Origin: Candidatus Wolfebacteria bacterium | GTDB taxonomy: Bacteria; Patescibacteriota; Minisyncoccia; UBA6257; UBA9933 | Direction: 5' to 3' | Assembly (NCBI GenBank): GCA_024654025.1 | Contig: JANLIR010000002.1 | Span: 168,959-232,958, forward strand | Length of the DNA: 64,000 nt | Shown: one piece after another, positions 1-64,000 of the stretch | Position numbering within the stretch: the stretch's first letter is position 1 | How the letters are laid out: each line of letters opens with the position of its first letter | Translations under genes and position numbers: made by a program | Notes under the pieces: generated by a model | What the model was told of the DNA's origin: nothing | Databases searched by the model: none | What the model saw: the letters and a program-made list of their open reading frames with translations, nothing else

Positions 1-192
1 AAGCAGATTCAACCAAAGATAGTTATCCCTACTTTTTATAAGGTTCCCGGATTGAAAAGGAAAGCGGACGACATTAAAAAATTTTTGGAAGAAATAGACA
101 CCTCGAAAGTCGAAAAAACCGACAAGCTAGTCATAAAGAAAAAAGACATCGAGGAAATTAAGCCGACAAAAGTCGTTGTGCTGGCGATTTAA
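1..192 (+). CDS. 3' end of unidentified CDS entering from upstream (partial)
   Basis: Frame 1 is open from base 1 to TAA at 190-192 (...KPTKVVVLAI*). No recognisable motif. Confidence 0.35.
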   Translation, partial: KQIQPKIVIPTFYKVPGLKRKADDIKKFLEEIDTSKVEKTDKLVIKKKDIEEIKPTKVVVLAI

Positions 193-218
193 CTAGTTAG
201 TATTATTTACGTAAGTAT

Positions 219-527
219 ATGCGTTGGTTAAGTAAAATAAGGCATTCGAATGAAGAAAAAAAGAAAAAAGTGATTATTTTCTTGAGCGCGGTTTCAATGG
301 TGGTTGTCATTTTTTTCTGGATTTGGTATATGAGTTCCTATATTAAAGAGGTGGGAACTTCTAAAACGGATGAAGCTCGCGAAACGCCGTTTTGGCCGGT
401 TTTTAAAAACGGCGCAACGGTTATCATTCAATCGATCAAATATAAATTTAGCGAATTAACTTCCGATTTGTATTCAAAAATACCAAAAATCGGCGGCGAA
501 AGAGTCATTAATATACAGAATCAATAG
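219..527 (+). CDS. hypothetical small membrane protein
   Basis: ORF track. One hydrophobic helix ([20 protein letters not shown]). No family recognised. Confidence 0.4.
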
Positions 528-535
528 CGAAGCGT

Positions 536-3064
536 ATGAAAAAAAATAAATTACCGGAAAACAATCAAAGCAGCCCTCGCGTCGGCTCAGGAATCGAAAA
601 GCGAGAAATATCCGATGAACTTCAAGAGTCTTATCTTGATTACGCGATGTCGGTTATTGTTTCGCGCGCCTTGCCGGACGTCAGAGACGGCCTAAAGCCG
701 GTTCAGCGAAGAATTCTTTGGGCAATGTGGGAAAGCGGTCTTAGAGCGAGTGCCAAACATAGGAAATCCGCCTCAGTTATCGGAGACACATTAAAAAGCT
801 ATCATCCGCACGGCGATATTTCCGTGTACGACGCGTTGGTTAGGATGGCTCAGGATTTTTCTCTTCGCTACCCCTTAATTGACGGACAGGGTAATTTCGG
901 CAGCCAGGACGGAGATTCAGCAGCCGCTTATAGGTATACCGAGTGCCGTTTATCCAAAATAGCCGAAGAGCTTCTTGTTGATATAGAAAAGGATACGGTT
1001 AATTGGCTGGATAATTATGACGGCACAACCAAAGAGCCGGCGGTGCTTCCTTCCAAGCTCCCCCACCTTCTTTTGAACGGTTCTTCGGGTATCGCGGTGG
1101 GTATGGCGACCAGTATTCCTCCGCATAATCTTTCTGAAGTTATTGACGCCACTCTTCATTTAATTGATTCGCCCAAAGCCACAATCGAGGACTTGCTGAA
1201 ATTTATTCAAGGCCCTGATTTTCCGACTGGCGGTATTATTTACGATAAAAAATCCATAGCCGAAGCGTATTCTACGGGTCGAGGTTCTATACCGGTCAGG
1301 GCGGTGGCGGAAATCGAAGAAAGAAAAAAGGATAATTTCAATATAATAATCACCGAAATCCCCTATCAAGTTAACAAGTCCGAGCTTTTGATAAAAATGG
1401 CCGGCCTTGTTACCGATAAAAAAATTCAAGGCATAAAAGATCTGCGCGACGAAAGCGATCGCGACGGGTTAAGGATTGTCGTTGAGCTTAAAAACGACGT
1501 GCCCGCGCAAAAAATATTAAACCAGCTTTACAAGCACACCGACCTTCAAAAGAATTTTAATTTAAACACAATCGCGCTGGTCGGCGGGCTTCAGCCCCAG
1601 CTTCTTTCGCTGAAAGAATTTTTAGCCCAGTATATCGAACACAGAAAAGAAGTTGTTCGCCGAAGAGCTGAATTCGAGCTTCGCAAAGCCAAAGAGCGGG
1701 CGCATATTTTAGAGGGTCTTGCGAAAGCGCTTTCGGTTATCGATAAAGTCATCGAGACGATTAAAAAATCAAAAGACAAAGAAGAGGCGCGCAAAAATTT
1801 AGTTTCCCGTTTCAAGCTTACCGAAATTCAAGCCGAAGCGATTTTAGAAATGAAGCTCTCGACTTTGGCGGCGCTTGAAAGGCAGAAAATAGAAGACGAG
1901 CTCAAAGAAAAAAGAAAATTAATAAACGAACTGGAAATTCTTTTGAACAGCTCGCAGAAAATTTTAAAAGTCATAAAAGACGAACTTTCAGAAATCAAAA
2001 AAAATTACGGCGACGAAAGGCGCACTAAAATTGTCGCCGGCGGCCTCACGGAATTTAAAGAAGAAGATTTGATTACCGAAGAAGAAGTCGTTATCACTCT
2101 TTCTCAAAACGGATACATAAAAAGAGGAAGCCCCGATGTTTTTAGAAGCCAGCAAAGAGGAGGAAAGGGACTTATCGCTTCCGAAGTCGGCGAAGAAGAC
2201 GCATTGACGCATTTTATCGCGGCCAACAGCCACGACAATATTTTGTTTTTCACCGAACGCGGCCGGGTTTTCCAGACAAAAGTTTATGAAATCCCCTCAG
2301 CTTCCAGGCAAGCTAAAGGCAAAGTTATACAAAACTTTTTAGAAATTCCACCTGACGAAAAAGTCAGCGCCGTAGTCGCTTACGCGCCGACTAAAAATCA
2401 ACAACCGCCAACCCATAATTATTTAGTAATGGCCACTAAAAACGGAGTCATCAAAAAAACTCCGCTTCTGGAATTCGCCAATATCAGACGCACTGGAATT
2501 ATCGGCATCAATTTGCAAAAAGGAGATGTGCTTAATTGGGTTATGTCGTCTTCGGGTAAAGACGAAGTTTTAATAGTAACCGCCTTGGGACAGTCAATAA
2601 GATTTAAAGAAAGCCAATTGCGGTCTATGTCCCGAATTGCCACAGGCGTTAAGGCTATCAAGCTCAAAAAAGCCGCGCCCCGTAGCGAACAGGGTTCTGC
2701 TACTGGGGATGATTTTGTCGTTGGACTTGATATAATAAGCACAGAGTCGAAAGAAAAAATTTCTAAGCTAAAAGTTTTAATTGTTACGGAAAACGGTTTT
2801 TCTAAACAAACTTCGCTTGGCCAATACAAAGTTCAGAAGCGAAGCGGTAAGGGAATTAAAACCGCTAAGATTACTTCCAAAACCGGAAGAATTGTCAGCG
2901 CGCAAGTAATTTTCGAAGCGACAGAACTTTTGGCGATTTCTTCCAAAGGGCAGATTATTAAAACGCCTTTAAAAAAAATCAGAACCGCCGGTCGCGCCAC
3001 CTCCGGAGTAAAAATTATGACACTTAAAGGAGGCGACAAATTGGTAGGAGCGGTTACGCTGTAA
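536..3064 (+). CDS. gyrA: DNA gyrase subunit A
   Basis: N-terminal [30 protein letters not shown] and HPHGD motifs, active-site AAAYRYTE, C-terminal beta-pinwheel repeats. Confidence 0.97.
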
Positions 3065-3074
3065 AAATTAACTT

Positions 3075-4358
3075 ATGTATAATAATCGCCTAAAAATAGT
3101 TTTGTTCGGAGCCGGAGTTATTGCACTTATTTTAGTTGTTCTAAGTGTTTTTTGCGTAATTCCGATAACAAAAAATTGTTCAAAAACTTCCGTGTCCGGA
3201 AAATTAATTTTTTGGGGAGTTGACGATGTTTCCGCTTATCAAACCGTTATAGATAATTACAGCAAGTTTTATAATAGAAAAGTTCAAATTCAATACCAGC
3301 AAATCCCCGAAGCGGATTTTGAAAATACTTTTGTTCGGGCAGTGGCTAAAAATCAAGGGCCCGATATTTTAATGTTTCATAACTCCTGGCTTATAAAACA
3401 GGGCGATCTTTTAGCTCCGGCCACTGACGCGCAAATTTCTTTAGCAAATATTCGCCAGCTTTTCCCGCAGGTTGTTGAAAAAGATTTTACTTACCAAAGT
3501 AAGGTTTACGCGCTTCCTTTATATCTCGACACTCTCGCGCTTTTTTACAATAAAGATATTTTTAATGCTAACGCCGTTGTTTTTCCGCCGGCAAATTGGA
3601 GTGATTTTACGAATTTAGCAACGAGGCTTACGAAAAAACAAGCTAACGGCCAGATTTTACAATCCGGCGCGGCTATCGGCAGCTCTGATAAAAATATCGT
3701 AAACGCAACTGATGTTTTAAATACGTTAATGCTTCAATACGGTTCTTTAATAGTTGATCCATCTTTTATGCGAACTGATTTTAGCGGTAAAGCAACCAGC
3801 GCTTTTGATTTTTACACCGGCTTTGCCAAGCCAGCTAGCAGTAATTATGTTTGGAACCAAAATTTAGGAAACTCGTTTGATTTATTCAGCCAGGGGCAGG
3901 CGGCGATGATTTTCGGTTATGCTAACCAGATTTCATATCTCAAACAAAAAAATCCGCTTTTGAATTTCGAGGTGGCGTCTATGCCGCAGGCCGATCCTTC
4001 AAATCCTAAAAATTACGCCGCTTATTGGGGCTTGGCAGTTTCTTCTAAAAGCGCGAATTCCGAACTTGCCTGGAGTTTTATAAAATACCTGACAACTGAC
4101 CCGCAAAACTCTCTTACTTATCTTCAAGCGACAAAACGGCCGCCGGCTTTGAAAATTTTAATCAAACAATATCAGAATGATCCGGATTTAAATGTTTTTG
4201 CAAACCAAGCGCTTGCGGCAACTTCATGGTATCAGCCCGACTCTGACCAAACCAGCCAGATTTTTTCAAGCGCGGTCGAATCGGTTTTAAGCGGCCAGCT
4301 TACTTCTGGGCGCGCGCTGGAAAAAGCCGCTTCTCAAATAAATAATTTATTTAAATAA
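3075..4358 (+). CDS. extracellular solute-binding protein (ABC family 1-like), N-terminal membrane anchor
   Basis: N-terminal TM helix, then LIFWGV...GPDILMFHNSW...ALPLYLDTLALFYNKD, typical of sugar-type SBPs. No permease gene nearby. Confidence 0.6.
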   Translation: MYNNRLKIVLFGAGVIALILVVLSVFCVIPITKNCSKTSVSGKLIFWGVDDVSAYQTVIDNYSKFYNRKVQIQYQQIPEADFENTFVRAVAKNQGPDILMFHNSWLIKQGDLLAPATDAQISLANIRQLFPQVVEKDFTYQSKVYALPLYLDTLALFYNKDIFNANAVVFPPANWSDFTNLATRLTKKQANGQILQSGAAIGSSDKNIVNATDVLNTLMLQYGSLIVDPSFMRTDFSGKATSAFDFYTGFAKPASSNYVWNQNLGNSFDLFSQGQAAMIFGYANQISYLKQKNPLLNFEVASMPQADPSNPKNYAAYWGLAVSSKSANSELAWSFIKYLTTDPQNSLTYLQATKRPPALKILIKQYQNDPDLNVFANQALAATSWYQPDSDQTSQIFSSAVESVLSGQLTSGRALEKAASQINNLFK

Positions 4359-4363
4359 AATTT

Positions 4364-4702
4364 ATGAATATCGCATACGCTGCTCTAACTCCTTTAGTCC
4401 AATGCGGTCCCGGAACAGCCAAGCTCGAGTGCACTATTTGTGATCTATTTCAATTGGCTCAAAATATTTATAATTTTGTTATTGTTTTTGCGTTTGTTTT
4501 GGCTTTAGGAGCTTTGGTTTGGGCGGGGTTTAAAATAATGACTTCTGCCGGCGATCCGGGAAAATATAAAGACGCGGTTGGAAAAATCAGGACGATTTTA
4601 ATCGGCATAGCCATTCTGCTTTTAGCCGGGTTTGTGGTTGATTTAGTTTTGAAAGTCCTTGTCGGCGGCAGCTTGGGTCCGTGGAATAAATTGCCTTGCT
4701 AA
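4364..4702 (+). CDS. TrbC/VirB2-like (T4SS-pilin-like) small membrane protein, paralog 1
   Basis: Cys-rich N-terminus (QCGPG..LECTICD). Two TM helices flank the motif WAGFKIMTSAGDPGKYK. Confidence 0.55.
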   Translation: MNIAYAALTPLVQCGPGTAKLECTICDLFQLAQNIYNFVIVFAFVLALGALVWAGFKIMTSAGDPGKYKDAVGKIRTILIGIAILLLAGFVVDLVLKVLVGGSLGPWNKLPC

Positions 4703-4732
4703 AAAACCAAAAAAAATTTATTATAAATATTA

Positions 4733-5152
4733 ATGAAATCGCTTTTGTTTAAAATTTCTATAGTATCAGCGATAATTTTCGCGGTTTTTACCACGAGTAT
4801 TTTTGTAGAAAAAGTTTTGGCAGTGTCCGGTGGAGGGGTTAATACAGCGGCGCCGGGCGGCGGAGTTGATTCTGTTGGCGGCGGTAACGGACAGCTTTTT
4901 AATTATTTCGGATCCGGTTCGACTCTTGACAGTGTCCTTTCCAAAATAATCGATTATTTTATCGGTGTTTCGGTTTCAGTGGCTGTGATAATAGTTATCT
5001 ATGGAGCGTGGAAAATGATGACCGCGACAGGCGATCCTAAAAAATTCCAAGAAGGCCAAAAAACAGTTTTGTACGCCGCTATCGGGTTGTTGGTAATTTT
5101 ACTCGCAAGAGGGATTATCGGCGCGTTGTATGGGATAATACAAACGTTATAA
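4733..5152 (+). CDS. TrbC/VirB2-like (T4SS-pilin-like) small membrane protein, paralog 2
   Basis: Signal/TM helix, Gly-rich linker, motif YGAWKMMTATGDPKKFQ between two TM helices. Confidence 0.55.
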   Translation: MKSLLFKISIVSAIIFAVFTTSIFVEKVLAVSGGGVNTAAPGGGVDSVGGGNGQLFNYFGSGSTLDSVLSKIIDYFIGVSVSVAVIIVIYGAWKMMTATGDPKKFQEGQKTVLYAAIGLLVILLARGIIGALYGIIQTL

Positions 5153-5192
5153 TAAATATAAAGAAAAAGGTCGAGAATGAGAAATCAAAAAA

Positions 5193-5558
5193 ATGAAAAA
5201 AGTTTTACAAAAAATTATTTATTCAGGAGCGATTTTATCGCTCGTATTGCCGGTATTTTCGTTTGCCGCGATATTTACTCCGCCAGGCCAGGGGCAACCT
5301 GGAAATATTCCTATAACCGGCCTCTCTAATGTGTATGACACGCTAGATACGGTAGCTAATTATTTGTTGGGATTATTAATTGCTTTGGCGGTTGTTTTCA
5401 TTGTTTGGGGAGCGTTTCAGTTTTTAACTTCCGGTGGAGATGAAGCAAAAACAAAAGCGGCAAGAAATCATATTCTCTGGGCTCTTGTAGCTGTCGCGGT
5501 TGGGTTACTTGCTAAAGGGCTAGTTGCCGCGATAAGAGGAATCGCCGGAAACTTATAA
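5193..5558 (+). CDS. TrbC/VirB2-like (T4SS-pilin-like) small membrane protein, paralog 3
   Basis: Signal/TM helix, motif WGAFQFLTSGGDEAKTK between two TM helices. Confidence 0.55.
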   Translation: MKKVLQKIIYSGAILSLVLPVFSFAAIFTPPGQGQPGNIPITGLSNVYDTLDTVANYLLGLLIALAVVFIVWGAFQFLTSGGDEAKTKAARNHILWALVAVAVGLLAKGLVAAIRGIAGNL

Positions 5559-5580
5559 ATTTATTTTCAATGATTCAAAA

Positions 5581-5608
5581 AATATCCCGAGTGTCGGGAT
5601 ATTTTTTT
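5581..5608 (+). terminator. rho-independent terminator after the pilin-like genes
   Basis: AATATCCCGA gtg TCGGGATATT followed by a T-run. Confidence 0.7.
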
Positions 5609-5728
5609 ACTATTTTCATCCGTATTAATCCGTATGTATTTATAATTCGCACAAATCTGTTAGAAACAAAAAAATCCCCGCCTGCGGCCGAAGCCACAAG
5701 CGGGGTGTAAAAAACTAGTTAGTTCACG

Positions 5729-6679
5729 TCAATAAATCTTCAGGAGACCCGGTTGTCCCATGGCCACTTTTATTGGGCCGAGCGGGTTTCCGTTAGTTTT
5801 CCATTTCCAAAAGCCAACCGGTCCCGCTTTCCGTGTTTCGCCGGAGCCCTCGCCAATTATGATCTGGTAAGAGTTTTGGGCGTCAATCGTTATGATTGTC
5901 CCAATGGGCGGGGTCCATGAAGTCACCGCAACGCTCCCGGCCGGAATAAAAACACCATTTCGTCCTTCTTCCGGCGTGACCACGATTTCTTTGAGAACCG
6001 GCGCACTGGGCGCAACCCCCGCTTCCGCGTTAGATGGTTTCATGGTGAGAGTCGTCACGATGCCATTGTCGATTCCCTTTGCTGAGTTCCTTGCGAGCTC
6101 GGCTGTGCGGGGAAGAAACAATGAAATGACGATTGTTATGAAAATCATCGATGCGACAAACGTTATTGCCCTTCCGTTGAAGATGGAAGTGCCTCCGAAA
6201 AGCCGAGTTCCGATAAAGATGATAAAGGCCAAGAGCAGCAGCAACGGGATCAGCTCGGGTCGTTTATCTATCGGAATGATGATAAGCATCAGGGCGAATG
6301 ATAACTCGGCGAATAATACGTGCAGCGTCAGTCGAACATACCGCTCTCCAAACCCCACTGCTGTTCTTCGCCAGATCGCGTCGATTATTAACGCAATCGG
6401 CGCGGCCAGTAAAGAAAGCAAGATCGTGAAGAACGCCCAAACAAGTCCCGCAACCGAAATCCACATCGAGAATCCGAAAATTCCCAGAAGCAGGATTGGT
6501 ATGGGCAGAAGCATCATTACGATTGCGAGCCGCGAAAGCCCGACCCGATATACTTCAAAATCGGTTCTGTTATCGCCCCCAACAAGGGCAATGACCTCGG
6601 CGGCGTCCGCCGCGCCGGTGATGATTGTGTCGAGAATGAGCCGCAGCGTTAAGAGTATTTCACGAAGTGTTTCACGCAT
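5729..6679 (-). CDS. hypothetical polytopic membrane protein with soluble C-terminal domain (GC-rich cassette)
   Basis: Start moved to ATG at 6679, preceded by GGAGGctcctcATG. It overlaps the upstream stop by 8 nt. Several TM helices. Confidence 0.6.
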   Translation of the reverse strand: MRETLREILLTLRLILDTIITGAADAAEVIALVGGDNRTDFEVYRVGLSRLAIVMMLLPIPILLLGIFGFSMWISVAGLVWAFFTILLSLLAAPIALIIDAIWRRTAVGFGERYVRLTLHVLFAELSFALMLIIIPIDKRPELIPLLLLLAFIIFIGTRLFGGTSIFNGRAITFVASMIFITIVISLFLPRTAELARNSAKGIDNGIVTTLTMKPSNAEAGVAPSAPVLKEIVVTPEEGRNGVFIPAGSVAVTSWTPPIGTIITIDAQNSYQIIIGEGSGETRKAGPVGFWKWKTNGNPLGPIKVAMGQPGLLKIY

Positions 6680-7373
6680 GAGGAGCCTCCTTTCGATATT
6701 TGGCAGTCTTCCGGCCGCGTGCTGTGCGGCGGTTATTGAGCCATTCAGCCCAACGGTCGTTGAGGGGTTGAAGTTCTGAACCAATTACTCCAAATACTTC
6801 GTTGAGACGGATCCCAAACATTCTTAGCCACTGCATGACGATGTCGTGGTTGAGAAACTCGATTGCGCTGTCGAATTCTTGCGGAGGAAGTTCGCCGAGC
6901 CAGACGAAGAAGTTGATGGTATCTTCATCGGTCGTTTCCTTCCCTTCCTCGGATTCTTTAAGTATTAAAACCTTTCCGAGACAATCCACAAGAAGATTCT
7001 CTTCGCCAGGCCGGTAATTTCCTTCGTCAGAATAAAGCCGGGGCCGACAAAACTGCCGATCTTCCTGCCTCTTTCTGATGGTTTTTGCCGCGACTTTCTT
7101 CTTTTCATCTTCGGAAGATTCCATCTTCTGTAAAAAAACGAGAAGCTTGGCGCGGTAATGGTCACTCATCTTCGCCTGCACTTTTTTAGCCGTTTCTACG
7201 GCTGCCTTGCTCCCGACTTCGCGAATGACCTCGGCGGCAGCGGTTCTTGACCCCATCTTCATAAGCCCCCAGGCTTTTCTGAGGAGTTCAAAAACAGCAA
7301 TACCCCCTGCCGTTATCCCGAGTTCCTTTCCGACTTCGCCAGCGCTGAAATCAGCTTTCTTTTCCTCTGCCAT
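6672..7373 (-). CDS. hypothetical protein (GC-rich cassette, first gene)
   Basis: ORF preceded by aaAGGAGGacgccgaccATG. No family recognised. Confidence 0.55.
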   Translation of the reverse strand: MAEEKKADFSAGEVGKELGITAGGIAVFELLRKAWGLMKMGSRTAAAEVIREVGSKAAVETAKKVQAKMSDHYRAKLLVFLQKMESSEDEKKKVAAKTIRKRQEDRQFCRPRLYSDEGNYRPGEENLLVDCLGKVLILKESEEGKETTDEDTINFFVWLGELPPQEFDSAIEFLNHDIVMQWLRMFGIRLNEVFGVIGSELQPLNDRWAEWLNNRRTARGRKTAKYRKEAPHA

Positions 7374-7543
7374 GGTCGGCGTCCTCCTTTCAGGATTTAG
7401 ATAGTTTCACTACGGGGTTGACGTAAACTATTTATAAGAGCAAATTTTGGAATAGTTGCCTACCCCAAAATACTTTGATATAATACAATAAAATTATTTA
7501 AAAGTCAACTAATGATTTTGTTAAAAAATAACAGCTAATAATG

Positions 7544-7549
7544 TATAAT
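7544..7549 (+). promoter_or_regulatory. candidate -10 box (TATAAT) for tRNA-Leu
   Basis: TGTATAAT lies 15 nt upstream of the tRNA 5' end. The -35 is weak. Confidence 0.3.
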
Positions 7550-7564
7550 TTATTTGTTTAATAT

Positions 7565-7649
7565 GTCCTCGTGGCGGAAATGGAATACGCGCAGCGCTTA
7601 GGACGCTGTCCCGCAAGGGTTGTGGGTTCGACTCCCACCGAGGACACCA
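7565..7649 (+). tRNA. tRNA-Leu(UAG), CCA encoded
   Basis: Acceptor GTCCTCG/CGAGGAC. Anticodon arm CAGCG CTTAGGA CGCTG. Long variable arm (CCC gcaa GGG). T arm GTGGG TTCGACT CCCAC. Ends ACCA. Confidence 0.9.
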
Positions 7650-7650
7650 A

Positions 7651-7686
7651 ACTATAAATCCCTTCGAGACCGAAGGGATTTATAGT
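7651..7686 (+). terminator. perfect hairpin directly after tRNA-Leu
   Basis: ACTATAAATCCCTTCG aga CGAAGGGATTTATAGT. Confidence 0.6.
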
Positions 7687-7809
7687 TTATATATCACAAG
7701 GGAGGAGAAGGGTATTTAAAAAAGCAAACTGCTTTGCTTTTTTAAAACCCCGGCTCTGGAGGAGTAATTTTCCATGTTTATTTATGAACGAAAAATTACG
7801 GGGGAAGAG

Positions 7810-7831
7810 GACTCCCACCGAGGACACAAAA
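7810..7831 (+). repeat. direct repeat of the tRNA-Leu 3' end (att-like)
   Basis: GACTCCCACCGAGGACAC at 7810-7827 is identical to 7630-7647 of the tRNA. It abuts the 3' end of the recombinase gene. Confidence 0.8.
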
Positions 7832-8800
7832 TTATCCCCTTCTTCTTCCGTGAAATGTTTTGTGTATTTCTTTGAGTTCTTTATTTGTTAAATGCGTGTA
7901 AATTTGGGTTGTGGAAATATTGCTATGGCCTAAAAGTTCTTGCACAGACCTTAAATCCGCTCCTCCGATTAATAAATCAGTGGCAAAGCTATGCCGGAGC
8001 AAATGCGGGTGGATTTTTTGCGGTATCCCCGCTTTTCGGCCGTAAAAATCTATCAAGCGCTGAATTGCGCGAGGAATAATTCTCCCGATAACTTTCGGAT
8101 TTGCTTGCCCTGAGCTCATCGAGTCTGAGACTCTCAGAGTCGAATGACTTGTCGAACGGGTTGCTTTAGTTAAGCTTACAAACAGCGCTTCTTCGGCATC
8201 GGTTCGTTTTCCTAAATAATTTTTTATAGCTTTCTTGGCGGATTCGGATAAAAACACCACTCTTATTTTCCCGCCCTTGCCCCGCACGGAAATTTCTCCC
8301 CTATTCAAATCAAAATACCGGCTCAAAGAACATAATTCTGAAACGCGAAGCCCGGTTGAAAACAAAACTTCCAAAATCGCTTTGTCGCGAAGTCCTTTTA
8401 AATCGTTTGTTTTGGGCGCTGCCATAAGCCGTTCCAAATCCGAGTATTCCATTATATTGATTTGCCGGTTTGGAATTCTAGGAAGCTCGATTTTTTCCGA
8501 AGCTAAAACCCTGTAGTCGTTTTTCGCCAAAAATTTCAAAAAGTTTCTAAGCGCTATTATGTAGTAGCTTTGGGTTGTGCGTTTAAAGTTTTCTCCATCT
8601 CTGGGATTATGAAGCCGCGCCAGATAGATCCGAAAATCTCTTACGTTGTCAGCGGTGATATCGCCCTCGGATTTTATTTTGGCGAAATCAAAAAACTTCG
8701 TTAAATAGTGCTCATAATTTTCCCGCGTGTCTTTAGTCCTGCCTTTTTCAATCTCAAGATAATCAAGATAGTTTTTGAGGAGTTTGTTTATGTCAGCCAT
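7832..8800 (-). CDS. tyrosine recombinase (XerC/XerD-like integrase)
   Basis: Catalytic-domain motifs LFSTGLRVSEL, HPHLLRHSFATDLL, LLGHSNISTTQIYTH. Start placed at MADINK (8800). Carries a roughly 25-aa internal insertion. Confidence 0.85.
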   Translation of the reverse strand: MADINKLLKNYLDYLEIEKGRTKDTRENYEHYLTKFFDFAKIKSEGDITADNVRDFRIYLARLHNPRDGENFKRTTQSYYIIALRNFLKFLAKNDYRVLASEKIELPRIPNRQINIMEYSDLERLMAAPKTNDLKGLRDKAILEVLFSTGLRVSELCSLSRYFDLNRGEISVRGKGGKIRVVFLSESAKKAIKNYLGKRTDAEEALFVSLTKATRSTSHSTLRVSDSMSSGQANPKVIGRIIPRAIQRLIDFYGRKAGIPQKIHPHLLRHSFATDLLIGGADLRSVQELLGHSNISTTQIYTHLTNKELKEIHKTFHGRRRG

Positions 8801-8806
8801 AGCTTC

Positions 8807-8841
8807 GCAACCTGTAACTTGTAACAATTAACTTATAACAA
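8807..8841. repeat. 5 x 7-nt degenerate heptad array
   Basis: GCAACCT GTAACTT GTAACAA TTAACTT ATAACAA. Confidence 0.65.
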
Positions 8842-8865
8842 ATCAGTTTTAAATATTTCTCCCTC

Positions 8866-8900
8866 TAGTTACCAGTCACTGGTTACCAATCACTAGTTAG
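8866..8900. repeat. 5 x 7-nt degenerate heptad array
   Basis: TAGTTAC CAGTCAC TGGTTAC CAATCAC TAGTTAG. Confidence 0.65.
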
Positions 8901-9006
8901 ATAATACCATTGTTCTGTCGTAAAATAAATGGTTTTATAACATGTCTTATTAAAGCAGAGCATTTTTATTGACAAATAAACATTAAAATGATACCCTTTA
9001 AAAATC

Positions 9007-9273
9007 ATGTTAACCAAAACTCAAAAGAAAAGTTTGATTAAAGAACATGCTATTAACGAAAAAGACAGCGGTTCTATGGAAGTCCAAGTTGCTTTTTTAA
9101 CTAAGCAAATAAGCGAGCTTACCGGCCATCTTAAAAAAAATCCCAAGGACCATTCTTCCAGAAGGGGGTTGCTTCAAATGGTTGGCAAGAGAAAAAGATT
9201 TCTTGATTATCTTTCAACCAAAAGAAAATCTTCTTACGACAAGATTGTTAAAAAACTCGGACTTAAAAAATAA
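9007..9273 (+). CDS. rpsO: 30S ribosomal protein S15
   Basis: GSMEVQVAFLTKQISELTGHLKKNPKDHSSRRGLLQMVGKRKRFLDYL. Confidence 0.95.
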   Translation: MLTKTQKKSLIKEHAINEKDSGSMEVQVAFLTKQISELTGHLKKNPKDHSSRRGLLQMVGKRKRFLDYLSTKRKSSYDKIVKKLGLKK

Positions 9274-9281
9274 AATTCGGC

Positions 9282-9797
9282 ATGAGAAATAAAAATCAAA
9301 GAGTAGGCATTTTTATAGATGTCCAAAATCTCTATCATTCCGCTAAGCATCTTTACGGCGGCAAGGTAAATTACAGGGAGCTTATAAAAACTCTTGTTGA
9401 CGGCCGTCAGCTAATCAGGGCTTTGGGCTATGTAGTTAAAAGCGAAACCTCCGATAAATCAGCGCCTACCGGCGAGGCGTCGTTTTTTGAGGCTTTGGAA
9501 AAAGCAGGCGTGGAACTAAGAATGAAAGATATCCAGGTTTTTCCGGGAGGCGTTAAAAAAGCCAACTGGGACGTGGGTATGGCTGTTGACGCTCTGAGAA
9601 TGTCCAGTTTTTTGGATGTCATAATTTTAGTTACTGGCGACGGCGATTTTGAACCGCTTGTTGAATATATCCAGTGGGGCATGGGCAGGATTGTTGAAGT
9701 TGCCGCTTTCAGTTATAATACTTCATCGAAATTAAAAGAAGCGGCCGATCTTTTTATTAATTTAGAAAAAAATCCCAGAATAATGATAAAAAAATAA
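9282..9797 (+). CDS. NYN/LabA-like (PIN-like) domain protein
   Basis: RVGIFIDVQNLYHSA...ILVTGDGDFEPLV, the hallmark of NYN domain proteins. Confidence 0.8.
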   Translation: MRNKNQRVGIFIDVQNLYHSAKHLYGGKVNYRELIKTLVDGRQLIRALGYVVKSETSDKSAPTGEASFFEALEKAGVELRMKDIQVFPGGVKKANWDVGMAVDALRMSSFLDVIILVTGDGDFEPLVEYIQWGMGRIVEVAAFSYNTSSKLKEAADLFINLEKNPRIMIKK

Positions 9798-9798
9798 A

Positions 9799-11910
9799 AT
9801 GCTTGAATCCAAAGAATTTTCAATTGATTTTCAAGGGAAACCCTTGAGCTTAAAAGTTTCCAAAATTGCCGAGCAAGCCAACTCGGCTGTTTTAGGCCAG
9901 TACGGCGATACCGTGGTTCTAGTAACCGCCACGATGGGCGAAAAAGACCGCGATACGGATTATTTTCCTTTGGTAGTTGATTACGAAGAAAAATTTTATG
10001 CCGCCGGAAAAATTATCGGCAGCCGGTTTATTCGGCGCGAAGGCCGGCCTTCGGAAGAAGCTATTCTTTCCGGAAGAATGATTGACCGGGCGCTTCGGCC
10101 CTTTTTTAATTCACGGATGAGAAGAGATGTTCAAATTGTAATCACTATCCTTTCTTACGACGAAGAAAACGATCCGGATTTTATTTCGCTTCTCTCCGCT
10201 TCAACCGCCTTGGCAATTTCCGATATTCCGTGGAATGGCCCTGTTGCCGGAGTAAGATTGGCAAAAATGAAAGGCGGAAATTTAATGATTAATCCGACCA
10301 AGACGGAAATTAGCGGCAGTGAATTTTTATTCGAATCTTTTGTCGCCGGAAATGAAAGTAAAATAAATATGATAGAACTGGCGGCAAACGAAGTTTCCGA
10401 AAAAGAAGTTATTAGTTCATTTGAAACAGCCCAGGAAGAAATAAAAAAATTGATAAAATTCCAAAAAGAAATTATTCCCAAAATCAGCAAACCAAAAGCC
10501 GAAGTGCTTCTTGTTGAGCCGGATCCGAATTTAAAGCATAAAGTTCAGGAATTTTTAAAAAATAAATTAGAAAACGCAGTTTATGTTTCCGATAAAGCCC
10601 AGCAGCGCCATATTTTGCGAAAGTTAAAAGAAGATTTGAAAGAGCATTTGGTTTCTGAGGGGCTAATTCCGGAAGGAATTGATGCTATTGTAGAGGAAGA
10701 AATCGACGCGCTTATCCATAAAAATATTTTGGAAAAAGATATGAGGCCGGACTCTCGAAAACTCGATGAGGTCAGAGCGCTTTTCGGCCAAGTCGGTTTA
10801 TTTAAACGGCTTCACGGTTCCGCCTTGTTTTTTAGGGGTAGTACTCAATCGTTGGCAGTTACAACTTTAGCCGCTCCCGGACAGGAGCAAATGATAGAAA
10901 CAATGGAAGTTTCAGGGAAACGCAGATTTATGCTCCATTACAATTTTCCGCCTTATTCGGTTGGAGAAATAGGCAGACTGGGCGGACCGGGACGCCGAGA
11001 AGTCGGCCACGGCGCTTTGGCGGAAAAAGCCATAAGGTCAATAATCCCCTCAAAAGAGGAATTCCCTTATACTATCCGTGTTGTTTCAGAGATTTTGTCT
11101 TCAAACGGGTCATCTTCTATGGCAACTGTCTGCTCGTCGGTATTATCGCTAATGGATGCAGGTGTTCCTATTAAAAAGCCGGTGGCAGGCATTGCTATGG
11201 GAATTATTATGGGACAAGCGACAAGCGACAAGCGACAAGATTACAAAGTGCTGACCGATATTCAAGGCCCGGAAGATCACTACGGCGATATGGATTGTAA
11301 AGTTGCAGGCACAACCGACGGAATTACCGCCATACAAATGGACGTGAAAATTGACGGCGTTACCACCGAAATTTTAAATGACGTGTTAGTTCAAGCCAAA
11401 AAAGCCCGCCTTGAGATTTTGGAAGTTATGAAATCCGTTATTGATAAGCCTAGGGAAAAACTTTCAGAGTTCGCGCCAATTATTTTGACAATCAACATTA
11501 GTCCGGAAAGAATCGGCGAAGTTATCGGCCCGGGCGGAAAAATGATTAATATGATAATTAAAGACACCGGCGTTACGACAATAGATATCGAACAAACCGG
11601 AAAAGTTTTTGTTTCCGCCACTACTCCCGAACAAGCCCAAGCGGCGATTGGGTTCATCCAATCCTTAACAAAAGAATTCGAGGTCGGCGAAATTATTGAA
11701 GGCAAGATTATCAAACTTTTGGAATTTGGAGCCATTGTCGATTTGGGAGGCGGCAATGACGGAATGATTCACATTTCAGAAGTAAAAAGCGGATTTGTAA
11801 AAGATATTAATGAAGTTCTTAAATTGGGCGATGTTGTGAGGGCAAAAATTATAAAAGTTGAAAACGGAAAAATCGGACTTTCGATAAAAGCCTTGGCGGA
11901 ACAAAAATAG
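9799..11910 (+). CDS. pnp: polynucleotide phosphorylase
   Basis: Two RNase PH domains (GSALFFRGSTQ, SSNGSSSMATVC, DHYGDMDCKVAGT), then KH (GPGGKMINMI) and S1 (GAIVDLGGGNDGMIHISE). Confidence 0.97.
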   Translation: MLESKEFSIDFQGKPLSLKVSKIAEQANSAVLGQYGDTVVLVTATMGEKDRDTDYFPLVVDYEEKFYAAGKIIGSRFIRREGRPSEEAILSGRMIDRALRPFFNSRMRRDVQIVITILSYDEENDPDFISLLSASTALAISDIPWNGPVAGVRLAKMKGGNLMINPTKTEISGSEFLFESFVAGNESKINMIELAANEVSEKEVISSFETAQEEIKKLIKFQKEIIPKISKPKAEVLLVEPDPNLKHKVQEFLKNKLENAVYVSDKAQQRHILRKLKEDLKEHLVSEGLIPEGIDAIVEEEIDALIHKNILEKDMRPDSRKLDEVRALFGQVGLFKRLHGSALFFRGSTQSLAVTTLAAPGQEQMIETMEVSGKRRFMLHYNFPPYSVGEIGRLGGPGRREVGHGALAEKAIRSIIPSKEEFPYTIRVVSEILSSNGSSSMATVCSSVLSLMDAGVPIKKPVAGIAMGIIMGQATSDKRQDYKVLTDIQGPEDHYGDMDCKVAGTTDGITAIQMDVKIDGVTTEILNDVLVQAKKARLEILEVMKSVIDKPREKLSEFAPIILTINISPERIGEVIGPGGKMINMIIKDTGVTTIDIEQTGKVFVSATTPEQAQAAIGFIQSLTKEFEVGEIIEGKIIKLLEFGAIVDLGGGNDGMIHISEVKSGFVKDINEVLKLGDVVRAKIIKVENGKIGLSIKALAEQK
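11213..11240 (+). repeat. heptanucleotide tandem repeat inside pnp
   Basis: GACAAGC x3 (perfect) plus GACAAGA. Encodes QATSDKRQD. Confidence 0.85.
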
Positions 11911-11916
11911 AAAACA

Positions 11917-11945
11917 AAAAACTCGCCACTAGGCGAGTTTTTTAG
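11917..11945. terminator. bidirectional terminator hairpin between pnp and rpsT
   Basis: aaaaACTCGCC acta GGCGAGTttttt. Overlaps the last rpsT codons. Confidence 0.7.
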
Positions 11946-12183
11946 TTAAGCGAGACTTAAGCCGAGCCGCCTTATTTTTTGCTATTATCTTCACTTTCGC
12001 GGCCTTGTCTAATTTTTTATAAACGGTTTTTAGCTGCTCTCTTGCTTTTTCTTTGTCTTTGGCTTCAAGGAGATTTTTGTATTCCTTGAGAACTTTTCTT
12101 AAATCAATTTTTCTTTTCGCGTTTATTTTTCTTTTCCGCTCGCTTTGTCTTAAAGCTTTTTTTGCTGATTTTGTTCTTGGCAT
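11929..12183 (-). CDS. rpsT: 30S ribosomal protein S20
   Basis: MPRTKSAKKALRQSERKRKINAKRK... basic helical protein of typical S20 length. Confidence 0.9.
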   Translation of the reverse strand: MPRTKSAKKALRQSERKRKINAKRKIDLRKVLKEYKNLLEAKDKEKAREQLKTVYKKLDKAAKVKIIAKNKAARLKSRLTKKLA

Positions 12184-12338
12184 ATGAATTAAAATTTGTT
12201 TACGTTCGTTATCTTATTATATAAGAGATTAATTGTCAACGCGTCTTTTACCAAAACTTGTGCGGGGTAAAAGAAGGATAAAAAATGGCCAGAGCAAGGC
12301 TCCGGCCAACGGGCGTATTTCTTCTCGGCGTTTTAGGT

Positions 12339-12905
12339 TTATTGTCCGAATTCATCGGATATATAAACCGACATTTCTTGAAATGCTTTATCATACAAGT
12401 TACTGTTCGGGGCGGTGTCGTTTAGGATTTGTACGCACTGATTAAATGTCAGGTGAATATCGCGGCAAATTTTATTCTCCACTTCCTTCTTGACGCATCT
12501 GACCTTTTCACGGAATTCATAACATACATTCAATAATTTAAACAGCGTGTATAGTTTATCAAAGTCATCCCCCGCCTTTTCTTTCATTTTGGAAATTATT
12601 TTATCGCGGCTTTTGCAGGCGGAAATGGTTGATTCATCTCGCGGAGTAAGGTCAAAAAGCGTTTTCCAGTGCCAAAAATCCGAAGCGCGTTTTTCCATTA
12701 AGTCCCAAATAAGCAGTTTACGACCGAAATAAATATTTGCTCGGTAAATTTTGACCAATTGATCAAACTCAAGCGCGGCGATAAAATCTTGGGAGATAAT
12801 TTTTGTGTTGTGGAGCAGTGAAACCGCCAGTCCGAAGTCAAGTCCTTTAAAAGCCAATATTTCGATCGTGTCTTTCAGTTCTTGCGCCCTTTGGTTCTGG
12901 TCCAT
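12339..12905 (-). CDS. hypothetical protein (GC-richer cassette)
   Basis: ORF preceded by tGGGGGTGAatcATG. No family recognised. Confidence 0.5.
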   Translation of the reverse strand: MDQNQRAQELKDTIEILAFKGLDFGLAVSLLHNTKIISQDFIAALEFDQLVKIYRANIYFGRKLLIWDLMEKRASDFWHWKTLFDLTPRDESTISACKSRDKIISKMKEKAGDDFDKLYTLFKLLNVCYEFREKVRCVKKEVENKICRDIHLTFNQCVQILNDTAPNSNLYDKAFQEMSVYISDEFGQ

Positions 12906-13049
12906 GATTCACCCCCATAGGATTTCGCCATTTTTGGCGTGAAGAGTGTGCCGATTTAAATAAAAACTGATTACAAACTAAGTTAAAAACGCATTGCTGT
13001 CAATTTCCTTCCCTTTATACTTTTTGCTTTCTACTTTATACTATCCATA

Positions 13050-13628
13050 ATGATTTACTCTCTCTCTGGAAAGCTCACCGTAAAAACCAAACTTTTTATC
13101 ATTATTGAAACAAGTGGAATCGGCTTTAAAGTTTTTGTTTCGCGGCGGACAATTAATAAGCTTCCGAAAATAAATTCGAAAGCGAAAATTTTTTGCCATA
13201 CTTACGTCAAACAAGACGGAATCGAGCTTTACGGATTTTACGATAAAACCGAAATGGACGTTTTTGAAATGTTAACTTCAATTAGCGGCGTTGGTCCGAA
13301 AATGGCTTTAAAAATTTTATCGGTCATAAAACCGGAAGAATTAATGTCGGCCGTAAATAAAAACCGCGCCGATCTTCTTACAAAAATTTCCGGAGTCGGC
13401 AAAAAAACAGCCGAGCGGATAATTTTGGAATTAAAAGACAAAATAGCCGTTAAAGAAAGCGAAGAAATTATTTCTATGCTGGAAATCGATATTGACATTT
13501 CCGAAGCGCTCAAAAGAATGGGTTATAGGCAAAACGAAGTGAAGGAAGCCGTAAAAGCTATTTCTTCAAAAAGCGAAAAACCGGAAGAAAGAATAAGGGA
13601 AGCATTGAAATTTTTAAATAAAAGATAG
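13050..13628 (+). CDS. ruvA: Holliday junction DNA helicase RuvA
   Basis: N-terminal OB fold, HhH motifs (LTSISGVGPKMALKIL, LTKISGVGKKTAERIILELK), C-terminal domain III. Confidence 0.9.
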   Translation: MIYSLSGKLTVKTKLFIIIETSGIGFKVFVSRRTINKLPKINSKAKIFCHTYVKQDGIELYGFYDKTEMDVFEMLTSISGVGPKMALKILSVIKPEELMSAVNKNRADLLTKISGVGKKTAERIILELKDKIAVKESEEIISMLEIDIDISEALKRMGYRQNEVKEAVKAISSKSEKPEERIREALKFLNKR

Positions 13629-13635
13629 TTAAATT

Positions 13636-13780
13636 TATTCCCAATCAAATATATTCCCGCTACCGTTCAACCGCCCAGCGAGCGATTTCACTGGCGCCGC
13701 TTCTTCGCTCGGTCGCCACAGGCGACCACCGTGCCCGCTCAGTCGCGGAGCCGCGCTGTGAATATATTTGTTTGAGAATA
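13636..13780. mobile_element. MITE-like element or structured RNA: GC-rich core between 21-nt imperfect terminal inverted repeats
   Basis: TATTCCCAATCAAATATATTC (13636-13656) pairs with GAATATATTTGTTTGAGAATA (13760-13780), 19/21. The core contains GGTCGCC aca GGCGACC. Confidence 0.5.
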
Positions 13781-13790
13781 TCAAATAAAA

Positions 13791-15152
13791 ATGAATTTAG
13801 AAAAAATTTTAAATTTAGGAAGGAAAGTTATTCCAAAGCCTGTTTTTGAATTTTTTCAGCCAGCCTACCATTGGATGCTGGCTTTTTTAGGCGCTTTTCT
13901 TTACGGCTCTCCGTCAAAAAATATGATAATTATCGGAGTTACGGGCACAAAAGGCAAAACTACCACTTGCGATCTTATTGCTCAAATTTTAAATTCGTTC
14001 GGCTATAAAACCGCGCTTGTTACCACTGCCTTGGTGCGCATAGGAGACGAGGAGTGGAAAAACGAGCATAAACAAACAATGCTTGGCCGGTTTAAGCTCC
14101 AGAAATTTTTAAGCCAAGCCGACGAGTTAAAATGCCGGTACGCTGTTGTGGAGACATCTTCAGAAGGTATTTTGCAATACAGGCACCGGTTTATAGATTA
14201 TGATGTGGCGGTTTTTACCAATCTATTCCCTGAACACATAGAACGCCACGGCGGTTTTGAAAATTATAGAAACGCTAAAGTAAAATTATTCGAAAAACTG
14301 GCAAAAAAAGACAACGGAATAGGAATTTATAATTTAGATGATTCGGATGTTAATTATTTTTTGGAGCCCGGAATAAAAACAAAAATAGGATATACAATAA
14401 ATAACCAACGACCAACAACTATTAATCAAGAACTCATGGAATCTTTGCAGAAAATTATCGAAGTTAAAAATATTGAACAGGGACTAGACGGATCGAAATT
14501 TTCAATTAATGGCGAGAGATTCAAAACTCCCCTGATAGGAGAATTTAATGTGTACAATGCGGTAGCCGCTATTACTGTTGCGATATCCCAAGGTGTTCCG
14601 CTTAATAAAATAAAACCTATTATTAGCAGAGCAAAACAAACTCCCGGCAGATTGGAAAAAGTAGAAAACGAAAAAGGATTCACGGTCATTATTGATTACG
14701 CGCATGAACCGTTTAGTTTGGAATCGGTTTACAAAGCAGCCGCAAGTTACAAAGCGAAACCTAAAAGTTCTATGTTGTGCCTTTTGGGAGCCCAAGGCGG
14801 CGGACGAGACAGATGGAAGAGGCCGAAAATGGGAAGTATCGCCGCTCAATATTGCGATAAGATAATTTTAACAAATGAAGATCCTTACGACGAAAATCCA
14901 AATCAAATTTTAGACGATATCGAGGAAGGCGTTCGAGCTGGATTTCGCAACAATCCAAAAAAATTCGCAACCGTAAATAAAATTATAGATAGAAAAGAAG
15001 CAATCCAAAAAGCTGTTTCTCTTGCGAAAAAAGGCGATGTTGTGGTTTTAACCGGTAAAGGCGGAGAAACATTTATGTGTATTGAGAATAATAAAAAAAA
15101 TCTCTGGGATGAAAAAACGGTTGTTGAAGAGGTATTGAATAGTTTCTCATAA
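13791..15152 (+). CDS. Mur ligase family protein (MurE-like)
   Basis: GVTGTKGKTTT P-loop, DYAHEPFSLESV, TNEDPYDENP. Confidence 0.75.
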   Translation: MNLEKILNLGRKVIPKPVFEFFQPAYHWMLAFLGAFLYGSPSKNMIIIGVTGTKGKTTTCDLIAQILNSFGYKTALVTTALVRIGDEEWKNEHKQTMLGRFKLQKFLSQADELKCRYAVVETSSEGILQYRHRFIDYDVAVFTNLFPEHIERHGGFENYRNAKVKLFEKLAKKDNGIGIYNLDDSDVNYFLEPGIKTKIGYTINNQRPTTINQELMESLQKIIEVKNIEQGLDGSKFSINGERFKTPLIGEFNVYNAVAAITVAISQGVPLNKIKPIISRAKQTPGRLEKVENEKGFTVIIDYAHEPFSLESVYKAAASYKAKPKSSMLCLLGAQGGGRDRWKRPKMGSIAAQYCDKIILTNEDPYDENPNQILDDIEEGVRAGFRNNPKKFATVNKIIDRKEAIQKAVSLAKKGDVVVLTGKGGETFMCIENNKKNLWDEKTVVEEVLNSFS

Positions 15153-15217
15153 TGGTGTAGCTTTTTAAAAGTTTATTTGTCAGAAAAAAATCATATTACA
15201 TAGAGGAGGGGGTAGCG

Positions 15218-15718
15218 ATGGATAAGCAGATCTACTATGGGTTGCTGTCTCTTATTCCTATTTCGGGCATTGTTCTAGTTACTGTCACTGCAATTTTATT
15301 GATTGTAAAGTTGAGGGCGGTTAAGGGGCAAACGATAATAGTGCTTTTTATAATTGGAGTTGCTCTATGCGAGCTTCGGCCGCAAGAATTAAAAAACGTC
15401 ACGATTTTTTCTGAGTTGCCAGACAATCGTTATCAAATTGCCGGTCAAGTGCCAACAGTTAATTATGCGATAATTAGCTACAAGGGAAGAAATGGAATCG
15501 ATGTGGTAATGGTTAAGGATGTTCCGGGCGATTTAAAATTAGGCACGATTTTTGTCATTAAAAATGGGCAGGTGGAAATAGAGTGGCAACCGGAAGACCA
15601 ACAAGAGGAACAACAAAAAAAAGAACAAAAAGAAGAGACAGAGGAATATAGATTCGGTCCGTATGATTTTCGTATCAGGGCGGCCTCCAAAGATAAGGAG
15701 GCTGCTTTTTTTGCGTAA
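15218..15718 (+). CDS. hypothetical membrane-anchored protein (GC-richer cassette)
   Basis: GAGGAGGGGGtagcgATG RBS, two N-terminal TM helices, acidic/Gln-rich tail. Confidence 0.5.
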   Translation: MDKQIYYGLLSLIPISGIVLVTVTAILLIVKLRAVKGQTIIVLFIIGVALCELRPQELKNVTIFSELPDNRYQIAGQVPTVNYAIISYKGRNGIDVVMVKDVPGDLKLGTIFVIKNGQVEIEWQPEDQQEEQQKKEQKEETEEYRFGPYDFRIRAASKDKEAAFFA

Positions 15719-15723
15719 AAAAA

Positions 15724-15742
15724 GGTCCCTTATGCAGGGACC
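15724..15742. terminator. hairpin between convergent cassette genes
   Basis: GGTCCC ttatgca GGGACC. Confidence 0.55.
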
Positions 15743-16017
15743 ACCTCAACTCCTTTCTTTTCCGGGGGGTTTCTCCGAAAATATTCTTTGGCCTTGTCGC
15801 AGGCCGCGGCAAAAGCGGCCGGCGCGACAACGTAGTTGTGAGTGTCACGCGTGTGCGCGCCCGGCTTAAATCTCTCATTAAGACCGCCGGCTGTTACGAT
15901 ACGACGACCGAAGCGTGTCTTGTGACGGAAAGGTATAACAACCCCCTCTGTCCAGACCTGAACGATGTTTGGGTTGCCAAGCTTCTTTCCTGTTTCGAAA
16001 ACCCAGACATTCAGCAA
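15730..16017 (-). CDS. hypothetical protein (GC-rich cassette), TTG start
   Basis: gGAAGGAGGcgcaacTTG. 95 aa. No family recognised. Confidence 0.45.
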   Translation of the reverse strand: MLNVWVFETGKKLGNPNIVQVWTEGVVIPFRHKTRFGRRIVTAGGLNERFKPGAHTRDTHNYVVAPAAFAAACDKAKEYFRRNPPEKKGVEVVPA

Positions 16018-16031
16018 GTTGCGCCTCCTTC

Positions 16032-16214
16032 CTAATAGTGAAAGGTCAGGATCGACTTCATGAAAGCGGGATACCGAGAAGTCAGGATCACCATCATGAA
16101 GGCGAACACGGTCATGATCAGCATCCCTCTGAATATCGGCTGGAAAAACCTGCGAGTGAAGTGGTCATTCCGCTTCCTTTTGCTGTTGTGCTTCTGGTTC
16201 GTATAAATAAACAT
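16032..16214 (-). CDS. hypothetical small membrane protein (GC-rich cassette)
   Basis: GGGGGGTGAaaATG at 16214, one TM helix (GMLIMTVFAFMMVILT), 60 aa. Confidence 0.4.
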   Translation of the reverse strand: MFIYTNQKHNSKRKRNDHFTRRFFQPIFRGMLIMTVFAFMMVILTSRYPAFMKSILTFHY

Positions 16215-16303
16215 TTTCACCCCCCACAAAGATTTTTTACGATCTGGCTAAATAGTAGCATATTTTTTAAAGTTTGTAAAGAGGGGTAAAATAGCCCGTC
16301 TAT

Positions 16304-16687
16304 TCAGAGATTTATATTCTTGTAATGAGAAATGATGGGGTTATTAGTGTTGTTTAGGGTTATAGCAATTAAATCAATTCGCCACCCCATTTCCTTATTT
16401 ATTAAGCCTTGATTAGCGCCTGAATATAAAGAGGCGGTTCTGGCTACTTTTTTAAGCTTAGAAGCAGTTAATTGATCCTCGGGTTTTAGGTTGAAATTGG
16501 TAGATTGTTGGAGGGTTTTGACTTCTATAAAAACAAGAGTTTTGTCGTGGTCTTTAGCTATGATATCTATCTCTCCCCACGGCTTCCTATAATTCCGCTC
16601 AATAATCCGGTATCTATTGTTGATTAAGCACTCGCAAGCCAAATCTTCGCCTAATTGCCCAGTTTTTTGTTTATCTGTTGAATCCAT
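16304..16687 (-). CDS. YraN-family (UPF0102) endonuclease-like protein
   Basis: GQLGEDLACECL...YRKPWGEIDIIAKD...LVFIEVKT. Confidence 0.8.
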   Translation of the reverse strand: MDSTDKQKTGQLGEDLACECLINNRYRIIERNYRKPWGEIDIIAKDHDKTLVFIEVKTLQQSTNFNLKPEDQLTASKLKKVARTASLYSGANQGLINKEMGWRIDLIAITLNNTNNPIISHYKNINL

Positions 16688-16767
16688 CCAGTATTTTTGT
16701 TAGTATTTTATAAATGTTGCTCGGGTAAACATTATTTAAATTGTACCACGTGTAATACGATAAACAA

Positions 16768-17199
16768 ATGCAAACAAAAAAAATTACAGCAGAATATATT
16801 AGGGGCTTTATTGAGGGCGTGGGAACTTTTACTTTCACAACCTCGTCACGGGGTTTCAATAAAAAGGTTAAAATACCAACTTTTCAATTAAGAATGAATA
16901 TTCGAGATAAACGGTTAATTGAATTGATTAAAGGACATCTCGGACTTAAAAATAGGGTTTATATGTATCATTATCCGGGAACTGATGGCGCAAAACGAGG
17001 GCCACAAGCGATGTTAATAGTCCGAGAAATAGGTAATCTGAAAAATATAATCATCCCTTTCTTTTACGATAAGCTGGTTGGGTATAAAGCAGCCCAATTT
17101 AATAAGTGGCTTGAAAGAATAGGTAAAGACTCGGAAGTGCCAGAGGGATTTAAGATTCTATACCGTCTTCATAAATCCGGTTGGTTTTCAAAGAAATAG
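16768..17199 (+). CDS. free-standing LAGLIDADG homing endonuclease (single-motif type)
   Basis: AEYIRGFIEGVGTFTF is LAGLIDADG-like. 143 aa. Confidence 0.7.
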   Translation: MQTKKITAEYIRGFIEGVGTFTFTTSSRGFNKKVKIPTFQLRMNIRDKRLIELIKGHLGLKNRVYMYHYPGTDGAKRGPQAMLIVREIGNLKNIIIPFFYDKLVGYKAAQFNKWLERIGKDSEVPEGFKILYRLHKSGWFSKK

Positions 17200-17227
17200 C
17201 ATTAAAATGGTTTAGTAGGTAAAAATA

Positions 17228-17255
17228 CTAATTCGGCAATGGTCATTGCCGAATT
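17228..17255. repeat. 12-bp-stem palindrome
   Basis: AATTCGGCAATG gt CATTGCCGAATT. A related hairpin lies at 17450-17485 (AGTTCGGCAATCC ... GGATTGCCGAACT). Confidence 0.7.
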
Positions 17256-17483
17256 AAAATAGGGGTTTTGCCGAATTAAAATGTTGGGAATGTTTTACAA
17301 CCAACACTTTGAATCAAATTTTAAGGGTCTAAAGTGTCAAAAATGTTTATCAAGTTTTGATAAACAATCTTTTACGACAGATTAGCTTAAAATTGGGCTA
17401 AAAAGTGTTTATCAAGTTTTGGCAAACATTTTCGGAAAGTTTAGTAAATAGTTCGGCAATCCGTTATTTGATGGATTGCCGAA

Positions 17484-18137
17484 CTAATAGGACGCGAAAA
17501 TACCCTTTGCCCACCCCCGGATTTTTAAAGATAGCCCAACATTACAGATGTAGATTTCAAAAGTTCCATAAGGAAGGCCCTCTTTTTTGGATTTTGTGGC
17601 TCTTTTTACTGAGAGTTTGAAAAACTGCTTTAAAGGGATGCCGGAAATTTCCGACCAGTATTTTTCTGTTCCCCGATGATCAAGGTGGGGATAGATATAA
17701 ATATGCCCCCGGAATTTCTGTTCCGGAACCTCACAAACATCCCTAAAAAAGGCCATCATTAACCTAACTATATTCGGGTCGCTGTTTGAGAACCGGACAA
17801 GGCCTTTTTGGGTTTTCCCACACCCTGCCCAATACAAAACCGAGCCAATTAGCCAAAGCTCACTTCTAGTTATTTTCTTTACCTGCTTTTGCGCTTGGTC
17901 GATAAGGTTTTCTCGTGTAGCTGTTTCCCGAGCCAGTCTGGTTGCGCGTCTTTTTTCCACTACCGAAAGCTTTACGGCGCGCTTTGATAGCGTTTTCTCC
18001 TGGTCTTTAGTTAGCGCGATGTTGCGGACCCATAAGCTCGCGCTACTTTTTGAAACGTTTAAGTTTTTCGCGATCTCGTTCAGAGAGTAACCATAAGCTC
18101 GGAGTTCTCGCGCTTTTTGTTTTTCAGCCTGCTTCAT
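17484..18137 (-). CDS. HTH-domain protein with degenerate LAGLIDADG-like C-terminal domain
   Basis: N-terminal YSLNEIAKNLNVSKSSASLWVRNI (HTH). C-terminal LWLIGSVLYWAGCGKTQKGLVRFSNSDPNIVRLMMAFF resembles homing-endonuclease cores. Confidence 0.5.
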   Translation of the reverse strand: MKQAEKQKARELRAYGYSLNEIAKNLNVSKSSASLWVRNIALTKDQEKTLSKRAVKLSVVEKRRATRLARETATRENLIDQAQKQVKKITRSELWLIGSVLYWAGCGKTQKGLVRFSNSDPNIVRLMMAFFRDVCEVPEQKFRGHIYIYPHLDHRGTEKYWSEISGIPLKQFFKLSVKRATKSKKEGLPYGTFEIYICNVGLSLKIRGWAKGIFASY

Positions 18138-18218
18138 AATCGAACTGATGAAGATATTTACTATGCTGAATATAGCATACAGGTTCGATTATTACAATAA
18201 AAAGAAGTTTGATTTCTG

Positions 18219-18330
18219 TGCGCGTTGAGGGGATTGAACCCCCGACCTGTCGCCTAAGGCGACCGTTCTAACCAACTGCTCCGACGCTTCGGTCGGAGCC
18301 CCGACTTCGTATTAGCGAACGTCGGAGAGC
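18219..18330 (-). pseudogene. tRNA-like remnant or aberrant tRNA
   Basis: The minus strand has a normal D-loop/T arm/acceptor 3' strand (..AGTTGGTTAGAAC G GTCGC cttag GCGAC AGGTC GGGGG TTCAATC CCCTC AACGCGC A). The anticodon loop is only 5 nt and there is no matching 5' acceptor strand. It is preceded by interlocking hairpins GCTCTCCGAC/GTCGGGGC and GCTCCGAC/GTCGGAGC. Confidence 0.3.
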
Positions 18331-18339
18331 TAAAAATTG

Positions 18340-18568
18340 TGGACGCGCCCCGACTCGAACGGGGGACCTTCTCGGTGTCCCGCACAAAGTGGGTGCTATA
18401 GGATTCGAACCTATGACCTTCGCAGTGTAAATGCGACGCTCTAACCAACTGAGCTAAGCACCCACTTTAAGCGGGATTGCGATTTGTTTTTAAAAATTTT
18501 ATATCAAATTAAATTTTTAGACAAATCGGGAATAAACGAGACGCTCTAACCAACTGAGCTACGCGTCC
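18340..18568 (-). tRNA. interrupted tRNA-Val (outer gene); exons 18535-18568 and 18340-18379, 155-nt insert
   Basis: 5' half GGACGCG TA GCTC AGTTGGTTA GAGC G TCTCG TT. 3' half GACAC CGAGA AGGTC CCCCG TTCGAGT CGGGG CGCGTCC A. Joined, they form a perfect 74-nt cloverleaf. Confidence 0.6.
18390..18463 (-). tRNA. tRNA-Val(UAC), nested inside the interrupted tRNA-Val
   Basis: GGGTGCT TA GCTC AGTTGGTTA GAGC G TCGCA TTTACAC TGCGA AGGTC ATAGG TTCGAAT CCTAT AGCACCC A. No encoded CCA. Confidence 0.9.
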
Positions 18569-18569
18569 A

Positions 18570-19184
18570 CTATTTGATTTTATCGTCTCCATTGCTATTC
18601 TCTTTGCTTAACGCATTAAAGACTTTTTTCAGAGCGTATTCAAAAAATATAACTCCTATTATTAAAAGCGTCAAAAACAGGGCGGCTCGTTTTAAATCGT
18701 GTTTAAGAATATCGGTTTGGTGCGCAAAAAGGTATCCAAGAGAAATTAATAAAGTTGTCCAGACAGCTGCGGCGGTTGCGCTGTATTTCAAAAGTTTTTT
18801 AAGCGAAATTTTTGAATAGCCGGCGCAGACTAAAACTACTCTGTTTAAATTCCACGCGAACTTGGAAATAAAAATCCAAAAACCGCTTCTTTTTTCCAGT
18901 TTCCGCAAAATCGGCGCGGTGTTTTCGGTTGTAAAAAATAAAAATTTTTTCCGTCCGCTTTCAACCAATCTTTTACCCAAGCTCCAATAAAAAAGATCGC
19001 ACAAGATAACCCCGATAAAAGCCGTTATTAGCGAAGGGAAAAAACCGACAGCTCCGCTTCTTACCAATACTCCGGTCAGTACCAGAATAATTTCTCCCTC
19101 TATGAACATTCCTATAAATATGGCCAAGTACGCGAGTATTCGGTGAACTTCGGAGAGATTTAAAAACAAGGATTCAATATGCAT
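18570..19184 (-). CDS. DedA/SNARE-associated family membrane protein
   Basis: FIEGEIILVLTGVLV...ILCDLFYWSLGKRL and polytopic topology. Confidence 0.8.
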   Translation of the reverse strand: MHIESLFLNLSEVHRILAYLAIFIGMFIEGEIILVLTGVLVRSGAVGFFPSLITAFIGVILCDLFYWSLGKRLVESGRKKFLFFTTENTAPILRKLEKRSGFWIFISKFAWNLNRVVLVCAGYSKISLKKLLKYSATAAAVWTTLLISLGYLFAHQTDILKHDLKRAALFLTLLIIGVIFFEYALKKVFNALSKENSNGDDKIK

Positions 19185-19206
19185 CTCCTTATTATAGCAA
19201 AAAAAG

Positions 19207-19278
19207 TGCGAGTGGCAGGGATCGAACCTGCGACGGCCGTCTTATAAGGGCGGTGCTCTACCACTGAGCTACACTCGC
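19207..19278 (-). tRNA. tRNA-Ile(UAU)
   Basis: GCGAGTG TA GCTC AGTGGTA GAGC A CCGCC CTTATAA GACGG CCGTC GCAGG TTCGATC CCTGC CACTCGC A. One C-A mismatch in the anticodon stem. Confidence 0.75.
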
Positions 19279-19394
19279 AAATTATTTCATAACCAGCTGC
19301 CTGTCCGCCGCAGTCCGCCTATTGGCGGACGAAGGAGGAAGCTACACGCGCAAAGATAGCAATAAATATAGCAAAAACTTTTGTATAGTCAAAG

Positions 19395-20333
19395 CTACTT
19401 CAAAGTCGTAATCGGCCTGCTTTGGACAATATAAAATTTATTTTTTTCAAAAGCCCATTCAATGTCCTGCGGTTTTTTATAATGATTTTCTATATTTTGG
19501 CATATTTGTGCCAACTGTAAAATATATTTGTCGGCCAGTTTTTGTTTTTCTTGCTTGGCTTTCGGCACGATAGTTTCTTTAACTCCGCTTCCGTCTCGCA
19601 CAACCATCATTTCCTGCTTTGAAATGTTTGAGTCCAAAATATTTCTGTTTGTTTTGTGAATTACGTAAGTGTCAGGAGTGATTTTGCCCCCGACAATCGC
19701 TTCGCCCAATCCATACCCGGCCTCAATTACCATCTGGTCATAATCTTCGGTTACTGGGTGTACCGTAAAACAGATTCCGGAAATTTCCGATTGAATCATT
19801 TTCTGCACCACAACTGCCACTAAAACTTTTTGCTTATGAAGTTTTTTTTCAAACCGATAAAAAATCGCGCGTGGAGTAAATAGCGATGCCCAGCATTTTT
19901 TAACATTTTCCAAAAGATTTCCCTTTGAAGTATTTAAATAACTTTCCAATTCTCCGGCCCAGGAAGCGGTAGAAGAGTCCTCGGCTGTGGCTGAACTACG
20001 TACTGCCACATATTTTGTTTTCAGCTTGGCGAATTCAGTTAAAATTTCTTTGGCGATATCTTTGGGAAATTTAGCGTTTAAAATTAAGCTCCTGATTTCT
20101 TCAGAGACCTTTTCAATGGAGTTTATATCTTTGACTTTTACTTTGTGGAGCTGGGCTTCTATCTCAACGTCAATATCGGTTTCTTCCAAAAACCTATCAA
20201 AAGCCCCAGCCAAAACCACAAATCCGGGCGGCACCGGAATTCCGGATTTTATCATTTCGCCAAGCGAAGCTCCCTTGCCTCCGGCAATAGCAGCGTCTTT
20301 TTTTGAAAGTTTGTTAATTTTTTTAATAAACAT
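19395..20333 (-). CDS. PEP synthase/PPDK N-terminal ATP-grasp (nucleotide-binding) domain protein
   Basis: AGGKGASLGEM, VAVRSSATAEDS, QDIEWAFEKNKFYIVQSRPIT. Ends where full-length enzymes continue. Confidence 0.85.
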   Translation of the reverse strand: MFIKKINKLSKKDAAIAGGKGASLGEMIKSGIPVPPGFVVLAGAFDRFLEETDIDVEIEAQLHKVKVKDINSIEKVSEEIRSLILNAKFPKDIAKEILTEFAKLKTKYVAVRSSATAEDSSTASWAGELESYLNTSKGNLLENVKKCWASLFTPRAIFYRFEKKLHKQKVLVAVVVQKMIQSEISGICFTVHPVTEDYDQMVIEAGYGLGEAIVGGKITPDTYVIHKTNRNILDSNISKQEMMVVRDGSGVKETIVPKAKQEKQKLADKYILQLAQICQNIENHYKKPQDIEWAFEKNKFYIVQSRPITTLK

Positions 20334-20366
20334 AATCTACATTTTAACAGCCCAAACCGCTTATAT

Positions 20367-21965
20367 CTACCTTCCCAAATGCAAAACTTTTCTATGATGA
20401 GGATTTGATGTTTTTTGGGCTTGAACCGGAATTATCTTAAAATTATTTTTTGATTTTTTTATCACCGTCACCTTCCCGGAATTTGCGTCAACCTCAACCA
20501 GGTCGCCGTCTTTTAATGATTTTGTAGCTGTCTTTGCTCCGATAATGCATGGTGTTTTAAGTTCTCGAGCCACAATCGCCGCATGGCACAATAAACCTCC
20601 CTCATCGGTGACAACGGCGGAAGCTTTTTTTATTAAAGGCACAAAATCCGGCGTTGTCATAGAAGTAACTAAAACGTCTCCCTCTTCAAATTTTCCTTTT
20701 TCTGACCTTGGGTCAAAAATAATTTTAGCTTTTCCTTTGACCCTTCCTTTATATGCAGTAAACCCTTTTAGTATTTGATTTTTTGAGGTTTCTATCTTCT
20801 CGTGCCAGTCTTCTTTTTTGACGCCGGTCCATACTTTAATCGCGTTTCCGACTTGTTTTATGGTGGCTCCTTTTAATATTCTTTCTCTGACTATTTTTTT
20901 TGGATTATTTTTTCCCAAAAGACCCTCAATAATTTCTTTTTTGGAAAGAAGCCAAAAATCGTCCGCTTCTTCCAATTTCAATCTGTCTATAATTTCAAGG
21001 TAAAAATCCCAGCAGTGCACGAAGTAGTTATAATAATTTTCTTCATCGCAGTTGCGGTAGCCCATCATTTTTCTGAGCCAGAAAATATGTTTTGTTATTT
21101 TGGAATGTTTTTTTAGTTCGGATAAAATTTTCCCCACTATTTTTCGGCTCTTTTCTTCTTCATTATTTATTTTTCTTATTTCGGCTTCGGCATCGGTTTT
21201 TAAGTGTTTCAAAAACCGTTTGTCAATGTCCCCAAGCTTGTAATAATTGCCGTCGTGTTTAAAACTGCATCCGCCGAATTTATACCAATGGCCGAAAATA
21301 ATTTTTTTAATCTTTTTGTCCCGCCAGTTTTTTGAAGTCCTGTATATTTTTTGTATCTTAATTAATTTTTTCAAAAAATTCAGCCGCTCGGTCTTAACCA
21401 TTGAATTTATGCCCACAGATGAAAGAGTTTGCAGAATTTTTCCAACATCTTTTATTTTCAGCTCAGAAGAAAATTTGTCCAATTCTTTTTTGACTAGGCG
21501 GGGAAGAAGATTAACCAAGTCGTAGACGACGTAATAGCCGGCCAGCGCCCGGCGGTGATAATAACCGTGCTTTTCCAATATTTTTACCAGATCGCCGTTT
21601 GTCCTGCTTTTGTAAAAACCGGCACCTTTGGTAAATATTTGATCGGTTATTTTTTTAAAATCCGCGTAAGATTTGAAAAAATATTTTTCCAGCCTGCTGA
21701 AATAATTTTTATCTTTCAGTAAATCGCCGGCGACTCCTTCCAGAAATTCGTCTTCAATTTTACTGTCCCAATAAATAAAAAATTCCCTGGGATTGCCCGA
21801 TCTGGTAGAAACGTATTTAACCCAATTGCCGTAATTTCTTTTATAAGGATCTCCTTTCCAATTTAAAATAGTTACTTTTAAAGTTTCTTCTTCAGAAAGA
21901 ATATCCAGTACTCTGACCATTTTTTCAATGTTATCCGGATTGGAAAAGGGTTTATACCTGCTCAT
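20367..21965 (-). CDS. RPH/PEP-synthase-like protein: unknown helical N-terminal region plus C-terminal phosphohistidine swivel domain
   Basis: C-terminal VLVTSMTTPDFVPLIKKASAVVTDEGGLLCHAAIVARELKTPCIIG (PEP-utilizer mobile domain). DDFWLLSKKEI resembles the DIF(Y/F)L..EEL segment of RPH-like enzymes. Confidence 0.75.
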   Translation of the reverse strand: MSRYKPFSNPDNIEKMVRVLDILSEEETLKVTILNWKGDPYKRNYGNWVKYVSTRSGNPREFFIYWDSKIEDEFLEGVAGDLLKDKNYFSRLEKYFFKSYADFKKITDQIFTKGAGFYKSRTNGDLVKILEKHGYYHRRALAGYYVVYDLVNLLPRLVKKELDKFSSELKIKDVGKILQTLSSVGINSMVKTERLNFLKKLIKIQKIYRTSKNWRDKKIKKIIFGHWYKFGGCSFKHDGNYYKLGDIDKRFLKHLKTDAEAEIRKINNEEEKSRKIVGKILSELKKHSKITKHIFWLRKMMGYRNCDEENYYNYFVHCWDFYLEIIDRLKLEEADDFWLLSKKEIIEGLLGKNNPKKIVRERILKGATIKQVGNAIKVWTGVKKEDWHEKIETSKNQILKGFTAYKGRVKGKAKIIFDPRSEKGKFEEGDVLVTSMTTPDFVPLIKKASAVVTDEGGLLCHAAIVARELKTPCIIGAKTATKSLKDGDLVEVDANSGKVTVIKKSKNNFKIIPVQAQKTSNPHHRKVLHLGR

Positions 21966-22285
21966 TTCAAAATTTTTACGATTCCTTTGTTTAAGTCCAT
22001 TTCAACCCTGTCGCCGTCTTTTAAAATTTTCGTGGCGTTTTTCGTACCCACAATACAAGGAATGCCGAATTCCCGAGCTATAATTGCAGGATGAGAGGTG
22101 ATTCCTCCTCTATCTGTGATTATGGCAGCCGCTTTTATGATAATTGCCGCGAAAGAAGGATTGGTTAATTCCGCAACTAAAATTTCCCCTTCTTTAAAAT
22201 TTTTAAAATCCTTGGGATTTTTAATGATTTTTACTCTGCCCTTGGCTTTCCCTTTGTTTGCAACGATCCCTTTTATTTCTTTCAT
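21962..22285 (-). CDS. stand-alone PEP-utilizer mobile (phosphohistidine swivel) domain protein
   Basis: ILVAELTNPSFAAIIIKAAAIITDRGGITSHPAIIAREFGIPCIVG. 107 aa. ATGA overlaps at both ends. Confidence 0.8.
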   Translation of the reverse strand: MKEIKGIVANKGKAKGRVKIIKNPKDFKNFKEGEILVAELTNPSFAAIIIKAAAIITDRGGITSHPAIIAREFGIPCIVGTKNATKILKDGDRVEMDLNKGIVKILK

Positions 22286-23346
22286 AAATTGTAAATTTTT
22301 TTCAAGTATGCCACCCCTACGTATTTCTCATACTCCTTTTTATTTTTCGGATAGGACATTTTTATAAAACCTGTTTTTAAGCGCTTATCTTTTATTTTTT
22401 TAACCATTTCTTTATCCGGACGCCAATTTAAGCCAGCCAAATTAAATAATCCCCTTAATTCATAAGCTTGCTGTTCTAAAAATTTCAATTTTGTTTTTTC
22501 AAAATTATATCCCTTTGCCTCAAGATAAATTTCTCCGGTTTTCTCCGCTATTTGCCGGATTAATTTTTCAATTTTAAGGCCAGTCGCTGGTTTTCCGTTC
22601 AACAAAACCAAATATTTAAACAATTTTTTGGCATAGTCCTTATCCGCTAAAATATGAGTAGTTACAAAACGCATTTTGAGTCTTGTGTCTTTGTATAAAA
22701 CCAAAATCATTATTTTTTTAAATTTAAAATTTTTTAATTTAGGCCACAGCTCTTTAGGAAACAAATCAAGGTAATTCTTTATAAGCAGAGAATGATTTTT
22801 ATATTTGTAAGGACCTTCGTTAAAATAACCATATTCGGTTGAATAATCGTTGTAAAGCGCGTGGTTATACATCGCTAAAATACCGCTTAATTTAGATATA
22901 TTTGCCTTTTCTTTTTCGCCGGCAACTTTCAATTTTAGGATAATTCTGCTGATTTCTTCTTTTGTTCTTAAAACACAACTTTTTTCATTAAATAGATTTT
23001 TATCTTTGCTTATCCAAAGCATGTACTTTATGAAAAAGTCAAAAATAGTTTTTGCTTTTTCTTTGTCATAATTAAAATAAGCGCCCATATTCACAAGCGT
23101 ATAAAATATATATTTTATGGAGCCATAATTAGAAAGGTTCGCTAAAATTTTCTTTTGGGATATTTTTTTGCTTTCAATTATCTTAATGGCGGAATAAATT
23201 TTATCCATCCAAAGTTTGAAATATAAAGGATAAAATTTAAAGGCATTGAATGGCAGATGAGATGCCGGGTCGTGATCGCCGAAAGTAAAATCCTTTACGG
23301 CATCAGAATAATCCCGTATCCATTTATTTGGATTCCAATTATTCAT
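22282..23346 (-). CDS. hypothetical protein (operon member)
   Basis: 354-aa Lys/Tyr-rich ORF, translationally coupled on both sides. No family recognised. Confidence 0.55.
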   Translation of the reverse strand: MNNWNPNKWIRDYSDAVKDFTFGDHDPASHLPFNAFKFYPLYFKLWMDKIYSAIKIIESKKISQKKILANLSNYGSIKYIFYTLVNMGAYFNYDKEKAKTIFDFFIKYMLWISKDKNLFNEKSCVLRTKEEISRIILKLKVAGEKEKANISKLSGILAMYNHALYNDYSTEYGYFNEGPYKYKNHSLLIKNYLDLFPKELWPKLKNFKFKKIMILVLYKDTRLKMRFVTTHILADKDYAKKLFKYLVLLNGKPATGLKIEKLIRQIAEKTGEIYLEAKGYNFEKTKLKFLEQQAYELRGLFNLAGLNWRPDKEMVKKIKDKRLKTGFIKMSYPKNKKEYEKYVGVAYLKKIYNL

Positions 23347-24196
23347 TTTGTTCTTCTATTTTTACCTCAAATTCTTTTCCGCGCCATACAATTTTTATTT
23401 GATCTCCGCCGATTGTTATGGTCGCGCCTTCCGTGGTGTCTGTAAGCTTTTCATCAGAAATTTCCTTAAAACTTTTAGGAGAAACTTCTCCCGTGATCAG
23501 TTTCAAAATAGCCGCGTCTAAATCCCAGCGGTGGGAAACAGCGCCAATGACCACAGGCCTTTCAGGGAAATATTTTTTTGCAAATTCATGAAGCCTGTCT
23601 AATCCAAATAAGTACTCTTCCGCTACGGTTTCCGGATTTGGACCCTCTGATCCTTCTATGTTTTCTCCTTTGGTATGAGACCATTCTTCAAAAGCTCCTT
23701 CTTCGTTATCGCCATATTTTTTGTCCAAATAATCGTAATATTCAAAATTGTCTTTTTTAGCGTCCCAACGGCGGTCAAATGAAAGTTCTTTAACAAAAAG
23801 AGGAAAATCAACCACTATTTTTTTGTTTTTATTTTCGTCGCTCTCAACTATTTCAATGATTTTTTTAATTGCGGATGAAATTGATCCGGTTTTTCCTGCT
23901 TGGTTTAAAATTTCCTCTTTGATTAAAACCAACACGGTTTCATCGTTTTCATACAACGTTTTCAATCCTTCGCCTGCCGCAATGGCCGTTGATTTGGTTC
24001 TTGCGAGCTCTGTGGCCCCTCCAATATAAATTAAAGCTCTATCAGGAGCGTTATCTATAATTTCTTTTATTTCCCTAGCTTTTTGTTCCTTGGCTTTTTC
24101 AACGCCTTTTTCGCTAAGCCCGGGATGAGTTTGCGATTCCGGGTTTTTCTCATCCGGCTTATCCGAATGTCTTAAAATAAAAAACTTCTTTTCCAT
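23339..24196 (-). CDS. histidine phosphatase superfamily (PGAM-like) protein
   Basis: FILRHSDK (RHG-type motif), GLSEKG, ARTKSTAIA, GAVSHRWD (second His). Confidence 0.6.
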   Translation of the reverse strand: MEKKFFILRHSDKPDEKNPESQTHPGLSEKGVEKAKEQKAREIKEIIDNAPDRALIYIGGATELARTKSTAIAAGEGLKTLYENDETVLVLIKEEILNQAGKTGSISSAIKKIIEIVESDENKNKKIVVDFPLFVKELSFDRRWDAKKDNFEYYDYLDKKYGDNEEGAFEEWSHTKGENIEGSEGPNPETVAEEYLFGLDRLHEFAKKYFPERPVVIGAVSHRWDLDAAILKLITGEVSPKSFKEISDEKLTDTTEGATITIGGDQIKIVWRGKEFEVKIEEQNE

Positions 24197-24230
24197 TGAT
24201 AAAATTATACAGAAATCCGGCGGTTAATAA

Positions 24231-24255
24231 AACAGGTCGCCTGAGGCGACCTGTT
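24231..24255 (-). terminator. ftsH terminator
   Basis: AACAGGTCGCC tga GGCGACCTGTT with a T-rich tail on the minus strand. Confidence 0.75.
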
Positions 24256-24266
24256 TGGCTGGCAGA

Positions 24267-26102
24267 TTAAATCGTCAAAGGTTTTAATCTAAATCCTTTT
24301 ATTAGCTTATCAAATTCTTCTCTTTCTATGGTTTCTTCAGACATTAGTTTTTTGGCAATAGCTTCCAAAACGTTTTTTCGCGAAGTGATTATTTTTTTGG
24401 CAGCCGTATAAGCGTGTTCAATAAATTTTTTTACTTCTTCGTCTATTTGCGTGGCCACTTTTTCCGAATAATTTTTTTCAGTGGCAATTTCTCTGCCCAA
24501 GAAAATCAACTCCTGCGTTTTGCCAAAAGTAATAGGCCCCAATTTTTCGCTCATTCCGAATTTTGTGACCAAACGTCTGGCTAATTCTGAAGCCATCTGC
24601 AAATCATTAGAAGCTCCGGTGGAAACATCTTTAAACATTATTTCTTCAGCTGAAAATCCGCCCATCATCACTGCTAAGTCGCTGATAAATTGCGTTTTTG
24701 TTTTTAAATGGACGTCTTCAGTAGGAAGTTTTAAAGTATATCCGCCTGCGTGTCCCCGCGCGACAACGGAAACTTTGTGCACTGGATCAGTGTTTTTTAA
24801 ACTCGCGGCGATTAAAGCGTGGCCTGCTTCGTGATAAGCGGTTATCTCTTTTTCTTTTTGGCTTAATACCCGGCTCCGTCTTTCGGGACCGAGCAGAACT
24901 TTTTCAATTGATTCGTAAAGGGCGTTTTGGGTGATTTCCTTTTCGCCTTTTCGGGCTGTTAAAATTGCGGCTTCGTTCAACATATTTTCTAAATCAGCGC
25001 CGGAAAATCCGGGCGTTCTGACGGCTATTTGTCTTAACACAACGGTTGGCGAAAGCGGTTTGCTCCGGCTGTGAATTTTCAAAATCGCTTCTCTGTCGTT
25101 AATGTCGGGCAGATCAAGAATAACTCTTCTATCAAATCTGCCTGGCCTAAGAAGCGCGGAATCCAAAACATCGGGTCTATTTGTGGCTGCCAAAACAATA
25201 ACATTCGTTTCGTTGTCAAAGCCGTCCATTTCAACCAAAATTTGGTTTAGAGTCTGTTCTCTTTCATCGTGGCCGCCGCCTAGTCCAGCGCCTCTTTCGC
25301 GGCCCACCGCGTCTATCTCATCTATAAATAATATTGCCGGAGATGCTCTTTTGGCTGTGGCAAAGGCGTCCCGAGTTCTTGAGGCTCCCACGCCTACAAA
25401 CATTTCCACAAATTCCGAAGCGGAAATATGGAAAAATGGCACTTCGGCCTCGCCCGCAACCGCCCGCGCCAGCAAGGTTTTGCCTGTTCCGGGCGAGCCT
25501 AGAAGCAAAACGCCTTTTGGAATTTTTGCCCCTATTTCAAGGTATTTTTTTGGATTTTTAAGAAAATCAACAACTTCCATCAATTCTTGTTTGGCTTCTT
25601 TTAGGCCAGCTACGTCGGAAAAGGTAATTTTATTTTTAAAAGACGAAAAAAGTTTGATATTCGCGCGGCCGAAAGTAAAGGCTTGATTCATTCCAGTTTT
25701 GGCCTGCCGGAATGTCATCCAAAAAAATGCTCCTATTAATATAATAGGAAGAAGAATAGGAATTAAAATACCAAGCCAGTATTTCCAGCCTGATTGTTCT
25801 TGGATTTCTAAAGAAACTTTTTGAAGCGCTACTGGGTCAACTCCGTAATTTTTTAGGGTTTCGCTTAATCCGGATTCGGCTTCTTTTTTGGAAACCGCTT
25901 TTTGGTTGTTTTTGAGGTCAATATTCAGGTCATTCCCCAGCACGGCGATTTTGGAAACCTCGCCGCTGTTAATTTTGGTTGCCAATTGGTCCAGAGAAAG
26001 CGTCTGGGTTTTTTCCTGGCCGGTATAAAAAGCTGAAAATAAGAACGCCAGTGCCAAAAGCGAAAAAATTATTCCTAAGATGTTTTTTGTGAGAAGTTTC
26101 AT
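24267..26102 (-). CDS. ftsH: ATP-dependent zinc metalloprotease FtsH
   Basis: Walker A GSPGTGKT, DEIDA, second region of homology, HEAGHAL zinc site. Start placed at MKLLTKN. Confidence 0.95.
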   Translation of the reverse strand: MKLLTKNILGIIFSLLALAFLFSAFYTGQEKTQTLSLDQLATKINSGEVSKIAVLGNDLNIDLKNNQKAVSKKEAESGLSETLKNYGVDPVALQKVSLEIQEQSGWKYWLGILIPILLPIILIGAFFWMTFRQAKTGMNQAFTFGRANIKLFSSFKNKITFSDVAGLKEAKQELMEVVDFLKNPKKYLEIGAKIPKGVLLLGSPGTGKTLLARAVAGEAEVPFFHISASEFVEMFVGVGASRTRDAFATAKRASPAILFIDEIDAVGRERGAGLGGGHDEREQTLNQILVEMDGFDNETNVIVLAATNRPDVLDSALLRPGRFDRRVILDLPDINDREAILKIHSRSKPLSPTVVLRQIAVRTPGFSGADLENMLNEAAILTARKGEKEITQNALYESIEKVLLGPERRSRVLSQKEKEITAYHEAGHALIAASLKNTDPVHKVSVVARGHAGGYTLKLPTEDVHLKTKTQFISDLAVMMGGFSAEEIMFKDVSTGASNDLQMASELARRLVTKFGMSEKLGPITFGKTQELIFLGREIATEKNYSEKVATQIDEEVKKFIEHAYTAAKKIITSRKNVLEAIAKKLMSEETIEREEFDKLIKGFRLKPLTI

Positions 26103-26251
26103 AAGTGTAAAATTAAAACAAAAGTAAAGTATATTAAGAATATTATCATACACTCCCCAAGATTAAAATCAAATTAAAGATATTTTTTATAAAAACAGGG
26201 GAGTCGCTTACGCGGCTCCCCGTCTCCGTTCGGCCGAAAGGAGATTCAGGT

Positions 26252-26506
26252 TCAGGTTACAGAAGGCTTTTTAAGGGGAGGCCTTACTTCGTCCACGACC
26301 TGGGCAAAGGCGGACGAGATCTGATGTTCCTCGGCGCCCACGCGAAAAATGAAGAAATCCCCCAAAGCATTTCTTTTTATCGCGTGAGCACCCACCTCTT
26401 TACCAGCGAACGCTCCCATGTAAATATTTTTCTTGACCCTGGGATTGTTGCTGATACGAATTCTGATTGTGCTCCCTCCCGTGAGTAATGCAATCGCTCT
26501 CTCCAT
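26252..26506 (-). CDS. hypothetical small protein (GC-rich cassette)
   Basis: Start moved to MERAIA (26506), preceded by cAGGGAGGaatctgggcATG. Followed by two GC hairpins (26197-26250). Confidence 0.45.
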   Translation of the reverse strand: MERAIALLTGGSTIRIRISNNPRVKKNIYMGAFAGKEVGAHAIKRNALGDFFIFRVGAEEHQISSAFAQVVDEVRPPLKKPSVT

Positions 26507-26660
26507 GCCCAGATTCCTCCCTGATTTCCTGATTTGGGTTCGTTGCGAATTTCGCCGAAAATCTCTAGCTATTTTACCGCTGTCACCTCCTTTCGATAAG
26601 ATAAGTGCAGATTTCATTATGCCAGAAATTAAATAAAAAGCAACCCCCTAAGGAAAATGA

Positions 26661-27524
26661 TTACGGGATTTTAAAAATTTTTATATTTTCTCCGTTTGCC
26701 TCAATTTTTATCAACCCGTCTTTATCGGTTCTGAAAATTTTAGATTCAACAGAGGCAAGCCGGTTTAAAATTTCTTTTGTCGGATGGCCGTAAGAATTTT
26801 TCCCCACCTCTATTATTGAGATTTTTGGATCAACAGCTTTTAAAAATTCTTCACTGGTTGAAAATTTCGATCCGTGATGGCCGACTTTTAAAATATCAAC
26901 GCTAAGATCGTATTTTCCAAGTAAGTGATTTTCGGTTTTAAAACCGATATCGCCGGTAAAAAGAATTTTAACCATCCGGCTTTCTAAAATTGAAACCAGC
27001 GCCGTTTCGTTTAATGTTTTAGTTGTTTTGGGCAAATTATTTTTTTCCGGCCAGATGAAATTCATGCGGTTGTTCAAATATTTTATTTTGTCTCCGGCCG
27101 ACAAGACAATTATCGGAACATTATTATTTTTTAAAATTTTCAAAAGTTCTGGCCAAGTATTTCCTCTGCCGTTCAGGCCGTTGAAAATAAACGCGCCTAT
27201 CCGGTATCTTTTAGCGACGTCAATTAAGCCGGTGAAATGATCGGCTTCGGCATGGGACAAAATAATCAGATCAATATAGTGATCGGTTGATGGTAAAGAT
27301 TTTGAAAGTTCCGTTAATATTTTTGAGTTCGGTCCGCCGTCCATCAAAATTTTTACATTGCCCGGAAGCACAACCAATTCGCTGTCGCCCTGGCCGACAT
27401 TTAAAAAATACGCTTGAAGATTTTTATGTCCGCCGTCAAATATTATCGAGTTCCAGATAAAAAAGTCAAAAATTATTAAAGCAGAGATGAAAATTTTTAT
27501 CTTGAAGTTCATATTGAAGTTCAT
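26661..27524 (-). CDS. ComEC C-terminal metallo-beta-lactamase domain protein
   Basis: VGQGDSELVV, ILSHAEADHFTGL, VGHHGS. Confidence 0.8.
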   Translation of the reverse strand: MNFNMNFKIKIFISALIIFDFFIWNSIIFDGGHKNLQAYFLNVGQGDSELVVLPGNVKILMDGGPNSKILTELSKSLPSTDHYIDLIILSHAEADHFTGLIDVAKRYRIGAFIFNGLNGRGNTWPELLKILKNNNVPIIVLSAGDKIKYLNNRMNFIWPEKNNLPKTTKTLNETALVSILESRMVKILFTGDIGFKTENHLLGKYDLSVDILKVGHHGSKFSTSEEFLKAVDPKISIIEVGKNSYGHPTKEILNRLASVESKIFRTDKDGLIKIEANGENIKIFKIP

Positions 27525-28987
27525 ATTGCGAAATTATGCCGAGGTTGATTAAGCCGGCGCTGAACTTTTCTTTTAATATAGACGACGAATAAAATTAAAA
27601 GAGTGTAATAAATGATTATTCCTAGCGCGCCAAAAGAGATTTTTAAAGGCACTGCGATTTTCCCAAAAAAATTTATTATTGCCAGTTCGTAATACAAAAA
27701 TAAATGAAGGAACCAGCCTAAAATTTGCGACAGAGAATAAGAAAAAAACCCGATAAATCCGGTAAAAAATCCGACGCCCATCGTAAAAGGAATAAGCCAT
27801 AATATTAAAACATTCGCCAATATCGAAAGAAGAGAAAATTTTCCAAAAGAAGAAATAAGAATTGGCAAAACCGCCAGCTGGGCCGAAGCGGTTGATATTA
27901 AAATTTCTTTCCACTGGGCAATTTCTTTTCCCAGTTTCAAAAAATCTTTAATCGCCGGAGAAAGATAAGCAATTCCCATTAAAGCCAAAAAAGAAAGTTG
28001 GAACCCAATATCAAAAGCCAAAATTTTCGGGTTTTGTAAAATCATCAAAAAAGCGGAAACGCTCATCGCGTTTCGAAACGAATAAATCCGGCCGATTTGT
28101 TTTCCTAAAAGCGCAACCGAACCCATAATCGCGGCTCTCGCGACCGAAGCTTCGGCGCCGGTCATCAGCACAAACCCCAAAATAATTATCAGCGTCATTG
28201 CAAAAGCGATGTTTTTTCTAAAATAGAACGCGAATAAAAAAGCGGCCGTGGAAACTATAACGGTTATGTTGTATCCCGAAAGCGCCACAATGTGCGTTGT
28301 CCCGGAATTACTCATCGCATCTTTTAAATTTTTGGAAAATTCCGACCGTTCTCCTAATGTTAGTCCCGAAGCCAAAGCCGCTTCTTCTTGAGGTAAAATT
28401 TTTTGGAGCGCTAAAACAAATTTTTCTTTAAATGAAAACAAGACGGATTTTATTTTCGATCCTTGGTTCGTCTTTATTAAACTCGTTTTCGGATAAACGG
28501 AAACAGCCGATATTTCGTTTTTAGCCAAATAGTTCGCGTAAGAGCCCTCCGGTTTTTTAATTATTCCTTCGAAATTTAATTTATCGCCATAATTGAACTC
28601 AGGATAGGGTTTTAAAGTTATTAAAATTTTTCCTTTATAGGGCGCTTGCAGGGCAACCGCAATTTTTTGGCTCGCCCCTCTTTGCGGATAGTCGCTGACA
28701 ATGCCTAAAAAACTTATTTTCTTGTCAAAGGGAGCGAAAAAACCTTTTTGCATTTGGAAATTTACCCAAAAATAATACAAAGCTCCGGCAACGATAATCA
28801 AAGAAAGAAACGAAAGTTTTTTGAAATCAATTTTCGGTTTTAGATGAAAATAATGAAGCGTCAAAATTAAAGCCGCCAACAAAGCGGTTATAAGAATAAT
28901 TATTAAAAATTTTAAATTCAAACTGGCAAGTAAAACTCCAACGAGAAAAAAGAATATGGAATAAAAAGCGATGTCGTGGATTCTCAT
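27521..28987 (-). CDS. comEC: ComEC/Rec2 competence channel (membrane part)
   Basis: Polytopic. GTTHIVALSGYNITV and GAEASVARAAIMG motifs. 4-nt overlap with the MBL ORF. Confidence 0.8.
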   Translation of the reverse strand: MRIHDIAFYSIFFFLVGVLLASLNLKFLIIILITALLAALILTLHYFHLKPKIDFKKLSFLSLIIVAGALYYFWVNFQMQKGFFAPFDKKISFLGIVSDYPQRGASQKIAVALQAPYKGKILITLKPYPEFNYGDKLNFEGIIKKPEGSYANYLAKNEISAVSVYPKTSLIKTNQGSKIKSVLFSFKEKFVLALQKILPQEEAALASGLTLGERSEFSKNLKDAMSNSGTTHIVALSGYNITVIVSTAAFLFAFYFRKNIAFAMTLIIILGFVLMTGAEASVARAAIMGSVALLGKQIGRIYSFRNAMSVSAFLMILQNPKILAFDIGFQLSFLALMGIAYLSPAIKDFLKLGKEIAQWKEILISTASAQLAVLPILISSFGKFSLLSILANVLILWLIPFTMGVGFFTGFIGFFSYSLSQILGWFLHLFLYYELAIINFFGKIAVPLKISFGALGIIIYYTLLILFVVYIKRKVQRRLNQPRHNFAI

Positions 28988-29505
28988 TAAAATTCAATAC
29001 CGGCACGAGCTGATTTTTTGTTTTTTTGGAAAGGATGTTTTATTTCTTTCATTTCCGTTACAAGGTCCGCGATCCTGATTAAGGATTTAGGCGCGTTTCT
29101 GCCAGTCAGTATAAGATCTGTTTTTTCCGGAAGGAATTTAATAATTTTTAAAACAGCAGAAGCTTTAAGGAGTTTTAAATCAACCGCGTTATTTATCTCG
29201 TCCAAAATTATTAAATCGTATTTTTTTGAAGCGATTGATTTTTTCGCCAGTTGCAAGCCCTCCTGGGCCGATGCTCGGTGTTTTTTAAAAGGGAGCTTGT
29301 CGCCGAGGATTTTAACGAATCCTTTGCCGGTTTTAATTATCCGGAGATTTTTTATTTTTTTGGCGAATTTATCTTCGCCGGAAATCCAAGGCCCTTTTAT
29401 AAATTGTATTACTAAAACTTTTTTCCCCTGTCCCAATGCCCGAATTGCTTGGCCCAAAGCGGCGGTAGTTTTTCCTTTTCCGTTTCCCGTAAAGACAATA
29501 ATCAT
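28987..29505 (-). CDS. ATP:cob(I)alamin adenosyltransferase (CobO/BtuR family)
   Basis: MIIVFTGNGKGKTTAALGQAIRALGQGKKVLVIQFIKG...ILDEIN. Confidence 0.8.
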   Translation of the reverse strand: MIIVFTGNGKGKTTAALGQAIRALGQGKKVLVIQFIKGPWISGEDKFAKKIKNLRIIKTGKGFVKILGDKLPFKKHRASAQEGLQLAKKSIASKKYDLIILDEINNAVDLKLLKASAVLKIIKFLPEKTDLILTGRNAPKSLIRIADLVTEMKEIKHPFQKNKKSARAGIEF

Positions 29506-29552
29506 ATATATTGTATTTAATCATAAAATTAAGGCTCTATCTACGCCTATTG

Positions 29553-29690
29553 CCCCGCACTAAAACAGAAATATTAACTCTTGTTTTGAGAAAAGCTAAG
29601 TATTAAGGATGAAATTTTATATAGAAAATTGGGTCTATTTTTTAAAACGTAGTACGAGTTATTTCATTTAATTTCTGTTTAGTGACGGGA
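29553..29690. repeat. inverted-repeat element with CCCCGCAC-type arms
   Basis: CCCCGCACTAAAACAGAAAT (29553-29572) against ATTTCTGTTTAGTGACGGGA (29671-29690). Imperfect, with about 98 nt between arms. Confidence 0.5.
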
Positions 29691-29803
29691 CTGCGCCCAC
29701 CCCACTTTTAAAGCACCCAAAAAGTAGGGATGGGCTTGCATTCTTTTGTTTTTTCATTTAGACTATTTTTCGTGCCTAAGTGCACTTTTTTATTAATAAT
29801 AAA

Positions 29804-30562
29804 ATGGATACTGAAGTAAAAAATTCAAAAACAGAAGAAATTGCCGAAGAAATAGCCGAAACTTCGCCGGAGGGCGTTGATTTTGAGGTGCTTAAAGAAA
29901 TGGCTGAAGCCGGAATTATGTACGGCCATAAAAAAACCCGAACCGTGCCGAAGTTCAAGCAGTATATATTTATGACTCGAAACGGCATTGAAATTATTGA
30001 TTTGGCCAAGACAGCTAAAGCCATAGAAAAAGCCGCCGAGTTTCTAAACGAGCAAATTAAAAACAAAAAAACCGTTCTTTTGGTAGCTACTCAACCAGCC
30101 GCGTGGGAAGCTGTCCAGTCGATGGCTAAAAAATTCAGTTTGCCGATGATAAAAAATAAGTGGATTGGCGGGCTAATCACCAATTTCAAAGTTATTTACT
30201 CGCGATTGGAATATTATAGGAAAATCGGCCAGGGCATGGAAAAAGGCGAATACGAAAAATATACCAAAAAAGAAAGAACGGTAATAAATAAGAACGCTGA
30301 AAGAATGGGTAGAATGTTTGAAGGTTTAGAACGATTGGAAAATACGCCAGATGCTTTGTTTATTATAGACACTTCTCTTAAAAACCATATGACGGCCGTA
30401 AAAGAGGCAAGAATAAAAGAACTTCCGATTGTTGCCATTATCGACAGCGACGATAACCCCGAGCTTATTGATTATCCCATCCCGGCCAACGATCATTCAA
30501 AAAACAGTATTGAATGGATTATAAATCGGATTATAATGAAAGTCAGCGAAGAAAATTCGTAA
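29804..30562 (+). CDS. rpsB: 30S ribosomal protein S2
   Basis: GIMYGHKKTRTVPKFKQYIF..RNGIEIIDL, LLVATQ, IIDSDDNPELIDYPIPANDHS. Start placed at MDTEVK. Confidence 0.93.
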   Translation: MDTEVKNSKTEEIAEEIAETSPEGVDFEVLKEMAEAGIMYGHKKTRTVPKFKQYIFMTRNGIEIIDLAKTAKAIEKAAEFLNEQIKNKKTVLLVATQPAAWEAVQSMAKKFSLPMIKNKWIGGLITNFKVIYSRLEYYRKIGQGMEKGEYEKYTKKERTVINKNAERMGRMFEGLERLENTPDALFIIDTSLKNHMTAVKEARIKELPIVAIIDSDDNPELIDYPIPANDHSKNSIEWIINRIIMKVSEENS

Positions 30563-30563
30563 A

Positions 30564-31004
30564 ATGGTTAATTCAATCCAACAATTAAGAGACATCACCG
30601 GCGCGGGAGTGATGGAGTGCAAACGCGCTTTAGAAGAGGCCGACAACGATTTGGAAAAAGCCAAGGCCATAATTTTTGAAAAAGGATTGGTCAAGGCGGA
30701 CAAAAAAAGCGAGCGTTCAACCGGTTCCGGAATTTTGGAAACTTACGTTCACAACGGAAGAGTCGCGGTTCTTTTGAAGCTTTTGTGCGAAACCGACTTT
30801 GTTGCCAGAAATGATTTGTTTAAAGAATTAGCGCACCAAATTGCCATGCATATAGCCGCGATGAACCCTGAAAACATAGACGAGTTGCTTAAACAGAATT
30901 TTATAATGAACGAAGAAATTACCGTGGAAGATCTTATCAAACAAAGCATCGCCAAACTTGGCGAAAATATGAAACTTGAAAAATTCTGCCGCTACGAATT
31001 ATAG
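30564..31004 (+). CDS. tsf: elongation factor Ts (short form)
   Basis: IQQLRDITGAGVMECKRALEEADNDLEKA, ETDFVARND. Confidence 0.9.
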   Translation: MVNSIQQLRDITGAGVMECKRALEEADNDLEKAKAIIFEKGLVKADKKSERSTGSGILETYVHNGRVAVLLKLLCETDFVARNDLFKELAHQIAMHIAAMNPENIDELLKQNFIMNEEITVEDLIKQSIAKLGENMKLEKFCRYEL

Positions 31005-31034
31005 TTCTCATATTGTATAATTAAAATTGTGAAT

Positions 31035-31478
31035 ATGACTATTAGTTTTGTTTTCGAAATCATATTGATGGCGAGCTTGGGGGCCATGATTTATCTTGTG
31101 GCTCGGGCTGTGCCGCGCGTAAACGACACGGTTTTGGACGAAGGTTCGATAAATAAAGGACTTGGAGAAAGATTCGGTAAATTTATCGATTCTCTTCCTA
31201 TAGAAAAAGCGGACCTGACAATCAGCCGCATTTTGGAGAGGGCGTTAAGAAATTTGAAATTATTGGTAATGAGAGTTGATAACAAGTTAAGCCAGCATTT
31301 GACGAAATTTAAGGCCAAGATTATGAATGGCGAACAAAACGGCAAAAAGCCCACGCTGTTTTCAGTTTCAAACGAGGATAAAGAAAATGGAAATAATTCT
31401 GATATTTCTCCAGCCGAAGAATTATTGAAAGAAACTTCTGATCTTGAAAAAAATAAAAAAGAAGCGGAGGATATATAA
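31035..31478 (+). CDS. hypothetical membrane-anchored protein
   Basis: One N-terminal TM helix. No family recognised. Confidence 0.4.
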   Translation: MTISFVFEIILMASLGAMIYLVARAVPRVNDTVLDEGSINKGLGERFGKFIDSLPIEKADLTISRILERALRNLKLLVMRVDNKLSQHLTKFKAKIMNGEQNGKKPTLFSVSNEDKENGNNSDISPAEELLKETSDLEKNKKEAEDI

Positions 31479-31483
31479 AACTT

Positions 31484-31567
31484 GCGCAGGTGGCGGAGTG
31501 GTCAATCGCAACAGACTGTAAATCTGTCGCCCTTGTGGCTACGGGGGTTCGAATCCCTCCCTGCGCA
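31484..31567 (+). tRNA. tRNA-Tyr(GUA)
   Basis: GCGCAGG TG GCGG AGTGGTCAA TCGC A ACAGA CTGTAAA TCTGT, long V arm, GGGGG TTCGAAT CCCTC CCTGCGC A. Confidence 0.9.
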
Positions 31568-31579
31568 CACTTTTTTGTC

Positions 31580-31760
31580 GCCGAAGTAGCTCAGTGGCAG
31601 AGCAACTGTTTTGCGTCAGCCCCGTTAGATATGCCGGGATAGCTCAGTGGTAGAGCAACTGTTTTGTAAACAGTAGGTCGTCGGTTCGAATCCGACTCTC
31701 GGCTCTCTCGGTGTATCTAACGGGGTAAATAGGTCGCGAGTTCGAATCTCGCCTTCGGCT
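31580..31760 (+). tRNA. Thr-like tRNA shell interrupted by a complete tRNA-Thr (outer gene; possibly a pseudogene)
   Basis: 5' part GCCGAAG TA GCTC AGTGGCA GAGC A ACTGT TTTG... 3' part ...TAAAT AGGTC GCGAG TTCGAAT CTCGC CTTCGGC T. The acceptor pairs perfectly. The 3' anticodon-stem strand is missing. Confidence 0.45.
31633..31704 (+). tRNA. tRNA-Thr(UGU), nested
   Basis: GCCGGGA TA GCTC AGTGGTA GAGC A ACTGT TTTGTAA ACAGT AGGTC GTCGG TTCGAAT CCGAC TCTCGGC T. Confidence 0.9.
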
Positions 31761-31770
31761 CTAGACAAAA

Positions 31771-31842
31771 GCCAGAGTAGTTCAGTGGTAGAACGCTTTC
31801 TTGGTAAGAAAGAGGTCGGGAGTCCGATTCTCCCCTCTGGCT
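31771..31842 (+). tRNA. tRNA-Thr(GGU)
   Basis: GCCAGAG TA GTTC AGTGGTA GAAC G CTTTC TTGGTAA GAAAG AGGTC GGGAG TCCGATT CTCCC CTCTGGC T. The T loop reads TCCGATT rather than TTCGAxx. Confidence 0.85.
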
Positions 31843-31919
31843 CAAAATTAACTTTTAACAAGCAATTCGTAACCAGTAACGGATATTTTTATAAAAACTT
31901 GAAAAGTTACGGATTCTGC

Positions 31920-31954
31920 GTTATAAGTTAATAGTTACAAGTTACTAGTTAATA
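31920..31954. repeat. 5 x 7-nt heptad array just upstream of rpmG
   Basis: GTTATAA GTTAATA GTTACAA GTTACTA GTTAATA. Confidence 0.75.
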
Positions 31955-31960
31955 ATTATT

Positions 31961-32131
31961 ATGGCTAAAACAAAAGCAAAAACCCAGTTAATTCGGCTAC
32001 GCTGTCAAATCTGCAAGAGGATTAATTATTACAGCAAGAAAAACAAAGGGTCAGCTGAAAAAAAAATTGAGTTAAAAAAATATTGCAAGTGGTGCCAAAA
32101 ATCCATAGTTCATAAAGAAGCCAAAAAATAA
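31961..32131 (+). CDS. rpmG: 50S ribosomal protein L33
   Basis: Hand translation: MAKTKAKTQLIRLRCQICKRINYYSKKNKGSAEKKIELKKYCKWCQKSIVHKEAKK*. CxxC...CxxC zinc ribbon. Below the ORF-track size cutoff. Confidence 0.9.
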   Translation: MAKTKAKTQLIRLRCQICKRINYYSKKNKGSAEKKIELKKYCKWCQKSIVHKEAKK

Positions 32132-32141
32132 TTTTGGCTTT

Positions 32142-32212
32142 GGGAGCTTAGTTAAGTGGCATAATAGTTGTCTCCAAAACAACGGTCGGGGGTTCGATTC
32201 CCTCAGCTCCCG
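32142..32212 (+). tRNA. tRNA-Trp(CCA)
   Basis: GGGAGCT TA GTTA AGTGGCA TAAT A GTTGT CTCCAAA ACAAC GGTC GGGGG TTCGATT CCCTC AGCTCCC G. Confidence 0.9.
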
Positions 32213-32281
32213 CGAAATATTCGATAAAAATCTCGTATTTTGTCAATTGATAGCCCACCCTTTTTTTGCTATACTTCCGAC

Positions 32282-32406
32282 GGAGCTCTGGTAGTGATTC
32301 TCGGATCAAATTATTTGCGAGGGGAGGATAAAAGTGCTTTAACTTCATTGTTAGGGTTGAATCCGCCCACCTGGCACTAGCCGGGATAATCCAACACCAG
32401 GGCTCC
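32282..32406 (+). ncRNA. candidate structured RNA, possibly SRP (4.5S-like) RNA
   Basis: An 11-bp closing helix GGAGCTCTGGT / ACCAGGGCTCC, plus GATT/AATC and CTCGG/CCGGG helices. The 5' (GCUCUGGU..UUCUC) and 3' (GCCGGGAU...CAGGGCUCC) strands resemble E. coli 4.5S. I could not recognise the apical GGAA/AGCA motif. Confidence 0.3.
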
Positions 32407-32570
32407 TTTTGCGCTTACGCTAACACGATACTAATATACTAATTTTACTAATGATACGAATTGGATACGAATTCGTATTTATTAGTATCATTCGAATGCA
32501 TTCGTCCTTCGACTTACTCAGGACGACCCTGAGTCGGTCGAATGGGTCGTATATTGGTATCACAATCACA

Positions 32571-33815
32571 ATGAGGCGTTTCTATTTTGATTACGCTGCT
32601 ACTACTCCGATTGACCCAGAGGTTTTAAAAGAAATAAATTCTAATTTAAGGAATAATTTTGGCAATCCCGGATCGCTCAATTTTTTCGGGCAAGCCGCAA
32701 TGGCAATGGTTGATAAATCGCGCGAAAAAATCGCCAACGCAATCAACGCTGATTTTCGGGAAATAATTTTTACCGGATCCGCGACGGAGGCAAACAATCT
32801 CGCACTCAGAGGAATACTAAAAAACGCCCGCCTGCGCCAAGGCTTCGGCGGGCAGGTAAAAACTAAAAGCAAAAAACCGAGAATAATTGTTTCAGCTATT
32901 GAACACGAATCTATTTTAGAAACTGCTAGAGATTTATCCGCCAGAGGCGGATCCGCCTTTGGCGGAGAAAAAGAAGGCGTGGAAATTATTTATTTGCCGG
33001 TTGATAAAAACGGCGTTGTGGATTTAAAGAAGTTAGAGAACGCATTGAACGAAAGAACGATTTTGGTTTCAATAATGTACGCGAACAACGAAACCGGAGT
33101 CATACAACCAATAGCAGAAATCGCCGAAATTATAAAAAAATTCAAAGAAAAAAAATACCCTAAACCCTACACCCTAAACCCTACACCCTATTTTCACACC
33201 GACGCTGTCCAGGCGTTCCAATTTCTGGATTGCAATATTAAAAACTTAGGGGTAGATTTAATGACTTTATCGGCTCATAAAATTTACGGACCAAAAGGAA
33301 TTGGCGCGTTATACGTACGCAACTCACAACTCACAACCTACAACTTACAACCAATAATTACTGGAGGAAAACAAGAATTTGGATTAAGATCCGGCACTGA
33401 AAACGTTGCCATGATAGCTGGTTTCGCCAAAGCAATTGAATTGGCAAATGAGAAACGGGAAAAAGAGAAAAAAAGAATTTTTTTGCTGGCGCAATATTTT
33501 TTTAAAGAAATAAAAAAGATTGTTCCGAGCGCCCAACTAAACGCAGGGAAGGCCAAGCGGCTGCCTAATATTTTAAATATCGCTTTCTCGGGTTATGACG
33601 CGGAGAGTTTGCTGATAAAATTTGACCTTAACGGCACTGCTGTTTCCCGAGGCTCGGCGTGTATGGCGCGTTCGTCTCAGTCGTCTTATGTATTAAAAGA
33701 AATGGGACTAAGTGAAAGCGAGCAGCGCTCCAGTTTGCGGTTTAGCTTCGGCAGATTTACAACAAAAGAAGAAATGTCTAAAGCCTTGAAAATTATAAAA
33801 AAAACATTAAAATAG
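32571..33815 (+). CDS. cysteine desulfurase (IscS/NifS family)
   Basis: YFDYAATTP, FTGSATEANN, SAHKIYGPKGIGALYVR (PLP Lys), RSGTENV, SRGSACM (active Cys). Start placed at MRRFYF. Confidence 0.9.
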   Translation: MRRFYFDYAATTPIDPEVLKEINSNLRNNFGNPGSLNFFGQAAMAMVDKSREKIANAINADFREIIFTGSATEANNLALRGILKNARLRQGFGGQVKTKSKKPRIIVSAIEHESILETARDLSARGGSAFGGEKEGVEIIYLPVDKNGVVDLKKLENALNERTILVSIMYANNETGVIQPIAEIAEIIKKFKEKKYPKPYTLNPTPYFHTDAVQAFQFLDCNIKNLGVDLMTLSAHKIYGPKGIGALYVRNSQLTTYNLQPIITGGKQEFGLRSGTENVAMIAGFAKAIELANEKREKEKKRIFLLAQYFFKEIKKIVPSAQLNAGKAKRLPNILNIAFSGYDAESLLIKFDLNGTAVSRGSACMARSSQSSYVLKEMGLSESEQRSSLRFSFGRFTTKEEMSKALKIIKKTLK

Positions 33816-33978
33816 ACCAAAATAATTCACTATAAGTTTGAAGGTTTTACCAAATGGAAAAGAACTCTCTTTTGAGATAACATTAGAAGAGAGGCCAAAC
33901 AATTAATAAGTAAATTAAAAAACTGGAGAATTGAAAGCTTCAAGTATTTCAGTCTTTTAGTATTTTAGTTTTTATAAT

Positions 33979-36651
33979 ATGGATCAATTTCATAGATTTA
34001 CAATTAAAGCTCAGGAAGCGCTTCAGAGAGCGCAGGACTTGGCTGTCCGGGAAAACCACGGCGAACTTAAAGCAATCCACCTGCTCGCTTCGTTAATCGA
34101 AGACGAGCAATCTTTGGTAAAACCCGTAATTTTGAAATCAGGAATAAATCTCGAAGCTTTGACTAACGAAGTTAGCGAAGAAATAAAAAAACAGCCTAAA
34201 ATTTTATCGCGCGGCGGAGTGGGCCAGCTTTATTTATCCCAAGAATTAATGATTATTTTGGACAAGGCCGCTAAAATCGCCCAGCAGCAAAGAGACGAAT
34301 TTGTTTCTTGCGAGCACATGCTTTTGGGAATTTTAGATTTTGAAGGATCAAGCGCGGGAAAAATTTTATCCAAATTTGGCCTCCAGCGCGACACTGCTTT
34401 AAGAATTTTAGCGCAGCTTAGGGGGTCAATGAGAATAACCGACGAAACCCCAGAAACAAAATTCCAGGTTTTAGAAAAATATGCCATTAATCTTACCGAA
34501 TCTGCGCGCCAGGGAAAACTTGATCCGGTTATCGGCCGCGAGGAAGAACTAAAGAGGCTCATCCAGGTTCTTAGCCGGAGAACAAAAAATAATCCTGTTT
34601 TAATAGGAGAATCGGGCGTCGGAAAAACTGCCATTGTCGAAGGATTGGCGCAAAGAATCATTGCCGGAGACGTTCCCGAGCCTCTAAAAGGCAAGGAAAT
34701 TATAATGCTTGATCTCGGATCTCTTATAGCCGGCACGAAATTCAGAGGCGAGTTTGAAGACCGATTAAAAGCCTTTATTAAAGAAGTTCAAAACTCAGCA
34801 GGAAAAATTATTCTTTTTATTGATGAAATTCACATGATTGTGGGAGCCGGTTCAGCGGAAGGCGCGGTTGATGCTTCTAATTTATTAAAACCGGCTCTGT
34901 CTCGGGGAGAGCTTCACGCAATCGGCGCGACAACCACTACCGAATACCGACGCTATATTGAAAAAGACGCGGCGCTCGAAAGAAGATTCCAGCCCATCAT
35001 TGTTGAAGAGCCTTCAATTGACGACAGCATTTCCATATTAAGAGGGCTCAAAGAAAAATACGAAGTTCATCACGGCATTAGAATCAGCGACGAAGCAATT
35101 ATTGCCGCCGTTAATTTGTCGGCGCGTTATATTACCGACAGATTTTTACCCGATAAAGCGGTTGATTTAATAGACGAGGCTGGTTCGGCAAGGAGGCTCG
35201 AAACCGAAAGCTTGCCGGGAGAAATCGATAAAATCAGGCACGAAATTTTACGCTTGGAAATAGAAAAATCCGCCCTTCAAACAGAGAGCGCGAGCAAATC
35301 AAAAGACCGTTTGAAAGAAATAGAAAAAGAACTCAGCGCCTTAAAAGAAAAAAACGACGAATTGTCGGCAAAGTGGCACGCTGAAAAAATAACTTTCGAA
35401 GAATTCCATAATCTTAGAAAGCGCATAGAAACTTTAAAGCGCGAAGCGGAAATGGCCGAGCGGGAAGGCAATTTGGAAAAAGTCGCTAAAATTCTTTACG
35501 GCGAATTGCCTCAAGCGGAAAAAGAAGAGAAAATTTTTGAAAAGAAATTTATGGTCGCTGAAAGAAAAACAGACATTAAAAACAAAAAGGGCAAGGATAA
35601 ATTTATAAAAGAAGCGGTTGACGAAGAAGATATTGCCCGCGTTGTTTCCAACTGGACAGGAATTCCTGTTTCAAAAATGCTTGAAAGCGAAGCGCAAAAA
35701 TTAAGCCGCATTGAAGAAGTTTTATCCAAAAGAGTTGTCGGTCAGGAGCAGGCTATAAAAGCTGTGGCCAATGCTTTGAGGCGCGCCAGAACCGGATTAA
35801 CCGAAGAACAGCGGCCTTTGGGGAGCTTTATGTTTTTGGGTCCGACAGGAGTCGGAAAAACAGAATTAGTAAGGGCGCTTTCGGAATTTATGTTTAACGA
35901 CGAAAAATCGCTTGTAAGAGTGGACATGTCCGAATATATGGAAAGGCATTCTGTTTCTCGGTTGATTGGTTCTCCTCCGGGCTATGTCGGTTATGAAGAG
36001 GGTGGCCGTTTAACCGATTCTATCCGGCACAAGCCGTACAGCTTGATTTTATTTGATGAAATCGAGAAGGCTCATCCCGATGTTTTTAATATCCTTTTGC
36101 AAATTTTTGATGACGGCCGATTGACCGACGGCAAGGGGAAAACCGTTAATTTCAAAAATAGCATAATAATTTTGACTTCAAATGTCGGCAGCGAATATTT
36201 CCAGGAAATTTCCCGCCTCGGTTTTGAGGTTCCGGGCAAAAAAGTGCAATCGGAGGCTAGTGAAAAAGCCGAACTTTTCAAGGAAAAGGTATTGGAAAAA
36301 CTTAAAGAAAATTTCCGACCGGAATTTTTGAACCGCTTAGACGAAATCGTCGTTTTTAATTCTCTGGGCTCGCAAGAGATTGAAAAAATAGTGGAAATTC
36401 AGCTTGAACAGGTCAGAAAAAGGCTGGCGAAAAGAAATCTTAATATCGTAATAGATGAGTCGGTTAAAAAATACATAACCCAAGAAGGATTTGATCCGGA
36501 TTTCGGCGCAAGGCCGATAAAAAGAATGATTCAAAAAGCAATTTTGGATCAATTGGCGGACCAGCTTATAAAAGGAAAATTCGAGAATGTTAAAAAAATT
36601 AAAATCAGCTTCAAAAACTCTCATCTTTCCATTGTTCCCGCCCGCGGTTAA
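33979..36651 (+). CDS. clpB: chaperone ClpB (AAA+ disaggregase)
   Basis: Clp-N repeats, two Walker A sites ([16 protein letters not shown]), long coiled-coil M domain, C-terminal GARPIKR. Confidence 0.95.
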
Positions 36652-37342
36652 AGCCGCGGTATTCGGAGCGCTGCTTTTTTGGATAAGCGCTCAAAGGAGT
36701 TTTTTAATCCTCCTTCTTTTTTTAGCAGCTGCTTTTTATTTTTATTTCCGCAAACTTTTGGAGTGGCGGAAGTTTTTTTATGCGTTTCTGGTTTTGATTT
36801 TCTATTCTTTAATCGTAATTAATTTTTTTAACAATCAGTTTTTTTCTGTCGTTTCTTCGATTTTTTTCGCCGCGCTTTTTTTTATGATTTTGGGAATAAA
36901 AAATTTCGTTTTTATAGACAGAGAAACAATTTTTAATTTTTTGTACTGGATTCTTTATTTTGTCGCTTCAATTGTTTTTTTTGCCAGCGACAAAACGGGC
37001 ACTCTCAATCTTTTGGGTTATTCTATTTTAACTTTTTTTGTTTTTTATATTTTATCCAAGGAGTCTCTTGATTTTCTTTATTCCGAAATATCTGTCAAAA
37101 AAAGGCGGCTGTTGGCCTTTGGCGTTTCTTTTATAACCATTCAAGCGGCCCACATAATCCGCTGGTTGCCTCTCGGATTTTTAAATTCCGCCGTAATGGC
37201 GGCTCTTCTTATTATTGTATTGGAGGATTTAATATCTTATCATTTAAAAGGAGCCCTCAACCGCCAGATAATCATAAAAAATGCTGTTGTTTTACTGGTT
37301 ATGGTGTTTTTAATTTTTTTGGCGGTTAGATTTCAAATCTAA
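36587..37342 (+). CDS. hypothetical polytopic membrane protein
   Basis: Phe/Leu-rich multi-TM ORF. The start is uncertain and overlaps the clpB end. Confidence 0.45.
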
Positions 37343-37350
37343 CTTATTGC

Positions 37351-38127
37351 ATGGCTAAAGTTTTTGCCGTTTGTAATCAAAAAGGCGGGGTAGCTAAGAC
37401 AACTACTAGCGTCAATTTATCAGCTTATTTGTCGCTCATGGGGAAAAAGGTTTTGCTTATTGATTTTGATCCTCAAGCGAACGCCACCGCCAGCTTAGGC
37501 CACTTGGCCAAAGAAGACCAAGCCGGAATTTATCACGGCATTTTAGGTTACTCTTCGCCGGAAGAAATAATTCTTCCGACCGCGCTTTTTAACCATCATC
37601 TAATCCCTGCTAGCCAAGGATTAGCAGGCGCCCTTATTGAGCTGGTTGACCAGCCGGAAAGGGAATCATTTTTAAGAAAATTTATAAACAGAATCCGCCA
37701 TTTGTATGATTATATATTTGTCGATCTTCCACCGTCCTTGAGTTTGCTTACCTTAAACGGCCTGGTTGCTTCTGATGAGGTTTTAATCCCCATTCAGTGC
37801 GAGTACTTGAGTTTGGAAGGGCTTGGCCAGCTTTTGGAAACAGTCAATATGATAAACAGGAATTTAGGCAAAAATATAAAAATTGCCGGCGCTGTTTTAA
37901 CAATGTACGACAAAAATAGGGAATTGAATCGTGAGGTTGCGCAAAATATCAGAACTTATTTTCCCCACACTGTTTTCAAAAGCGAGATACCTCGCTGTGA
38001 TGCTTTGGCTGAGGCGCCGAGTTTCGGCAGGCCTGTTGTTTTATATGACCCTAAAGCCGCCGGCGCTCAAGCTTACGAAAAATTAGCAAGGGAAATTATT
38101 GAATTGGAGAAAGGAATAATCGAATAA
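37351..38127 (+). CDS. parA: chromosome partitioning ATPase ParA/Soj
   Basis: Deviant Walker A NQKGGVAKTTT, IDFDPQANAT, FVDLPPS. Confidence 0.92.
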   Translation: MAKVFAVCNQKGGVAKTTTSVNLSAYLSLMGKKVLLIDFDPQANATASLGHLAKEDQAGIYHGILGYSSPEEIILPTALFNHHLIPASQGLAGALIELVDQPERESFLRKFINRIRHLYDYIFVDLPPSLSLLTLNGLVASDEVLIPIQCEYLSLEGLGQLLETVNMINRNLGKNIKIAGAVLTMYDKNRELNREVAQNIRTYFPHTVFKSEIPRCDALAEAPSFGRPVVLYDPKAAGAQAYEKLAREIIELEKGIIE

Positions 38128-38131
38128 ATAT

Positions 38132-39208
38132 ATGTTAGGCAAAGGTTTAGAATCTTTAATACCAAAAAAATCTCAAAACGACGATTCGTCGAGTGGTTCT
38201 TTTGATGATCAGAAAACAGATTCTCCGGTTGGCGGAGGTGTTGGGTTTAAAATAGAAAACAAAATAAAAGATATTTCCTTTAGCGAAAAAGAAGAAGAAA
38301 GAAAAGAACTTTTTCAAAAATCGCAAGAAAAAGATCAAGAACAAATTGTAAAACCAGGCAAACACCACCAGGAAGCGATTTTTCATATAGAAACCGAAAA
38401 AATAAAATCTAATCCGCACCAACCGCGAAAACATTTTGACGAGGAATCGTTAAAAGAATTAGCGGATTCAATCCGTGAATTCGGAATTATCCAGCCGCTT
38501 ATAGTTTCTAAAATTGAAAAAGAAACCGATTTTGGCACAGAGGTTGAGTATCAGCTCATTGCCGGAGAACGTCGTTTGATGGCTGCTAAACTTGTGGGCC
38601 TTGAAAGAGTGCCAGTTGTTATAAGAAGATTTTCTCAAAAAGCCGAAGGGCTTGAAGTGGCAATTGTGGAAAATCTTCAGCGAGCTGACCTTAATTCTAT
38701 TGAGGTGGCGCGCGCTTACGCTAAACTTCAAGACGAATTCGGTTTGACTCAAAGAGAAGTCGCCGCTCGAATGGGAAAGAGCCGTGAAACAATCGCCAAC
38801 ACATTACGACTTTTAAATTTGCCAAGCGAAATTCAAGACGCTTTGGCGGATAATAAAATAAACGAAAGCCAGGCGAGGATGCTTTTGGTGGTTGATGATC
38901 ATATAGCGCAGAAAAAACTTTTTGAGGAACTTTTGAACAAGGGTTTAACAGTTCGAGAACTTCGCTCTCGCATTAGGCGTGCCAAGCCGAATTCAGAAAG
39001 CCAAAAAGAAGAAGCCGGCGGTTTTCAAGACGAAGAAACTCACCAGCTTGAAGAAAGATTGGAACAAACGCTCGGCACGCGGGTGAAAATAGACAAGAAA
39101 AATACGTCAGCTGGCGGAGGCGGAAAAATTGTTATATCTTTTTATTCTCCGGAAGAGCTTTATGGTATCGTAAAAAAACTTAATCCGACAGATGAAAATT
39201 TCCAATGA
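38132..39208 (+). CDS. parB: chromosome partitioning protein ParB/Spo0J with long low-complexity N-terminus
   Basis: IKSNPHQPRK, GIIQPLIV, LIAGERRLMAAK, HTH TQREVAARMGKSRETIANTLRLL. Confidence 0.9.
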   Translation: MLGKGLESLIPKKSQNDDSSSGSFDDQKTDSPVGGGVGFKIENKIKDISFSEKEEERKELFQKSQEKDQEQIVKPGKHHQEAIFHIETEKIKSNPHQPRKHFDEESLKELADSIREFGIIQPLIVSKIEKETDFGTEVEYQLIAGERRLMAAKLVGLERVPVVIRRFSQKAEGLEVAIVENLQRADLNSIEVARAYAKLQDEFGLTQREVAARMGKSRETIANTLRLLNLPSEIQDALADNKINESQARMLLVVDDHIAQKKLFEELLNKGLTVRELRSRIRRAKPNSESQKEEAGGFQDEETHQLEERLEQTLGTRVKIDKKNTSAGGGGKIVISFYSPEELYGIVKKLNPTDENFQ

Positions 39209-40925
39209 ACATATTTCTAAAATTCTTCGAGAGATAGCGGTGTATTTGGAAATGCAAAATGTTCCATTTAAGCCGCGCGCGTACGAAAAAACCGCCATCG
39301 CGGTTGCCGACCTTTCCGAAGATTTGCACGCCCTTTATGAGAAGGGCGGCATTAAAGCTATCGAAGAAATCGAGGGTGTAGGCGTTTCCATTGCCGAGAA
39401 AATTGAAGAAATAATAAAAACCGGATATTTAAAATATTACGACCAGCTGAAGAAAAAAACTCCGGTTGACGTGAGTTCTTTAATGTCAGTTGAGGGTCTT
39501 GGGCCCAAAAAAATCAAAAAACTTTACCAAGAGTTGAAAATTACAAATGTTGAGGAATTGGAAAGATCGGCAAGAGCCGGAAAAATCAGAAGTTTGGAGG
39601 GATTTGGCGAAAAAACCGAGGAAAATATTTTAAAAAGTTTGGAATTTTTACGGCAAGCAGGCGGCAGATTTATTCTGGGCTATATAATGCCCGATATCAG
39701 GAAAATCGAAAGCGATTTAAAAAAATTAAAAGAAGTTAAAAAAATCATTGTTGCCGGTTCAGTCCGCCGCAGAAAAGAAACAATAGGTGATGTTGATATT
39801 TTGATTGTTTCTAGCAAGCCCGCTCCGGTTATGGATTTCTTTGTGAATATGCCAAATGTCGCCAGAGTCGTGACTCACGGAAGCACTAAGTCGGCCGTAA
39901 AACTGAAAAACGGGCTTGATGTTGATGTCTGTGTTGTAGCGGAGAAATCCTACGGCGCGGCTTTAAATTATTTTACCGGCTCTAAATACCACAACATCGC
40001 TTTACGGGAAATCGCGATCAAGTATGGGTTTAATCTAAATGAATACGGGTTGTTTAAAGGTAAGAAAACAATTACTGGGAAAACCGAAGAAGAGATTTAT
40101 AAAAAATTAGGGCTTGATTATATTGAGCCGGAAATGCGTGAAAACGAAGGGGAAATTGAGCTCTCTAGCGAACATAAACTTCCTAAATTGATTGGCTATA
40201 ATGATTTGCAAGGGGATTTGCAGATTCAAACTAATTGGACTGACGGTTCAAACACAATAGAAGAATACGCAGAAGTTGCGATTAAAAAAGGATTGAAATA
40301 TATCGTTATAACTGATCATACAAAAAGGTTGGCAATGACTGGCGGACTTGACGAGAAAAAACTTTTAAAGCAAATCGCTGAAATAGGAAAAATTAATGAA
40401 AAGTTATCAGCTAAGGGCTACAAGTTTAAAATTCTTGCCGGCAGCGAGGTGGATATTTTGAAAGACGGAACTTTAGATTTAAAAGATGAGGCTTTAAAAA
40501 AACTTGATGTTTGCGGGACCGCAATCCATTCTTATTTTAATTTACCAAAAGAAGAACAGACAAAAAGAATAATTCGCGCCATGGAAAATCCGCACGTTGA
40601 TATAATTTTTCATCCCACCGGAAGAATTATTAATCGTCGACCAGCTTATGAGGTCGATATTGACGAGATAATTAAAGCCGCCAAAAGAACCAACACGGTT
40701 TTAGAAATTGACGCATTTCCGGACAGATTGGATTTGAAAGACGACTATATTAGAAAATGTGTGTTTGCCGGAGTGAAATTAGCCATTGATAGCGACGCGC
40801 ACTTGGTCAGCCATATGGATTTTCTGGAATTCGGCATAGCCCAAGCTCGCCGCGGCTGGGCCACTAAAGACGATATTATAAACACAAGGCCGGTAGAAGC
40901 AATGCTTAAATTATTAAAGAAATAA
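39192..40925 (+). CDS. polX: family X DNA polymerase with C-terminal PHP domain
   Basis: HhH motifs (IEGVGVSIAEKI, VEGLGPKKIKKL), GSVRRRKETIGDVDIL nucleotidyltransferase motif, PHP domain (ITDHT..., DSDAH). Confidence 0.9.
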   Translation: MKISNEHISKILREIAVYLEMQNVPFKPRAYEKTAIAVADLSEDLHALYEKGGIKAIEEIEGVGVSIAEKIEEIIKTGYLKYYDQLKKKTPVDVSSLMSVEGLGPKKIKKLYQELKITNVEELERSARAGKIRSLEGFGEKTEENILKSLEFLRQAGGRFILGYIMPDIRKIESDLKKLKEVKKIIVAGSVRRRKETIGDVDILIVSSKPAPVMDFFVNMPNVARVVTHGSTKSAVKLKNGLDVDVCVVAEKSYGAALNYFTGSKYHNIALREIAIKYGFNLNEYGLFKGKKTITGKTEEEIYKKLGLDYIEPEMRENEGEIELSSEHKLPKLIGYNDLQGDLQIQTNWTDGSNTIEEYAEVAIKKGLKYIVITDHTKRLAMTGGLDEKKLLKQIAEIGKINEKLSAKGYKFKILAGSEVDILKDGTLDLKDEALKKLDVCGTAIHSYFNLPKEEQTKRIIRAMENPHVDIIFHPTGRIINRRPAYEVDIDEIIKAAKRTNTVLEIDAFPDRLDLKDDYIRKCVFAGVKLAIDSDAHLVSHMDFLEFGIAQARRGWATKDDIINTRPVEAMLKLLKK

Positions 40926-40935
40926 ACGCGTGCTT

Positions 40936-40968
40936 GCCCCGCACCAAAACAAGTGTTGGTGCGGGGGC
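40936..40968 (+). terminator. polX terminator hairpin (CCCCGCAC family)
   Basis: CCCCGCACCAA aacaagtg TTGGTGCGGGG. Confidence 0.6.
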
Positions 40969-41005
40969 CATTGGAGAAAATGCTAAAAATGTTAAAATAA
41001 AAAAC

Positions 41006-41509
41006 ATGAGAGAAATTTCAGCCGGGATTATTATTTATAGAATAACGGCCCAAGGGCCGAAATTTTTGCTTCTTTACCACGGCAATAATTATTGGAATTT
41101 TCCCAAGGGGAAATTAGAAGTGGCGGAAAGAAGTTTCCAAGCGGCTTTAAGAGAAATAAAAGAAGAAACCGGATTAGTAAGGGGCGATCTCAATTTTAGT
41201 GATTATTTTAAAACCAAAGAGAACTTTTATTTTTACAGAAAAATTGGAGAAAAGAAAATGAAGGTTTTTAAAAATATCACTTTTTATCTTGCCGAGACCC
41301 AAAAAAAACAAATAAAAATTTCCGAAAAAAAAGAGGGCGAACCGCACGAAGGATTTGCGTGGGTTACCTTTCCGGAAGCGATGAAAGTTTTAACAAAAAA
41401 CAAAGACAGCCGGAGAATTTTAACGCAAGCGTATAATTTTTTAAGAAAAAGTAAATCTTCACACGCGCCATCTGATAGAATTGACACCGGTAAGCCCAAA
41501 ATGGTATAA
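41006..41509 (+). CDS. NUDIX hydrolase
   Basis: Nudix box GKLEVAERSFQAALREIKEETGL. Start placed at MREISAG. Confidence 0.8.
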   Translation: MREISAGIIIYRITAQGPKFLLLYHGNNYWNFPKGKLEVAERSFQAALREIKEETGLVRGDLNFSDYFKTKENFYFYRKIGEKKMKVFKNITFYLAETQKKQIKISEKKEGEPHEGFAWVTFPEAMKVLTKNKDSRRILTQAYNFLRKSKSSHAPSDRIDTGKPKMV

Positions 41510-41601
41510 AAGTTTTAGAACTTAAACTTTTTTATATATACGAATAAGATAAAGGCAGTATGCCGCGAACCTTTAATTAACCGATCTTAAGGAGGTGACC
41601 G

Positions 41602-41784
41602 ATGAAAGCAGAACAGATTTCTCGTGTAAACGGAATGCTTCGCCGGCATCGAAAAGTCGTGTGCGTGCTTTGCGGGCAAACTCCGAGAGGCGAAGTCGTA
41701 AAGCGTAAGAAGAAGGACGAGGGAACGTGTTTCCCGGCGCAATGCGGGAAGGTTTTATACTCTCCGGTGCTTCCGCTCCAGTAA
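41602..41784 (+). CDS. hypothetical small zinc-ribbon-like protein (GC-rich cassette)
   Basis: tAAGGAGGTGAccgATG. CVLCG...CFPAQCG (4 Cys). 60 aa. Confidence 0.45.
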   Translation: MKAEQISRVNGMLRRHRKVVCVLCGQTPRGEVVKRKKKDEGTCFPAQCGKVLYSPVLPLQ

Positions 41785-41818
41785 CTTTAGAACGGACAAG
41801 CGAAACGCTATTTAAAAA

Positions 41819-41842
41819 GGCCACCCCCGAAAGAGGGTGGCC
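41819..41842. terminator. bidirectional terminator hairpin
   Basis: GGCCACCC ccgaaaga GGGTGGCC between the small ORF and rplT. Confidence 0.7.
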
Positions 41843-41847
41843 ACAGT

Positions 41848-42192
41848 TTATTTTATTTTTTTCACAATCTTTTCAAAAACTTTTGGTTCGTTTTGCGCTA
41901 AGTCAGCCAAGATTTTTCTGTCTATCAATATATTAGCTTTTTTGAGTCCGGCAATAAGCTTGCTGTAAGTTAAGCCGTGGGTTCTTGAGGCGGCGTTTAT
42001 CTGGGTTAGCCACAGGGACCGGTAGTCTCTTTTCTTTTCTTTTCTTCCTCGAAAAGCGTGCGTCCAAGCATGAAGCAAGGCTTCTTTGGCTGCCCGCTCT
42101 TTTGATTTTCTGCCCCATTTAAAACCCTTGGTGTATTTGAGCAGTTTTTCTCTTTTCTTATGCGCTGTTTTCCCTCGTTTTACTCGGGTCAT
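41848..42192 (-). CDS. rplT: 50S ribosomal protein L20
   Basis: MTRVKRGKTAHKKREKLLKYTKGFKWGRK... Confidence 0.95.
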   Translation of the reverse strand: MTRVKRGKTAHKKREKLLKYTKGFKWGRKSKERAAKEALLHAWTHAFRGRKEKKRDYRSLWLTQINAASRTHGLTYSKLIAGLKKANILIDRKILADLAQNEPKVFEKIVKKIK

Positions 42193-42206
42193 ATTTTATT
42201 TGGTTT

Positions 42207-42371
42207 TTATCTGGCTTGCATTATTTTTTCACCGTAAACCGACCGCATGCCCTTTCTTCTTTTTCTCTGGGTAGTGCTCTTCTTAGCTCGAAAATGCCCT
42301 TGGCCCATGGCTCTGCGCAGTATTTTTCCCGTTCCGGTTATTTTTATTCTGCTTGTAAAACTTTTTTTCAT
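42207..42371 (-). CDS. rpmI: 50S ribosomal protein L35
   Basis: Hand translation: MKKSFTSRIKITGTGKILRRAMGQGHFRAKKSTTQRKRRKGMRSVYGEKIMQAR*. ATGA overlap with the infC stop. Below the ORF-track cutoff. Confidence 0.9.
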   Translation of the reverse strand: MKKSFTSRIKITGTGKILRRAMGQGHFRAKKSTTQRKRRKGMRSVYGEKIMQAR

Positions 42372-42874
42372 TTTTTTGTGATTTGTACGGATAATCCTCG
42401 TCCTCCGATTTTCGGGTCAGAAGTTTTTTTGTGTTCAATCGTTATTAATTTCAAAAAAACATCTAATTTTTTATACGCCAAATCTTTAAACATTTTTTCC
42501 CTGCCCCTCATAACAACCGTCACGTCAACCTTATTGTCTTTTTCTAAAAAGTCGTTTGCTCGTCTCGCCTTGACGTTCATATCGTTTATCGCTTCTTTCA
42601 TGCTGATTTTAACTTGTTTTAATTCTCCGATTTTCTGGGCAGCGTATTGTTTTTTCAACTCTTTTTCTTTCTGGTAGCGGAATTTGTCATAGCTCATTAT
42701 TCTGGCAACCGGCGGCTTGGCGGTTGGCGCGATTTCTATCAAATCAAAACCTCTTTCTAGAGACAATTTTAATGCCACGCTTGTCGGCATTAGTCCCAAG
42801 TTTTCGCCTTTTTCATCAATGACTCTTAATTCAGGCGCTGTTATTTGATTGTTTATTCTTGTCTGTATATTAAT
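42368..42874 (-). CDS. infC: translation initiation factor IF-3 (probable ATT start)
   Basis: INNQITAPELRVIDEKGENLGLM, DLIEIAPTAKPPVARIMSYDKFRYQ. The ORF-track N-terminus runs into the tmRNA, so an in-frame ATT at 42874 is proposed (inference). Confidence 0.85.
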   Translation of the reverse strand: MNIQTRINNQITAPELRVIDEKGENLGLMPTSVALKLSLERGFDLIEIAPTAKPPVARIMSYDKFRYQKEKELKKQYAAQKIGELKQVKISMKEAINDMNVKARRANDFLEKDNKVDVTVVMRGREKMFKDLAYKKLDVFLKLITIEHKKTSDPKIGGRGLSVQITKK

Positions 42875-42890
42875 TTTTTGTTTTTTATAG

Positions 42891-43206
42891 TGGAAGCGGA
42901 GGGATTGAACCCTCGTCCGCAAATTTTTTTAAAAAAAATCTACAAGCTTAGTTCGTGAGAACAATTTTGCTCCTTATTCTCGTTTCGGATATCGGAGCGT
43001 TTCTCCGAAACAATCCCAATTTATTACACCAGCTAATCCCTTATTGGGAGTCAGAGGCTGATGGCTTAAGCTTTAACCGATTGGTTTAGGCGAAAGCGAA
43101 TGCCGGTTTATTGGCAATTATTTGTTGGTTCGTTGATTAGCGAGGTGACGCGCCATCCTCGGCCTGCATTTTTTTAAGAACAATCTGCGTCGAAACTTAC
43201 ACTCCC
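42891..43206 (-). ncRNA. ssrA: tmRNA (ssrA), predicted tag ANKPAFAFA
   Basis: 5' GGGAGTGTAAGTTTCGACGCAG pairs with 3' ...GGACGAGGGTTCAATCCCTCCGCTTCCA, giving acceptor GGGAGTG/CGCTTCC with G3-U70. PK1-like GCAGGCCGAGG..CCTCGC. Tag ORF GCC AAT AAA CCG GCA TTC GCT TTC GCC TAA. Confidence 0.8.
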
Positions 43207-43649
43207 TTGAATTTAGCCGTTCTCATTTCTTTTTCTACGTCTCTTTTCTTGATCACTTCTCTTTTGTCAGATTTCTTCCGGATTCGCCCAAGACCGAATT
43301 CTATTTTAATCCGGCCCGAAGCGTTTTTAGTATAAACTTTTAAAGGCACCAAAGTCAAGCCTTTTTCATGAGTTTTGCCTATCAGAGTATTGATTTCCGC
43401 GCGTTTCAAAAGCAGCCGTCGAGTTCGTTTAGAATCATAATTTTCCGGCATGTTTTTGGGCTGGTAAGGAGGAACATCGGCGTTAATCAGCCAAGCTTGG
43501 TTTTCTTTTGTTACGACGTATGACCCGGACAAATTAATTCTGCCGCTTTTTATTGATTTTACTTCAAATCCGAGCAGTTCAATGCCGGCCTCGTATTTAT
43601 CGAGGATATCATAATCGAAATATGCGCGTTTATTTTCGGCTAAAGCCAT
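43197..43649 (-). CDS. smpB: SsrA-binding protein SmpB
   Basis: NKRAYFDYDILDKYEAGIELLGFEVKS..., KGLTLVPLKVY. Confidence 0.93.
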   Translation of the reverse strand: MALAENKRAYFDYDILDKYEAGIELLGFEVKSIKSGRINLSGSYVVTKENQAWLINADVPPYQPKNMPENYDSKRTRRLLLKRAEINTLIGKTHEKGLTLVPLKVYTKNASGRIKIEFGLGRIRKKSDKREVIKKRDVEKEMRTAKFKGV

Positions 43650-43689
43650 GAGTTTAGTATAAAGTATTAGGCGGTAAGTATAAAGAAAA

Positions 43690-43717
43690 TAAAAAAACAG
43701 GGAGCATTTCTGCTCCC
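43690..43717 (-). terminator. terminator of the 79-aa cassette gene
   Basis: GGGAGCA gaaa TGCTCCC followed by a T7 run on the minus strand. Confidence 0.7.
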
Positions 43718-43738
43718 CTTTGGAGAAACCGGCTTACT

Positions 43739-43978
43739 TTAATAAGGTGGTTTGGCTGAAGCTTTCCTTCCGTTTGTAACCACGTCTTCCCATTTGGCAT
43801 CAGTTTCCATGATCGCTTCGACCAGTTTGTTGCGACTCATCTCGGTCGGGAACGGCCACGGTTTGCGGTAGTGTTTGCGCCACCTTTTTTTGGCCTTGTC
43901 CTTTTCCGGCCCTTCCGACATAAGAAGTTCAATCGTCATTGCCTCGTCATATTGCTTGGGAGTCAGTTTCGGTCGCAT
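43739..43978 (-). CDS. hypothetical small protein (GC-richer cassette)
   Basis: gAAAGGAGGcgctcaaATG. 79 aa, basic and Trp-rich. No family recognised. Confidence 0.5.
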   Translation of the reverse strand: MRPKLTPKQYDEAMTIELLMSEGPEKDKAKKRWRKHYRKPWPFPTEMSRNKLVEAIMETDAKWEDVVTNGRKASAKPPY

Positions 43979-44099
43979 TTGAGCGCCTCCTTTCGGAAAC
44001 TTTTGGAAATTGTAATATGTAGCTGTTATAACTATTTAAGACAATGCGGGTTGTGTCAAGGCTTTAAATTCGTCTCATTTTGCTTTAAACTGATTTTTA

Positions 44100-45722
44100 A
44101 TGATAAAAGAAAGAATCAAGAAAATTATCAAAGACGCTGTTGGAGAGGAAGCCGAGATTTTTGTACCGGAAAATGAAAAATTCGGACATTACTCGACTAA
44201 TGTTGCTTTGAGATTGGCAAAAGAAAAAAGCAAAAAACCGATGGCGATTGCGGAGGACATAAAAGATAAAATATTATCCTTCGATAAACTCAGGACCTTC
44301 GGTAAAATCGAAATTGCTTCGCCAGGATTTATCAATTTTTGGATTTCAGAAAAAACTTTACAAAACGAATTAAAAGAAATTTTAAAAAAGAAAAATTCTT
44401 ATGGTAAAGCGTCAAGTGTCAAGCGTAAAATGGGAAGCATTCAAGTAGAGTTTATTTCCGCCAATCCGACCGGACCTTTAACAATCGGAAACGGAAGAGG
44501 CGGGTTTTTTGGAGATGTTTTGGCGAATATTTTGAAATTTTCCGGAAATAAAATTATCAAAGAGTATTATGTTAACGACGCTAAAAACAGCACGCAAATA
44601 AGGGAATTGGGTAAAACCGGGCTTGGTCTGGGGGAAACTTATTTAACTCCCGGATTAAAAAAAATAATCAAAAAATTAAAGTCGAAGATTAGTAATGTAA
44701 TCCTTCGTTGCGCTCAGGATGCTCCGCAAAGCGTCGCAGGCGAAGTCGGCTATTTGTTGGCAGGCGAAATAAATAAACAAAACAAGAAATTTGTTGAGAA
44801 AGTTTTAAAAATCAAATTCGACAAATGGTTTTCCGAAGAATCTTTGTATAAAAGCGGAGCGGTAAAAAAACTTTTAAGCGATTTGAAGAAGAAAAATTTA
44901 GTTTATGAAAAAGAAGGCGCCTCGTGGTTTAAAGCAAAACAATTTGGCGACACCGAGGACCGCGTGCTTATAAGAAGTTCGGGCGAGCCGACTTATATTG
45001 TGCCTGACCTTGCTTATCACGCGGATAAATTTAAAAAAAGAAAATTTTCTAAAGCCATTGATGTTTGGGGAGCGGATCATCATGGCTATATTCCTCGGCT
45101 CAAAGCCGGATTAAAATCGCTTGGAATTTCCGAAGACCGGTTGAAGATTGTTATTGCTCAGATGGTTCGGCTTGTTAAAAATGGCCAGGAATACAAAATG
45201 TCCAAAAGAAAAGGAGATTACGTGACAATGGAGGATTTAATAAAAGAAGTTGGGCTCGACGCGGCAAGATTTTTCTTTTTAATGAGCGCGCCGGACACTC
45301 ATATGAATTTTGACCTTGATCTGGCAAAAGAGCGTTCAATGAAAAATCCAGTTTATTACGCGCAGTACGCGGCAGTTAGGGCGAACAGTATTCTGCAAAA
45401 AAATAAAAAACTTAAAAACTTAAAAACTAAAAGCAACCCAAATTTAAATTTATTAAGTACGAAAGAGGATGTAAATTTAATGAAAATACTGGCGAGATTT
45501 CCGGAAATTGTCGAAGAAGCGGCCCAAAATTACAACCCGCAAATTTTAGTCAGATATTCAATTGACCTGGCAAGGCAATTTCACAATTTTTACGAGAAAG
45601 AACATGTCATAGGCGAGCGGGCGGATTTGATGTCGGCGCGATTAGAACTTATAAAAGCCACCAAAATAATTTTTGAAATTTTGTTCAAGCTTTTGGGGAT
45701 TAGCTATTCAAGAAAGATGTAA
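44100..45722 (+). CDS. argS: arginine--tRNA ligase
   Basis: Class I signatures ISANPTGPLTIGNGRGG (HIGH-like) and KMSKRKG. C-terminal anticodon-binding domain. Confidence 0.93.
   Translation: MIKERIKKIIKDAVGEEAEIFVPENEKFGHYSTNVALRLAKEKSKKPMAIAEDIKDKILSFDKLRTFGKIEIASPGFINFWISEKTLQNELKEILKKKNSYGKASSVKRKMGSIQVEFISANPTGPLTIGNGRGGFFGDVLANILKFSGNKIIKEYYVNDAKNSTQIRELGKTGLGLGETYLTPGLKKIIKKLKSKISNVILRCAQDAPQSVAGEVGYLLAGEINKQNKKFVEKVLKIKFDKWFSEESLYKSGAVKKLLSDLKKKNLVYEKEGASWFKAKQFGDTEDRVLIRSSGEPTYIVPDLAYHADKFKKRKFSKAIDVWGADHHGYIPRLKAGLKSLGISEDRLKIVIAQMVRLVKNGQEYKMSKRKGDYVTMEDLIKEVGLDAARFFFLMSAPDTHMNFDLDLAKERSMKNPVYYAQYAAVRANSILQKNKKLKNLKTKSNPNLNLLSTKEDVNLMKILARFPEIVEEAAQNYNPQILVRYSIDLARQFHNFYEKEHVIGERADLMSARLELIKATKIIFEILFKLLGISYSRKM
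44404..44438 (+). repeat. 5 x 7-nt heptad array inside argS
   Basis: GTAAAGC GTCAAGT GTCAAGC GTAAAAT GGGAAGC. Encodes GKASSVKRKMGS. Confidence 0.65.
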
Positions 45723-45814
45723 TATTAACATTTTAAGTTTCTCCCTAGTCTTCGGACACTATGTCTTGTTTTTATTGTTTGAGATTTTTTAAGTTTTAGT
45801 TTATATAATTATGT

Positions 45815-46654
45815 ATGCAAGCTATCAACGGGAAAGAAATTGCCCAAAAAATAATAGAAAATTTAAAAAATAAGCCAAAACCGGAAAAAATTTTGGCGGT
45901 AATTAAAGTTGGCGAAAACCCGGCATCAGAAAGTTTTATAAAGCAAAAAGAAAAAGTCGCCAAAGAATTGAAGGTGGATTTTCGGCTTTACGATCTTAAT
46001 GAGAATATCTCGCAAGATGATTTGAGAAAAGAAGTTGTTAAACTCGCTAATTTAAAAAAAGTAGGCGGAATAATTATTCAACTTCCTTTGCCAAAGCACA
46101 TAAATAATCAATACGTTTTAAACGTGATTCCGCGCGAAAAAGACATTGATGTTTTGGGCGAGCGATCTTTGGGCGCATTTTACGCCGGCCGTAATCCGGT
46201 TTTGCCGCCTTCAGTTGCCACAGTTGAAGAATTGTTGCGAGCTACAAGCTACAAGTTGCAAGTTGTAAAAGTTGCCGTTGTCGGTCTTGGCCAATTAGTG
46301 GGCAAACCAATTGCGGTGTGGCTGATAAAAAAATGTAAAGAACTTTATTTATTGGACCAAGGAAGCGACTTGGGAATATTAAAACAGGCGGATTTAGTGA
46401 TTTTAGGGGTTGGTAAAGCGGAAATTATAAGGCCGGATATGTTAAAGGAAAGCGCTTCAGTTATAGATTTCGGTTATGAAAGAAGCGAAGGACAAACAGG
46501 CGCTATTTCGGGAGATTTTGACGCCTCAGCGTTATTGGCTAGTGGCTATTCATTAATGACTGGGTTTTATACCCGTACTCCCGGCGGTACCGGTCCTGTG
46601 CTGGTGGCGAAAATTTTCGAAAACTTTTATACTTTGAACAATGAAAATGAATAG
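45815..46654 (+). CDS. folD: bifunctional methylenetetrahydrofolate dehydrogenase/cyclohydrolase
   Basis: VGENPASESFIKQKEK, GIIIQLPLP, DIDVLG, VVGLGQLVGKP, TPGGTGPV. Confidence 0.9.
   Translation: MQAINGKEIAQKIIENLKNKPKPEKILAVIKVGENPASESFIKQKEKVAKELKVDFRLYDLNENISQDDLRKEVVKLANLKKVGGIIIQLPLPKHINNQYVLNVIPREKDIDVLGERSLGAFYAGRNPVLPPSVATVEELLRATSYKLQVVKVAVVGLGQLVGKPIAVWLIKKCKELYLLDQGSDLGILKQADLVILGVGKAEIIRPDMLKESASVIDFGYERSEGQTGAISGDFDASALLASGYSLMTGFYTRTPGGTGPVLVAKIFENFYTLNNENE
46234..46268 (+). repeat. 5 x 7-nt heptad array inside folD
   Basis: GTTGCGA GCTACAA GCTACAA GTTGCAA GTTGTAA. Confidence 0.65.
46532..46561 (+). repeat. 30-nt repeat, copy 1 (in frame in folD)
   Basis: TTATTGGCTAGTGGCTATTCAttAATGACT. 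28/30 identical to 51390-51419. Confidence 0.85.
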
Positions 46655-47558
46655 GAAGGTGGTGGTTATTTTTATATTGCTAGTGGTAGTAATAGTCGCG
46701 GTTTTTTCGTTGAGGTTCCAGCGAACATTTTTTGTTTTCTCCAGCGGCAACGGAAATAAGGACGCTAGCGAGGGCATTAATTTTTTAGTTCTCGGAAAAA
46801 CCGGCAAAGTAATCGGCTGGAACTTCGCGCCCGATTTGGCTGATTCGATTTTTTTGGTCAATTATGTCCCAAAAATCGGGGTGGTCAATTTGATATCATT
46901 GCCGCGAGATCTTTACGTCAATATTGGCAATGAGCAATTCAAATTGAATGAAATTATCAAGAGAAACAAGATAAATGAATTCTTAAAAGGCAATTTAGTT
47001 GAAATGACAGGAATAAAAACTGACCGCTATGTCGTAATCGACGTTGATTTTGTAAAACAGGTTGTCGATGATTTGGGCGGTATTGAAGTGAATTTGCCGT
47101 CGCCCGCGATTGATTGGGCGAGCGGATATACAATGCCGACCGGCAACCGCCATTTGACCGGAGAAGACGTTGTTTGGCTGGTCAGAAACCGGTATTCTTC
47201 CGAGGGTGATTTTTTCAGGGAGAAAAACCAGCACGCTGTCATAAAATCAATTTTCGAAAAATATAAAAATTTAGGATATTTTGAAAAAGCCAAATTCGTT
47301 TTTAAAGCATTGCCCTTGCTCGCTCAGCTTGAGGGCAATATAAACGTGCAGGAATTTTTAACACCGGCATTTAATGTGAGCAATTTAAGATTCAACGATA
47401 TTGTTTTTGATTTTTCCACGGAGATTCTTCAAAGTTCCGGAGTGGTCGTGCCTGTCGGGACATCAAGCACTTCAACCGCGTATATATTGGTTCCTCGAGC
47501 CGGGCAAAACAATTACAGCGAATTAAAAGATTTCATCCAAAGCAAAATAGAGCGCTAA
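46641..47558 (+). CDS. LytR-CpsA-Psr (LCP) family protein
   Basis: N-terminal TM anchor. NFLVLG...DSIFLVNY...ISLPRDLYV...VVIDVDFVKQVVDDLGGIEV. Confidence 0.85.
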   Translation: MKMNRKVVVIFILLVVVIVAVFSLRFQRTFFVFSSGNGNKDASEGINFLVLGKTGKVIGWNFAPDLADSIFLVNYVPKIGVVNLISLPRDLYVNIGNEQFKLNEIIKRNKINEFLKGNLVEMTGIKTDRYVVIDVDFVKQVVDDLGGIEVNLPSPAIDWASGYTMPTGNRHLTGEDVVWLVRNRYSSEGDFFREKNQHAVIKSIFEKYKNLGYFEKAKFVFKALPLLAQLEGNINVQEFLTPAFNVSNLRFNDIVFDFSTEILQSSGVVVPVGTSSTSTAYILVPRAGQNNYSELKDFIQSKIER

Positions 47559-47560
47559 AA

Positions 47561-47595
47561 CAGGGTTTAGGGTATAGCCACTAGGGTTTAGTGGA
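47561..47595. repeat. 5 x 7-nt heptad array between the LCP gene and pth
   Basis: CAGGGTT TAGGGTA TAGCCAC TAGGGTT TAGTGGA. Overlaps the last pth codons. Confidence 0.6.
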
Positions 47596-48130
47596 AAATT
47601 TCTCGGGAAGCTTTTTCAAAAACAGAACTTATTTTTTTCAGGTCTTCGTTGGAAATTTTTCTAAGTACGAGGTCTCCGGCTTTTTTCCTGCCTCTTAATT
47701 TAACAAGTAATCCTGTTTTTGTACCGTTTATTCCTATTCTTAACCGCCAGAATTTTTGAGTCTTTAACGCATGAATAATAGATTCTACTCCTTTGTGTCC
47801 CGCGCTTGACCGATTAAATTGTAATTTGTATTTTCCCAGTTCAATATCTGCGTCATCGTGGATTATTAAAATTTGTTCCGGTCTAATAGCGCTTTTTTGG
47901 GAAAAATATTTAATCGCCTCCGAAACCGCTTTGCCGGACTCGTTCATAAAAACCGATGATTTAATAATAACAACTTCGCCTTCTTTGAAGTATTCGAAAT
48001 TTTTACTTCTTTTCCATTGGACTCCCGTTTTATTGTTTAGAAAATCGGCAAATAAAAAACCAACATTGTGAAAAGTTTTTTCGTATTCTTTGTCGGGATT
48101 TCCCAATCCGATTGTTAATTTGACATTCAT
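47588..48130 (-). CDS. pth: peptidyl-tRNA hydrolase
   Basis: LTIGLGNPDKEYEKTFHNVGF, IIHDDADIELGK, SSAGHKG. Confidence 0.92.
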   Translation of the reverse strand: MNVKLTIGLGNPDKEYEKTFHNVGFLFADFLNNKTGVQWKRSKNFEYFKEGEVVIIKSSVFMNESGKAVSEAIKYFSQKSAIRPEQILIIHDDADIELGKYKLQFNRSSAGHKGVESIIHALKTQKFWRLRIGINGTKTGLLVKLRGRKKAGDLVLRKISNEDLKKISSVFEKASREIFH

Positions 48131-48189
48131 ATCTCCTAATATTAGAATGTAAGCGACATTTTTTCAATTTACCCCTATTTTTAAAAAAC

Positions 48190-48738
48190 ATGAAATCATT
48201 CCTCCTCGCCTTAAAAGAAATATTGGAAATTGTTTTAATCGCTGTTTTGGCGGTCGGTGGAGTTCGGTATTTCCTTATCCAGCCATTTTTAGTCAATGGC
48301 TCCAGCATGGAACCTAATTTTGAAAGCGGAGATTATATTCTCATAAATGAAATATCATACCGTTTTCGCGAGCCTCAAAGAGGCGAAGTTATTGTTTTTC
48401 ATTATCCTAATAACGAAAAGACATATTTCATAAAAAGAGTAATAGGTCTTCCCCAGGAGCGCGTAGTTATTAAAAACGGTGAAGTAAAGATATTTAACAG
48501 CTCTAACGCCAAAGGGTTTGTTATTAAAGAAAGTTACCTGCCATCGATAGAAAAAACTAGCGGTGATATAGACAAGACTCTAGGAAGTGATGAGTATTTT
48601 GTTATGGGAGATAACAGAGGCTTTAGTTTTGATTCCCGACAATGGGGCACTCTTAAAAAAGGCGAAATAGTCGGTATTGCGTGGTTAAGATTATGGCCGC
48701 TTGATAAGGCCAAAGCTTTTGAAAGTCCGGCTTATTAA
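48190..48738 (+). CDS. lepB: signal peptidase I
   Basis: NGSSMEPNF (catalytic Ser), FIKRVIGLPQE (Lys box), YFVMGDNRGFSFDSR. Confidence 0.9.
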   Translation: MKSFLLALKEILEIVLIAVLAVGGVRYFLIQPFLVNGSSMEPNFESGDYILINEISYRFREPQRGEVIVFHYPNNEKTYFIKRVIGLPQERVVIKNGEVKIFNSSNAKGFVIKESYLPSIEKTSGDIDKTLGSDEYFVMGDNRGFSFDSRQWGTLKKGEIVGIAWLRLWPLDKAKAFESPAY

Positions 48739-48742
48739 ATAA

Positions 48743-50074
48743 ATGTCAAAAACTTCCAAAAAAGAAAACAAAAAAGAAAAAAGGGTGAAAAAGGTCAGAC
48801 AACTTCCCCAATCTCCAAAAGGAATGCACGATATATTGCCTGAGGACCAGCCTCTTTGGGAAAGAATCAGAAACAAAGCAAGAAGCATTGCCGGTCTTTA
48901 TAGTTTTTCTCGAATCGACACCCACATCGTGGAGAAAGCCGAAATTTTTGAGCGCGGCGTTGGCCAAGAATCGGAGATTGTCCAAAAGCAAATGTTTTAT
49001 ATAAAAACCCCTGCCCGCTCGGCAGGCGGGAAAGACGACGATAAGCTGGCTTTGCAGCCCGAAGGCACCGCTTCGGTAATGAGATCATATTTTGAAAACG
49101 GTTTAAGTCGCATGGGTCAGCCTGTCAAGCTTTATTACGAAGCGCCAATGTTCCGTTACGAACAGCCGCAGCAAGCGAGGTTTAGGCAGTTTTACCAATT
49201 TGGGATAGAAATTTTAGGCGGCGAGAGCGAACCGGCTTATGACGCTCAAGCCATGCTTATTCCTTATAAAATATTGGAAAGTTTAAAAGTAAAAAATATC
49301 ACCATTAAAATAAATAGCATCGGTTGCCATAATTGCCGCGGCAATTTTTTGAAAAAACTCCAGCAGTATTATAAAAGACATCAAAAAGATACTTGCAAAG
49401 ATTGCGAAAAAAGAATCAGCTCTAATCCGATGCGCCTCTTGGATTGTAAAAACGAAAAATGCCAGCCCATTAAAGCCGGAGCGCCGGTAATTTTGGATTT
49501 TTTATGCAGCCAGTGCAAAGCGCATTTTAAAAAAGTTATGGAATTCGCCGATGAATTAAAATTGCCTTATGTAATCGACCATCTTTTGGTTCGAGGCCTT
49601 GATTATTACAACCGCACGGTGTTCGAAATTTTCAGTGAAAAAGCTCCGTTCGCTTTGGTAGCCGGAGGAAGATACGATTATTTGTCGGAAATGCTCGGGC
49701 AAGGGAGAATCGCCGCTGTGGGAAGCAGTATTGGTTTAAACAGGGTTGCGGGAGTTTTAAAAGAGGAGGTGAAAGGGGTTTTAAGGAGCCAGCCGAAAGT
49801 TTTTTTGATTCATCTTGGCGATGCGGCAAAAAAGAAAGGCCTTAGTTTAATCCAAAAACTAGTAGAAGAAGGGATAAGTATCGGAGAGTCTTTCGGCAGG
49901 GAATCATTAAAGTCCCAGCTTCGGATGGCTGACAAGGAAAAAGCGCTTTTAGCGTTAATTATCGGGCAAAAAGAAGTTTTTGAAGAAAGCGTGATTGTCC
50001 GCGATATGACTAGCGGCGTTCAGGAAACGATTCCTTTAACCAAAATTATCGAGGACATTAAAAAGAGAACATAA
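48743..50074 (+). CDS. hisS: histidine--tRNA ligase
   Basis: PKGMHDILPED, LQPEGTAS, FRYEQPQQARFRQFYQFG (motif 2), GGRYD (motif 3), C-terminal anticodon-binding domain. Confidence 0.93.
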   Translation: MSKTSKKENKKEKRVKKVRQLPQSPKGMHDILPEDQPLWERIRNKARSIAGLYSFSRIDTHIVEKAEIFERGVGQESEIVQKQMFYIKTPARSAGGKDDDKLALQPEGTASVMRSYFENGLSRMGQPVKLYYEAPMFRYEQPQQARFRQFYQFGIEILGGESEPAYDAQAMLIPYKILESLKVKNITIKINSIGCHNCRGNFLKKLQQYYKRHQKDTCKDCEKRISSNPMRLLDCKNEKCQPIKAGAPVILDFLCSQCKAHFKKVMEFADELKLPYVIDHLLVRGLDYYNRTVFEIFSEKAPFALVAGGRYDYLSEMLGQGRIAAVGSSIGLNRVAGVLKEEVKGVLRSQPKVFLIHLGDAAKKKGLSLIQKLVEEGISIGESFGRESLKSQLRMADKEKALLALIIGQKEVFEESVIVRDMTSGVQETIPLTKIIEDIKKRT

Positions 50075-50078
50075 GTTT

Positions 50079-50489
50079 ATGGAGTGCGTTTTTTGCAAAA
50101 TAATCAATAAGGAGATAGGGTCGGAGATTGTTTATGAGGATGAAAATGCAGTTGGTGTTTTGGATATTCATCCTCGTTCGCCCGGCCACGTTATGGCGCT
50201 TCCAAAATTTCACTCCGAAAATATTTTGGATTTGCCCGATGGGGAAATAGCGGGAGTTTTTTTGGCTGTTAAAAAAATAACGGGTATTTTGAAAAAAACT
50301 TTTAACCCTGACGGATTTACCATAGGCATTAATCACGGCAAAGCCAGCGGACAGGCAGTTGATCATCTTCATATTCATATAATGCCTAGATGGCATGGCG
50401 ACGGAGGTGGTTCTATTCATAACGTAGTTAATAATCCTACGGAAAATTCTTTAGGAGAAATCGCCAGTAAAATACGAAAAAATAGTTGA
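50079..50489 (+). CDS. HIT family (histidine triad) protein
   Basis: CVFCKII...GQAVDHLHIHIMPR. Confidence 0.88.
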   Translation: MECVFCKIINKEIGSEIVYEDENAVGVLDIHPRSPGHVMALPKFHSENILDLPDGEIAGVFLAVKKITGILKKTFNPDGFTIGINHGKASGQAVDHLHIHIMPRWHGDGGGSIHNVVNNPTENSLGEIASKIRKNS

Positions 50490-50550
50490 TTGATTTTTTG
50501 TTTGACATAATTTTTTTTATCTGCTAATTTTATCATCATTAACTAATTAA

Positions 50551-50585
50551 TTATAAGCTATCGGCTATCCACTATGGCTATTTCA
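50551..50585. repeat. heptad array overlapping the rpsU start codon
   Basis: TTATAAG CTATCGG CTATCCA CTATGGC TATTTCA. The ATG is at 50574. Confidence 0.55.
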
Positions 50586-50789
50586 GTAAAAAGAAGAGAA
50601 GGGGAATCGGCAAGCTCGTTTTTGTACCGGTTCACCAAAAAAATGCAGCAAAGCGGAGTTTTGCGCGAAGCCAAAAAAAGAAGGTTTACGCATAGAAATA
50701 TAAATAAAAACAAAAGGAAGGCCTCGGCTTTGTATAAGTCCCAAAAAATGAAGGAAGTTTTGGCCGCGAAAAAACTGGGGAAGTTTTAG
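50574..50789 (+). CDS. rpsU: 30S ribosomal protein S21
   Basis: VKRREGESASSFLYRFTKKMQQSGVLREAKKRRF. Confidence 0.85.
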   Translation: MAISVKRREGESASSFLYRFTKKMQQSGVLREAKKRRFTHRNINKNKRKASALYKSQKMKEVLAAKKLGKF

Positions 50790-50919
50790 TAGTATCGCGA
50801 AGCCCTTGGGCGAAGCTTATATCGCGCCGAAGGCGCATTTATCAATAAATATCGACAAGGATACTTATAGATATATGTGGATATTTGCTCGCTAACACTC
50901 GCGATATTAATTTTGAATT

Positions 50920-51378
50920 ATGCTTCTCAACAAATTAAACGAGGATTTAAAAATAGCGCTCAAAGGAAGGGATAGTTTCAAAACCGGTGTAATTCGGATG
51001 GTTTTGGCTTCGGTTAAAAACAAGGAAATAGAAAAAAGAGGTAAGGGTCAGGAGCCAGTCTTGGCCGAAGAAGAACTGGTCGATTTGTTGATGAAAGAAG
51101 CGAAAAAAAGAAAAGAATCCGCCGATATTTATAAACAAGGAAATAGAAATGATCTGGCGCAAAAAGAAGAAGAAGAATTTGAATTTATTAAAAATTATTT
51201 GCCCGAGCAGCTAGGCGAGGAAGAAATAGAAAAAATTGTTAAAGTTGCTATAGAAAAAACCAACGCCAAAGAAATTAAAGACATAGGGCGCGTTATGGCC
51301 GAAGCCATGAAAGAATTAAAAGGCAAAGCCCAGCCGGGCGCAGTTAGCGAAATAATTAAAAAACTGCTAACCAATTAA
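50920..51378 (+). CDS. GatB/YqeY domain protein
   Basis: LNEDLKIALKGRD...VLASVKNKEIE...IKNYLPEQL... Confidence 0.8.
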   Translation: MLLNKLNEDLKIALKGRDSFKTGVIRMVLASVKNKEIEKRGKGQEPVLAEEELVDLLMKEAKKRKESADIYKQGNRNDLAQKEEEEFEFIKNYLPEQLGEEEIEKIVKVAIEKTNAKEIKDIGRVMAEAMKELKGKAQPGAVSEIIKKLLTN

Positions 51379-51389
51379 TTTTTAAAACC

Positions 51390-51419
51390 TTATTGGCTAG
51401 TGGCTATTCACAAATGACT
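51390..51419 (+). repeat. 30-nt repeat, copy 2 (at the rpiB 5' end)
   Basis: TTATTGGCTAGTGGCTATTCAcaAATGACT. Confidence 0.85.
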
Positions 51420-51851
51420 ATTTTTATAGGCGCGGATCATCGGGGGTTTAAAATAAAGGAGGCGTTGAAGCCGTATTTGAAAGAATTGGGGCTTGAAGTT
51501 GTTGATTTAGGAAACGACCATTTTGATGAAAATGATGATTATCCGGATTTTGCTAACGCGGTGGCGGGAAAAGTTTCTAAAAATCCCGAAACCGACAAAG
51601 GAATTTTAATTTGCGGTTCGGGAATCGGAATGAGCATCGCGGCAAATAAATTCGAAAACGTTCGCGCCGCCCAAGCAGATAAAATTGAAGAAGCGATATT
51701 GTCAAGAAAAGATAATGACGCTAATGTTTTGTCTCTTTCGGGGAACTCTCTTTCGGAGCAAGAGATAAAAGAAATAGTGAGGGCTTGGCTTGAAACCCCG
51801 TTTTCTAAAGAAGAAAGGCATGAAAGAAGAATAAAAAAAATAATCCCTTAA
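51414..51851 (+). CDS. rpiB: ribose-5-phosphate isomerase B
   Basis: MTIFIGADHRGF, ILICGSGIGMSIAANK. The ORF track offers an alternative TTG start at 51393. Confidence 0.88.
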   Translation: MTIFIGADHRGFKIKEALKPYLKELGLEVVDLGNDHFDENDDYPDFANAVAGKVSKNPETDKGILICGSGIGMSIAANKFENVRAAQADKIEEAILSRKDNDANVLSLSGNSLSEQEIKEIVRAWLETPFSKEERHERRIKKIIP

Positions 51852-51858
51852 ACTGGGA

Positions 51859-52869
51859 TTATTTTTTTAGTCCGGTTGCTTTTTTTACCTCCTCTAGTTT
51901 TTTGTTCGCAATCGCCTCCGCTTTTTTATTTCCAACTGCCATTAATTTTTCTATTTTCCTGATATTTTTGGAAAGCAGATTTTTCTTTTTCTGAAATACC
52001 ATAAAATAATCGATTATCACGTTTGATAAATCTTTTTTAAATTGGCCGTAAGATTTATTTTCGTATTTTTTTTCAATTTTCTTCATCGGCAAACCGCTCA
52101 AGTTTTTGTAAATTCTGAGCAGATTGGAAATCGCCGGTTTTGATTCGGGCAGGTATTTTATTTCTTTTCCGGAATCGGTCACAGCCCGTTTTATTTTCTC
52201 CGTCATAATCTGCGGCGAGTCGTCTAAAAATAAACATCCTTCGGGCATTGATTTGGACATTTTTTTATTTGGGTTGTCCAAGCTCATTATTTTCGGTGTC
52301 TCGGTTAAAAGCGGTTTTGGTTCAATAAAGACCTTGCCGCCTGCCCGCCCGTCTGGCGGGAATTTTTTATTGAATTTTCGCGCCAATGTTCTCGTTAATT
52401 CCAAGTGCTGGAGTTGGTCTTCGCCAACAGGAACAAATTCGGCGTCGTAAAGCAAAATATCAGAGGCCATTAAAACCGGATAATCAAATAACCCGACATT
52501 TATATTTTCTCGCTGGTGTTCGGATTTATCTTTGAACTGCGTCATTCTTTTTAATTCTCCAAACGGCGTAACGGTGTTTAAAATCCAGGCGGTTTCGCTG
52601 TGAGCCGGTATTTTCGACTGGATAAAGATTGTCGATTTTTCGGCGTTTAGTCCCGCTGAAAGATAATCAAGAACCAAATTCAAAACTTGCCCCGGTTTTT
52701 CTTTCGGGTCGTAACTTTCGGTTATAGAATGAAGGTCGGCAACAAAAAAGTAGCATTTGTATCGGCCTGAATTTTGCAGGTCAACAAAATTTTTTAAAGC
52801 CCCTAAATAATTTCCTATGTGAAGTTTCCCTGTCGGCTGGATTCCTGAAATTAAAATCGGTTTGGACAT
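51859..52869 (-). CDS. trpS: tryptophan--tRNA ligase
   Basis: SGIQPTGKLHIGNYLG (HIGH), KMSKS. Confidence 0.93.
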   Translation of the reverse strand: MSKPILISGIQPTGKLHIGNYLGALKNFVDLQNSGRYKCYFFVADLHSITESYDPKEKPGQVLNLVLDYLSAGLNAEKSTIFIQSKIPAHSETAWILNTVTPFGELKRMTQFKDKSEHQRENINVGLFDYPVLMASDILLYDAEFVPVGEDQLQHLELTRTLARKFNKKFPPDGRAGGKVFIEPKPLLTETPKIMSLDNPNKKMSKSMPEGCLFLDDSPQIMTEKIKRAVTDSGKEIKYLPESKPAISNLLRIYKNLSGLPMKKIEKKYENKSYGQFKKDLSNVIIDYFMVFQKKKNLLSKNIRKIEKLMAVGNKKAEAIANKKLEEVKKATGLKK

Positions 52870-52873
52870 AAGT

Positions 52874-54706
52874 TTAAACCTCTATTACTACAGGCAGCAC
52901 CATCGGCCGCCTTTTTGTTTTATTATACAAAAATTGGCCGATTTGATCACGTATCAATGATTTTAAATAATCCGACTCAATTGCTTGGCGTTTTGGCATT
53001 CTGGTAACGATGCCTTTTATTTTATTTCTAAGTTCTTCTATCAGTTCTTTATTTTCATTGAGATAAATAAATCCTCGCGATATAATGTCCGGATTTTTCA
53101 AAAACCTCCCGCTTTTTCGGTCCAATGTGGCGATAATCACAACCATGCCTTCTTGGGCCAGAAGCCGCCGGTCGCGCATAACTATTTCTCCGACATCGCC
53201 GACACCTAATCCGTCAACCATTATGTAAAATGCCGGCACGGCTTCCTCTGTTGCTTTTGCGTGGTTTTTTGTAAATTTCACGATTTGGCCGTTGTCCACG
53301 AGCAGAGTGTTTTCTTTTGGCAAGCCGACTTCCTGCGCCAACTCAGCATTGATGGATCGCATAAAATAATTGCCATGGATCGGCAAATAATAATTCGGTT
53401 TTACCAGTTTGATGATTTGTTTTAATTCATCGCCGGTTGCGTGTCCCGAAGCATGGAGGTCTACAATTTTCGAATGGTAAACTTTGGCGCCTTGCCTGGT
53501 TAAATTATCTTTAAGCGATTGGACTTGTCGCTCGTTTCCCGGAATAACCGAAGAAGAAAAAATAACCGTGTCTCCAGGCTTAATTTGCAATTGACGGTGC
53601 TCTCCCGTAACAACTTTCATTAAGCTGGCGCTTGGTTCTCCTTGGGCGCCGGTGGATAATACCAAAATTTTATCGTCTTTATATTTATGCAATTCATCCA
53701 AGGAGAGAAGAGTCCCTTTTTTAATTTTTATATATCCAAGATTTTGGGATATCTGAATATTTGTTTTCATTGATAGGCCGGAAATAAAAACTTTACGGTC
53801 GTATTTCTCGGCTATTTTTATTATTTCAGCTAAGCGGGTGAGCATTGACGCGAATGTCCCGATAATTAACCGTCCTTTTGTTTTTTTAAAAATATCTTCT
53901 ATATTTTTTTCCACCAATTTTTCAGACGCTGATAATCCCGGCACTTCGGCGTTGGTGCTTTCTAAAAATAAAGTGTGGATTCCTTTTTGGGAAACCCATT
54001 TAAACTCATCAAGTCCAAGGGTATTTCCTTTTTCGTCGTAATCAAATTTAACGTCCGTGCAGTAAACAAAATTTCCAACAGGGGTTTTTATTAAGGCGCT
54101 TACGATGTCGGGAATGCTATGGATAATCCCGAAAAATTCTATTTCAATATTGTCGGATATTTTAATTATGTCGTGGTTTTTAATTACTTCAAAATAAAGC
54201 TTCGGCGAATTAGAAAAATCTTCCTGGCGTTTTAAAATTATCGCTTTTGTCAGAGCGGTCGTGTAAATAACGGGGTTGCCTAATTTTTCCATTATGTAAG
54301 GGATAGCGCCGATATGGTCATAGTGGGCATGAGTGATTATGAGAGCTTTAATTTTACGTTTATTGATTTCCAGATATTCCACGTTTGGGATTATATAATC
54401 AATGCCAGGCGTGTCTTCTTCCGGAAACTGCAGTCCCGCGTCAATAATAACAATCTCATTTTTATATTCAAAAAAGCTCATATTGCGGCCGATTTCTTCA
54501 AGACCGCCGAGCGCGGCAAATCGCACCGTATTTTCCTTTTCCGCCTCATCCTCTTTTTTATTGGGCATCTCGATAAAGTCTTCCGGGTCGTCAACAATTT
54601 TACGTTTCATGGGTTGAAACCTTTGTTTTATTGTTCCGCGGCTGTTTTCCTGCCTGTTTAGCGGAGTTCTTATATCGGATGGTTTGTTTGTTCTTTTTCT
54701 GATCAT
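52874..54706 (-). CDS. rnj: ribonuclease J
   Basis: MBL motif ITHAHYDHIG, beta-CASP, LHASGHA. The N-terminal basic extension makes the exact start uncertain. Confidence 0.92.
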   Translation of the reverse strand: MIRKRTNKPSDIRTPLNRQENSRGTIKQRFQPMKRKIVDDPEDFIEMPNKKEDEAEKENTVRFAALGGLEEIGRNMSFFEYKNEIVIIDAGLQFPEEDTPGIDYIIPNVEYLEINKRKIKALIITHAHYDHIGAIPYIMEKLGNPVIYTTALTKAIILKRQEDFSNSPKLYFEVIKNHDIIKISDNIEIEFFGIIHSIPDIVSALIKTPVGNFVYCTDVKFDYDEKGNTLGLDEFKWVSQKGIHTLFLESTNAEVPGLSASEKLVEKNIEDIFKKTKGRLIIGTFASMLTRLAEIIKIAEKYDRKVFISGLSMKTNIQISQNLGYIKIKKGTLLSLDELHKYKDDKILVLSTGAQGEPSASLMKVVTGEHRQLQIKPGDTVIFSSSVIPGNERQVQSLKDNLTRQGAKVYHSKIVDLHASGHATGDELKQIIKLVKPNYYLPIHGNYFMRSINAELAQEVGLPKENTLLVDNGQIVKFTKNHAKATEEAVPAFYIMVDGLGVGDVGEIVMRDRRLLAQEGMVVIIATLDRKSGRFLKNPDIISRGFIYLNENKELIEELRNKIKGIVTRMPKRQAIESDYLKSLIRDQIGQFLYNKTKRRPMVLPVVIEV

Positions 54707-54787
54707 TTTGTTATTACAACTTCGATTATTTTTTGGGTTAATTCTCGAAATTGATGATTAATTAATATTTTTTTACTTTCATTTATG

Positions 54788-54871
54788 TGGGCGAGAGAGG
54801 ATTTGAACCTCCACAACCTTACGGTTACATGGCCCTGAACCATGCGCGTCTGCCGATTCCGCCACTCGCCC
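54788..54871 (-). tRNA. tRNA-Leu(CAG)
   Basis: GGGCGAG TG GCGG..., anticodon arm CATGG TTCAGGG CCATG, long V arm, GGAGG TTCAAAT CCTCT CTCGCCC A. Confidence 0.9.
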
Positions 54872-54949
54872 AAATTTACAAAAGGTGCGGGGTGAACCGT
54901 ATGCGGTTGCCAGTTTCACTACCTGCCTTTTTGTTGTTTGCTGGTGGCG

Positions 54950-55876
54950 CTATCTAAATAAGTTTTTTGGGTTAAAAAACTGAATATGTTTCTCCGGATA
55001 TCTTAAAAATTCAAATTTTTTTGGGTTTTTTATAAAAGCTTGATACAACGGCGTTTTGAAAATCTTTTTTGGCTTAACGATTTTAAAGTTAATCTGGTTT
55101 TTATAATTAGGATTTTTTTCTAATAGGAACGATGCTGATTTATGCGGATTTAACTGATTTATACGGATATTTTTCTTAATTTTTTTGTTATTGGTTATAA
55201 GTTGTCGGTTATTAGTTATATAGTAGGCGGCTCCGCGGTGTTTTTTAAAAAAACTATAATCCGATTTAAAATTTGTCGCCTGGATATTGGATAATACCAG
55301 CGGCTCGCTCCCAATATTTATGCTGACATGGCCGAATCCCGGAGGCACAATAACCTTTTCTCCTGTCCCGGCTTTTATTAAATAAATTCTAGCGTTTTTT
55401 CCAAAATGACCTACAGAATGATTTATTTGAGGACTTATTTCTTGAAAAAGAAAAAGCGCTTTTCCTTTTATAACTTCGTATATTTCCGGGTAGGTTGTTT
55501 TTGTTTGCGGTTTATTCGGGTGAGCGTGGCCGATTGTTTTTACGAATTCTTCGCCTAAAAATCCAGGATTGATAACGGTTATGTCGTAGGTCGCGTTGTT
55601 CTTTTTAAAAACCAAACCATCCTTTTTTAATTTGACGCTTCGATACATCAAATAAAGGTTTTTTATTTTGGTTTTGCTAGCGGGATCTTTTAAAAACCTT
55701 TTTGCTTCGCCCAAAGTCCTTTTTTGGACGGGCAATGAGGAGGCGTCTTTTGACAATAACAACTTACCATCTTTTATTGATATTGGCAAGCCCCGTAACT
55801 TAAAAACACCGGTCTTTTTATGACGCGCATTTGAGAGCTTAATATTATTTTTGAAATTGAGTTTACTTTTTGCCAT
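54950..55876 (-). CDS. cupin-type glucose-6-phosphate isomerase-like protein
   Basis: TIGHAHPNKPQTKTTYPEIYEV (TxGHxH...ExY) and VPPGFGHVSIN (PPxxxHxxxN), as in archaeal cupin PGIs. Confidence 0.65.
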   Translation of the reverse strand: MAKSKLNFKNNIKLSNARHKKTGVFKLRGLPISIKDGKLLLSKDASSLPVQKRTLGEAKRFLKDPASKTKIKNLYLMYRSVKLKKDGLVFKKNNATYDITVINPGFLGEEFVKTIGHAHPNKPQTKTTYPEIYEVIKGKALFLFQEISPQINHSVGHFGKNARIYLIKAGTGEKVIVPPGFGHVSINIGSEPLVLSNIQATNFKSDYSFFKKHRGAAYYITNNRQLITNNKKIKKNIRINQLNPHKSASFLLEKNPNYKNQINFKIVKPKKIFKTPLYQAFIKNPKKFEFLRYPEKHIQFFNPKNLFR

Positions 55877-56002
55877 ATATAGTAATATTTAAAAAGCAGC
55901 TATGCGCGTTTTGTGTTTTTAAGTTACGGGGCAAGCCGCTCGCCGCGGATAAATTTTCAATTTTTAATTTTACAACTTTCATTGAATTTTTAATTGGGAA
56001 AT

Positions 56003-57661
56003 TTATTTAAACACTCTTTCTGTTTTGACATACCAGTCTTTGATATTTTCTAATCGGCTGCTTGGTAAGGGGAGTATTTTTTCTTCAAATCCGTTTAAGG
56101 ATTTGCTTTGGATATAAATGTAAGGAGGTGAGAAAAGGAAAATAACCGGCTGGTCATTTTTTATCAGCGACTGCGCTTGCAGCATTTTTTCTCTCCGAGC
56201 GTCGGCGTTAAAGTCGGCTCTTATGGAATTAATCAGAAAATCGACGTCTTTATTTTCATAAAGCGACAAATTAAGGCCGGGATGGAATTTTTGGCTTGAA
56301 TGCCAAAAAGAAAATAAATCAGGATTTTTGCCGTAGATGTTTCCGAATAAAATCATTTCGTAGTCTCTTGGCTTTATAATATCGGGGAAAATTTCGTCAC
56401 TCGGCTTTATATCAAGATTTATTTTCACCCCAATTTTTTGCCAATCCTCCTGAATTATTTTCGCGGAGTCGGTTAAAAAGGGGATTTCTGGGGTAGTCAG
56501 CGAAAATTCAAGACGGGCGTTTTTCTCGCTGTTTTGCCTTATGCCGTCGGATGAAACTTGCCATCCACTTGCCTCCAATAAGTTTTTTGCTCTATCGGGC
56601 GAAAACTCGTTTTGTTGTTTGAAAAAATTTTCGCTGTAACCGCTAATTCCCGGCACGAGCGGTCCGATTAAAGGAATAGCCATTCCTTTAAAAACATCTT
56701 TTATGATTCTCTCCCGGTCAGTCGCTAAATCGAGGGCTTTGCGCACGTTTATGTCGCTCAAAATAGGATTAACGCTTTGGTTGAAAAAAATTCCGTAATA
56801 ACGGGGCATGTTTATAGCCTCAATTTTATGGGGAATAGTTATCTTGTCCAAATTGTTGTAGGAAACGGCTCCGAGGCCGCTGATTAAACCGCCGTTAAAA
56901 GCGTTAAGCGCGTCTTTTTCGCTGGTATAAAATTTAAAAGTGAATTTATTTAAATACGGTTTTTGGTTGAAATAAGTTTCATTTCTCACGAGTTCATAAT
57001 CAGTGATAAATCCATCCCGCCGTTTTTTTAAATCGGAAAATTTAAAAGGGCCGCTGCCCACAGGAGCGATTAAATTGTAATCGGAGAGGCGGATATTGGA
57101 AAACGGGATGTCGCCAAAAATGTGTTTGGGTATTGGCCGGAGATTTATTAATGTGTTTTCAAAAAAGACATAAGGCGCGCTTAAAATTAATTTTATTTCT
57201 CTGGAACTGACCCTTTCTGTTTTTACTCCCTGCCAGTCGGGAAATAATGAGGAATTGGCGTCCTGGTCCTGAATGGCTTTGATTGTAAAAATAATGTCGT
57301 CGGAGGTTATGGGACTGCCATCTTGCCAATTAATATCGCCTTTTATTCTTAATTTCCAAACCTTGCCGTTGTTCTCAATGCCTATATCGCCATCTTTTAA
57401 ATCGTTGATACTCGCGAAGGTTAGCTCAATAATATCCGAATCAACCTCGTTTGCGGCAATAACCGGATTTATAAAAACCGGCTGGCCGACCTTGCCTTCG
57501 GTGTATCCGCCGCCCGCCACCGGTCGAAGAACCGTGGCGGCTCTTACGAAATTAGCGCTTAAATAAATTCCCGCGATTACAAAAAGCGCCAATGAGCTAA
57601 AAAAGGCCATGCGTTCTTTTTTTGAAAAAGCGTTTAAGATTTGGCGGATTTTAAAATTCAA
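56003..57661 (-). CDS. ABC transporter substrate-binding protein, family 5 (peptide/nickel type)
   Basis: N-terminal anchor. Overall SBP_bac_5 pattern (WQDGSPITSDDIIFT, GSGPFKF..., PVIFLFSP). Confidence 0.8.
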   Translation of the reverse strand: MNFKIRQILNAFSKKERMAFFSSLALFVIAGIYLSANFVRAATVLRPVAGGGYTEGKVGQPVFINPVIAANEVDSDIIELTFASINDLKDGDIGIENNGKVWKLRIKGDINWQDGSPITSDDIIFTIKAIQDQDANSSLFPDWQGVKTERVSSREIKLILSAPYVFFENTLINLRPIPKHIFGDIPFSNIRLSDYNLIAPVGSGPFKFSDLKKRRDGFITDYELVRNETYFNQKPYLNKFTFKFYTSEKDALNAFNGGLISGLGAVSYNNLDKITIPHKIEAINMPRYYGIFFNQSVNPILSDINVRKALDLATDRERIIKDVFKGMAIPLIGPLVPGISGYSENFFKQQNEFSPDRAKNLLEASGWQVSSDGIRQNSEKNARLEFSLTTPEIPFLTDSAKIIQEDWQKIGVKINLDIKPSDEIFPDIIKPRDYEMILFGNIYGKNPDLFSFWHSSQKFHPGLNLSLYENKDVDFLINSIRADFNADARREKMLQAQSLIKNDQPVIFLFSPPYIYIQSKSLNGFEEKILPLPSSRLENIKDWYVKTERVFK

Positions 57662-57664
57662 GGT

Positions 57665-57874
57665 TTAAAATAAGTTGATTAAAGACAAGGCGGCGAAAAT
57701 AACCGTTAAAACTACGGTGGCTATAAAAATTATTTTTTCGAATCCCCGTCGGGTTTGGTAATAAGAGCTTTCGCTTCCCCCAAAAACTCCCGAAAGGCCA
57801 GAAGATCTTTCCTGAAGTAAAATCAAAATAATCAATATTATCGAAATTATTATTTGAGCAATGGAAAACAACAT
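57665..57874 (-). CDS. secG: preprotein translocase subunit SecG
   Basis: IILIILILLQERSSGLSGVFGG. Two TM helices, 69 aa. Confidence 0.85.
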   Translation of the reverse strand: MLFSIAQIIISIILIILILLQERSSGLSGVFGGSESSYYQTRRGFEKIIFIATVVLTVIFAALSLINLF

Positions 57875-57883
57875 GATTTAATT

Positions 57884-58014
57884 ACAAATCCTAAATTCTA
57901 AGCACTAAACTCTAAACAAATTCAAATCACCAAAATCCAAAATTCAAAACGTTTAGAATTTAAAACATTTGAATTTTGATATTGTTTAGGATTTAGATAT
58001 TAGGATTTAGAGTT
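57884..58014. repeat. AT-rich imperfect long palindrome built from heptads
   Basis: Left arm AATCCTA AATTCTA AGCACTA AACTCTA... Centre AAAACGTTT near 57950. Right arm ...TTTAGGATTTAGATATTAGGATTTAGAG. Confidence 0.5.
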
Positions 58015-58380
58015 TTATTCCTTGTAAAGCCGTTTTGCGGAAAAATGAACTAAAAGATTGATAACGCTTATTAGTATCGTAGCATAAAGAAGCGGCGTTA
58101 GTCCAGATATTGTAATGTCAGTTGAAAAATAGTCAAGGATGTAGAGAGTAAGCGTGTTAACAATAATAATCCCCAATCCAAGAGTTATAAAGATTATCGG
58201 CGTAAAAATCAATTTTAAAATCGGTCTGATAAACATATTTATCAAAGTGAATATCAGTGTCGCGCTGGCAAGTCCATAAAGGCTGGCGCTGATACTGAAT
58301 CCGGAAATAAAATATTTAGCCGCCAAAAGCGCCAACACATTGGAAAAAAAGGAAAATATAAATTTTGAGATAATCCGCAT
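58015..58380 (-). CDS. 4-TM membrane protein (phage holin 4 / DUF360-like)
   Basis: FIRPILKLIFTPIIFITLGL. Four TM helices, 121 aa. Confidence 0.55.
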   Translation of the reverse strand: MRIISKFIFSFFSNVLALLAAKYFISGFSISASLYGLASATLIFTLINMFIRPILKLIFTPIIFITLGLGIIIVNTLTLYILDYFSTDITISGLTPLLYATILISVINLLVHFSAKRLYKE

Positions 58381-58508
58381 TTTATTATTTTATCACATTA
58401 TCCCGGGTGTGGAAAAACCATATTTTGAATGGCGGGGGTTTATGCTATAATTATTTAAAGTGAAAAAGGTCGAAATTCTTAGTTAAAATGAATAACGATT
58501 AAATTTTT

Positions 58509-59192
58509 ATGTGGATTCAGAGTTTGACCGAAGCGACTGTGAGCTCGCTCAGAACTTCTTGGGGTCAGGTTTATAATTTTGTGCCGGCTTTAATAGGCGC
58601 GCTTGTGATATTGGTAATTGGCTTAATCGTCGCGGCTGTTTTGGGTTCTCTAGTCGAAAGGCTTTTCAGGTCCATTAAACTCGACGAATTGCTTAGAAAG
58701 CTTGGCCTAGCAACTTATGTAGAAAGAGCCGGCCTTCGAATGGATTCCGGAAAGTTCTTCGGCGAGATTGTTTATTGGTTCTTTGTAATTGTTGTTGTTT
58801 TGGCGATTTCCAATATTTTGGGGCTCCAAGTATTTTCAGCTTTCTTAACTCAGGTCCTTTTGTATTTGCCTAACATCGTTGTCGCTGCTTTGATTATGTT
58901 GGCCACTTTAGCTGTAGCCAAGTTTTTAAAGGCAGCTGTAAAGGCGTCGGCTCTTAGCGCCAGATTTCATGCGGCGAAATTCTTGGGAACCTTTGTTTGG
59001 TGGGTTGTCGCGATTTTCGGTTTTGTCACCGCTTTGTCCCAATTGGGAATAAACATCTTTATTTTCCAGGTTTTGATTTATGGTTTTGTCGCCATGTTTG
59101 CAATTGCCGGCGGCGTTGCTTTTGGCTTGGGAGGCAAAGATTACGCTTCGCACCTTGTCGATAGATTTAAGCAAGAAACAGAAGGAAGATAA
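58509..59192 (+). CDS. membrane protein with repeated TM-helix motif (mechanosensitive-channel-like N-terminal repeats)
   Basis: Repeated pattern LIGALVILVIGLIVA...LG... This is a weak family call. Confidence 0.4.
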   Translation: MWIQSLTEATVSSLRTSWGQVYNFVPALIGALVILVIGLIVAAVLGSLVERLFRSIKLDELLRKLGLATYVERAGLRMDSGKFFGEIVYWFFVIVVVLAISNILGLQVFSAFLTQVLLYLPNIVVAALIMLATLAVAKFLKAAVKASALSARFHAAKFLGTFVWWVVAIFGFVTALSQLGINIFIFQVLIYGFVAMFAIAGGVAFGLGGKDYASHLVDRFKQETEGR

Positions 59193-59193
59193 A

Positions 59194-59228
59194 TATTGGC
59201 GATTAGTGATTAGCCACTAGTAGGGATA
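59194..59228. repeat. 5 x 7-nt heptad array
   Basis: TATTGGC GATTAGT GATTAGC CACTAGT AGGGATA. Confidence 0.6.
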
Positions 59229-59235
59229 AAATAAC

Positions 59236-59261
59236 AAAAGGCGCCTGTTCGGCGCCTTTTT
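59236..59261 (+). terminator. rho-independent terminator
   Basis: aaaaGGCGCC tgttc GGCGCCttttt. Confidence 0.8.
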
Positions 59262-59312
59262 AGTTTGAGGTGAATAATTGAATTTAGTTTCAGTAGTGTT
59301 AAAATAACGAGG

Positions 59313-61427
59313 ATGGCTAATAAAAAAAATAAGAAGAATAAAAAAAACGCAAAATCTTTATCAAACGAGGAGTCGGAAAACGGAGAAAAACAATTTAGGC
59401 TTCACCCGGATACTAAAAAAAGCGTGTTTGCCATAGGTTTTTTGGCATTAGCGCTTATTTTAATTTTAGCGAGATTCGGAAACGCCGGCCCGGTCGGCGA
59501 TTACGCGTATAATTTTTTTAACTGGCTTTTTGGCGTGGGTTATTTTCTTCTGCCGCTCATTTTTATAATAATGGCAGTTGTTTTTTTGACTTCAGAAAGG
59601 AGAAGAATTTTCGGAGTTACTTTTGTTGGCGCTATTGTTTTTGTTTTGTCGAGTTTGGGGCTGATAGATATTTTTTATTCCGATAAAGCCGGAATTTTTG
59701 GCTGGGTAGTCGGCTCTATTGAGTCGTTGTTTGGCCGGGTTGCTTCGATAATTGTTGTTATCGCGATGATAGTCGCGTCATTTTTAATAACTTTGAATTT
59801 GCCTATAAAGATAAGAAGAAAGCCCAAAGAGTCTATTTTAGAATCAGAAGTTAGCTGGCAAGAGGAAAACGGGGAAACTAAACGGCCAGATGAAAAAAGA
59901 GAAGAAGATATTCAAGGGGAAGAAACAGAAGAAATAGAACCGAAAGTGGAAGTAAAAGAAAGGTTTACTTTGCCTTTTTCTAGGCCTGCCAAAATCCAAA
60001 CCAGCCGGGCGCCCGCTAATTACGTTTTCCCGCCCCTGGATTTATTAAAGTCTTCTGTTGAAAAACCAACCCCCGGCGATCTTCGCGCTAACGCAAATAT
60101 TATTAAAAGAACTTTGGACAGCTTTGGCATTCCGGTGGAAATGGGGGAAATAAATGTCGGCCCCAAGGTAACGCGTTACACGTTAAAGCCTGCCGAAGGC
60201 GTGAAGCTTGCCCGGATAACCGCTTTGTCTTCCGATTTGTCTATGGCTTTAGCCGCGCATCCTATAAGAATAGAAGCGCCGATCCCTGGAAAATCATTGG
60301 TTGGCATTGAGGTTCCCAATAAAGCCGCTTCAATTGTCCGATTGGGGAGTTTGATGGCGTATCCGGAGTTTTCCGCAGCCGGGTCTCTGGGTTTCGCGCT
60401 CGGCCGAGACGTCACTGGCGAGCCGATTTTTGCCAGCCTAGAAAAAATGCCTCATATGCTTGTTGCCGGTTCAACCGGAAGCGGCAAAAGCGTTTCCATT
60501 CACTCGCTTTTAATATCCCTTTTATACAAAAATTCTCCTGATAATCTAAAAATGATTTTAATCGACCCCAAACGTGTTGAACTCACGGCTTATTCGGGAA
60601 TTCCGCATTTGATAGCTCCCGTGGTGACCGAATCTAAAAAATCTTTAGGTGTTTTCAAATGGGCGCTCAGAGAAATGGATGGCCGCTATGAAATACTGGA
60701 AAGCGCCGGTTCGCGCGATATTAAAAGTTATAATAAAAAAAATCCAGATAGCCCTCTGCCTTTCATTATTATAGTAATTGACGAGTTAGCCGATTTAATG
60801 AGCACATACGGACGGGAAGTTGAAGGCTCTGTTGTCCGGTTGGCGCAAATGGCGAGAGCCACGGGTATTCATTTAATTCTAGCTACCCAGAGGCCGTCAG
60901 TAGAAGTTATTACCGGACTCATAAAAGCTAATATTACGACTCGAGTCGCTTTGCAAGTTGCCAGCCAAATAGATTCCAGGACGATTTTGGACAGTTCCGG
61001 CGCTGAAAAGCTTTTAGGCGGCGGCGACATGCTTTATATTACCAGCGATCTTTCCAAGCCAAGAAGAATTCAAGGCGCCTATGTTTCCGAGGAAGAAATA
61101 AATAAAGTTACTCAGTTTATAAGAGAAAACAACGGCGATTATGTTTATGAAAACGCGCCTACTTTTGAGAATGGTTTGCCGTCAGGCGCGATGACGGCTG
61201 ATAGTTTATTTGATGGATTTGAAAACGACAACGACGATGAATTGCTTGAGGAAGCGATAGCCGTTGTAACGGAGGCTCAAAAAGCGTCAGCGTCCTTACT
61301 TCAAAGACGTTTGAAAGTAGGTTATGCTAGAGCTGCCCGGCTTTTGGATATAATGGAAGCTAAAGGCATTATCGGCCCGGGCGATGGAGCAAAACCTCGG
61401 GAAGTTTATGTAAAAAGAGAAATTTAA
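59313..61427 (+). CDS. ftsK: DNA translocase FtsK
   Basis: N-terminal TM helices, Walker A GSTGSGKS, IVIDELADLM, C-terminal gamma domain (LLQRRLKVGYARAARLLD). Confidence 0.93.
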   Translation: MANKKNKKNKKNAKSLSNEESENGEKQFRLHPDTKKSVFAIGFLALALILILARFGNAGPVGDYAYNFFNWLFGVGYFLLPLIFIIMAVVFLTSERRRIFGVTFVGAIVFVLSSLGLIDIFYSDKAGIFGWVVGSIESLFGRVASIIVVIAMIVASFLITLNLPIKIRRKPKESILESEVSWQEENGETKRPDEKREEDIQGEETEEIEPKVEVKERFTLPFSRPAKIQTSRAPANYVFPPLDLLKSSVEKPTPGDLRANANIIKRTLDSFGIPVEMGEINVGPKVTRYTLKPAEGVKLARITALSSDLSMALAAHPIRIEAPIPGKSLVGIEVPNKAASIVRLGSLMAYPEFSAAGSLGFALGRDVTGEPIFASLEKMPHMLVAGSTGSGKSVSIHSLLISLLYKNSPDNLKMILIDPKRVELTAYSGIPHLIAPVVTESKKSLGVFKWALREMDGRYEILESAGSRDIKSYNKKNPDSPLPFIIIVIDELADLMSTYGREVEGSVVRLAQMARATGIHLILATQRPSVEVITGLIKANITTRVALQVASQIDSRTILDSSGAEKLLGGGDMLYITSDLSKPRRIQGAYVSEEEINKVTQFIRENNGDYVYENAPTFENGLPSGAMTADSLFDGFENDNDDELLEEAIAVVTEAQKASASLLQRRLKVGYARAARLLDIMEAKGIIGPGDGAKPREVYVKREI

Positions 61428-61438
61428 TTACGTTTGAA

Positions 61439-62092
61439 ATGGAACAAAGCGTTTTTCCTAAAAGTTTTAAAGAGGAAGTTGAGGAAGCCATGGCGTTGAA
61501 AGGTATGAATGTGCTGAAATTGTCAGAAGCCACAAATATTCCAGAACACTATCTTACGGCGCTTGTCAGCCACCAGTCAAAGAATCTTCCGCCGCCGCCT
61601 TATACAAGAGGATATATTTTAAAGATGGCGGAGGTTTTGAATTTGGACGGCGGTTCTTTGTGGCAGTCATATAGCAAAACTTTAATTTCTAAAACCTCCG
61701 GCAGCGAAGATATTTTACCGTTTAATAGATTTGCCTTAAAGCCGGTAAGCAAAGCGAAAATAGCAGTTGGAATAGTGGTGCTATTTGCTATAATTTATTT
61801 TGGGTGGCGAGCGGGCGGATTTTTTGGAACGCCGGCGATAGAAATAACTAATCCGGCAACTGATAATTTTATTATAAAAGATCCGATTATAAATTTAACC
61901 GGGAAAATAAATCCGCAGGACAAGCTGACAATAAACGGCGAAGAAGTAACTACTGACGGAAAGGGATATTTTGAAAAATATTGGGATTTTCATTTTGGTC
62001 CGGATAACATAACCGCGAAATTGGAATTTAAAGTTAAAAGATTATTAGGCAAAGAAGTCGTAGTTGATAGGCAAATAATTTTTCGGCCGTAA
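61439..62092 (+). CDS. HTH-domain, single-TM protein (RodZ-like)
   Basis: N-terminal HTH-like LKLSEATNIPEHYLTALV, central TM helix, C-terminal beta-rich domain. Confidence 0.5.
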   Translation: MEQSVFPKSFKEEVEEAMALKGMNVLKLSEATNIPEHYLTALVSHQSKNLPPPPYTRGYILKMAEVLNLDGGSLWQSYSKTLISKTSGSEDILPFNRFALKPVSKAKIAVGIVVLFAIIYFGWRAGGFFGTPAIEITNPATDNFIIKDPIINLTGKINPQDKLTINGEEVTTDGKGYFEKYWDFHFGPDNITAKLEFKVKRLLGKEVVVDRQIIFRP

Positions 62093-62227
62093 ACCCCGCA
62101 CCTTTTATGGATATATTTTTTTCGAAGCGGCAAAATGGGGTAAAATTTAATCACTTAAAAATAAATATTTGGAAATTTGAATGCTATAATGCTAAGTAAG
62201 CTTCGCAATCCATAAAAGGTGCGGGGT
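62093..62227. repeat. 20-bp perfect inverted repeat pair bracketing the recA upstream region
   Basis: ACCCCGCACCTTTTATGGAT (62093-62112) against ATCCATAAAAGGTGCGGGGT (62208-62227). Confidence 0.85.
62182..62190 (+). promoter_or_regulatory. candidate extended -10 (TGCTATAAT) for recA
   Basis: TGcTATAAT lies 45 nt upstream of the recA ATG, inside the inverted-repeat element. Confidence 0.35.
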
Positions 62228-62234
62228 AAATAAT

Positions 62235-63257
62235 ATGACAAAAAAAGAAGACAAAAAAACTGCCGTCAGTTCGAAAGACATAGACGAACTTTTGGAATCT
62301 CTTCAGGGTAAATTTGGCGAAGGGGCGATAATGAAACTCGGAGACGCCAAAAAAGTAAATGTTTCGGTTGTGCCGACAGGCTCGTTTTCGCTGGACTTGG
62401 CTTTGGGCGTAGGCGGTTTTCCCAGAGGAAGAATCGTGGAGATTTTCGGGCCGGAATCATCGGGCAAAACCACGTTGGCTTTGCATGCCGTAGCTGAAGC
62501 GCAGAAAAAAGGAGGCAGAGCGGCTTTTATTGACGCCGAACACGCAATGGATCCTGACTACGCCAAACGTTTGGGAGTAAAAATAAACGACCTTTTAATA
62601 TCACAGCCAGACAGCGGAGAAGAAGCGCTTAATATTTTGGAAAATTTGGTGCGTTCGGGGATTATAGATATTGTCGTTATTGATTCGGTTGCGGCGCTTA
62701 CGCCTAAAGCGGAGATAGAAGGGGAAATGGAACAGCAGTCAATCGGCCTTCAAGCGCGGCTGATGTCCAAAGCGCTTCGAAAAGTCACGGCTTTGGCGCA
62801 CAATACCAACACTTTGATAATTTTTATAAACCAGCTTCGGGAAAAAATCGGAATTATGTTTGGCAATCCCGAAACAACCCCCGGCGGACGGGCTCTAAAA
62901 TTTTACGCTTCGGTTAGAATTGATATCAGGCGTATCGCCCAGATAAAAAAAGGCGATGAAGCTGTGGGAAACCGCGTTACCGCTAAAGTGGTAAAAAATA
63001 AAGTTGCCGCGCCGTTTAAAAAGGCGGAATTTGATATTTTATTCGGCCAAGGGATTTCTTACGAGGGCGATGTTTTGACCGCCGCAATCAAATACAGTGC
63101 GATTACAAAATCCGGAAATACTTATATATTTGACGGAGAAAAATTAGGTGTTGGGTTTGACGCCTCCCGTGAAAAACTCAAAGAAGACAAAAAACTTGTG
63201 GAAGAAATTAAAAAGAAAATTTTAGCATTAATTTCTTCTCAAAACGCCGCCAAATAA
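62235..63257 (+). CDS. recA: recombinase RecA
   Basis: [44 protein letters not shown]. Confidence 0.97.
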
Positions 63258-63291
63258 TTTTTAACAACTGTAATTGCGGTTTTGAAATTTA

Positions 63292-64000
63292 TGCGTTTCA
63301 TCGCGGATTTTCATATTCACTCCAAATACTCCCGAGCGACCAGTAAGGATATGATTTTGGAAGAGCTTGACCGCTGGGCTGATGACAAAGGGATTTTGGT
63401 TATGGGAACCGGAGATTTTACGCACCCGGTGTGGATTAATGAAATTAAAACCAAGCTTGAATCTGCGGAGCACGGGCTTTATAAACTTAAAAAAGAACTA
63501 AAACTTCCCACTATAAAAGGAACCTTCAGCGACACGCGTTTTATTTTAACCGCGGAAATTTCCGGAATTTACAGCCGCGGAGGGAAAACAAGAAGGATTC
63601 ATAACATACTTTTTTCTCCAAGCATTGAAGTCGTAGAGAACATCAACAGCGCTCTCTCGGCAATCGGAAATTTAAAATCCGATGGCAGGCCAATTTTGGG
63701 CTTAGACAGTGAAAAGCTGGCGGAAATTGTTTTTGGCATAGATGAAAACGTTGTTATTATTCCGGCGCATGCCTGGACCCCGTGGTTTTCAATATTTGGG
63801 TCAATGTCCGGGTTTGATTCTATAGAAGAATGTTTTGGCAAATACGCGGATAAAATTTTCGCAATTGAAACCGGGCTCTCAAGCGACCCGGCAATGAATT
63901 GGCGGTTGTCCAAGCTCGATAAAATTGCTTTGATTTCCAATTCAGACTCGCATTCTTTGCAAAAAATTGGCAGGGAAGCGAATGTATTAGATACGGAATT
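63292..64000 (+). CDS. PHP-domain protein, EndoQ/TIGR00375-like (partial, runs off the window)
   Basis: Hand translation: MRFIADFHIHSKYSRATSKDM...IIPAHAWTPWFSIFG...NSDSHS. Open to the end of the window, so it is absent from the ORF track. Confidence 0.65.

What the first reader, a model, noticed from the sequence alone, without database searches (positions are those of the whole stretch)
32826..32966. GC-rich palindromes inserted in frame in the cysteine desulfurase gene (three hairpins)
32826-32853 reads GCCCGCC tgcgccaaggcttc GGCGGGC and encodes ARLRQGFGGQ. 32937-32966 is a tandem pair TCCGCC aga GGCGGA TCCGCC ttt GGCGGA and encodes SARGGSAFGGE.

I aligned the protein from memory against E. 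coli IscS. These segments fall where this protein is about 10-13 aa longer: after the ...LA(I/L)(K/R)G segment, and at L(E/S)REG.

The same CGCC-N3/4-GGCG hairpin family forms the intergenic terminators at 11921, 19313, 24235, 50823 and 59240. In an AT-rich genome these look like terminator/REP-like palindromes that have colonised coding sequence while keeping the frame. That is analogous to Rickettsia palindromic elements.
Basis: partly seen in the sequence, partly recalled or inferred. Interest (0 to 1): 0.7.

Follow-up and report, generated by a model that had tools for sequence, protein, structure and literature searches.

The report
Tiny palindromic inserts inside essential genes
Two GC-rich palindromes in this Wolfebacteria cysteine desulfurase gene are each an exact 30-base, in-frame copy of a short palindromic DNA element that also sits inside many unrelated, often essential genes of uncultivated bacteria; this resembles the palindromic inserts known from Rickettsia, but these are much smaller and far more widespread.

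Summary
Both palindromes are clean 30-nt, phase-0 insertions into surface loops of an IscS/NifS-type gene (32571-33815) of a Candidatus Wolfebacteria genome.

The "tandem pair" (32937-32966) is one unit, EL1: TCCGCC-N3-GGCGGA twice, which is its own reverse complement. The exact pattern occurs in at least 120 genome contigs (about 0.004 expected by chance), in Patescibacteria and about ten other phyla, inside rpoB, rpoC, dnaE, dnaG, uvrB/C, aaRS genes and others. In ORFs of 300 aa or more, 51 of 57 copies are in the phase that encodes SAxGGSAxGG. Flanks follow TTN|NAA and there is no target duplication.

The first palindrome (32826-32855) belongs to a second, oriented family, EL2 (GCCCGCC-N3-GCCAAGGC-N3-GGCGGGC-AR), found in at least 120 metagenome contigs.

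Relatives with empty sites exist for both. Between near-identical strains, presence or absence sits inside a short tract of mostly third-codon-position differences, so the elements move between strains by homologous recombination. How they first insert is unknown.

The kind is known (Rickettsia RPEs, intragenic REPs). These families lack the GTAG/CGTC REP tags, and I found no description of them. The window's terminators share only the CGCC...GGCG stem core.

The parts
32571..33815 (+). Host gene: IscS/NifS-type cysteine desulfurase (class V aminotransferase), 414 aa
   Evidence: ORF and start. E = 6e-78 to NFS1 and 3e-75 to E. coli IscS. NCBIfam NifS/IscS matches fall below the equivalog cut-offs. 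100% identical to a Candidatus Wolfebacteria MAG protein.
32826..32855 (+). EL2 copy: GCCCGCC-TGC-GCCAAGGC-TTC-GGCGGGC-AG. Exact 30-nt phase-0 insertion encoding ARLRQGFGGQ
   Evidence: Empty allele in L250 reads AAC|GTA and the window reads AAC[30 nt]GTA. The 28-mer is identical to copies in unrelated contigs L176 and L239. The family occurs in at least 120 metagenome contigs. Residues 91-99 have pLDDT below 50 and lie in coil.
32937..32966 (.). EL1 copy: TCCGCC-AGA-GGCGGA|TCCGCC-TTT-GGCGGA. Dyad-symmetric 30-nt phase-0 insertion encoding SARGGSAFGG
   Evidence: Empty alleles: L001 CTA|GAA, L250 and L251 TTA|GAA. At least 126 copies in at least 120 genome contigs. ssDNA fold -16.2 kcal/mol, z = -5.75. 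Residues 126-134 have pLDDT below 50 and lie in coil.
32879..33113 (+). Divergent (recombination/co-conversion) tract around the EL1 copy, relative to the near-identical strain L001
   Evidence: 0 mismatches in 32571-32878, 32 in 32879-33113 (13.6%), 14 in the remaining ~700 nt. 24 of the 32 are at third codon positions.
19303..19330 (.). Intergenic EL1-type single unit GTCCGCC-TATT-GGCGGAC, preceded by an extra GTCCGCC half; lies next to tRNA-Ile
   Evidence: ssDNA fold -9.2 kcal/mol, z = -2.0. tRNA-Ile at 19206-19278 on the minus strand.
52339..52359 (-). Related in-frame hairpin insert in tryptophanyl-tRNA synthetase: CCCGCC-AGACG-GGCGGG, encoding PPDGRAG (boundaries +/- a few nt)
   Evidence: 7-aa gap against solved TrpRS chains exactly at this point. 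GC spike at 52330-52361. Perfect 6-bp stem.

Best explanation
Both palindromes are copies of short (30-nt) GC-rich palindromic 'selfish' DNA elements of the REP/RPE kind. They are dispersed through the genomes of many uncultivated bacteria.

Shown:
- Each is an exact 30-nt insertion, between codons, without target-site duplication, into a loop of the enzyme.
- The same sequences sit in many unrelated genes, mostly housekeeping, and in intergenic DNA.
- EL1 sits at TTN|NAA sites.
- EL1 reads the same on both strands. In real genes it is found almost only in the phase that gives the flexible peptide SAxGG-SAxGG.
- In close strains, filled and empty alleles differ by a short tract of mostly third-codon-position changes around the element.

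Inferred:
- The elements insert more or less anywhere that fits their target. Only copies that keep the frame (length 3n), encode a harmless Gly/Ser/Ala-rich loop and land in a tolerant surface loop survive.
- They then spread among related strains by homologous recombination of the flanking gene segment.
- The hairpin itself is kept intact, either by selection or by hairpin-templated correction.

Not shown:
- The primary insertion mechanism. My best guess is a single-strand hairpin-recognising HUH/Y1-type enzyme acting in trans, as for REP/RAYT and IS200/IS605. I give that about 0.3.
For: - Exact insertions against empty alleles: site 2 and site 1; indels against solved homologues.
- Dispersal: EL1 in at least 120 genome contigs with 126 copies, locus GC 0.30-0.70, many phyla. 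EL2 in at least 120 metagenome contigs with conserved spacers and an AAGC tail.
- Hosts: rpoB, rpoC, dnaE, dnaG, uvrB, uvrC, mfd, polX, pheT, cysS, other aaRS, Mur ligase, hsdR and others.
- Independent hits at different sites of one gene family, and at the same site in divergent homologues.
- The five desulfurase carriers each have only non-carriers as nearest relatives.
- Phase bias: 51 of 57 copies in ORFs of 300 aa or more. This is not explained by target availability (297/305/259 sites per phase) or by stop codons.
- The TTT|AAA flank consensus is equal in coding and non-coding copies.
- Stems are perfect in 129 copies against 7 decayed ones, and three of the variants are compensated.
- L002's copy differs from the window's only at 2 loop bases, although flanking synonymous sites are saturated.
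- Mosaic tracts enriched in third-codon-position differences in two independent strain pairs.
- Inserts lie in low-pLDDT coil.
- A third in-frame hairpin insert in TrpRS of the same window.
- Precedents: RPEs and intragenic REPs in repair, replication and aaRS genes (PMC10969869, PMC3733652).
Against: - No mobilising enzyme was found. No protein family recurs within +/-4 kb of more than 5 of about 120 copies, and only 64 kb of this genome could be read.
- No new insertion event was caught directly. In both strain pairs the polymorphism is explained by recombination.
- Near-absence of decayed copies, and the same site being occupied in 5 distant desulfurase lineages, would also fit a conserved functional hairpin.
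- Copy number in this window is low (one EL1, one EL2, one single unit).
Phylum labels are the depositors' MAG labels.
- In GC-rich metagenomes up to about 20 EL2 matches could be chance (my estimate).
Confidence: 0.75

Rival explanations
1. The hairpins are functional cis-elements kept by selection, not selfish DNA. Examples would be intragenic RNA or DNA structures acting on transcription pausing or attenuation, mRNA stability or ribosome pausing, or binding sites for a dimeric protein.
For: - Stems are almost always perfect, loops vary, and compensated stem variants exist.
- EL1 is a perfect dyad, as protein-binding sites often are.
- CGCC...GGCG is the specific stem core of the window's intergenic, terminator-type hairpins.
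- GGCGGA is the EciI-type IIG recognition site (PMC3899748).
Against: - Presence is patchy: absent from 94-97% identical strains and from the nearest relatives of all five carriers.
- Positions within host genes are arbitrary and the hosts are unrelated.
- Strong selection on reading phase shows that the peptide matters.
- There is no T-run after either coding copy on the sense strand.
Confidence: 0.12
2. Ancient insertions at a few sites, spread only by homologous recombination or gene conversion (homing-like), with no ongoing transposition.
For: Both strain-pair polymorphisms lie in tracts enriched in third-codon-position differences. Yeast mitochondrial GC clusters are also exchanged through conserved flanks (PMC4478555).
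Against: - It cannot explain identical 28-30-mers in hundreds of unrelated genes and in non-coding DNA.
- It cannot explain occupation of the same site in lineages only 58-67% identical, too diverged for homologous exchange.
Confidence: 0.07
3. Palindromes generated locally (template switching or slippage) and convergently selected as glycine-rich linkers.
For: The insert sites are hypervariable loops that also hold heptamer repeats and other low-complexity inserts.
Against: Codon-level identity of the fixed 24 and 22 bases across genomes of 30-70% GC, far above chance. The window's EL2 copy is identical, spacers included, to L176 and L239.
Confidence: 0.03
4. Sequencing or assembly artefact.
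For: All listed carriers are metagenome-assembled genomes.
Against: - Many independent projects, assemblers and long contigs up to 1.6 Mb.
- Same site in independently assembled relatives.
- Reading-phase and flank biases.
- Clean empty alleles.
Confidence: 0.02

Closest known systems
Rickettsia palindromic elements (RPE; Ogata et al. 2000, as reviewed in PMC10969869 and PMC2229807)
   Same: Palindromic repeats inserted in frame into unrelated conserved genes. They are translated, sit in non-structured segments, and also occur between genes.
   Different: RPEs are 105-146 bp with roughly 12-bp terminal inverted repeats and are specific to Rickettsia. The elements here are 30 nt, occur across many phyla, and EL1 encodes the same peptide in either orientation.
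Intragenic GTAG- and CGTC-tagged REPs (Di Nocera et al. 2013, PMC3733652)
   Same: - Small GC-rich hairpins, often as dimers.
- Found inside uvrABCD, recBCD, polA, dnaE/dnaE2 and aaRS genes, overlapping the host classes found here.
- Sometimes at the same site in different species.
- CGTC REPs have no known transposase.
   Different: - The defining terminal GTAG or CGTC tag is absent.
- Stems are shorter (6-7 bp) with 3-nt loops or spacers.
- EL1 is mostly intragenic (75 of 126 copies in ORFs of 200 aa or more).
- The identical sequence is shared across phyla, whereas REPIN/RAYT systems are described as lineage-specific and vertically inherited (abstract listed).
Yeast mitochondrial GC clusters (e.g. 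GC42; PMC4478555) and the double-hairpin elements of Allomyces mtDNA (Paquin et al. 2000, cited there)
   Same: - Short GC-rich hairpin elements in an AT-rich genome.
- Substitutions concentrate in loops.
- Exchange between lineages by homologous recombination through conserved flanks.
- Units merge into doubles.
   Different: They are organellar, mostly intergenic, and carry a putative target-site duplication (AG). Here there is no duplication and the hosts are bacterial chromosomes.
[quoted passage not shown]
   Same: Coding sequence with dyad symmetry that can be read on both strands; horizontally distributed.
   Different: PARCELs are 75-nt tandem domains of dedicated surface and membrane proteins, not single inserts in housekeeping genes.

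Membership tests
Rickettsia palindromic elements (RPE) | In-frame insertion into conserved protein genes, in loops compatible with the fold | tested here: met
   Exact 30-nt phase-0 inserts against empty alleles. Gaps against solved homologues. Coil with pLDDT below 50.
Rickettsia palindromic elements (RPE) | Length 105-146 bp with a long stem-loop and ~12-bp terminal inverted repeats (PMC2229807) | tested here: not met
   Both inserts are 30 nt.
Rickettsia palindromic elements (RPE) | Restricted to Rickettsia; sequence similarity to RPE consensus sequences | tested here: not met
   The host is Candidatus Wolfebacteria and the carriers span many phyla. Similarity to RPE consensus sequences was not computed.
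GTAG-/CGTC-tagged REPs | Conserved GTAG or CGTC tetranucleotide at one end of the palindrome | tested here: not met
   A tag lies within 8 nt of an end in at most 4% of EL1 and EL2 copies.
GTAG-/CGTC-tagged REPs | GC-rich stem-loop (stem 5-13 bp, loop 2-20 nt), frequently as dimers | tested here: met
   EL1 is two 6-bp stems with 3-nt loops. EL2 is a 7-bp outer stem plus a 3-bp inner stem.
GTAG-/CGTC-tagged REPs | Predominantly extragenic, downstream of ORFs | tested here: not met
   75 of 126 EL1 copies lie in ORFs of 200 aa or more.
GTAG-/CGTC-tagged REPs | Association with a RAYT (HUH/Y1) transposase gene in the genome | not testable with these tools
   Only 64 kb of this genome and +/-4 kb around other copies could be read. 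No protein family recurs near more than 5 of about 120 copies.
MITEs | Target-site duplication flanking the element | tested here: not met
   CTA|GAA becomes TTA[30]GAA, and AAC|GTA becomes AAC[30]GTA. At most a 1-nt ambiguity.
MITEs | 70-300 bp with 15-30-bp terminal inverted repeats derived from an IS (PMC3733652) | tested here: not met
   30 nt in total; no related IS was seen.
Intrinsic (rho-independent) terminators | GC-rich hairpin followed directly by a T/U run on the transcribed strand | tested here: not met
   The sense strand continues GGCGGA-GAAAAAG and GGCGGGC-AGGTAAAA. The true terminators at 11922, 24235 and 59239 do have T-runs, but different stems.
EL1 as defined here (30-nt dyad element) | TCCGCC-N3-GGCGGA-TCCGCC-N3-GGCGGA, RRA/TYY loops, TTN|NAA flanks, phase 0 in genes | tested here: met
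   The window copy has loops AGA/TTT, flanks TTA|GAA, and phase 0.
EL2 as defined here (oriented 28-32-nt element) | GCCCGCC-N3-GCCAAGGC-N3-GGCGGGC-A(A/G), sense orientation in genes, read as ARLRQG[FY]GGQ or PAxAKAxAGK | tested here: met
   The window 28-mer is identical to L176 and L239, has tail AG, is in sense orientation, and is in the ARLRQGFGGQ frame.

The most novel reading that the evidence does not exclude
EL1 and EL2 (with relatives such as the 42-nt YCCCGAC double hairpin and the 15-16-nt single units that give 'PPAGG') form an undescribed, cross-phylum superfamily of 'micro-palindromes'. On this reading they are the shortest mobile DNA known. They actively insert without target duplication at short AT-rich sites (TTN|NAA for EL1), are mobilised in trans by an enzyme not yet identified, and keep writing small glycine-rich loops into essential proteins (RNA polymerase, replicase, repair enzymes, aaRS) of Patescibacteria and other uncultivated bacteria.
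Probability: 0.35. Interest if true: 0.8.

Novelty: new variant of a known kind. Interest (0 to 1): 0.62.

Why it matters
- **Unrecognised source of protein variation.** If these 30-nt elements are truly mobile, gene-dense reduced genomes such as those of CPR bacteria carry a class of selfish DNA that survives by being translatable. It would be a recurrent source of indels in the most conserved proteins.
- **Practical consequences.** That affects alignments, phylogenies and structure prediction for uncultivated lineages.
- **Markers.** The elements give ready-made markers of recombination between strains.
- **A mechanistic question.** How does a 30-bp dyad get inserted cleanly, with no duplication, in phyla as far apart as Patescibacteria, Omnitrophota and Chloroflexota?
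- **Testability.** Filled and empty alleles exist in public metagenomes, so the question can be addressed with existing data.

Tried and rejected
1. **Heptamer-repeat context of EL1.** Some copies sit in 7-nt tandem repeats, but no junction reached a periodicity of 0.7 and most have none. Not a general feature.
2. **The two loops as reverse complements (inverted duplication of one unit).** 24 of 126 are exact, against 16.5 in shuffles (maximum 30), so not significant. It reflects the RRA/TYY loop consensus.
3. **EL1 inserted in tRNA T-loops (L091, L108).** ARAGORN finds the same intact tRNAs with or without the element, which lies 15-55 nt downstream.
4. **A linked mobilising gene.** All-against-all BLASTP of 2002 ORFs from the loci gave no family in more than 5 loci.
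5. **Known RNA family.** The Rfam gathering scan of the window gave only tRNAs and tmRNA.
6. **A tRNA-like gene at about 18220-18300 with a TTA anticodon.** Not supported by ARAGORN or Rfam.
7. **Phase bias caused by target availability or stop codons.** Rejected.
8. **EciI-type restriction site (GGCGGA 11/9, PMC3899748).** A true coincidence of sequence, but I could derive no mechanism from it. Left as a lead.
9. **Literature.** Searches for the sequences, the peptides, CPR plus palindromes, and CPR plus REP/RAYT found no description.
10. **Phage carriage.** Only 2 IMG/VR contigs hold EL1.
11. **The site-1 hairpin as a statistically unusual fold.** It is not. Its significance comes from recurrence elsewhere.

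Full report
**1. What is there**

The window is 39.8% GC. The ORF around the finding encodes a 414-aa IscS/NifS-type cysteine desulfurase. The start is ATG 32571 and the stop is at 33815. It matches human NFS1 at E = 6e-78 and E. coli IscS at 3e-75. Its NCBIfam NifS/IscS scores fall below the equivalog cut-offs. It is 100% identical to a protein of a Candidatus Wolfebacteria MAG.

Against NFS1 the protein has gaps of 12 aa and 10 aa at these places. It also has a 13-aa gap at a heptamer array (33157-33190) and a small one at a second array (33320-33351).

An AlphaFold2 model (pLDDT 77, pTM 0.81) places all four segments in coil between secondary-structure elements. pLDDT is below 50 at residues 91-99, 126-134 and 254-273.

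**2. Both palindromes are exact 30-nt insertions**

- **Site 2.** Strain L001 (94-97% identical protein) reads GAT CTA|GAA AAA. The window reads GAT TTA[TCCGCCAGAGGCGGATCCGCCTTTGGCGGA]GAA AAA. L250 and L251 have TTA|GAA empty.
- **Site 1.** L250 reads AAA AAC|GTA AAA. The window reads AAA AAC[GCCCGCCTGCGCCAAGGCTTCGGCGGGCAG]GTA AAA.
- Neither insertion has a target-site duplication, apart from a 1-nt ambiguity.

**3. The 'tandem pair' is one dyad-symmetric element (EL1)**

The same stem, TCCGCC...GGCGGA, appears with 4-nt loops as 'PPAGG' inserts at three other positions of the desulfurase in other lineages. It also appears in intergenic DNA, at window 19303-19330 and at L005 1805.

About 0.004 matches are expected by chance, and fewer than 1 even at 70% GC. 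Carriers are MAGs labelled as many Patescibacteria classes and also as Omnitrophota, Kiritimatiellae, Lentisphaerae, Planctomycetales, Verrucomicrobiota, Ignavibacteria, Bacteroidota, Chloroflexota, Firmicutes and 'Gammaproteobacteria'. Locus GC runs from 0.30 to 0.70.

The fixed part is its own reverse complement, so frame 0 gives SAxGGSAxGG on either strand. Properties of the copies:

- **Reading phase.** In ORFs of 300 aa or more, 51 of 57 copies are in that phase (22 of 23 at 500 aa or more; p of about 1e-18).
- **Controls for the phase bias.** Target availability does not explain it: TTN|NAA sites number 297, 305 and 259 in the three phases of the window's genes. Stop codons do not explain it either: phase 1 never creates one. 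The inserts are therefore translated and selected for the benign peptide.
- **Flanks.** The flanks are symmetric: T at positions -3, -2 and -1 in 58%, 82% and 62% of copies, mirrored by A on the right. This is equal in coding and non-coding copies. The empty alleles show that these bases belong to the target.
- **Loops.** They follow RRA / TYY. Exact loop complementarity is not above shuffles.
- **Hosts.** By Pfam: rpoC, rpoB, dnaE, dnaG, uvrB, uvrC, mfd, polX, pheT, cysS, class I and class II aaRS, a Mur ligase, hsdR, ArsA, glycosidases and a solute-binding protein.
- **Sites within families.** The same family can be hit at different sites (class II aaRS in L018 and L045). Divergent homologues can be hit at the same site (three Ignavibacteria C-terminal domains).
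- **Desulfurase carriers.** Five of 120 homologues carry EL1 at site 2. Each has only non-carriers among its six nearest relatives.
- **Conservation in L002.** L002 is 59% identical in protein. Its copy differs from the window's at only two loop bases, while the flanking synonymous sites are saturated.
- **Decay.** In 925 kb of loci there are 129 perfect copies and 7 with 1-4 stem mismatches. Three of those are compensated.
- **Fold.** As ssDNA the window copy folds into one long hairpin (-16.2 kcal/mol, z = -5.75).

**4. The first palindrome belongs to a second, oriented family (EL2)**

Its own fold is not unusual for its composition (z = -0.74). However, GCCCGCCNNNGCCAAGGCNNNGGCGGGC hit the 120-contig limit in metagenomes. 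By my estimate up to about 20 matches could be chance in very GC-rich data. Three observations argue that the family is real:

- The spacers are conserved: four spacer pairs account for 64 of 123 copies.
- There is a 3' AAGC tail and a sharp 5' edge.
- 19 copies with full flanks lie in loci below 50% GC.

The window's 28-mer is identical to the copies in L176 and L239. In low-GC loci, all 13 copies in ORFs of 140 aa or more are in sense orientation. They are read either as ARLRQG[FY]GGQ (as in the window) or as PAxAKAxAGK.

**5. How the polymorphism arose between strains**

The window and L001 have no mismatch over 308 nt (32571-32878). They then have 32 mismatches in 235 nt around EL1 (32879-33113), followed by about 2% divergence. 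Of those 32 mismatches, 24 are at third codon positions.

L251 and L252 are identical over 6.2 kb. They differ at site 1 by a different 42-nt double hairpin (CCCCGAC...GTCGGGG TCCCGAC...GTCGGGA). That insert is preceded by 17 mismatches in 45 nt, 11 of them at third codon positions.

So filled and empty alleles are exchanged as short tracts from diverged but functional alleles, by homologous recombination or co-conversion. The same has been reported for yeast mitochondrial GC clusters (PMC4478555). This explains spread among relatives. It does not explain the origin of copies in unrelated genes.

**6. Relation to the terminators**

Of the 16 possible GC-only tetramer stems, only CGCC-N3-5-GGCG is enriched in the window (14 observed against 2.7 expected). 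It supplies 8 of the 12 intergenic hits. The stems differ, however: CTCGCC, GGTCGCC (three copies), AGGCGCC. The clear terminators have T-runs. The 'same family' claim therefore holds at the level of a shared core only.

Outside the desulfurase, coding-sequence hits are near chance. One exception is TrpRS (51859-52869, minus strand). It carries a 7-aa insert, PPDGRAG, exactly on a CCCGCC-AGACG-GGCGGG hairpin.

**7. Comparison with what is known**

In-frame palindromic inserts in housekeeping genes are known from several sources:

- Rickettsia RPEs, which are 105-146 bp (PMC10969869, PMC2229807).
- Wolbachia and M. jannaschii elements (cited in PMC2996958).
- Intragenic GTAG/CGTC-tagged REPs in uvr, rec, pol, dnaE and aaRS genes (PMC3733652).

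EL1 and EL2 lack the REP tags. They have no target duplication. They are three to five times shorter than RPEs, and they are shared between phyla. No recurrent neighbouring gene was seen. Literature searches for the sequences, the peptides, or REP-like elements in CPR found nothing. That covers only the open-access library.

**8. Verdict**

The kind of element is known, and these families appear to be undescribed variants. The primary insertion mechanism remains unknown and is the main open question.

Noticed in passing
window 51859-52869 (minus strand); insert about 52339-52359: Tryptophanyl-tRNA synthetase carries a 7-aa insert (PPDGRAG) relative to solved TrpRS structures. It lies exactly on a GC-rich hairpin, CCCGCC-AGACG-GGCGGG, making it a third in-frame hairpin insert in this window.
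   Followed up: partly
window 33157-33190 and 33320-33351: Two heptanucleotide tandem arrays lie inside the desulfurase gene: ACCCTAA/ACCCTAC x4.9 and CAACTCA x4.6. They encode KYPKPYTLNPTPY (a 13-aa insert against NFS1) and NSQLTTYNLQP. Relatives down to about 75% identity share them. The window and L001 differ by the same A/G change in two units of the first array (33169 and 33183).
   Followed up: partly
window 32481-32546: A 66-nt structured insert (ssDNA fold -13.9 kcal/mol, z = -3.2) lies just upstream of the desulfurase start codon and is absent from the near-identical strain L001. It contains CCTTCGACTTACTCAGG. That motif family also forms a 24-nt in-frame insert in L251/L252 and recurs 15 times in 1.6 Mb of fetched loci.
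   Followed up: partly
L252 6258-6299 (same codon position as window 32826): A different 42-nt double hairpin (CCCCGAC-N8-GTCGGGG TCCCGAC-N6-GTCGGGA, 14 aa) occupies site 1 in one of two otherwise identical strains. YCCCGAC...GTCGGGR hairpins recur in other loci, so site 1 is a hotspot for several hairpin families.
   Followed up: partly
window 13712, 18249, 24236: Three intergenic hairpins share the stem GTCGCC-N3-GGCGAC, and two share the 7-bp stem GGTCGCC. This may be another small repeat family. The one at 24236 looks like a terminator.
   Followed up: no
L012 4587 and 6408, L057 7325, L009 4484 (Kiritimatiellae MAG JAQUMN01): In this genome EL1 is embedded in a longer repeated sequence with identical flanks of at least 45 nt (…gcataggaattt[EL1]caatccgtctttgttgtcattccgagcgtag…). 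EL1 can therefore travel as part of a larger repeat.
   Followed up: no
L091 1730, L108 3318: EL1 copies lie 15-55 nt downstream of intact tRNA genes, inside a T-arm-like sequence (gggttc|EL1|aaatccc). The window's single unit at 19314 is also next to a tRNA.
   Followed up: partly
L251/L252 4260-4994: A GIY-YIG (LEM-3-like) nuclease gene lies about 1 kb upstream of the desulfurase in these relatives. No counterpart was noted in the corresponding part of the window.
   Followed up: no
window 33895-33977: The desulfurase-clpB spacer is a second indel-rich, divergent patch between the window and L001 (55-88% identity, several small indels), in a region that is otherwise about 100% identical.
   Followed up: no

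What the first reader, a model, noticed from the sequence alone, without database searches (positions are those of the whole stretch)
33157..33355. Two 5 x 7-nt heptad arrays inside the cysteine desulfurase CDS
33157-33191 reads ACCCTAA ACCCTAC ACCCTAA ACCCTAC ACCCTAT and encodes YPKPYTLNPTPY. This is a region about 13 aa longer than E. coli IscS. 33321-33355 reads AACTCAC AACTCAC AACCTAC AACTTAC AACCAAT and encodes NSQLTTYNLQP.

Both arrays are exactly five units (35 nt), like the intergenic arrays elsewhere in the window. The first shares TACCCTAAACCC with the intergenic array at 47561-47595 in reverse complement.
Basis: seen in the sequence. Interest (0 to 1): 0.6.

Follow-up and report, generated by a model that had tools for sequence, protein, structure and literature searches.

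The report
Heptad DNA repeats inside enzyme genes
Two short runs of a 7-base repeat sit inside an essential enzyme gene of an ultra-small (Candidate Phyla Radiation) bacterium. They belong to a lineage-wide class of such runs that keep their place and length in genes while all repeat units change sequence together, so a DNA-level copying process appears to be reshaping protein loops.

Summary
**Observation confirmed.** 33157-33191 (ACCCTAA/ACCCTAC x5) and 33321-33355 (AACTCAC/AACCTAC-type x5) lie in frame in a cysteine desulfurase gene (32571-33815) of a Candidatus Wolfebacteria MAG.

- **Enrichment.** Period 7 is the only enriched period: 9 arrays against 0.27 in shuffles.
- **Lineage scale.** In 534 kb of related DNA I counted 137 period-7 arrays, about 1 per 4 kb. 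About 80% are inside genes and nearly all are 26-37 nt. In 835 kb of non-CPR controls there were 2.
- **Position.** Array 1 is a 12-13 aa loop insertion. Array 2 adds about 2 aa.
- **Evolution.** Orthologous arrays keep position and length, but the unit differs by lineage and all units change together. This is clearest in folD, where about 23 of 27 lineages are clearly periodic, and it also holds at array 2.
- **Stop codons.** 46% of in-gene arrays have a unit containing a stop triplet. Only the in-frame copy is altered, by one base.

**Best explanation:** heptanucleotide simple-sequence repeats homogenised by misaligned (±7 nt) templated copying, with selection vetoing changes to frame, length and stop codons. 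They are tolerated in loops and are not phase-variable.

Heptamer repeats are known in other bacteria. This coding, position-conserved, concerted form is a new variant, and I found no report of it in the literature library I searched.

The parts
32571..33815 (+). Cysteine desulfurase (IscS/NifS-like, PF00266) CDS that hosts both arrays. The true start is MRRFYFDY at 32571, not the ORF's first ATG at 32451.
   Evidence: It is 100% identical to an NCBI 'MAG Candidatus Wolfebacteria cysteine desulfurase'. E = 6e-78 to human NFS1 and 3e-75 to E. coli IscS.
33157..33191 (+). Array 1: (ACCCTAA/ACCCTAC) x5, encoding YPKPYTLNPTPY. It is a 12-13 aa loop insertion between a helix and the FHTDAVQ strand. 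Every in-frame would-be TAA reads TAC or TAT instead.
   Evidence: for the sequence and the repeat. One search shows a 13-residue gap against NFS1. Searches show conservation in L081, L082, L083, L085 and L086. One search places it in coil with pLDDT below 50. One search shows the stop-codon patching.
33321..33355 (+). Array 2: AACTCAC AACTCAC AACCTAC AACTTAC AACCAAT, encoding NSQLTTYNLQP. It ends on the conserved L-x-P before IITGG. Heptad periodicity of type NNCCTAN is present at this site in most relatives, with lineage-specific units.
   Evidence: Units 1-2 share the same double change (CT to TC) in the window, and units 1-2 share a T-to-A change in L085. Both point to concerted change.
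46234..46275 (+). Sister array in folD (AAGCTAC/AAGTTGC x5-6, encoding RATSYKLQVVK). It causes no length change relative to solved FolD structures. It gives the clearest evidence for conserved position and length with lineage-specific units.
11213..11239 (+). Sister array in the PNPase gene (GACAAGC x3.9, encoding GQATSDKRQD). It is a 6 aa loop insertion relative to PDB 5yjj.
31920..31961 (+). Intergenic heptad array (GTTAATA/GTTACAA x5) that ends 1-4 nt before the ATG of rpmG (L33) at 31962.
13008..13048 (+). Heptad array (CTTTATA-type x4.3) that abuts the ruvA start codon at 13050.
8809..8843 (.). Heptad array (AACTTGT-type) at the 5' end or upstream of a tyrosine recombinase gene on the minus strand. 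A 14-nt tandem repeat follows at 8865-8899.
47561..47595 (-). Weak array just after a LytR-family gene. It shares GGGTTTAGGGTA, the reverse complement of TACCCTAAACCC, with array 1.
57880..58015 (.). Intergenic region whose two halves are heptad arrays in opposite orientation (CCTAAAT/TCTAAAC ... TTTAGGA/TTTAGAT). It looks like a long imperfect hairpin. I judged this by eye and did not fold it.

Best explanation
The two arrays are heptanucleotide simple-sequence repeats that have become part of the coding sequence of a housekeeping enzyme. They belong to a class that is very abundant in Wolfebacteria-like Patescibacteria.

**Proposed mechanism.** The copying step is inferred, not observed.
1. 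During replication or repair, a strand end transiently mispairs one unit (7 nt) out of register and is extended or corrected against the neighbouring unit. The same can happen against a similar array nearby.
2. Each such event copies bases from unit to unit without changing length. This drives about 30-35 nt of sequence toward perfect 7-nt periodicity and keeps it there, which is concerted evolution.
3. Purifying selection on the protein removes every outcome that shifts the frame (±1 or ±2 units), creates an in-frame stop codon, or damages the fold.

**Expected consequences.**
- Arrays survive only in surface loops.
- They keep a fixed length, or change by 3 units (7 aa).
- They carry single-base 'patches' exactly where the unit would read as a stop.

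**Function.** The encoded peptides (YPKPYTLNPTPY, NSQLTTYNLQP) are passengers: tolerated loop sequence with no specific function. The arrays are not phase-variation switches.

**Open points.** Why the register is 7 nt, and why arrays stop at about 5 units, is not explained. A property of the replication or repair machinery is the usual suggestion for heptamer repeats in other bacteria.
For: **Shown here.**
1. Period-7 specificity. In the window: 9 arrays against 0.27 expected, with no other period enriched. By TRF on Patescibacteria loci: 39 period-7 arrays in 510 kb, against 2 in 835 kb of non-CPR loci carrying the same gene. In a non-redundant Wolfebacteria-like set: 137 in 534 kb, with 12 or fewer for any other period, and 112 of 140 inside long ORFs.
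2. Concerted evolution at a fixed site. In folD, about 23 of the 27 lineages analysed are clearly heptad-periodic at the same codons, and 29 of 31 aligned relatives show no indel there. The units are lineage-specific (AACTTAC, GACTTAC, AAACTAC, AAGATAC, ATTCTAA, AAATTGA and others). Lag-7 identity is 0.66 against a baseline of 0.29. Unit-to-unit identity within a lineage is 0.71. Identity between lineages is 0.51 in the array and 0.70 in the flanks.
3. The same behaviour at array 2 of this gene. Units are of type NNCCTAN, and identical changes are shared by adjacent units, such as AACTCAC x2 in the window and AACCAAC x2 in L085. Lag-7 peptide repeats number 33 in 120 homologues, against 0-13 for other lags.
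4. Blindness to coding. 51 of 111 in-gene arrays have a unit containing a stop triplet, against a random expectation of 42%. In 50 of them only the in-frame instance is changed, by one base (TAA to TAC, TAT, AAA or CAA; TGA to TGT or GGA). This includes array 1.
5. Length changes respect the frame. L140 carries +7 aa, which is +3 units, at folD site B. No frameshifted alleles were seen.
6. Ectopic copying. The same 31-nt array, including its TGT patch, occurs at two sites of folD.
7. Partial decay in some lineages argues against strict functional constraint. Examples are L094, L102 and L142 in folD, and L002 and L086 (decayed) and L084 (deleted) at array 2.
8. Loop location. Array 1 is +13 aa, array 2 is +2 aa, the PNPase array is +6 aa and the folD array is 0 aa relative to solved structures. 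Both arrays fall in coil with pLDDT below 50 in the model.

**From the literature.** Over-representation of heptamer SSRs in some bacteria, a preference for four units, and the polymerase-slippage hypothesis are reported in PMC4692102. Heptamer repeats next to start codons, and some read through in ORFs, are reported in PMC4679880.
Against: - The misalignment step itself is inferred. No polarised substitution analysis was done to show that derived bases match the base 7 nt away.
- A plain slippage model does not predict the sharp ceiling on length. Copy number was 4 in 34 arrays, 5 in 33 and 6 in one among 69 arrays. Only 2 of 140 arrays exceed 41 nt. It also does not predict the strict choice of 7.
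- Sense-strand composition of in-gene arrays is A 0.42 and G 0.10. Stop avoidance alone does not explain this. It needs an extra filter at the amino-acid or RNA level.
- Long persistence of periodicity at the same codons over 54-99% protein identity could also reflect selection for periodicity itself.
- The census loci are neighbourhoods of two genes and include orthologous arrays, so the counts are not independent.
- The AlphaFold model is mediocre (mean pLDDT 64.5).
Confidence: 0.68

Rival explanations
1. The periodicity itself is functional. The arrays would be cis-elements at the DNA or RNA level whose activity depends on about five tandem 7-nt units and not on their sequence. Possible roles are unstructured A-rich, G-poor mRNA segments bound by S1 or Csp-type proteins, translation or pausing signals, or slipped-DNA structures. 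Selection would then maintain the periodicity.
For: - Position, length and periodicity are retained in most of the 27 analysed folD lineages while the sequence drifts.
- The size distribution is narrow, at 26-37 nt.
- There is a strong sense-strand bias (A 0.42, G 0.10) that stop avoidance does not explain.
- Some intergenic arrays abut start codons of rpmG and ruvA. This matches the TAACTGA repeats proposed as translational regulators in PMC4679880.
Against: - Units differ among arrays within one genome, so no single sequence-specific factor fits.
- Periodicity has decayed or the array has been deleted in several lineages with no visible consequence.
- Arrays evolve faster than their flanks.
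- Array positions correlate with protein loops and not with any consistent place in the gene.
- No Rfam family overlaps them.
Confidence: 0.17
2. The arrays are contingency loci. Gain or loss of one 7-nt unit shifts the frame and switches the gene off or on in a fraction of cells.
For: - The unit length is not a multiple of 3, so single-unit slippage would frameshift.
- Heptanucleotide phase-variable repeats are known in Haemophilus (titles and abstracts).
Against: - Copy number is invariant across all close and distant relatives examined.
- All alleles are in frame.
- The arrays are imperfect, which suppresses slippage.
- The host genes are single-copy housekeeping enzymes: IscS, FolD and PNPase.
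Confidence: 0.04
3. The arrays are footprints of a small mobile or templated element. A pre-formed block of about 35 nt, or a hairpin with heptad-array arms, would be inserted in one step into permissive sites, as Rickettsia palindromic elements are.
For: - The same 31-nt array occurs at two sites in folD.
- Array 1 shares a 12-mer with 47563-47574.
- Inverted pairs of arrays flank inserts at the same loop sites in other lineages: L087 and L088 at the array-1 site, L003 and L005 at the array-2 site, and L018 and window 57880-58015 in intergenic DNA.
- Arrays have a narrow size range.
Against: - Units are highly diverse within a genome, so there is no master copy.
- The folD array adds no length relative to outgroups. 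That requires replacement, not insertion.
- One-step insertion of a stop-containing unit would be lethal in 46% of cases, whereas the arrays show precise single-base patches.
- No transposase or retroelement is associated with them.
Confidence: 0.08
4. Chance or compositional artefact, or an assembly artefact of a metagenome-assembled genome.
For: The window is AT-rich (about 40% GC) and the arrays are short.
Against: - Shuffles give 0-0.3 arrays against 5-9 observed.
- The signal is specific to period 7.
- The same arrays appear in independent assemblies from ENA, JGI and NCBI.
- The arrays are shorter than a sequencing read.
Confidence: 0.01

Closest known systems
Over-represented heptanucleotide simple-sequence repeats in bacteria: the survey by Mrazek et al. 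2007 as cited in PMC4692102, GGGAATC arrays of Xanthomonas, GGGGA(T/C)T arrays of Nostoc, and STRR heptamers of Calothrix/Anabaena
   Same: - Tandem 7-nt units.
- Period 7 is singled out among repeats of 4-11 nt.
- Many loci per genome.
- A modal size of about four units.
- Occasional inverted pairs.
- Length and sequence vary between related species at the same loci.
   Different: - Those repeats are strongly biased to non-coding DNA and under-represented in ORFs. Here about 80% lie inside genes for housekeeping enzymes.
- Those families have one dominant unit, G-rich and able to form G-quadruplexes. Here units are diverse, A-rich and G-poor.
- Those arrays range from 2 to 26 units. Here almost none exceed 5.
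- Position-conserved arrays with concerted unit change and stop-codon patching were not described there.
TAACTGA direct repeats of marine Beggiatoaceae, cyanobacteria and Bacteroidetes (PMC4679880)
   Same: - Heptamer direct repeats of 2-6 copies.
- Many lie immediately upstream of start codons, as do the window arrays before rpmG and ruvA.
- A minority are read through inside ORFs, giving a 7-aa peptide repeat (LSVISYQ).
- The forward orientation carries stop codons in all frames.
   Different: - There a single unit sequence is shared across genomes. Here there are many units.
- ORF occurrences there are peripheral and mostly in hypothetical proteins. Here they lie in internal loops of conserved enzymes, are conserved in position among orthologues, and evolve in concert.
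Phase-variable (contingency) simple-sequence repeats, for example heptanucleotide repeats in Haemophilus influenzae
   Same: A tandem unit whose length is not a multiple of three, inside or next to genes. Slippage is the presumed mutational process.
   Different: No copy-number polymorphism, imperfect units, housekeeping genes, and no out-of-frame alleles.
Rickettsia palindromic elements: in-frame insertions of repeat elements into protein-coding genes (compared from my own knowledge, not checked in a paper here)
   Same: DNA-level repeats end up translated as extra surface loops of conserved proteins without destroying function.
   Different: RPEs are dispersed palindromic elements of about 100-150 nt belonging to a few sequence families. 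The heptad arrays are about 35-nt tandem repeats with no master sequence. The GC-rich palindromes elsewhere in this same gene (32825-32860, 32933-32970) resemble RPEs more closely than the heptad arrays do.

Membership tests
Heptanucleotide simple-sequence repeat (long SSR) class | Head-to-tail tandem copies of a 7-nt unit, at least 3 copies | tested here: met
   TRF gives 4.9 and 4.6 copies at 88% matches. The sequence was read directly.
Heptanucleotide simple-sequence repeat (long SSR) class | Over-representation of period 7 relative to composition-matched random sequence and to other periods | tested here: met
   9 arrays against 0.27 expected, and 5 against 0 at the stricter threshold. Periods 4-6 and 8-12 are not enriched. 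In related DNA there are 137 period-7 arrays against 12 or fewer for any other period.
Heptanucleotide simple-sequence repeat (long SSR) class | Generated and maintained by slipped or misaligned copying between units | tested here: inconclusive
   Supported indirectly by concerted unit changes, a +3-unit variant and ectopic identical arrays. The process itself was not observed, and no polarised test was done.
Cyanobacterial STRR / Xanthomonas GGGAATC families | Characteristic unit sequence (CCCCAAT, TTGGTCA, CAACAGT; GGGAATC) and G-quadruplex potential | tested here: not met
   The units here are ACCCTAA and AACCTAC-type. In-gene arrays in this lineage average only about 10% G on the sense strand.
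Cyanobacterial STRR / Xanthomonas GGGAATC families | Predominantly intergenic location | tested here: not met
   112 of 140 arrays lie inside long ORFs. Both arrays of the finding are in a CDS.
TAACTGA repeat family (PMC4679880) | Unit TAACTGA | tested here: not met
   No array in the window has this unit.
Contingency / phase-variable SSR locus | Copy-number polymorphism among close relatives that shifts the reading frame | tested here: not met
   Array lengths are identical in relatives of 71-97% identity. The folD array is indel-free in 29 of 31 aligned relatives. All alleles are in frame. Variation within a population could not be assessed.
Contingency / phase-variable SSR locus | Host gene is dispensable or involved in surface or host interaction | tested here: not met
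   The host genes are cysteine desulfurase, FolD and PNPase.
In-frame palindromic mobile elements (RPE-like / MITE) | Palindromic structure and dispersed copies of one sequence family | tested here: not met
   The arrays are direct repeats, and no inverted partner was found in the gene. Only a 12-nt match exists elsewhere in the window.
Telomere-type repeat (CCCTAAA)n | Long terminal tracts at the ends of linear replicons | tested here: not met
   Array 1 contains CCCTAAA twice, but it is 35 nt long, internal to a CDS, and alternates with CCCTACA. I regard the resemblance as coincidental.
Programmed -1 frameshift slippery heptamer (X XXY YYZ) | The X XXY YYZ pattern in the reading frame | tested here: not met
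   No unit fits the pattern. The full-length protein aligns with homologues through both arrays in one frame.

The most novel reading that the evidence does not exclude
Wolfebacteria-like Patescibacteria may possess a lineage-specific process that works in a strict 7-nt register on patches of about 35 nt. This could be a property of their replication or repair machinery, or an unknown factor that recognises 7-nt periodic DNA or RNA. It would continually overwrite short stretches of essential genes with tandem copies of a local heptamer. The periodicity, not the sequence, would be the maintained trait. The process would then be a major engine of the loop insertions and rapid surface divergence typical of proteins in this radiation.
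Probability: 0.3. Interest if true: 0.8.

Novelty: new variant of a known kind. Interest (0 to 1): 0.64.

Why it matters
- **Non-triplet repeats can persist in essential genes.** Repeats whose unit is not a multiple of three are expected to be purged from coding DNA. Here they occur about once per 4 kb, mostly inside housekeeping genes. They stay at the same codons across deep divergence while their sequence is rewritten in concert.
- **A natural experiment on mutation against selection.** A DNA-level homogenising force pushes toward periodicity and selection vetoes particular outcomes. The single-base stop-codon patches record that veto directly.
- **A possible source of protein divergence.** It offers a concrete mechanism for the many odd loop insertions and fast-evolving surface segments of Candidate Phyla Radiation proteins.
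- **Practical consequences.** Such segments can mislead alignment, phylogeny and structure prediction for these organisms. They flag 7-aa periodic peptides as DNA-driven and not functional motifs.
- **The 'why seven?' question becomes testable.** Hundreds of arrays per genome in thousands of available metagenome-assembled genomes give ample material.

Tried and rejected
- **Known RNA families.** An Rfam scan of the window found only tRNAs and tmRNA. Nothing overlaps the arrays.
- **Literature.** Searches for heptamer or tandem repeats in CPR, Patescibacteria, Parcubacteria and Wolfebacteria found no report. One query was malformed.
- **Frameshifted folD alleles.** L090, L103 and L118 looked suspicious at first. 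The 'stops' were only the terminal stop codons.
- **Stop avoidance as the cause of the A-rich, G-poor sense-strand bias.** Simulation predicts A 0.25 and G 0.21, so this is rejected as the sole cause.
- **Sharpness of array edges.** I tested 21 perfect cores. There is only a weak gradient (0.40 against 0.27 in the first 7 nt), which is not decisive.
- **A trans-acting template (retroelement-like) that would give all arrays in a genome the same unit.** Rejected, because units differ among arrays within the window.
- **Structure.** The AlphaFold model is only mediocre (mean pLDDT 64.5), so I ran no fold search. I used it only for coil or low-confidence status at the arrays.
- **Intron-containing tRNA at 31577-31777.** ARAGORN with intron search calls nothing.
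- **A mis-framed translation request** was repeated correctly.
Full report
**1. The observation**

- 33157-33191 is ACCCTAA ACCCTAC ACCCTAA ACCCTAC ACCCTAT.
- 33321-33355 is AACTCAC AACTCAC AACCTAC AACTTAC AACCAAT.

Both lie in frame in a 414-aa cysteine desulfurase (32571-33815, PF00266). This protein is 100% identical to an NCBI protein from a Candidatus Wolfebacteria metagenome-assembled genome. It is clearly homologous to human NFS1 and E. coli IscS.

Tandem Repeats Finder reports 4.9 and 4.6 copies of period 7. Array 1 is also a perfect 14-mer repeat.

I counted windows with at least 19 of 28 self-matches at lag p. Period 7 gives 9 arrays in the window against 0.27 in dinucleotide-preserving shuffles, and 5 against 0 at 22 or more of 28. 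Periods 4-6 and 8-12 are at background. The shared 12-mer with 47563-47574 is real.

**2. What the arrays do to the protein**

Against NFS1, the protein has three large extra segments.
- Array 1 (EKKYPKPYTLNPT, 13 aa) is one of them.
- The other two are encoded by GC-rich palindromic DNA and are a separate phenomenon (see section 9).
- Array 2 replaces a segment of almost the same length (+2 aa) and ends on the conserved L-x-P before IITGG.

In a mediocre AlphaFold model (mean pLDDT 64.5), both arrays fall in coil with pLDDT below 50.

Other in-gene arrays in the window behave alike.
- GACAAGC x4 in PNPase adds 6 aa to a hairpin loop.
- An AAGCTAC/AAGTTGC array in folD adds nothing.

**3. A lineage-wide class**

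Eighty loci carrying homologues of the gene were fetched from one genome per species.
- Period-7 arrays occurred almost only in Patescibacteria loci.
- TRF gave 39 period-7 arrays in 510 kb of Patescibacteria DNA, against 2 in 835 kb of other phyla.

In 59 non-redundant Wolfebacteria-like loci (534 kb):
- There are 137 period-7 arrays with at least 3 copies, against 12 or fewer for any other period.
- 112 of 140 lie inside long ORFs.
- Lengths cluster at 26-37 nt, with a mode of 30-33. Only two arrays exceed 41 nt.

Among 120 homologous desulfurases, peptide repeats at lag 7 number 33, against 0-13 for other lags. Examples are NLKPNTYNLKP, IWDLGFGIWDL and LRRQDAKLRRQ. This is the protein shadow of heptad DNA read in all three frames.

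**4. Position and length are kept, and the sequence changes in concert**

Codon alignments of the desulfurase from eight close relatives plus more distant ones show the following.
- Array 1 has the same length in lineages down to 71% identity.
- Array 2 is heptad-periodic in most lineages, with units of type NNCCTAN.
- Adjacent units share the same derived change: AACTCAC twice in the window, and AACCAAC twice in L085.
- L087 reads CACCTAA AACCTAA CACCTAC AACCTAA. Only the in-frame unit has TAC.

The clearest case is folD. Seventy-eight related loci were fetched.
- In the lineages I aligned, the same codons carry a heptad array. None of the 29 relatives that carry it shows an indel, either against the others or against solved FolD structures.
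- The unit differs by lineage: AACTTAC, GACTTAC, AAACTAC, AAGATAC, AAGCTAA, ATTCTAA, AATCTTA, AAATTGA, AAGTTTC, AATGTCA, TAGCGAC.
- All units are in the same phase and share a skeleton AANYTNN.

| Measure at folD site A | Value |
|---|---|
| Lag-7 identity in the array segment | 0.66 |
| Lag-7 identity elsewhere in the gene (baseline) | 0.29 |
| Unit-to-unit identity within a lineage | 0.71 |
| Identity between lineages, array | 0.51 |
| Identity between lineages, flanks | 0.70 |

Units within a genome resemble each other more than orthologous positions do between genomes. That is the signature of concerted evolution.

**5. The homogenising force is blind to coding**

- Of 111 in-gene arrays, 51 have a consensus unit that contains a stop triplet. 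Random expectation is 42%.
- In 50 of them a perfect array would carry an in-frame stop. Exactly that instance differs by one base: TAA to TAC, TAT, AAA or CAA, and TGA to TGT or GGA.
- Array 1 is an example. Its unit is ACCCTAA, and every in-frame TAA position reads TAC or TAT.

This pattern is what a repeated push toward periodicity would leave behind if selection vetoed each lethal step. It is hard to obtain by one-step insertion of a pre-formed block.

**6. Frame-respecting length change, ectopic copying, and decay**

- At a second folD hotspot (site B), L140 is longer by exactly 7 aa, which is 3 units.
- The same 31-nt array AATTGAAAATTGTAAATTGAAAATTGAAAATT, including its TGT patch, is found at site A in some lineages, at site B in others, and at both in L133. 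Arrays with similar units therefore exchange sequence.
- No frameshifted alleles were seen.
- Periodicity has partly decayed in a few lineages: L094, L102 and L142 in folD, and L002 and L086 at array 2. The array is deleted in L084. This argues against strict functional constraint.

**7. Explanation and rivals**

I conclude that the arrays are heptanucleotide simple-sequence repeats. They are kept homogeneous by misaligned templated copying between units 7 nt apart. Purifying selection fixes frame and length and removes stops, so arrays persist only in permissive loops. The peptides are passengers.

Unexplained features:
- the strict choice of 7;
- the ceiling near 5 units;
- the A-rich, G-poor sense strand (A 0.42, G 0.10), which stop avoidance alone does not predict. 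A preference for hydrophilic loop residues is a plausible extra filter, but this is inference.

Rivals:
- Selection for periodicity itself as a sequence-independent cis-element cannot be excluded. I rate it about 0.17.
- Phase variation is contradicted by invariant copy number and housekeeping hosts.
- One-step mobile insertion is contradicted by unit diversity, by the zero-length-change folD array and by the stop patches.
- An artefact is excluded by shuffles and by independent assemblies.

**8. Comparison with what is known**

- Over-representation of heptamer repeats in some bacteria, a modal size of four units, inverted pairs, and the polymerase-slippage hypothesis are described for Xanthomonas and Nostoc, with reference to earlier surveys and to the cyanobacterial STRR heptamers (PMC4692102).
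- TAACTGA repeats of Beggiatoaceae and cyanobacteria sit just upstream of start codons and are occasionally translated (PMC4679880).
- Those families are mostly intergenic and built on one dominant unit.
- The present class is mostly coding, uses many units, is capped at about 5 units, and shows position-conserved concerted evolution with stop patching.
- I found no description of this for the Candidate Phyla Radiation in the searchable library.

I therefore class it as a new variant of a known kind.

**9. Other things seen**

- The same gene carries two GC-rich palindromic in-frame inserts. One of them is absent from a 95%-identical homologue but present in 61%-identical ones.
- The gene is a recombination mosaic.
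- Upstream lies a disrupted tRNA-like gene enclosing an intact tRNA-Thr.
- Several intergenic arrays abut start codons or appear to form long hairpins.

Noticed in passing
window 32825-32860 and 32933-32970 (inside the same CDS); also 49006-49032 and 52330-52362: GC-rich palindromic stretches sit in an otherwise 40% GC genome. Within the cysteine desulfurase they are in frame and encode RLRQGFGGQV and SARGGSAFGG, both insertions relative to NFS1. The second is absent from a 95%-identical homologue (P0002) but present at the same site in 61%-identical homologues (P0020, P0021). Three copies share a CCTGCCCGC/GCGGGCAGG core. Short 'PPAGG'-type inserts occur in other homologues. They look like small mobile palindromic elements that insert in frame.
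   Followed up: partly
window 31577-31777: There are two halves of a tRNA-like gene. The 5' half is GCCGAAGTAGCTCAGTGGCAGAGCAACTGTTTTGCG. The 3' half is TAGGTCGCGAGTTCGAATCTCGCCTTCGGCTCTA. Acceptor, D and T arms are intact. About 130 nt separate the halves and contain a complete tRNA-Thr(UGU) flanked by the inverted repeat CCCCGTTAGAT / ATCTAACGGGG. ARAGORN with intron search does not call the outer gene.
   Followed up: partly
window 46234-46275 (folD) and loci L089-L151: The folD array is position- and length-conserved, and about 23 of the 27 lineages analysed are clearly periodic, with lineage-specific heptad units. A second hotspot about 300 nt downstream (site B) behaves the same way. It shows a +7 aa variant in L140 and shares an identical 31-nt array with site A in L133.
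   Followed up: yes
window 32571-33815 compared with L081, L082 and L086: The desulfurase gene is a recombination mosaic. L081 is 100% identical over codons 0-96, 78-89% over codons 100-180, and 97-100% afterwards. L086 is about 70% identical overall but 100% identical around array 1.
   Followed up: partly
window 31920-31961 and 13008-13048: Heptad arrays end within a few bases of the start codons of rpmG (L33) and ruvA, where a ribosome-binding site would be expected. This resembles the TAACTGA repeats of Beggiatoaceae.
   Followed up: no
window 57822-58015: This intergenic region is packed with heptad arrays in opposite orientation (CCTAAAT/TCTAAAC ... CCAAAAT ... TTTAGGA/TTTAGAT). By eye it looks like a long imperfect hairpin; I did not fold it. 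Similar inverted array pairs occur in L018 (7721-7830, 13804-13908) and inside homologous desulfurase genes (L087 and L088 at the array-1 site, L003 and L005 at the array-2 site).
   Followed up: partly
window 32420-32545: Just upstream of the desulfurase start there are tandem GATACGAATT(G) repeats, a GAATTCGTATT palindrome, and a GC-richer hairpin (CGTCCTTCGACTTACTCAGGACGACCCTGAGTCGGTCGAATGGGTCG). No Rfam family matched at gathering threshold.
   Followed up: no
L033 1519-1686; L133 9856-9928: These are rare long heptad arrays: about 24 units of TTCGATG/TTTGATG in a groundwater 'Bacteroidia' contig, and 10 units of AGTTGTC in an intergenic region of a Wolfebacteria-like contig. They show that the ceiling of about 5 units is not absolute.
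   Followed up: no

What the first reader, a model, noticed from the sequence alone, without database searches (positions are those of the whole stretch)
44277..44745. Recurrent 19-nt motif TCCTTCG-N5-CTCAGGA: twice in frame in argS and once in the cysteine-desulfurase leader
The three copies are as follows.
- 44277 TCCTTCGataaaCTCAGGAcc, encoding LSFDKLRTFG.
- 44701 TCCTTCGttgcgCTCAGGAtg, which continues into nested stems TTGCG/CGCAA and CTTCG/CGAAG and encodes ILRCAQDAPQSVAGE.
- 32505 TCCTTCGacttaCTCAGGAcg, followed by ACTCAGG acgac CCTGAGT.

Three copies with conserved ends and a variable 5-nt centre suggest a small mobile or structured element that is tolerated inside an essential aminoacyl-tRNA synthetase.
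Basis: seen in the sequence. Interest (0 to 1): 0.5.

Follow-up and report, generated by a model that had tools for sequence, protein, structure and literature searches.

The report
Small palindromic repeats inside essential genes
The recurring 19-base motif is real: it is one unit of a short palindromic "junk DNA" repeat family found in many bacterial phyla, and in this tiny groundwater bacterium copies sit in frame in surface loops of essential proteins such as arginyl-tRNA synthetase.

Summary
TCCTTCG-N5-CTCAGGA occurs exactly three times, all on the + strand, and in none of 100 shuffles. The window comes from a Candidatus Wolfebacteria (Patescibacteria) genome.

The motif is one unit of a REP-like palindromic repeat superfamily. 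The three copies belong to two subtypes. Copy 3 is a head-to-head dimer that forms a strong 47-nt hairpin 22 nt upstream of the cysteine desulfurase start. It is absent from that site in the two closest relatives. The same element sits at two other, non-orthologous sites in related genomes.

The two argS copies are single units. They lie in two hypervariable surface loops, are lineage-specific and do not fold better than shuffles. They add only 1 and 4 codons, so they are partly replacements rather than clean insertions.

Relatives carry clean 21-, 24- and 48-nt in-frame insertions of the same family in argS, in all open reading frames. I found a fourth, nested copy in the window's XerC/D-like recombinase gene.

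The same core, with non-random centres, saturated scans of genomes from about 15 phyla, metagenomes and viral contigs.

Closest known kinds: CGTC/TGTC-tagged REPs and Rickettsia palindromic elements. How the units move is unresolved. This is a new member of a known kind, of moderate interest.

The parts
32503..32549 (+). Copy 3. A head-to-head dimer of two repeat units: left unit TCCTTCGACTTACTCAGGA (32505-32523), 4-nt junction CGAC, right inverted unit CCTGAGTCGGTCGAATGG (32528-32545). Together they form a 47-nt imperfect hairpin that ends 22 nt upstream of the cysteine desulfurase start codon at 32571.
   Evidence: RNA MFE is -25.6 kcal/mol against -15.6 +/- 2.8 for shuffles, z = -3.64; the - strand gives z = -3.67. 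The annotated start of the 100%-identical NCBI protein P0121 corresponds to 32571. The hairpin is absent at this site in L129 and L130. Identical arms occur in L195 (rpoB-rpoC spacer) and in L003 (folD-lytR spacer).
32458..32546 (+). An 89-nt window-specific block. It comprises an AT-rich palindromic segment (ATACGAATTCGTAT...) followed by the GC-rich hairpin. The closest relatives have 22 unrelated nucleotides in its place.
   Evidence: Comparison of the window with L129 and L130, whose downstream protein is 94-95% identical. The same composite block occurs in L195.
44277..44297 (+). Copy 1. A single unit, TCCTTCGATAAACTCAGGACC, in argS, encoding S60-T66 (SFDKLRT). It lies at the end of helix 47-61 and in the loop before strand 67-73.
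   Evidence: Present and identical in the window, L004 and L006. It is replaced by unrelated AT-rich sequence, one codon shorter, in L001, L003, L005, L007 and L008. No significant fold, z = 0.03. AF2 gives DSSP loop 62-66 and a pLDDT block of 85 against 95-96 in the neighbouring blocks.
44700..44721 (+). Copy 2. A single unit, ATCCTTCGTTGCGCTCAGGATG, in argS, encoding I201-D207 (ILRCAQD). It lies at the C-terminal end of helix 194-206 and in the following loop.
   Evidence: It matches the widespread consensus ATCCTTCGCTGCGCTCAGGATG at 22 of 23 positions. The site is 4 codons longer than in most homologues. A variant unit, CCCTTCGACATGCTCAGGGCG, occupies the same site in L001 and L005, and a second 24-nt unit is stacked there in L006. 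L007 and L008 have no unit. z = -0.01. pLDDT block 80 against 97 and 95.
8103..8160 (-). Nested, degenerate units CCCGTTCGACAAG[TCATTCGACTCTGAGAGTCTCAGACTCGATGAG]CTCAGGGCAAGC lie in frame in the XerC/D-like tyrosine recombinase gene (7832-8827, - strand) and encode RSTS-HSTLRVSDSMS-SGQA.
   Evidence: Sequence and translation. The Pfam Phage_integrase domain is present. In alignments to PDB 4a8e (XerC-like), window residues of about 213-239 correspond to only 4 residues of the chain, which implies an insertion of about 23 aa. STSSGQ is the third reading frame of the same DNA core.
44100..45722 (+). argS (arginyl-tRNA synthetase, 540 aa), the host gene of copies 1 and 2.
   Evidence: Pfam Arg_tRNA_synt_N, tRNA-synt_1d and DALR_1. 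Homologues are named arginine--tRNA ligase of Wolfebacteria or Patescibacteria. The AF2 model has mean pLDDT 93.
32571..33815 (+). The cysteine desulfurase gene downstream of copy 3. It also carries a different GC-rich mini-palindrome insertion at 32938-32967 (SARGGSAFGG).
   Evidence: Pfam Aminotran_5. The 10-aa insertion is absent even from the 95%-identical P0122. P0128 and P0130 carry a reversed unit of the motif family (EGLALSGV) at the adjacent position.

Best explanation
The motif is one unit of a short, non-coding, REP-like palindromic DNA repeat family. A unit is about 19-23 nt. It has an outer stem TCCT/AGGA, a TC/CT mismatch pair (a tandem G.A pair on the opposite strand), one G-C pair and a 5-nt variable loop. 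Units occur singly or as head-to-head dimers that fold into hairpins of about 45-48 nt.

In this Wolfebacteria genome and its relatives the units behave as selfish or neutral dispersed DNA. They appear and disappear at particular sites between close relatives. They stack at the same hot spots. Inside essential genes they survive only where three conditions hold: the insert keeps the reading frame, it carries no stop codon, and it lands in a tolerant surface loop.

Shown here: family membership, presence/absence differences between relatives, occurrence at several non-orthologous sites, use of several reading frames, and location in loops.

Inferred: the units are copied from other copies in the genome. 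My best guess is two routes. Dimers are mobilised in trans as DNA hairpins, in a REP/MITE-like way. Single units in genes arise either by loss of one arm or by short-patch copying (template switching or gene conversion) seeded by microhomology. The second route would explain why sites 1 and 2 in argS change length by only 3 and 12 nt. I hold the two routes at roughly equal odds.

I think the argS copies have no function of their own. The copy-3 hairpin in the 5' leader could incidentally affect mRNA stability or termination.
For: - The motif is non-random in the window.
- Copy 3 is a significant hairpin.
- Copy 3 is absent at the orthologous site in L129 and L130. Elements with identical arms occur in the L195 rpoB-rpoC spacer and the L003 folD-lytR spacer, where they are flanked by a GTGTTCG direct repeat that occurs once in the empty L008 site.
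- Relatives' argS genes carry clean in-frame insertions of the family: a 48-nt dimer, and 21- and 24-nt single units (L006). Frames read FDKLRT, LRxAQD/G, STSSGQ and, reversed, LVLREVEG.
- The distribution among relatives is mosaic. P0005 shares site 1 with the window but not the site-2 type. P0002 shares site 2 but lacks site 1.
- There is a fourth, nested in-frame copy in the XerC/D-like gene.
- A reversed unit lies in the cysteine desulfurase of P0128 and P0130.
- Microhomology at targets: the empty site reads AAGCTCGGGC and the unit AAGCTCAGGGC; GGATAAAT in L008 corresponds to CGATAAAC at site 1.
- Genome, metagenome and viral scans all stopped at the 120-locus limit, with strongly non-random centres. 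In the genome scan CTGCG (34), CTTCG (26), ACAGG (25), ACAAG (17) and CTCCG (10) account for 112 of 153 matches. Flanks are conserved (GACA after AGGAT in 75 of 151). An inverted copy of the unit's own core lies within 160 nt in 42% of hits against 1% in the control.
- The outer pair covaries: unseeded copies read C..G 30 times, C..A 12 times, and anything else once.
- Both argS sites lie at a helix end or loop with lowered pLDDT. Other pLDDT dips coincide with the insertion sites seen in relatives.
- About a quarter of low-GC metagenome hits lie inside ORFs of at least 150 aa, in every stop-free frame and in both orientations.
Against: - Only four loci occur in 64 kb. I could not measure genome-wide copy number, which is a defining trait of REPs.
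- No Y1/RAYT or IS transposase was found among the 40 window ORFs scanned, nor in the gene tables of related loci.
- The putative target-site duplications are inconsistent: 7 nt in L003 and 4 nt in an A-rich context in L006.
- The isolated unit hairpin is thermodynamically weak, -2.7 kcal/mol with z = -0.1.
- Sites 1 and 2 in argS are not clean insertions.
- Sequence-level conservation of a 14-20-nt core across many phyla is more than neutral selfish DNA would easily explain. It hints at a conserved recognition partner.
Confidence: 0.75

Rival explanations
1. The motif is a selected recognition sequence. It would be a conserved binding or processing site for a widely conserved protein or RNA, or a DNA-uptake-like signal. 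It would spread by biased conversion rather than transposition, so that copies arise in place with little change in length.
For: - Sites 1 and 2 change length by only 3 and 12 nt.
- The exact 14-20-nt core is shared across many phyla and viral contigs.
- Many metagenome copies are isolated single units with unrelated flanks; only 5-13% have an inverted partner.
- The window encodes a ComEC-type competence protein, inferred by synteny with PF03772 genes.
Against: - Density is far below that of uptake sequences: about 4 loci in 64 kb against roughly 1 per kb in Neisseria or Haemophilus (established knowledge).
- Uptake sequences are lineage-specific, not shared across phyla.
- Relatives show clean insertions of 21-48 nt and dimers, which is how a repeat element behaves.
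- No candidate binding partner was identified.
Confidence: 0.1
2. The three copies are a shared cis-regulatory RNA structure or binding site that coordinates argS and cysteine desulfurase expression.
For: - Copy 3 lies in a 5' leader and folds strongly.
- All three copies are on the sense strand of their genes.
Against: - Copies 1 and 2 do not fold better than shuffles on either strand.
- Copy 3 is absent from the closest relatives, whose gene is otherwise 94-95% identical.
- Copies 1 and 2 are absent from relatives at 78-88% identity.
- The same units sit in unrelated genes and spacers elsewhere.
- No Rfam family matches.
Confidence: 0.05
3. The recurrence reflects selection on a peptide motif, or plain chance or codon bias.
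For: Two copies are in frame in one protein. The look-elsewhere probability for one such motif of any kind in the window is only about 0.05.
Against: - The two argS copies are read in different frames (FDKLRT and LRCAQD), and the third copy is non-coding.
- Relatives use a third frame and the reverse strand.
- 0 of 100 shuffles contain any match.
- The family is independently abundant elsewhere, with conserved flanks.
Confidence: 0.03
4. The copies are an assembly or binning artefact. Because the core is shared by many organisms, motif-bearing stretches could be chimeric joins in a metagenome-assembled genome.
For: The window is from a MAG, and the core is shared across phyla.
Against: - Independent assemblies from other samples reproduce the same argS sequences base for base (L004, L003, L006, L199).
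- The reading frames stay intact.
- Flanking sequence on both sides is collinear with relatives.
- The motif also occurs in genomes of cultured isolates such as Sphingomonas gilva and Hymenobacter profundi.
Confidence: 0.02

Closest known systems
CGTC/TGTC-tagged repetitive extragenic palindromes (REP super-family of Di Nocera et al. 2013, PMC3733652), which includes Neisseria dRS3 and Rickettsia RPE-4 and RPE-6
   Same: - Both are short imperfect palindromes, mostly extragenic, often arranged as head-to-head dimers that can fold into larger hairpins.
- Both are found in several phyla.
- Both are occasionally inserted in frame in genes, including tRNA synthetase genes.
- On the complementary strand the widespread form of our unit reads TGTC-AT CCTGAG..CGAAGG AT. 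That gives a [C/T]GTC tag next to a stem whose first two pairs are A-T and T-A, as described for CGTC families. The tag is seen in 99 of 151 genome hits and the A..T closing pair in 78 of 151.
- No dedicated transposase is known for CGTC REPs either.
   Different: - The published stems are 8-9 bp with 4-5-nt loops. Here the stem is 4-5 Watson-Crick pairs, a tandem mismatch and 1-2 further pairs, and it is weak on its own.
- The window's own copies lack a good tag: GGTC for copy 3 and none for copies 1 and 2.
- Our sequence strings are absent from that paper's text and held supplements.
- Patescibacteria were not among the phyla listed there.
Rickettsia palindromic elements (RPEs; Ogata et al. 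2000, as summarised in PMC10969869)
   Same: Both are palindromic repeats inserted in frame into unrelated, often essential, protein-coding genes of a small-genome bacterium. In both cases the insertion appears compatible with protein folding and function.
   Different: - RPEs are about 100-150 bp and each family encodes a conserved peptide.
- Here units are 19-48 nt and are read in every stop-free frame and in both orientations.
- Most copies of the family are extragenic.
[quoted passage not shown]
   Same: Both are small, non-autonomous and palindromic, can fold in transcripts, and sometimes form in-frame fusions. One insertion here is flanked by a 7-nt direct repeat.
   Different: - MITEs are 70-300 bp with 15-30-bp terminal inverted repeats and target-site duplications of fixed length.
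- Here the whole element is shorter than a typical MITE, and the putative duplications differ in length.
DNA uptake sequences (Neisseria DUS, Haemophilus USS) and cyanobacterial HIP1
   Same: All are short over-represented motifs that also occur inside genes, in tolerant parts of proteins and in several frames, without large insertions or deletions. This is established knowledge and was not tested here.
   Different: Those motifs are lineage-specific and far denser. Here the density is low, the core is shared across phyla, and clean insertions and dimers occur.

Membership tests
REP (repetitive extragenic palindrome), CGTC/TGTC-tagged super-family | A short (20-40 bp) imperfect palindrome able to form a stem-loop | tested here: met
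   The unit folds as 5 bp, a 2x2 internal loop, 2 bp and a triloop. The outer pair covaries T-A to C-G: 30 C..G, 12 C..A, 1 other. However, the unit alone is weak, -2.7 kcal/mol with z = -0.1. The dimer (copy 3) is strong, z = -3.6.
REP (repetitive extragenic palindrome), CGTC/TGTC-tagged super-family | An unpaired CGTC (or TGTC/CCTC) tetranucleotide at one end, with a stem that starts with A-T and T-A pairs | tested here: inconclusive
   Across the family, 99 of 151 genome hits have GAC[A/C/G] (the reverse complement of [T/G/C]GTC) next to the stem, and 78 of 151 have the A..T closing pair. In the window, copy 3 has GGTC, copies 1 and 2 have no tag, and only copy 2 has the AT start.
REP (repetitive extragenic palindrome), CGTC/TGTC-tagged super-family | High copy number per genome (usually more than 100) | not testable with these tools
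   Only 64 kb of the genome is available, with 4 loci.
REP (repetitive extragenic palindrome), CGTC/TGTC-tagged super-family | Predominantly extragenic location, often as head-to-head dimers | tested here: met
   About 75% of low-GC metagenome hits lie outside ORFs of at least 150 aa. 42% of genome hits have an inverted copy within 160 nt against 1% in the control. In the window itself 3 of 4 loci are intragenic.
REP (repetitive extragenic palindrome), CGTC/TGTC-tagged super-family | Association with a RAYT (Y1 HUH transposase) gene. This holds for GTAG REPs but not for CGTC REPs. | tested here: not met
   No Y1_Tnp or IS transposase was found among 40 window ORFs or in the Pfam tables of related loci. 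The rest of the genome was not examined. CGTC REPs also lack one.
Rickettsia palindromic elements (RPE) | In-frame insertion into functional protein-coding genes | tested here: met
   argS sites 1 and 2, the XerC/D-like gene, and relatives' argS, folD and cysteine desulfurase genes.
Rickettsia palindromic elements (RPE) | Element length of about 100-150 bp, encoding a family-specific conserved peptide | tested here: not met
   Units are 19-23 nt and dimers 44-48 nt. Several frames and both orientations are used.
MITE | Terminal inverted repeats of 15-30 bp, length of 70-300 bp, and a target-site duplication of fixed length | tested here: not met
   The length is below the range. The putative duplications are 7 nt (GTGTTCG in L003) and 4 nt (CTAA in L006). 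Other events show microhomology instead.
DNA uptake sequence (DUS/USS) | A species-specific motif at about 1 per kb, in both orientations | tested here: not met
   Three exact copies in 64 kb, all on one strand. The core is shared by many phyla.
Rfam structured RNA families | A match to a curated covariance model | tested here: not met
   There was no match over the motif sites in the window or in 17 motif-bearing loci from other phyla at the gathering threshold, and no meaningful match over 32200-32620 at E up to 10.

The most novel reading that the evidence does not exclude
The most novel reading is that the roughly 20-nt unit is not ordinary selfish DNA. It would be a pan-bacterial recognition module, with an identical core in about 15 phyla, in Patescibacteria and in viral contigs. 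It would be copied into new sites as single units of about 20 nt by a transposase-independent, microhomology-seeded patch-copying process, or it would be kept by a universally conserved partner. Its strand-specific features fit a single-stranded functional form: the G.A tandem, the G.T intermediates on the complementary strand, and the [C/T]GTC tag. Its partial resemblance to the 5' end of 16S rRNA (GATCCT-GGCTCAGGAYGAACG, recalled from memory) would then not be a coincidence.
Probability: 0.12. Interest if true: 0.75.

Novelty: new member of a known kind. Interest (0 to 1): 0.45.

Why it matters
Patescibacteria have tiny, streamlined genomes. Even so, this one tolerates repeated DNA inside essential genes: argS, a Xer-type recombinase gene and the cysteine desulfurase gene.

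This gives a second, independent case, after Rickettsia, of palindromic repeats that reshape protein loops. It also explains many of the odd GC-rich 'insertion peptides' seen in predicted proteins from metagenomes, such as FDKLRT, LRxAQD, STSSGQ and PEFIEG. That matters for annotation, for alignment-based phylogeny, and for separating real protein innovation from repeat debris.

The same 14-20-nt core recurs in many phyla and in viral contigs, and I found no paper that contains the sequence. A systematic census might therefore define one of the most widely distributed bacterial repeat families and make its way of spreading testable.

Tried and rejected
- **Rfam.** I searched the window, 17 motif-bearing loci from other phyla, and the copy-3 leader at E up to 10. 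Nothing relevant matched.
- **Full-text literature.** I searched for 18 DNA strings and peptide strings of the motif. The only hits were unrelated PCR primers. A keyword search for palindromic elements in Patescibacteria found nothing specific.
- **Motif as the conserved loop of a hairpin with variable stems.** My first visual impression was that many metagenome hits looked like this. When tested, only a minority did. Flank-to-flank duplex energy of -15 kcal/mol or better occurred in 21% of hits against 7% of re-paired controls in the metagenome set, and 16% against 13% in the genome set. Consecutive flank pairing was no better than the control. I rejected it as a general architecture.
- **Nested stems after copy 2.** They fold no better than shuffles and are not conserved in the P0003/P0004 variant.
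- **Unit hairpin stability.** It is not significant for the consensus unit on either strand.
- **A transposase in the window.** None was found among the 40 ORFs scanned; there is only a Xer-type recombinase and a LAGLIDADG endonuclease.
- **DUS-like, peptide-selection, chance and artefact readings.** Rejected for the reasons given under the rival explanations.
- **DGR or retroelement involvement.** An RVT_1 gene lies next to argS in L001 and L006. I considered this but did not pursue it. The gene is absent from the window, and nothing links it to the motif.
Full report
**Observation.** The pattern TCCTTCG-N5-CTCAGGA occurs exactly three times in the window, at 32505, 44277 and 44701, all on the + strand. 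None of 100 dinucleotide-preserving shuffles contains a match. Relaxing to three mismatches adds little: 10 matches against 3.6 expected. The one extra match that matters is the inverted partner arm of copy 3, at 32527-32545 on the - strand.

The motif was chosen after the fact, so I ran a look-elsewhere control. I counted every 7-Nk-7 motif (k 0-12, at least 8 of 14 bases G or C) with three or more dispersed copies. One such motif turns up in 6 of 120 order-3 Markov simulations, and never more than one. The window has three. On the window alone the motif is therefore only moderately significant. The evidence from other genomes, described below, removes the doubt.

**Context.** The window comes from a Patescibacteria genome. 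The cysteine desulfurase is 100% identical to an NCBI protein of a 'Candidatus Wolfebacteria bacterium' MAG on a 248,723-bp contig. The annotated start of that protein corresponds to window position 32571. Copy 3 is therefore in the 5' leader, not in the gene. argS spans 44100-45722 and encodes 540 aa with the expected Pfam domains. Its closest homologues are Wolfebacteria and Paceibacterota ArgRS.

**The argS copies.** I aligned 120 homologues and made a codon alignment of the seven closest relatives, using DNA fetched from their contigs.
- *Site 1* (SFDKLRT, residues 60-66) is identical in the window, P0001 and P0005. In P0002, P0003, P0004, P0006 and P0007 it is replaced by unrelated AT-rich sequence that is one codon shorter.
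- *Site 2* (ILRCAQD, residues 201-207) is four codons longer than in most homologues and the same length as in P0007.
- At site 2, P0003 and P0004 carry a variant unit (CCCTTCGACATGCTCAGGGCG). P0005 has a second 24-nt unit stacked on it. P0006 and P0007 have no unit.

Both sites are therefore lineage-specific, but they are mostly replacements of variable sequence, not clean insertions. The pattern among relatives is mosaic. P0005 shares site 1 with the window but not the site-2 type, while P0002 shares site 2 but lacks site 1. That points to recombination or repeated events.

Neither argS copy folds better than shuffles on either strand, with z between -0.04 and 0.15. An AlphaFold2 model has mean pLDDT 93. 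It places site 1 at the end of helix 47-61 and the loop 62-66, and site 2 at the end of helix 194-206 and the loop 207-211. Local pLDDT dips to 85 and 80. The other dips in the model coincide with the places where relatives carry insertions.

**Copy 3.** This copy is a 47-nt imperfect hairpin at 32503-32549, made of two units head to head. Its MFE is -25.6 kcal/mol against -15.6 +/- 2.8 for shuffles, z = -3.64.

In the two closest relatives, L129 and L130 from Hainich groundwater, the cysteine desulfurase is 94-95% identical. Their leader is collinear with the window up to ...ACTAATGATAC and again from TCGTATATTGG onward. In between they have 22 nt where the window has 89 nt, consisting of an AT-rich palindrome followed by the GC-rich hairpin.

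The same composite block lies in the rpoB-rpoC spacer of another Hainich contig, L195. An element with identical arms and one extra inverted arm lies in the folD-lytR spacer of L003. There it is flanked by a GTGTTCG direct repeat, whereas the empty site in L008 has a single GTGTTTC. So the same element sits at three non-orthologous sites in close relatives, and a related genome has the matching site empty. That is good indirect evidence of mobility.

**The family in relatives and a fourth copy in the window.** P0005's argS (L006) holds seven units. These include a clean 48-nt dimer (16 aa, LTHSINSGLVLREVEG) and a clean 21-nt unit (ARSTSSG). L003 has a unit in folD. L131 has a reversed unit in its cysteine desulfurase.

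FDKLRT, LRxAQD/G and STSSGQ are the three reading frames of one DNA core, TTCGAnAAGCTCAGGRC. This rules out selection on a peptide.

Guided by that core, I found a fourth locus in the window. Nested, degenerate units lie at 8103-8160 on the - strand, in frame in the XerC/D-like recombinase gene. They produce an insertion of about 23 aa relative to solved Xer recombinases.

The window's cysteine desulfurase also carries a different GC-rich mini-palindrome (SARGGSAFGG). It is missing even from the 95%-identical P0122. Small palindromic insertions therefore seem to be a general and recent feature of this lineage.

**Distribution beyond the lineage.** The scan stopped at its 120-locus limit with 153 matches. 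They came from Acidobacteriota, Chloroflexota, Bacteroidota, Alphaproteobacteria, Gemmatimonadota, Verrucomicrobiota, Planctomycetota, Firmicutes, Patescibacteria, Omnitrophota and other groups. Cultured isolates are among them.

The 'variable' centre is far from random. CTGCG (34), CTTCG (26), ACAGG (25), ACAAG (17) and CTCCG (10) account for 112 of the 153 matches. The flanks carry information too: GACA follows AGGAT in 75 of 151 hits. In 42% of hits an inverted copy of the unit's own core lies within 160 nt, against 1% for a control.

Two consensus types emerge:
- type A, aGATCCTTCGCTGCGCTCAGGATGACA;
- type B, TCCTTCGACA[A/G]GCTCAGGA[C/T]GA....

Copy 2 matches type A at 22 of 23 positions. 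Copies 1 and 3 are AT-shifted type B.

A metagenome scan with TCCTTCGAYWWACTCAGGAC also stopped at its limit. The copy-1 form (centre ATAAA) made up 69 of the 120 hits, on contigs of 31-68% GC. Viral contigs carry the motif with the same centre bias. About a quarter of low-GC metagenome hits lie in ORFs of at least 150 aa, in every stop-free frame and in both orientations. The rest are extragenic.

**What a unit looks like.** The 19-mer is itself a small hairpin: TCCT/AGGA, then a TC/CT mismatch pair, then a G-C pair and a 5-nt loop.

On the complementary strand the mismatches become a tandem G.A, and the widespread form reads TGTC-ATCCTGAG...CGAAGGAT.

Among copies that were not forced by my search patterns, the outer pair is C..G 30 times, C..A 12 times and anything else once. 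C..A is a G.T wobble on the complementary strand. This is consistent with a hairpin read on the complementary strand, although descent of a subfamily could give the same picture.

The unit alone is thermodynamically weak, -2.7 kcal/mol with z = -0.1.

**Mechanism.**

*Shown:* the units form a dispersed family. They differ in presence between close relatives, they occur at non-orthologous sites, they stack at hot spots, and in genes they sit in frame in tolerant loops.

*Inferred:* they are copied from other copies in the genome. The data do not settle how.
- One event has a 7-nt flanking direct repeat.
- Another has a possible 4-nt repeat in an A-rich context.
- Several others show microhomology between the target and the unit: AAGCTCGGGC against AAGCTCAGGGC, and GGATAAAT against CGATAAAC.
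- In several cases the net length change is much smaller than a unit.

I therefore favour a mixed picture. Dimers would be mobilised as hairpins, in a REP/MITE-like way. Single units in genes would arise by loss of one arm or by short-patch templated copying.

No Y1/RAYT or IS transposase is present among the 40 window ORFs scanned or in the related loci. Most of the genome was not visible to me.

**Comparison with known systems.** The closest described kind is the CGTC/TGTC-tagged REP super-family of Di Nocera et al. (PMC3733652). Those are short palindromes with an unpaired [C/T]GTC tag and a stem that begins with A-T pairs. They are mostly head-to-head dimers, are found in several phyla, have no dedicated transposase, and are sometimes inserted in genes, including tRNA synthetase genes. 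The super-family includes Rickettsia RPE-4 and RPE-6. Our type A fits the tag and the A-T rule. It differs in having a weaker, mismatch-containing stem. The window's own copies lack a good tag, and the sequence itself is not in that paper or its held supplements.

Functionally, the nearest analogue is the Rickettsia palindromic elements, which also insert in frame into essential genes of a reduced genome. Those are 100-150 bp and encode family-specific peptides, which is not the case here.

The features of MITEs, DNA uptake sequences and Rfam families were tested and not met.

**Verdict.** The finding is real and is explained as REP/RPE-like repeat units in a Patescibacteria genome. It is a new member of a known kind.

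What remains surprising is that the core is conserved at the sequence level across many phyla and viral contigs. I also found no paper containing it.

Limitations:
- only 64 kb of the genome was available;
- the mechanism is inferred from a handful of junctions.

Noticed in passing
window 32282-32405 (+), promoter-like site at about 32242-32270: A non-coding block of about 125 nt (GGAGCTCTGGTAGTG...CACCAGGGCTCC) lies between tRNA-Trp and the cysteine desulfurase gene, behind a TTGTCA-N17-TATACT promoter-like site. It is about 95% identical in L130, L131 and L132, although the flanking proteins are only 71-95% identical. RNAalifold gives a closed multi-branch fold with one compensatory pair. 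In L131 and L132 a strong terminator hairpin follows it. There is no Rfam hit. It is a candidate unannotated small RNA or leader.
   Followed up: partly
window 32420-32500; L195 5830-5920: An AT-rich repeat block built from TACTAAT and ATACGAAT(TCGTAT) motifs lies upstream of copy 3. The same block, with the GC hairpin embedded in it, lies in the rpoB-rpoC spacer of a related Hainich contig. This is a second, AT-rich repeat family that travels with the hairpin.
   Followed up: partly
window 32938-32967 and 32823-32858 (in the cysteine desulfurase gene): Other GC-rich mini-palindromes lie inside the gene. CCGCCAGAGGCGG-ATCCGCCTTTGGCGGA encodes SARGGSAFGG, a 10-aa insertion absent even from the 95%-identical P0122. 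CGCCCGCCTGCGCCAAGGCTTCGGCGGGCAGG (RLRQGFGGQ) lies in a hypervariable stretch.
   Followed up: partly
L004 about 2030-2090 (P0001 argS): A 60-nt GC-rich palindrome, unrelated to the motif, encodes PARRPIRQSLSVGGSFDAGG. It is inserted in frame in the argS of the closest relative and is absent from the window.
   Followed up: no
L001 8290-9522 and L006 2152-3378: A 408-410-aa reverse transcriptase gene (Pfam RVT_1 only) sits between smpB and argS in two relatives and is absent from the window. I found no link to the motif.
   Followed up: no
window 54880, 62093, 62214 and 13711, 18249, 24235: Two other GC-containing motifs recur three times each: AAAAGGTGCGGGGT and the palindromic GGTCGCC-NN-AGGCGAC. 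Both exceed what order-3 Markov simulations give.
   Followed up: no
L005 about 4300-4415 (folD-lytR spacer): A different MITE-like palindrome (CCCGTTAGAAACGG ... CCGTTTCTAACGGG, about 110 nt) is flanked by ATGAAT direct repeats at a site that is empty in the window.
   Followed up: no
window 44400-44440 and its counterparts in L001 and L007; window 11213-11235: Short in-frame tandem repeats occur in variable protein loops: CACAAGT x3 in L001 argS and AAGCTA-type repeats in L007 argS, at the loop where the AF2 pLDDT drops to 71. A GACAAGC x3 run lies in the window's PNPase gene.
   Followed up: no
window 19395-23346 (-), 16768-17199 (+), 4364-5558 (+): The pyruvate phosphate dikinase region is split into several ORFs, with the PEP-utilizers domain present twice. 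There is a free-standing LAGLIDADG endonuclease ORF, and three tandem T4SS-pilin-like genes.
   Followed up: no
family consensus (loci L009-L128): The type A and B consensus (GATCCT..GCTCAGGA[T/C]GA[A/C]) resembles the 5' end of bacterial 16S rRNA just after the 27F primer site (GATCCTGGCTCAGGA[C/T]GAACG). I am recalling the 16S sequence from memory and did not check it against data. Only about 9% of hits extend the match to GAAC, so it may be a coincidence.
   Followed up: no
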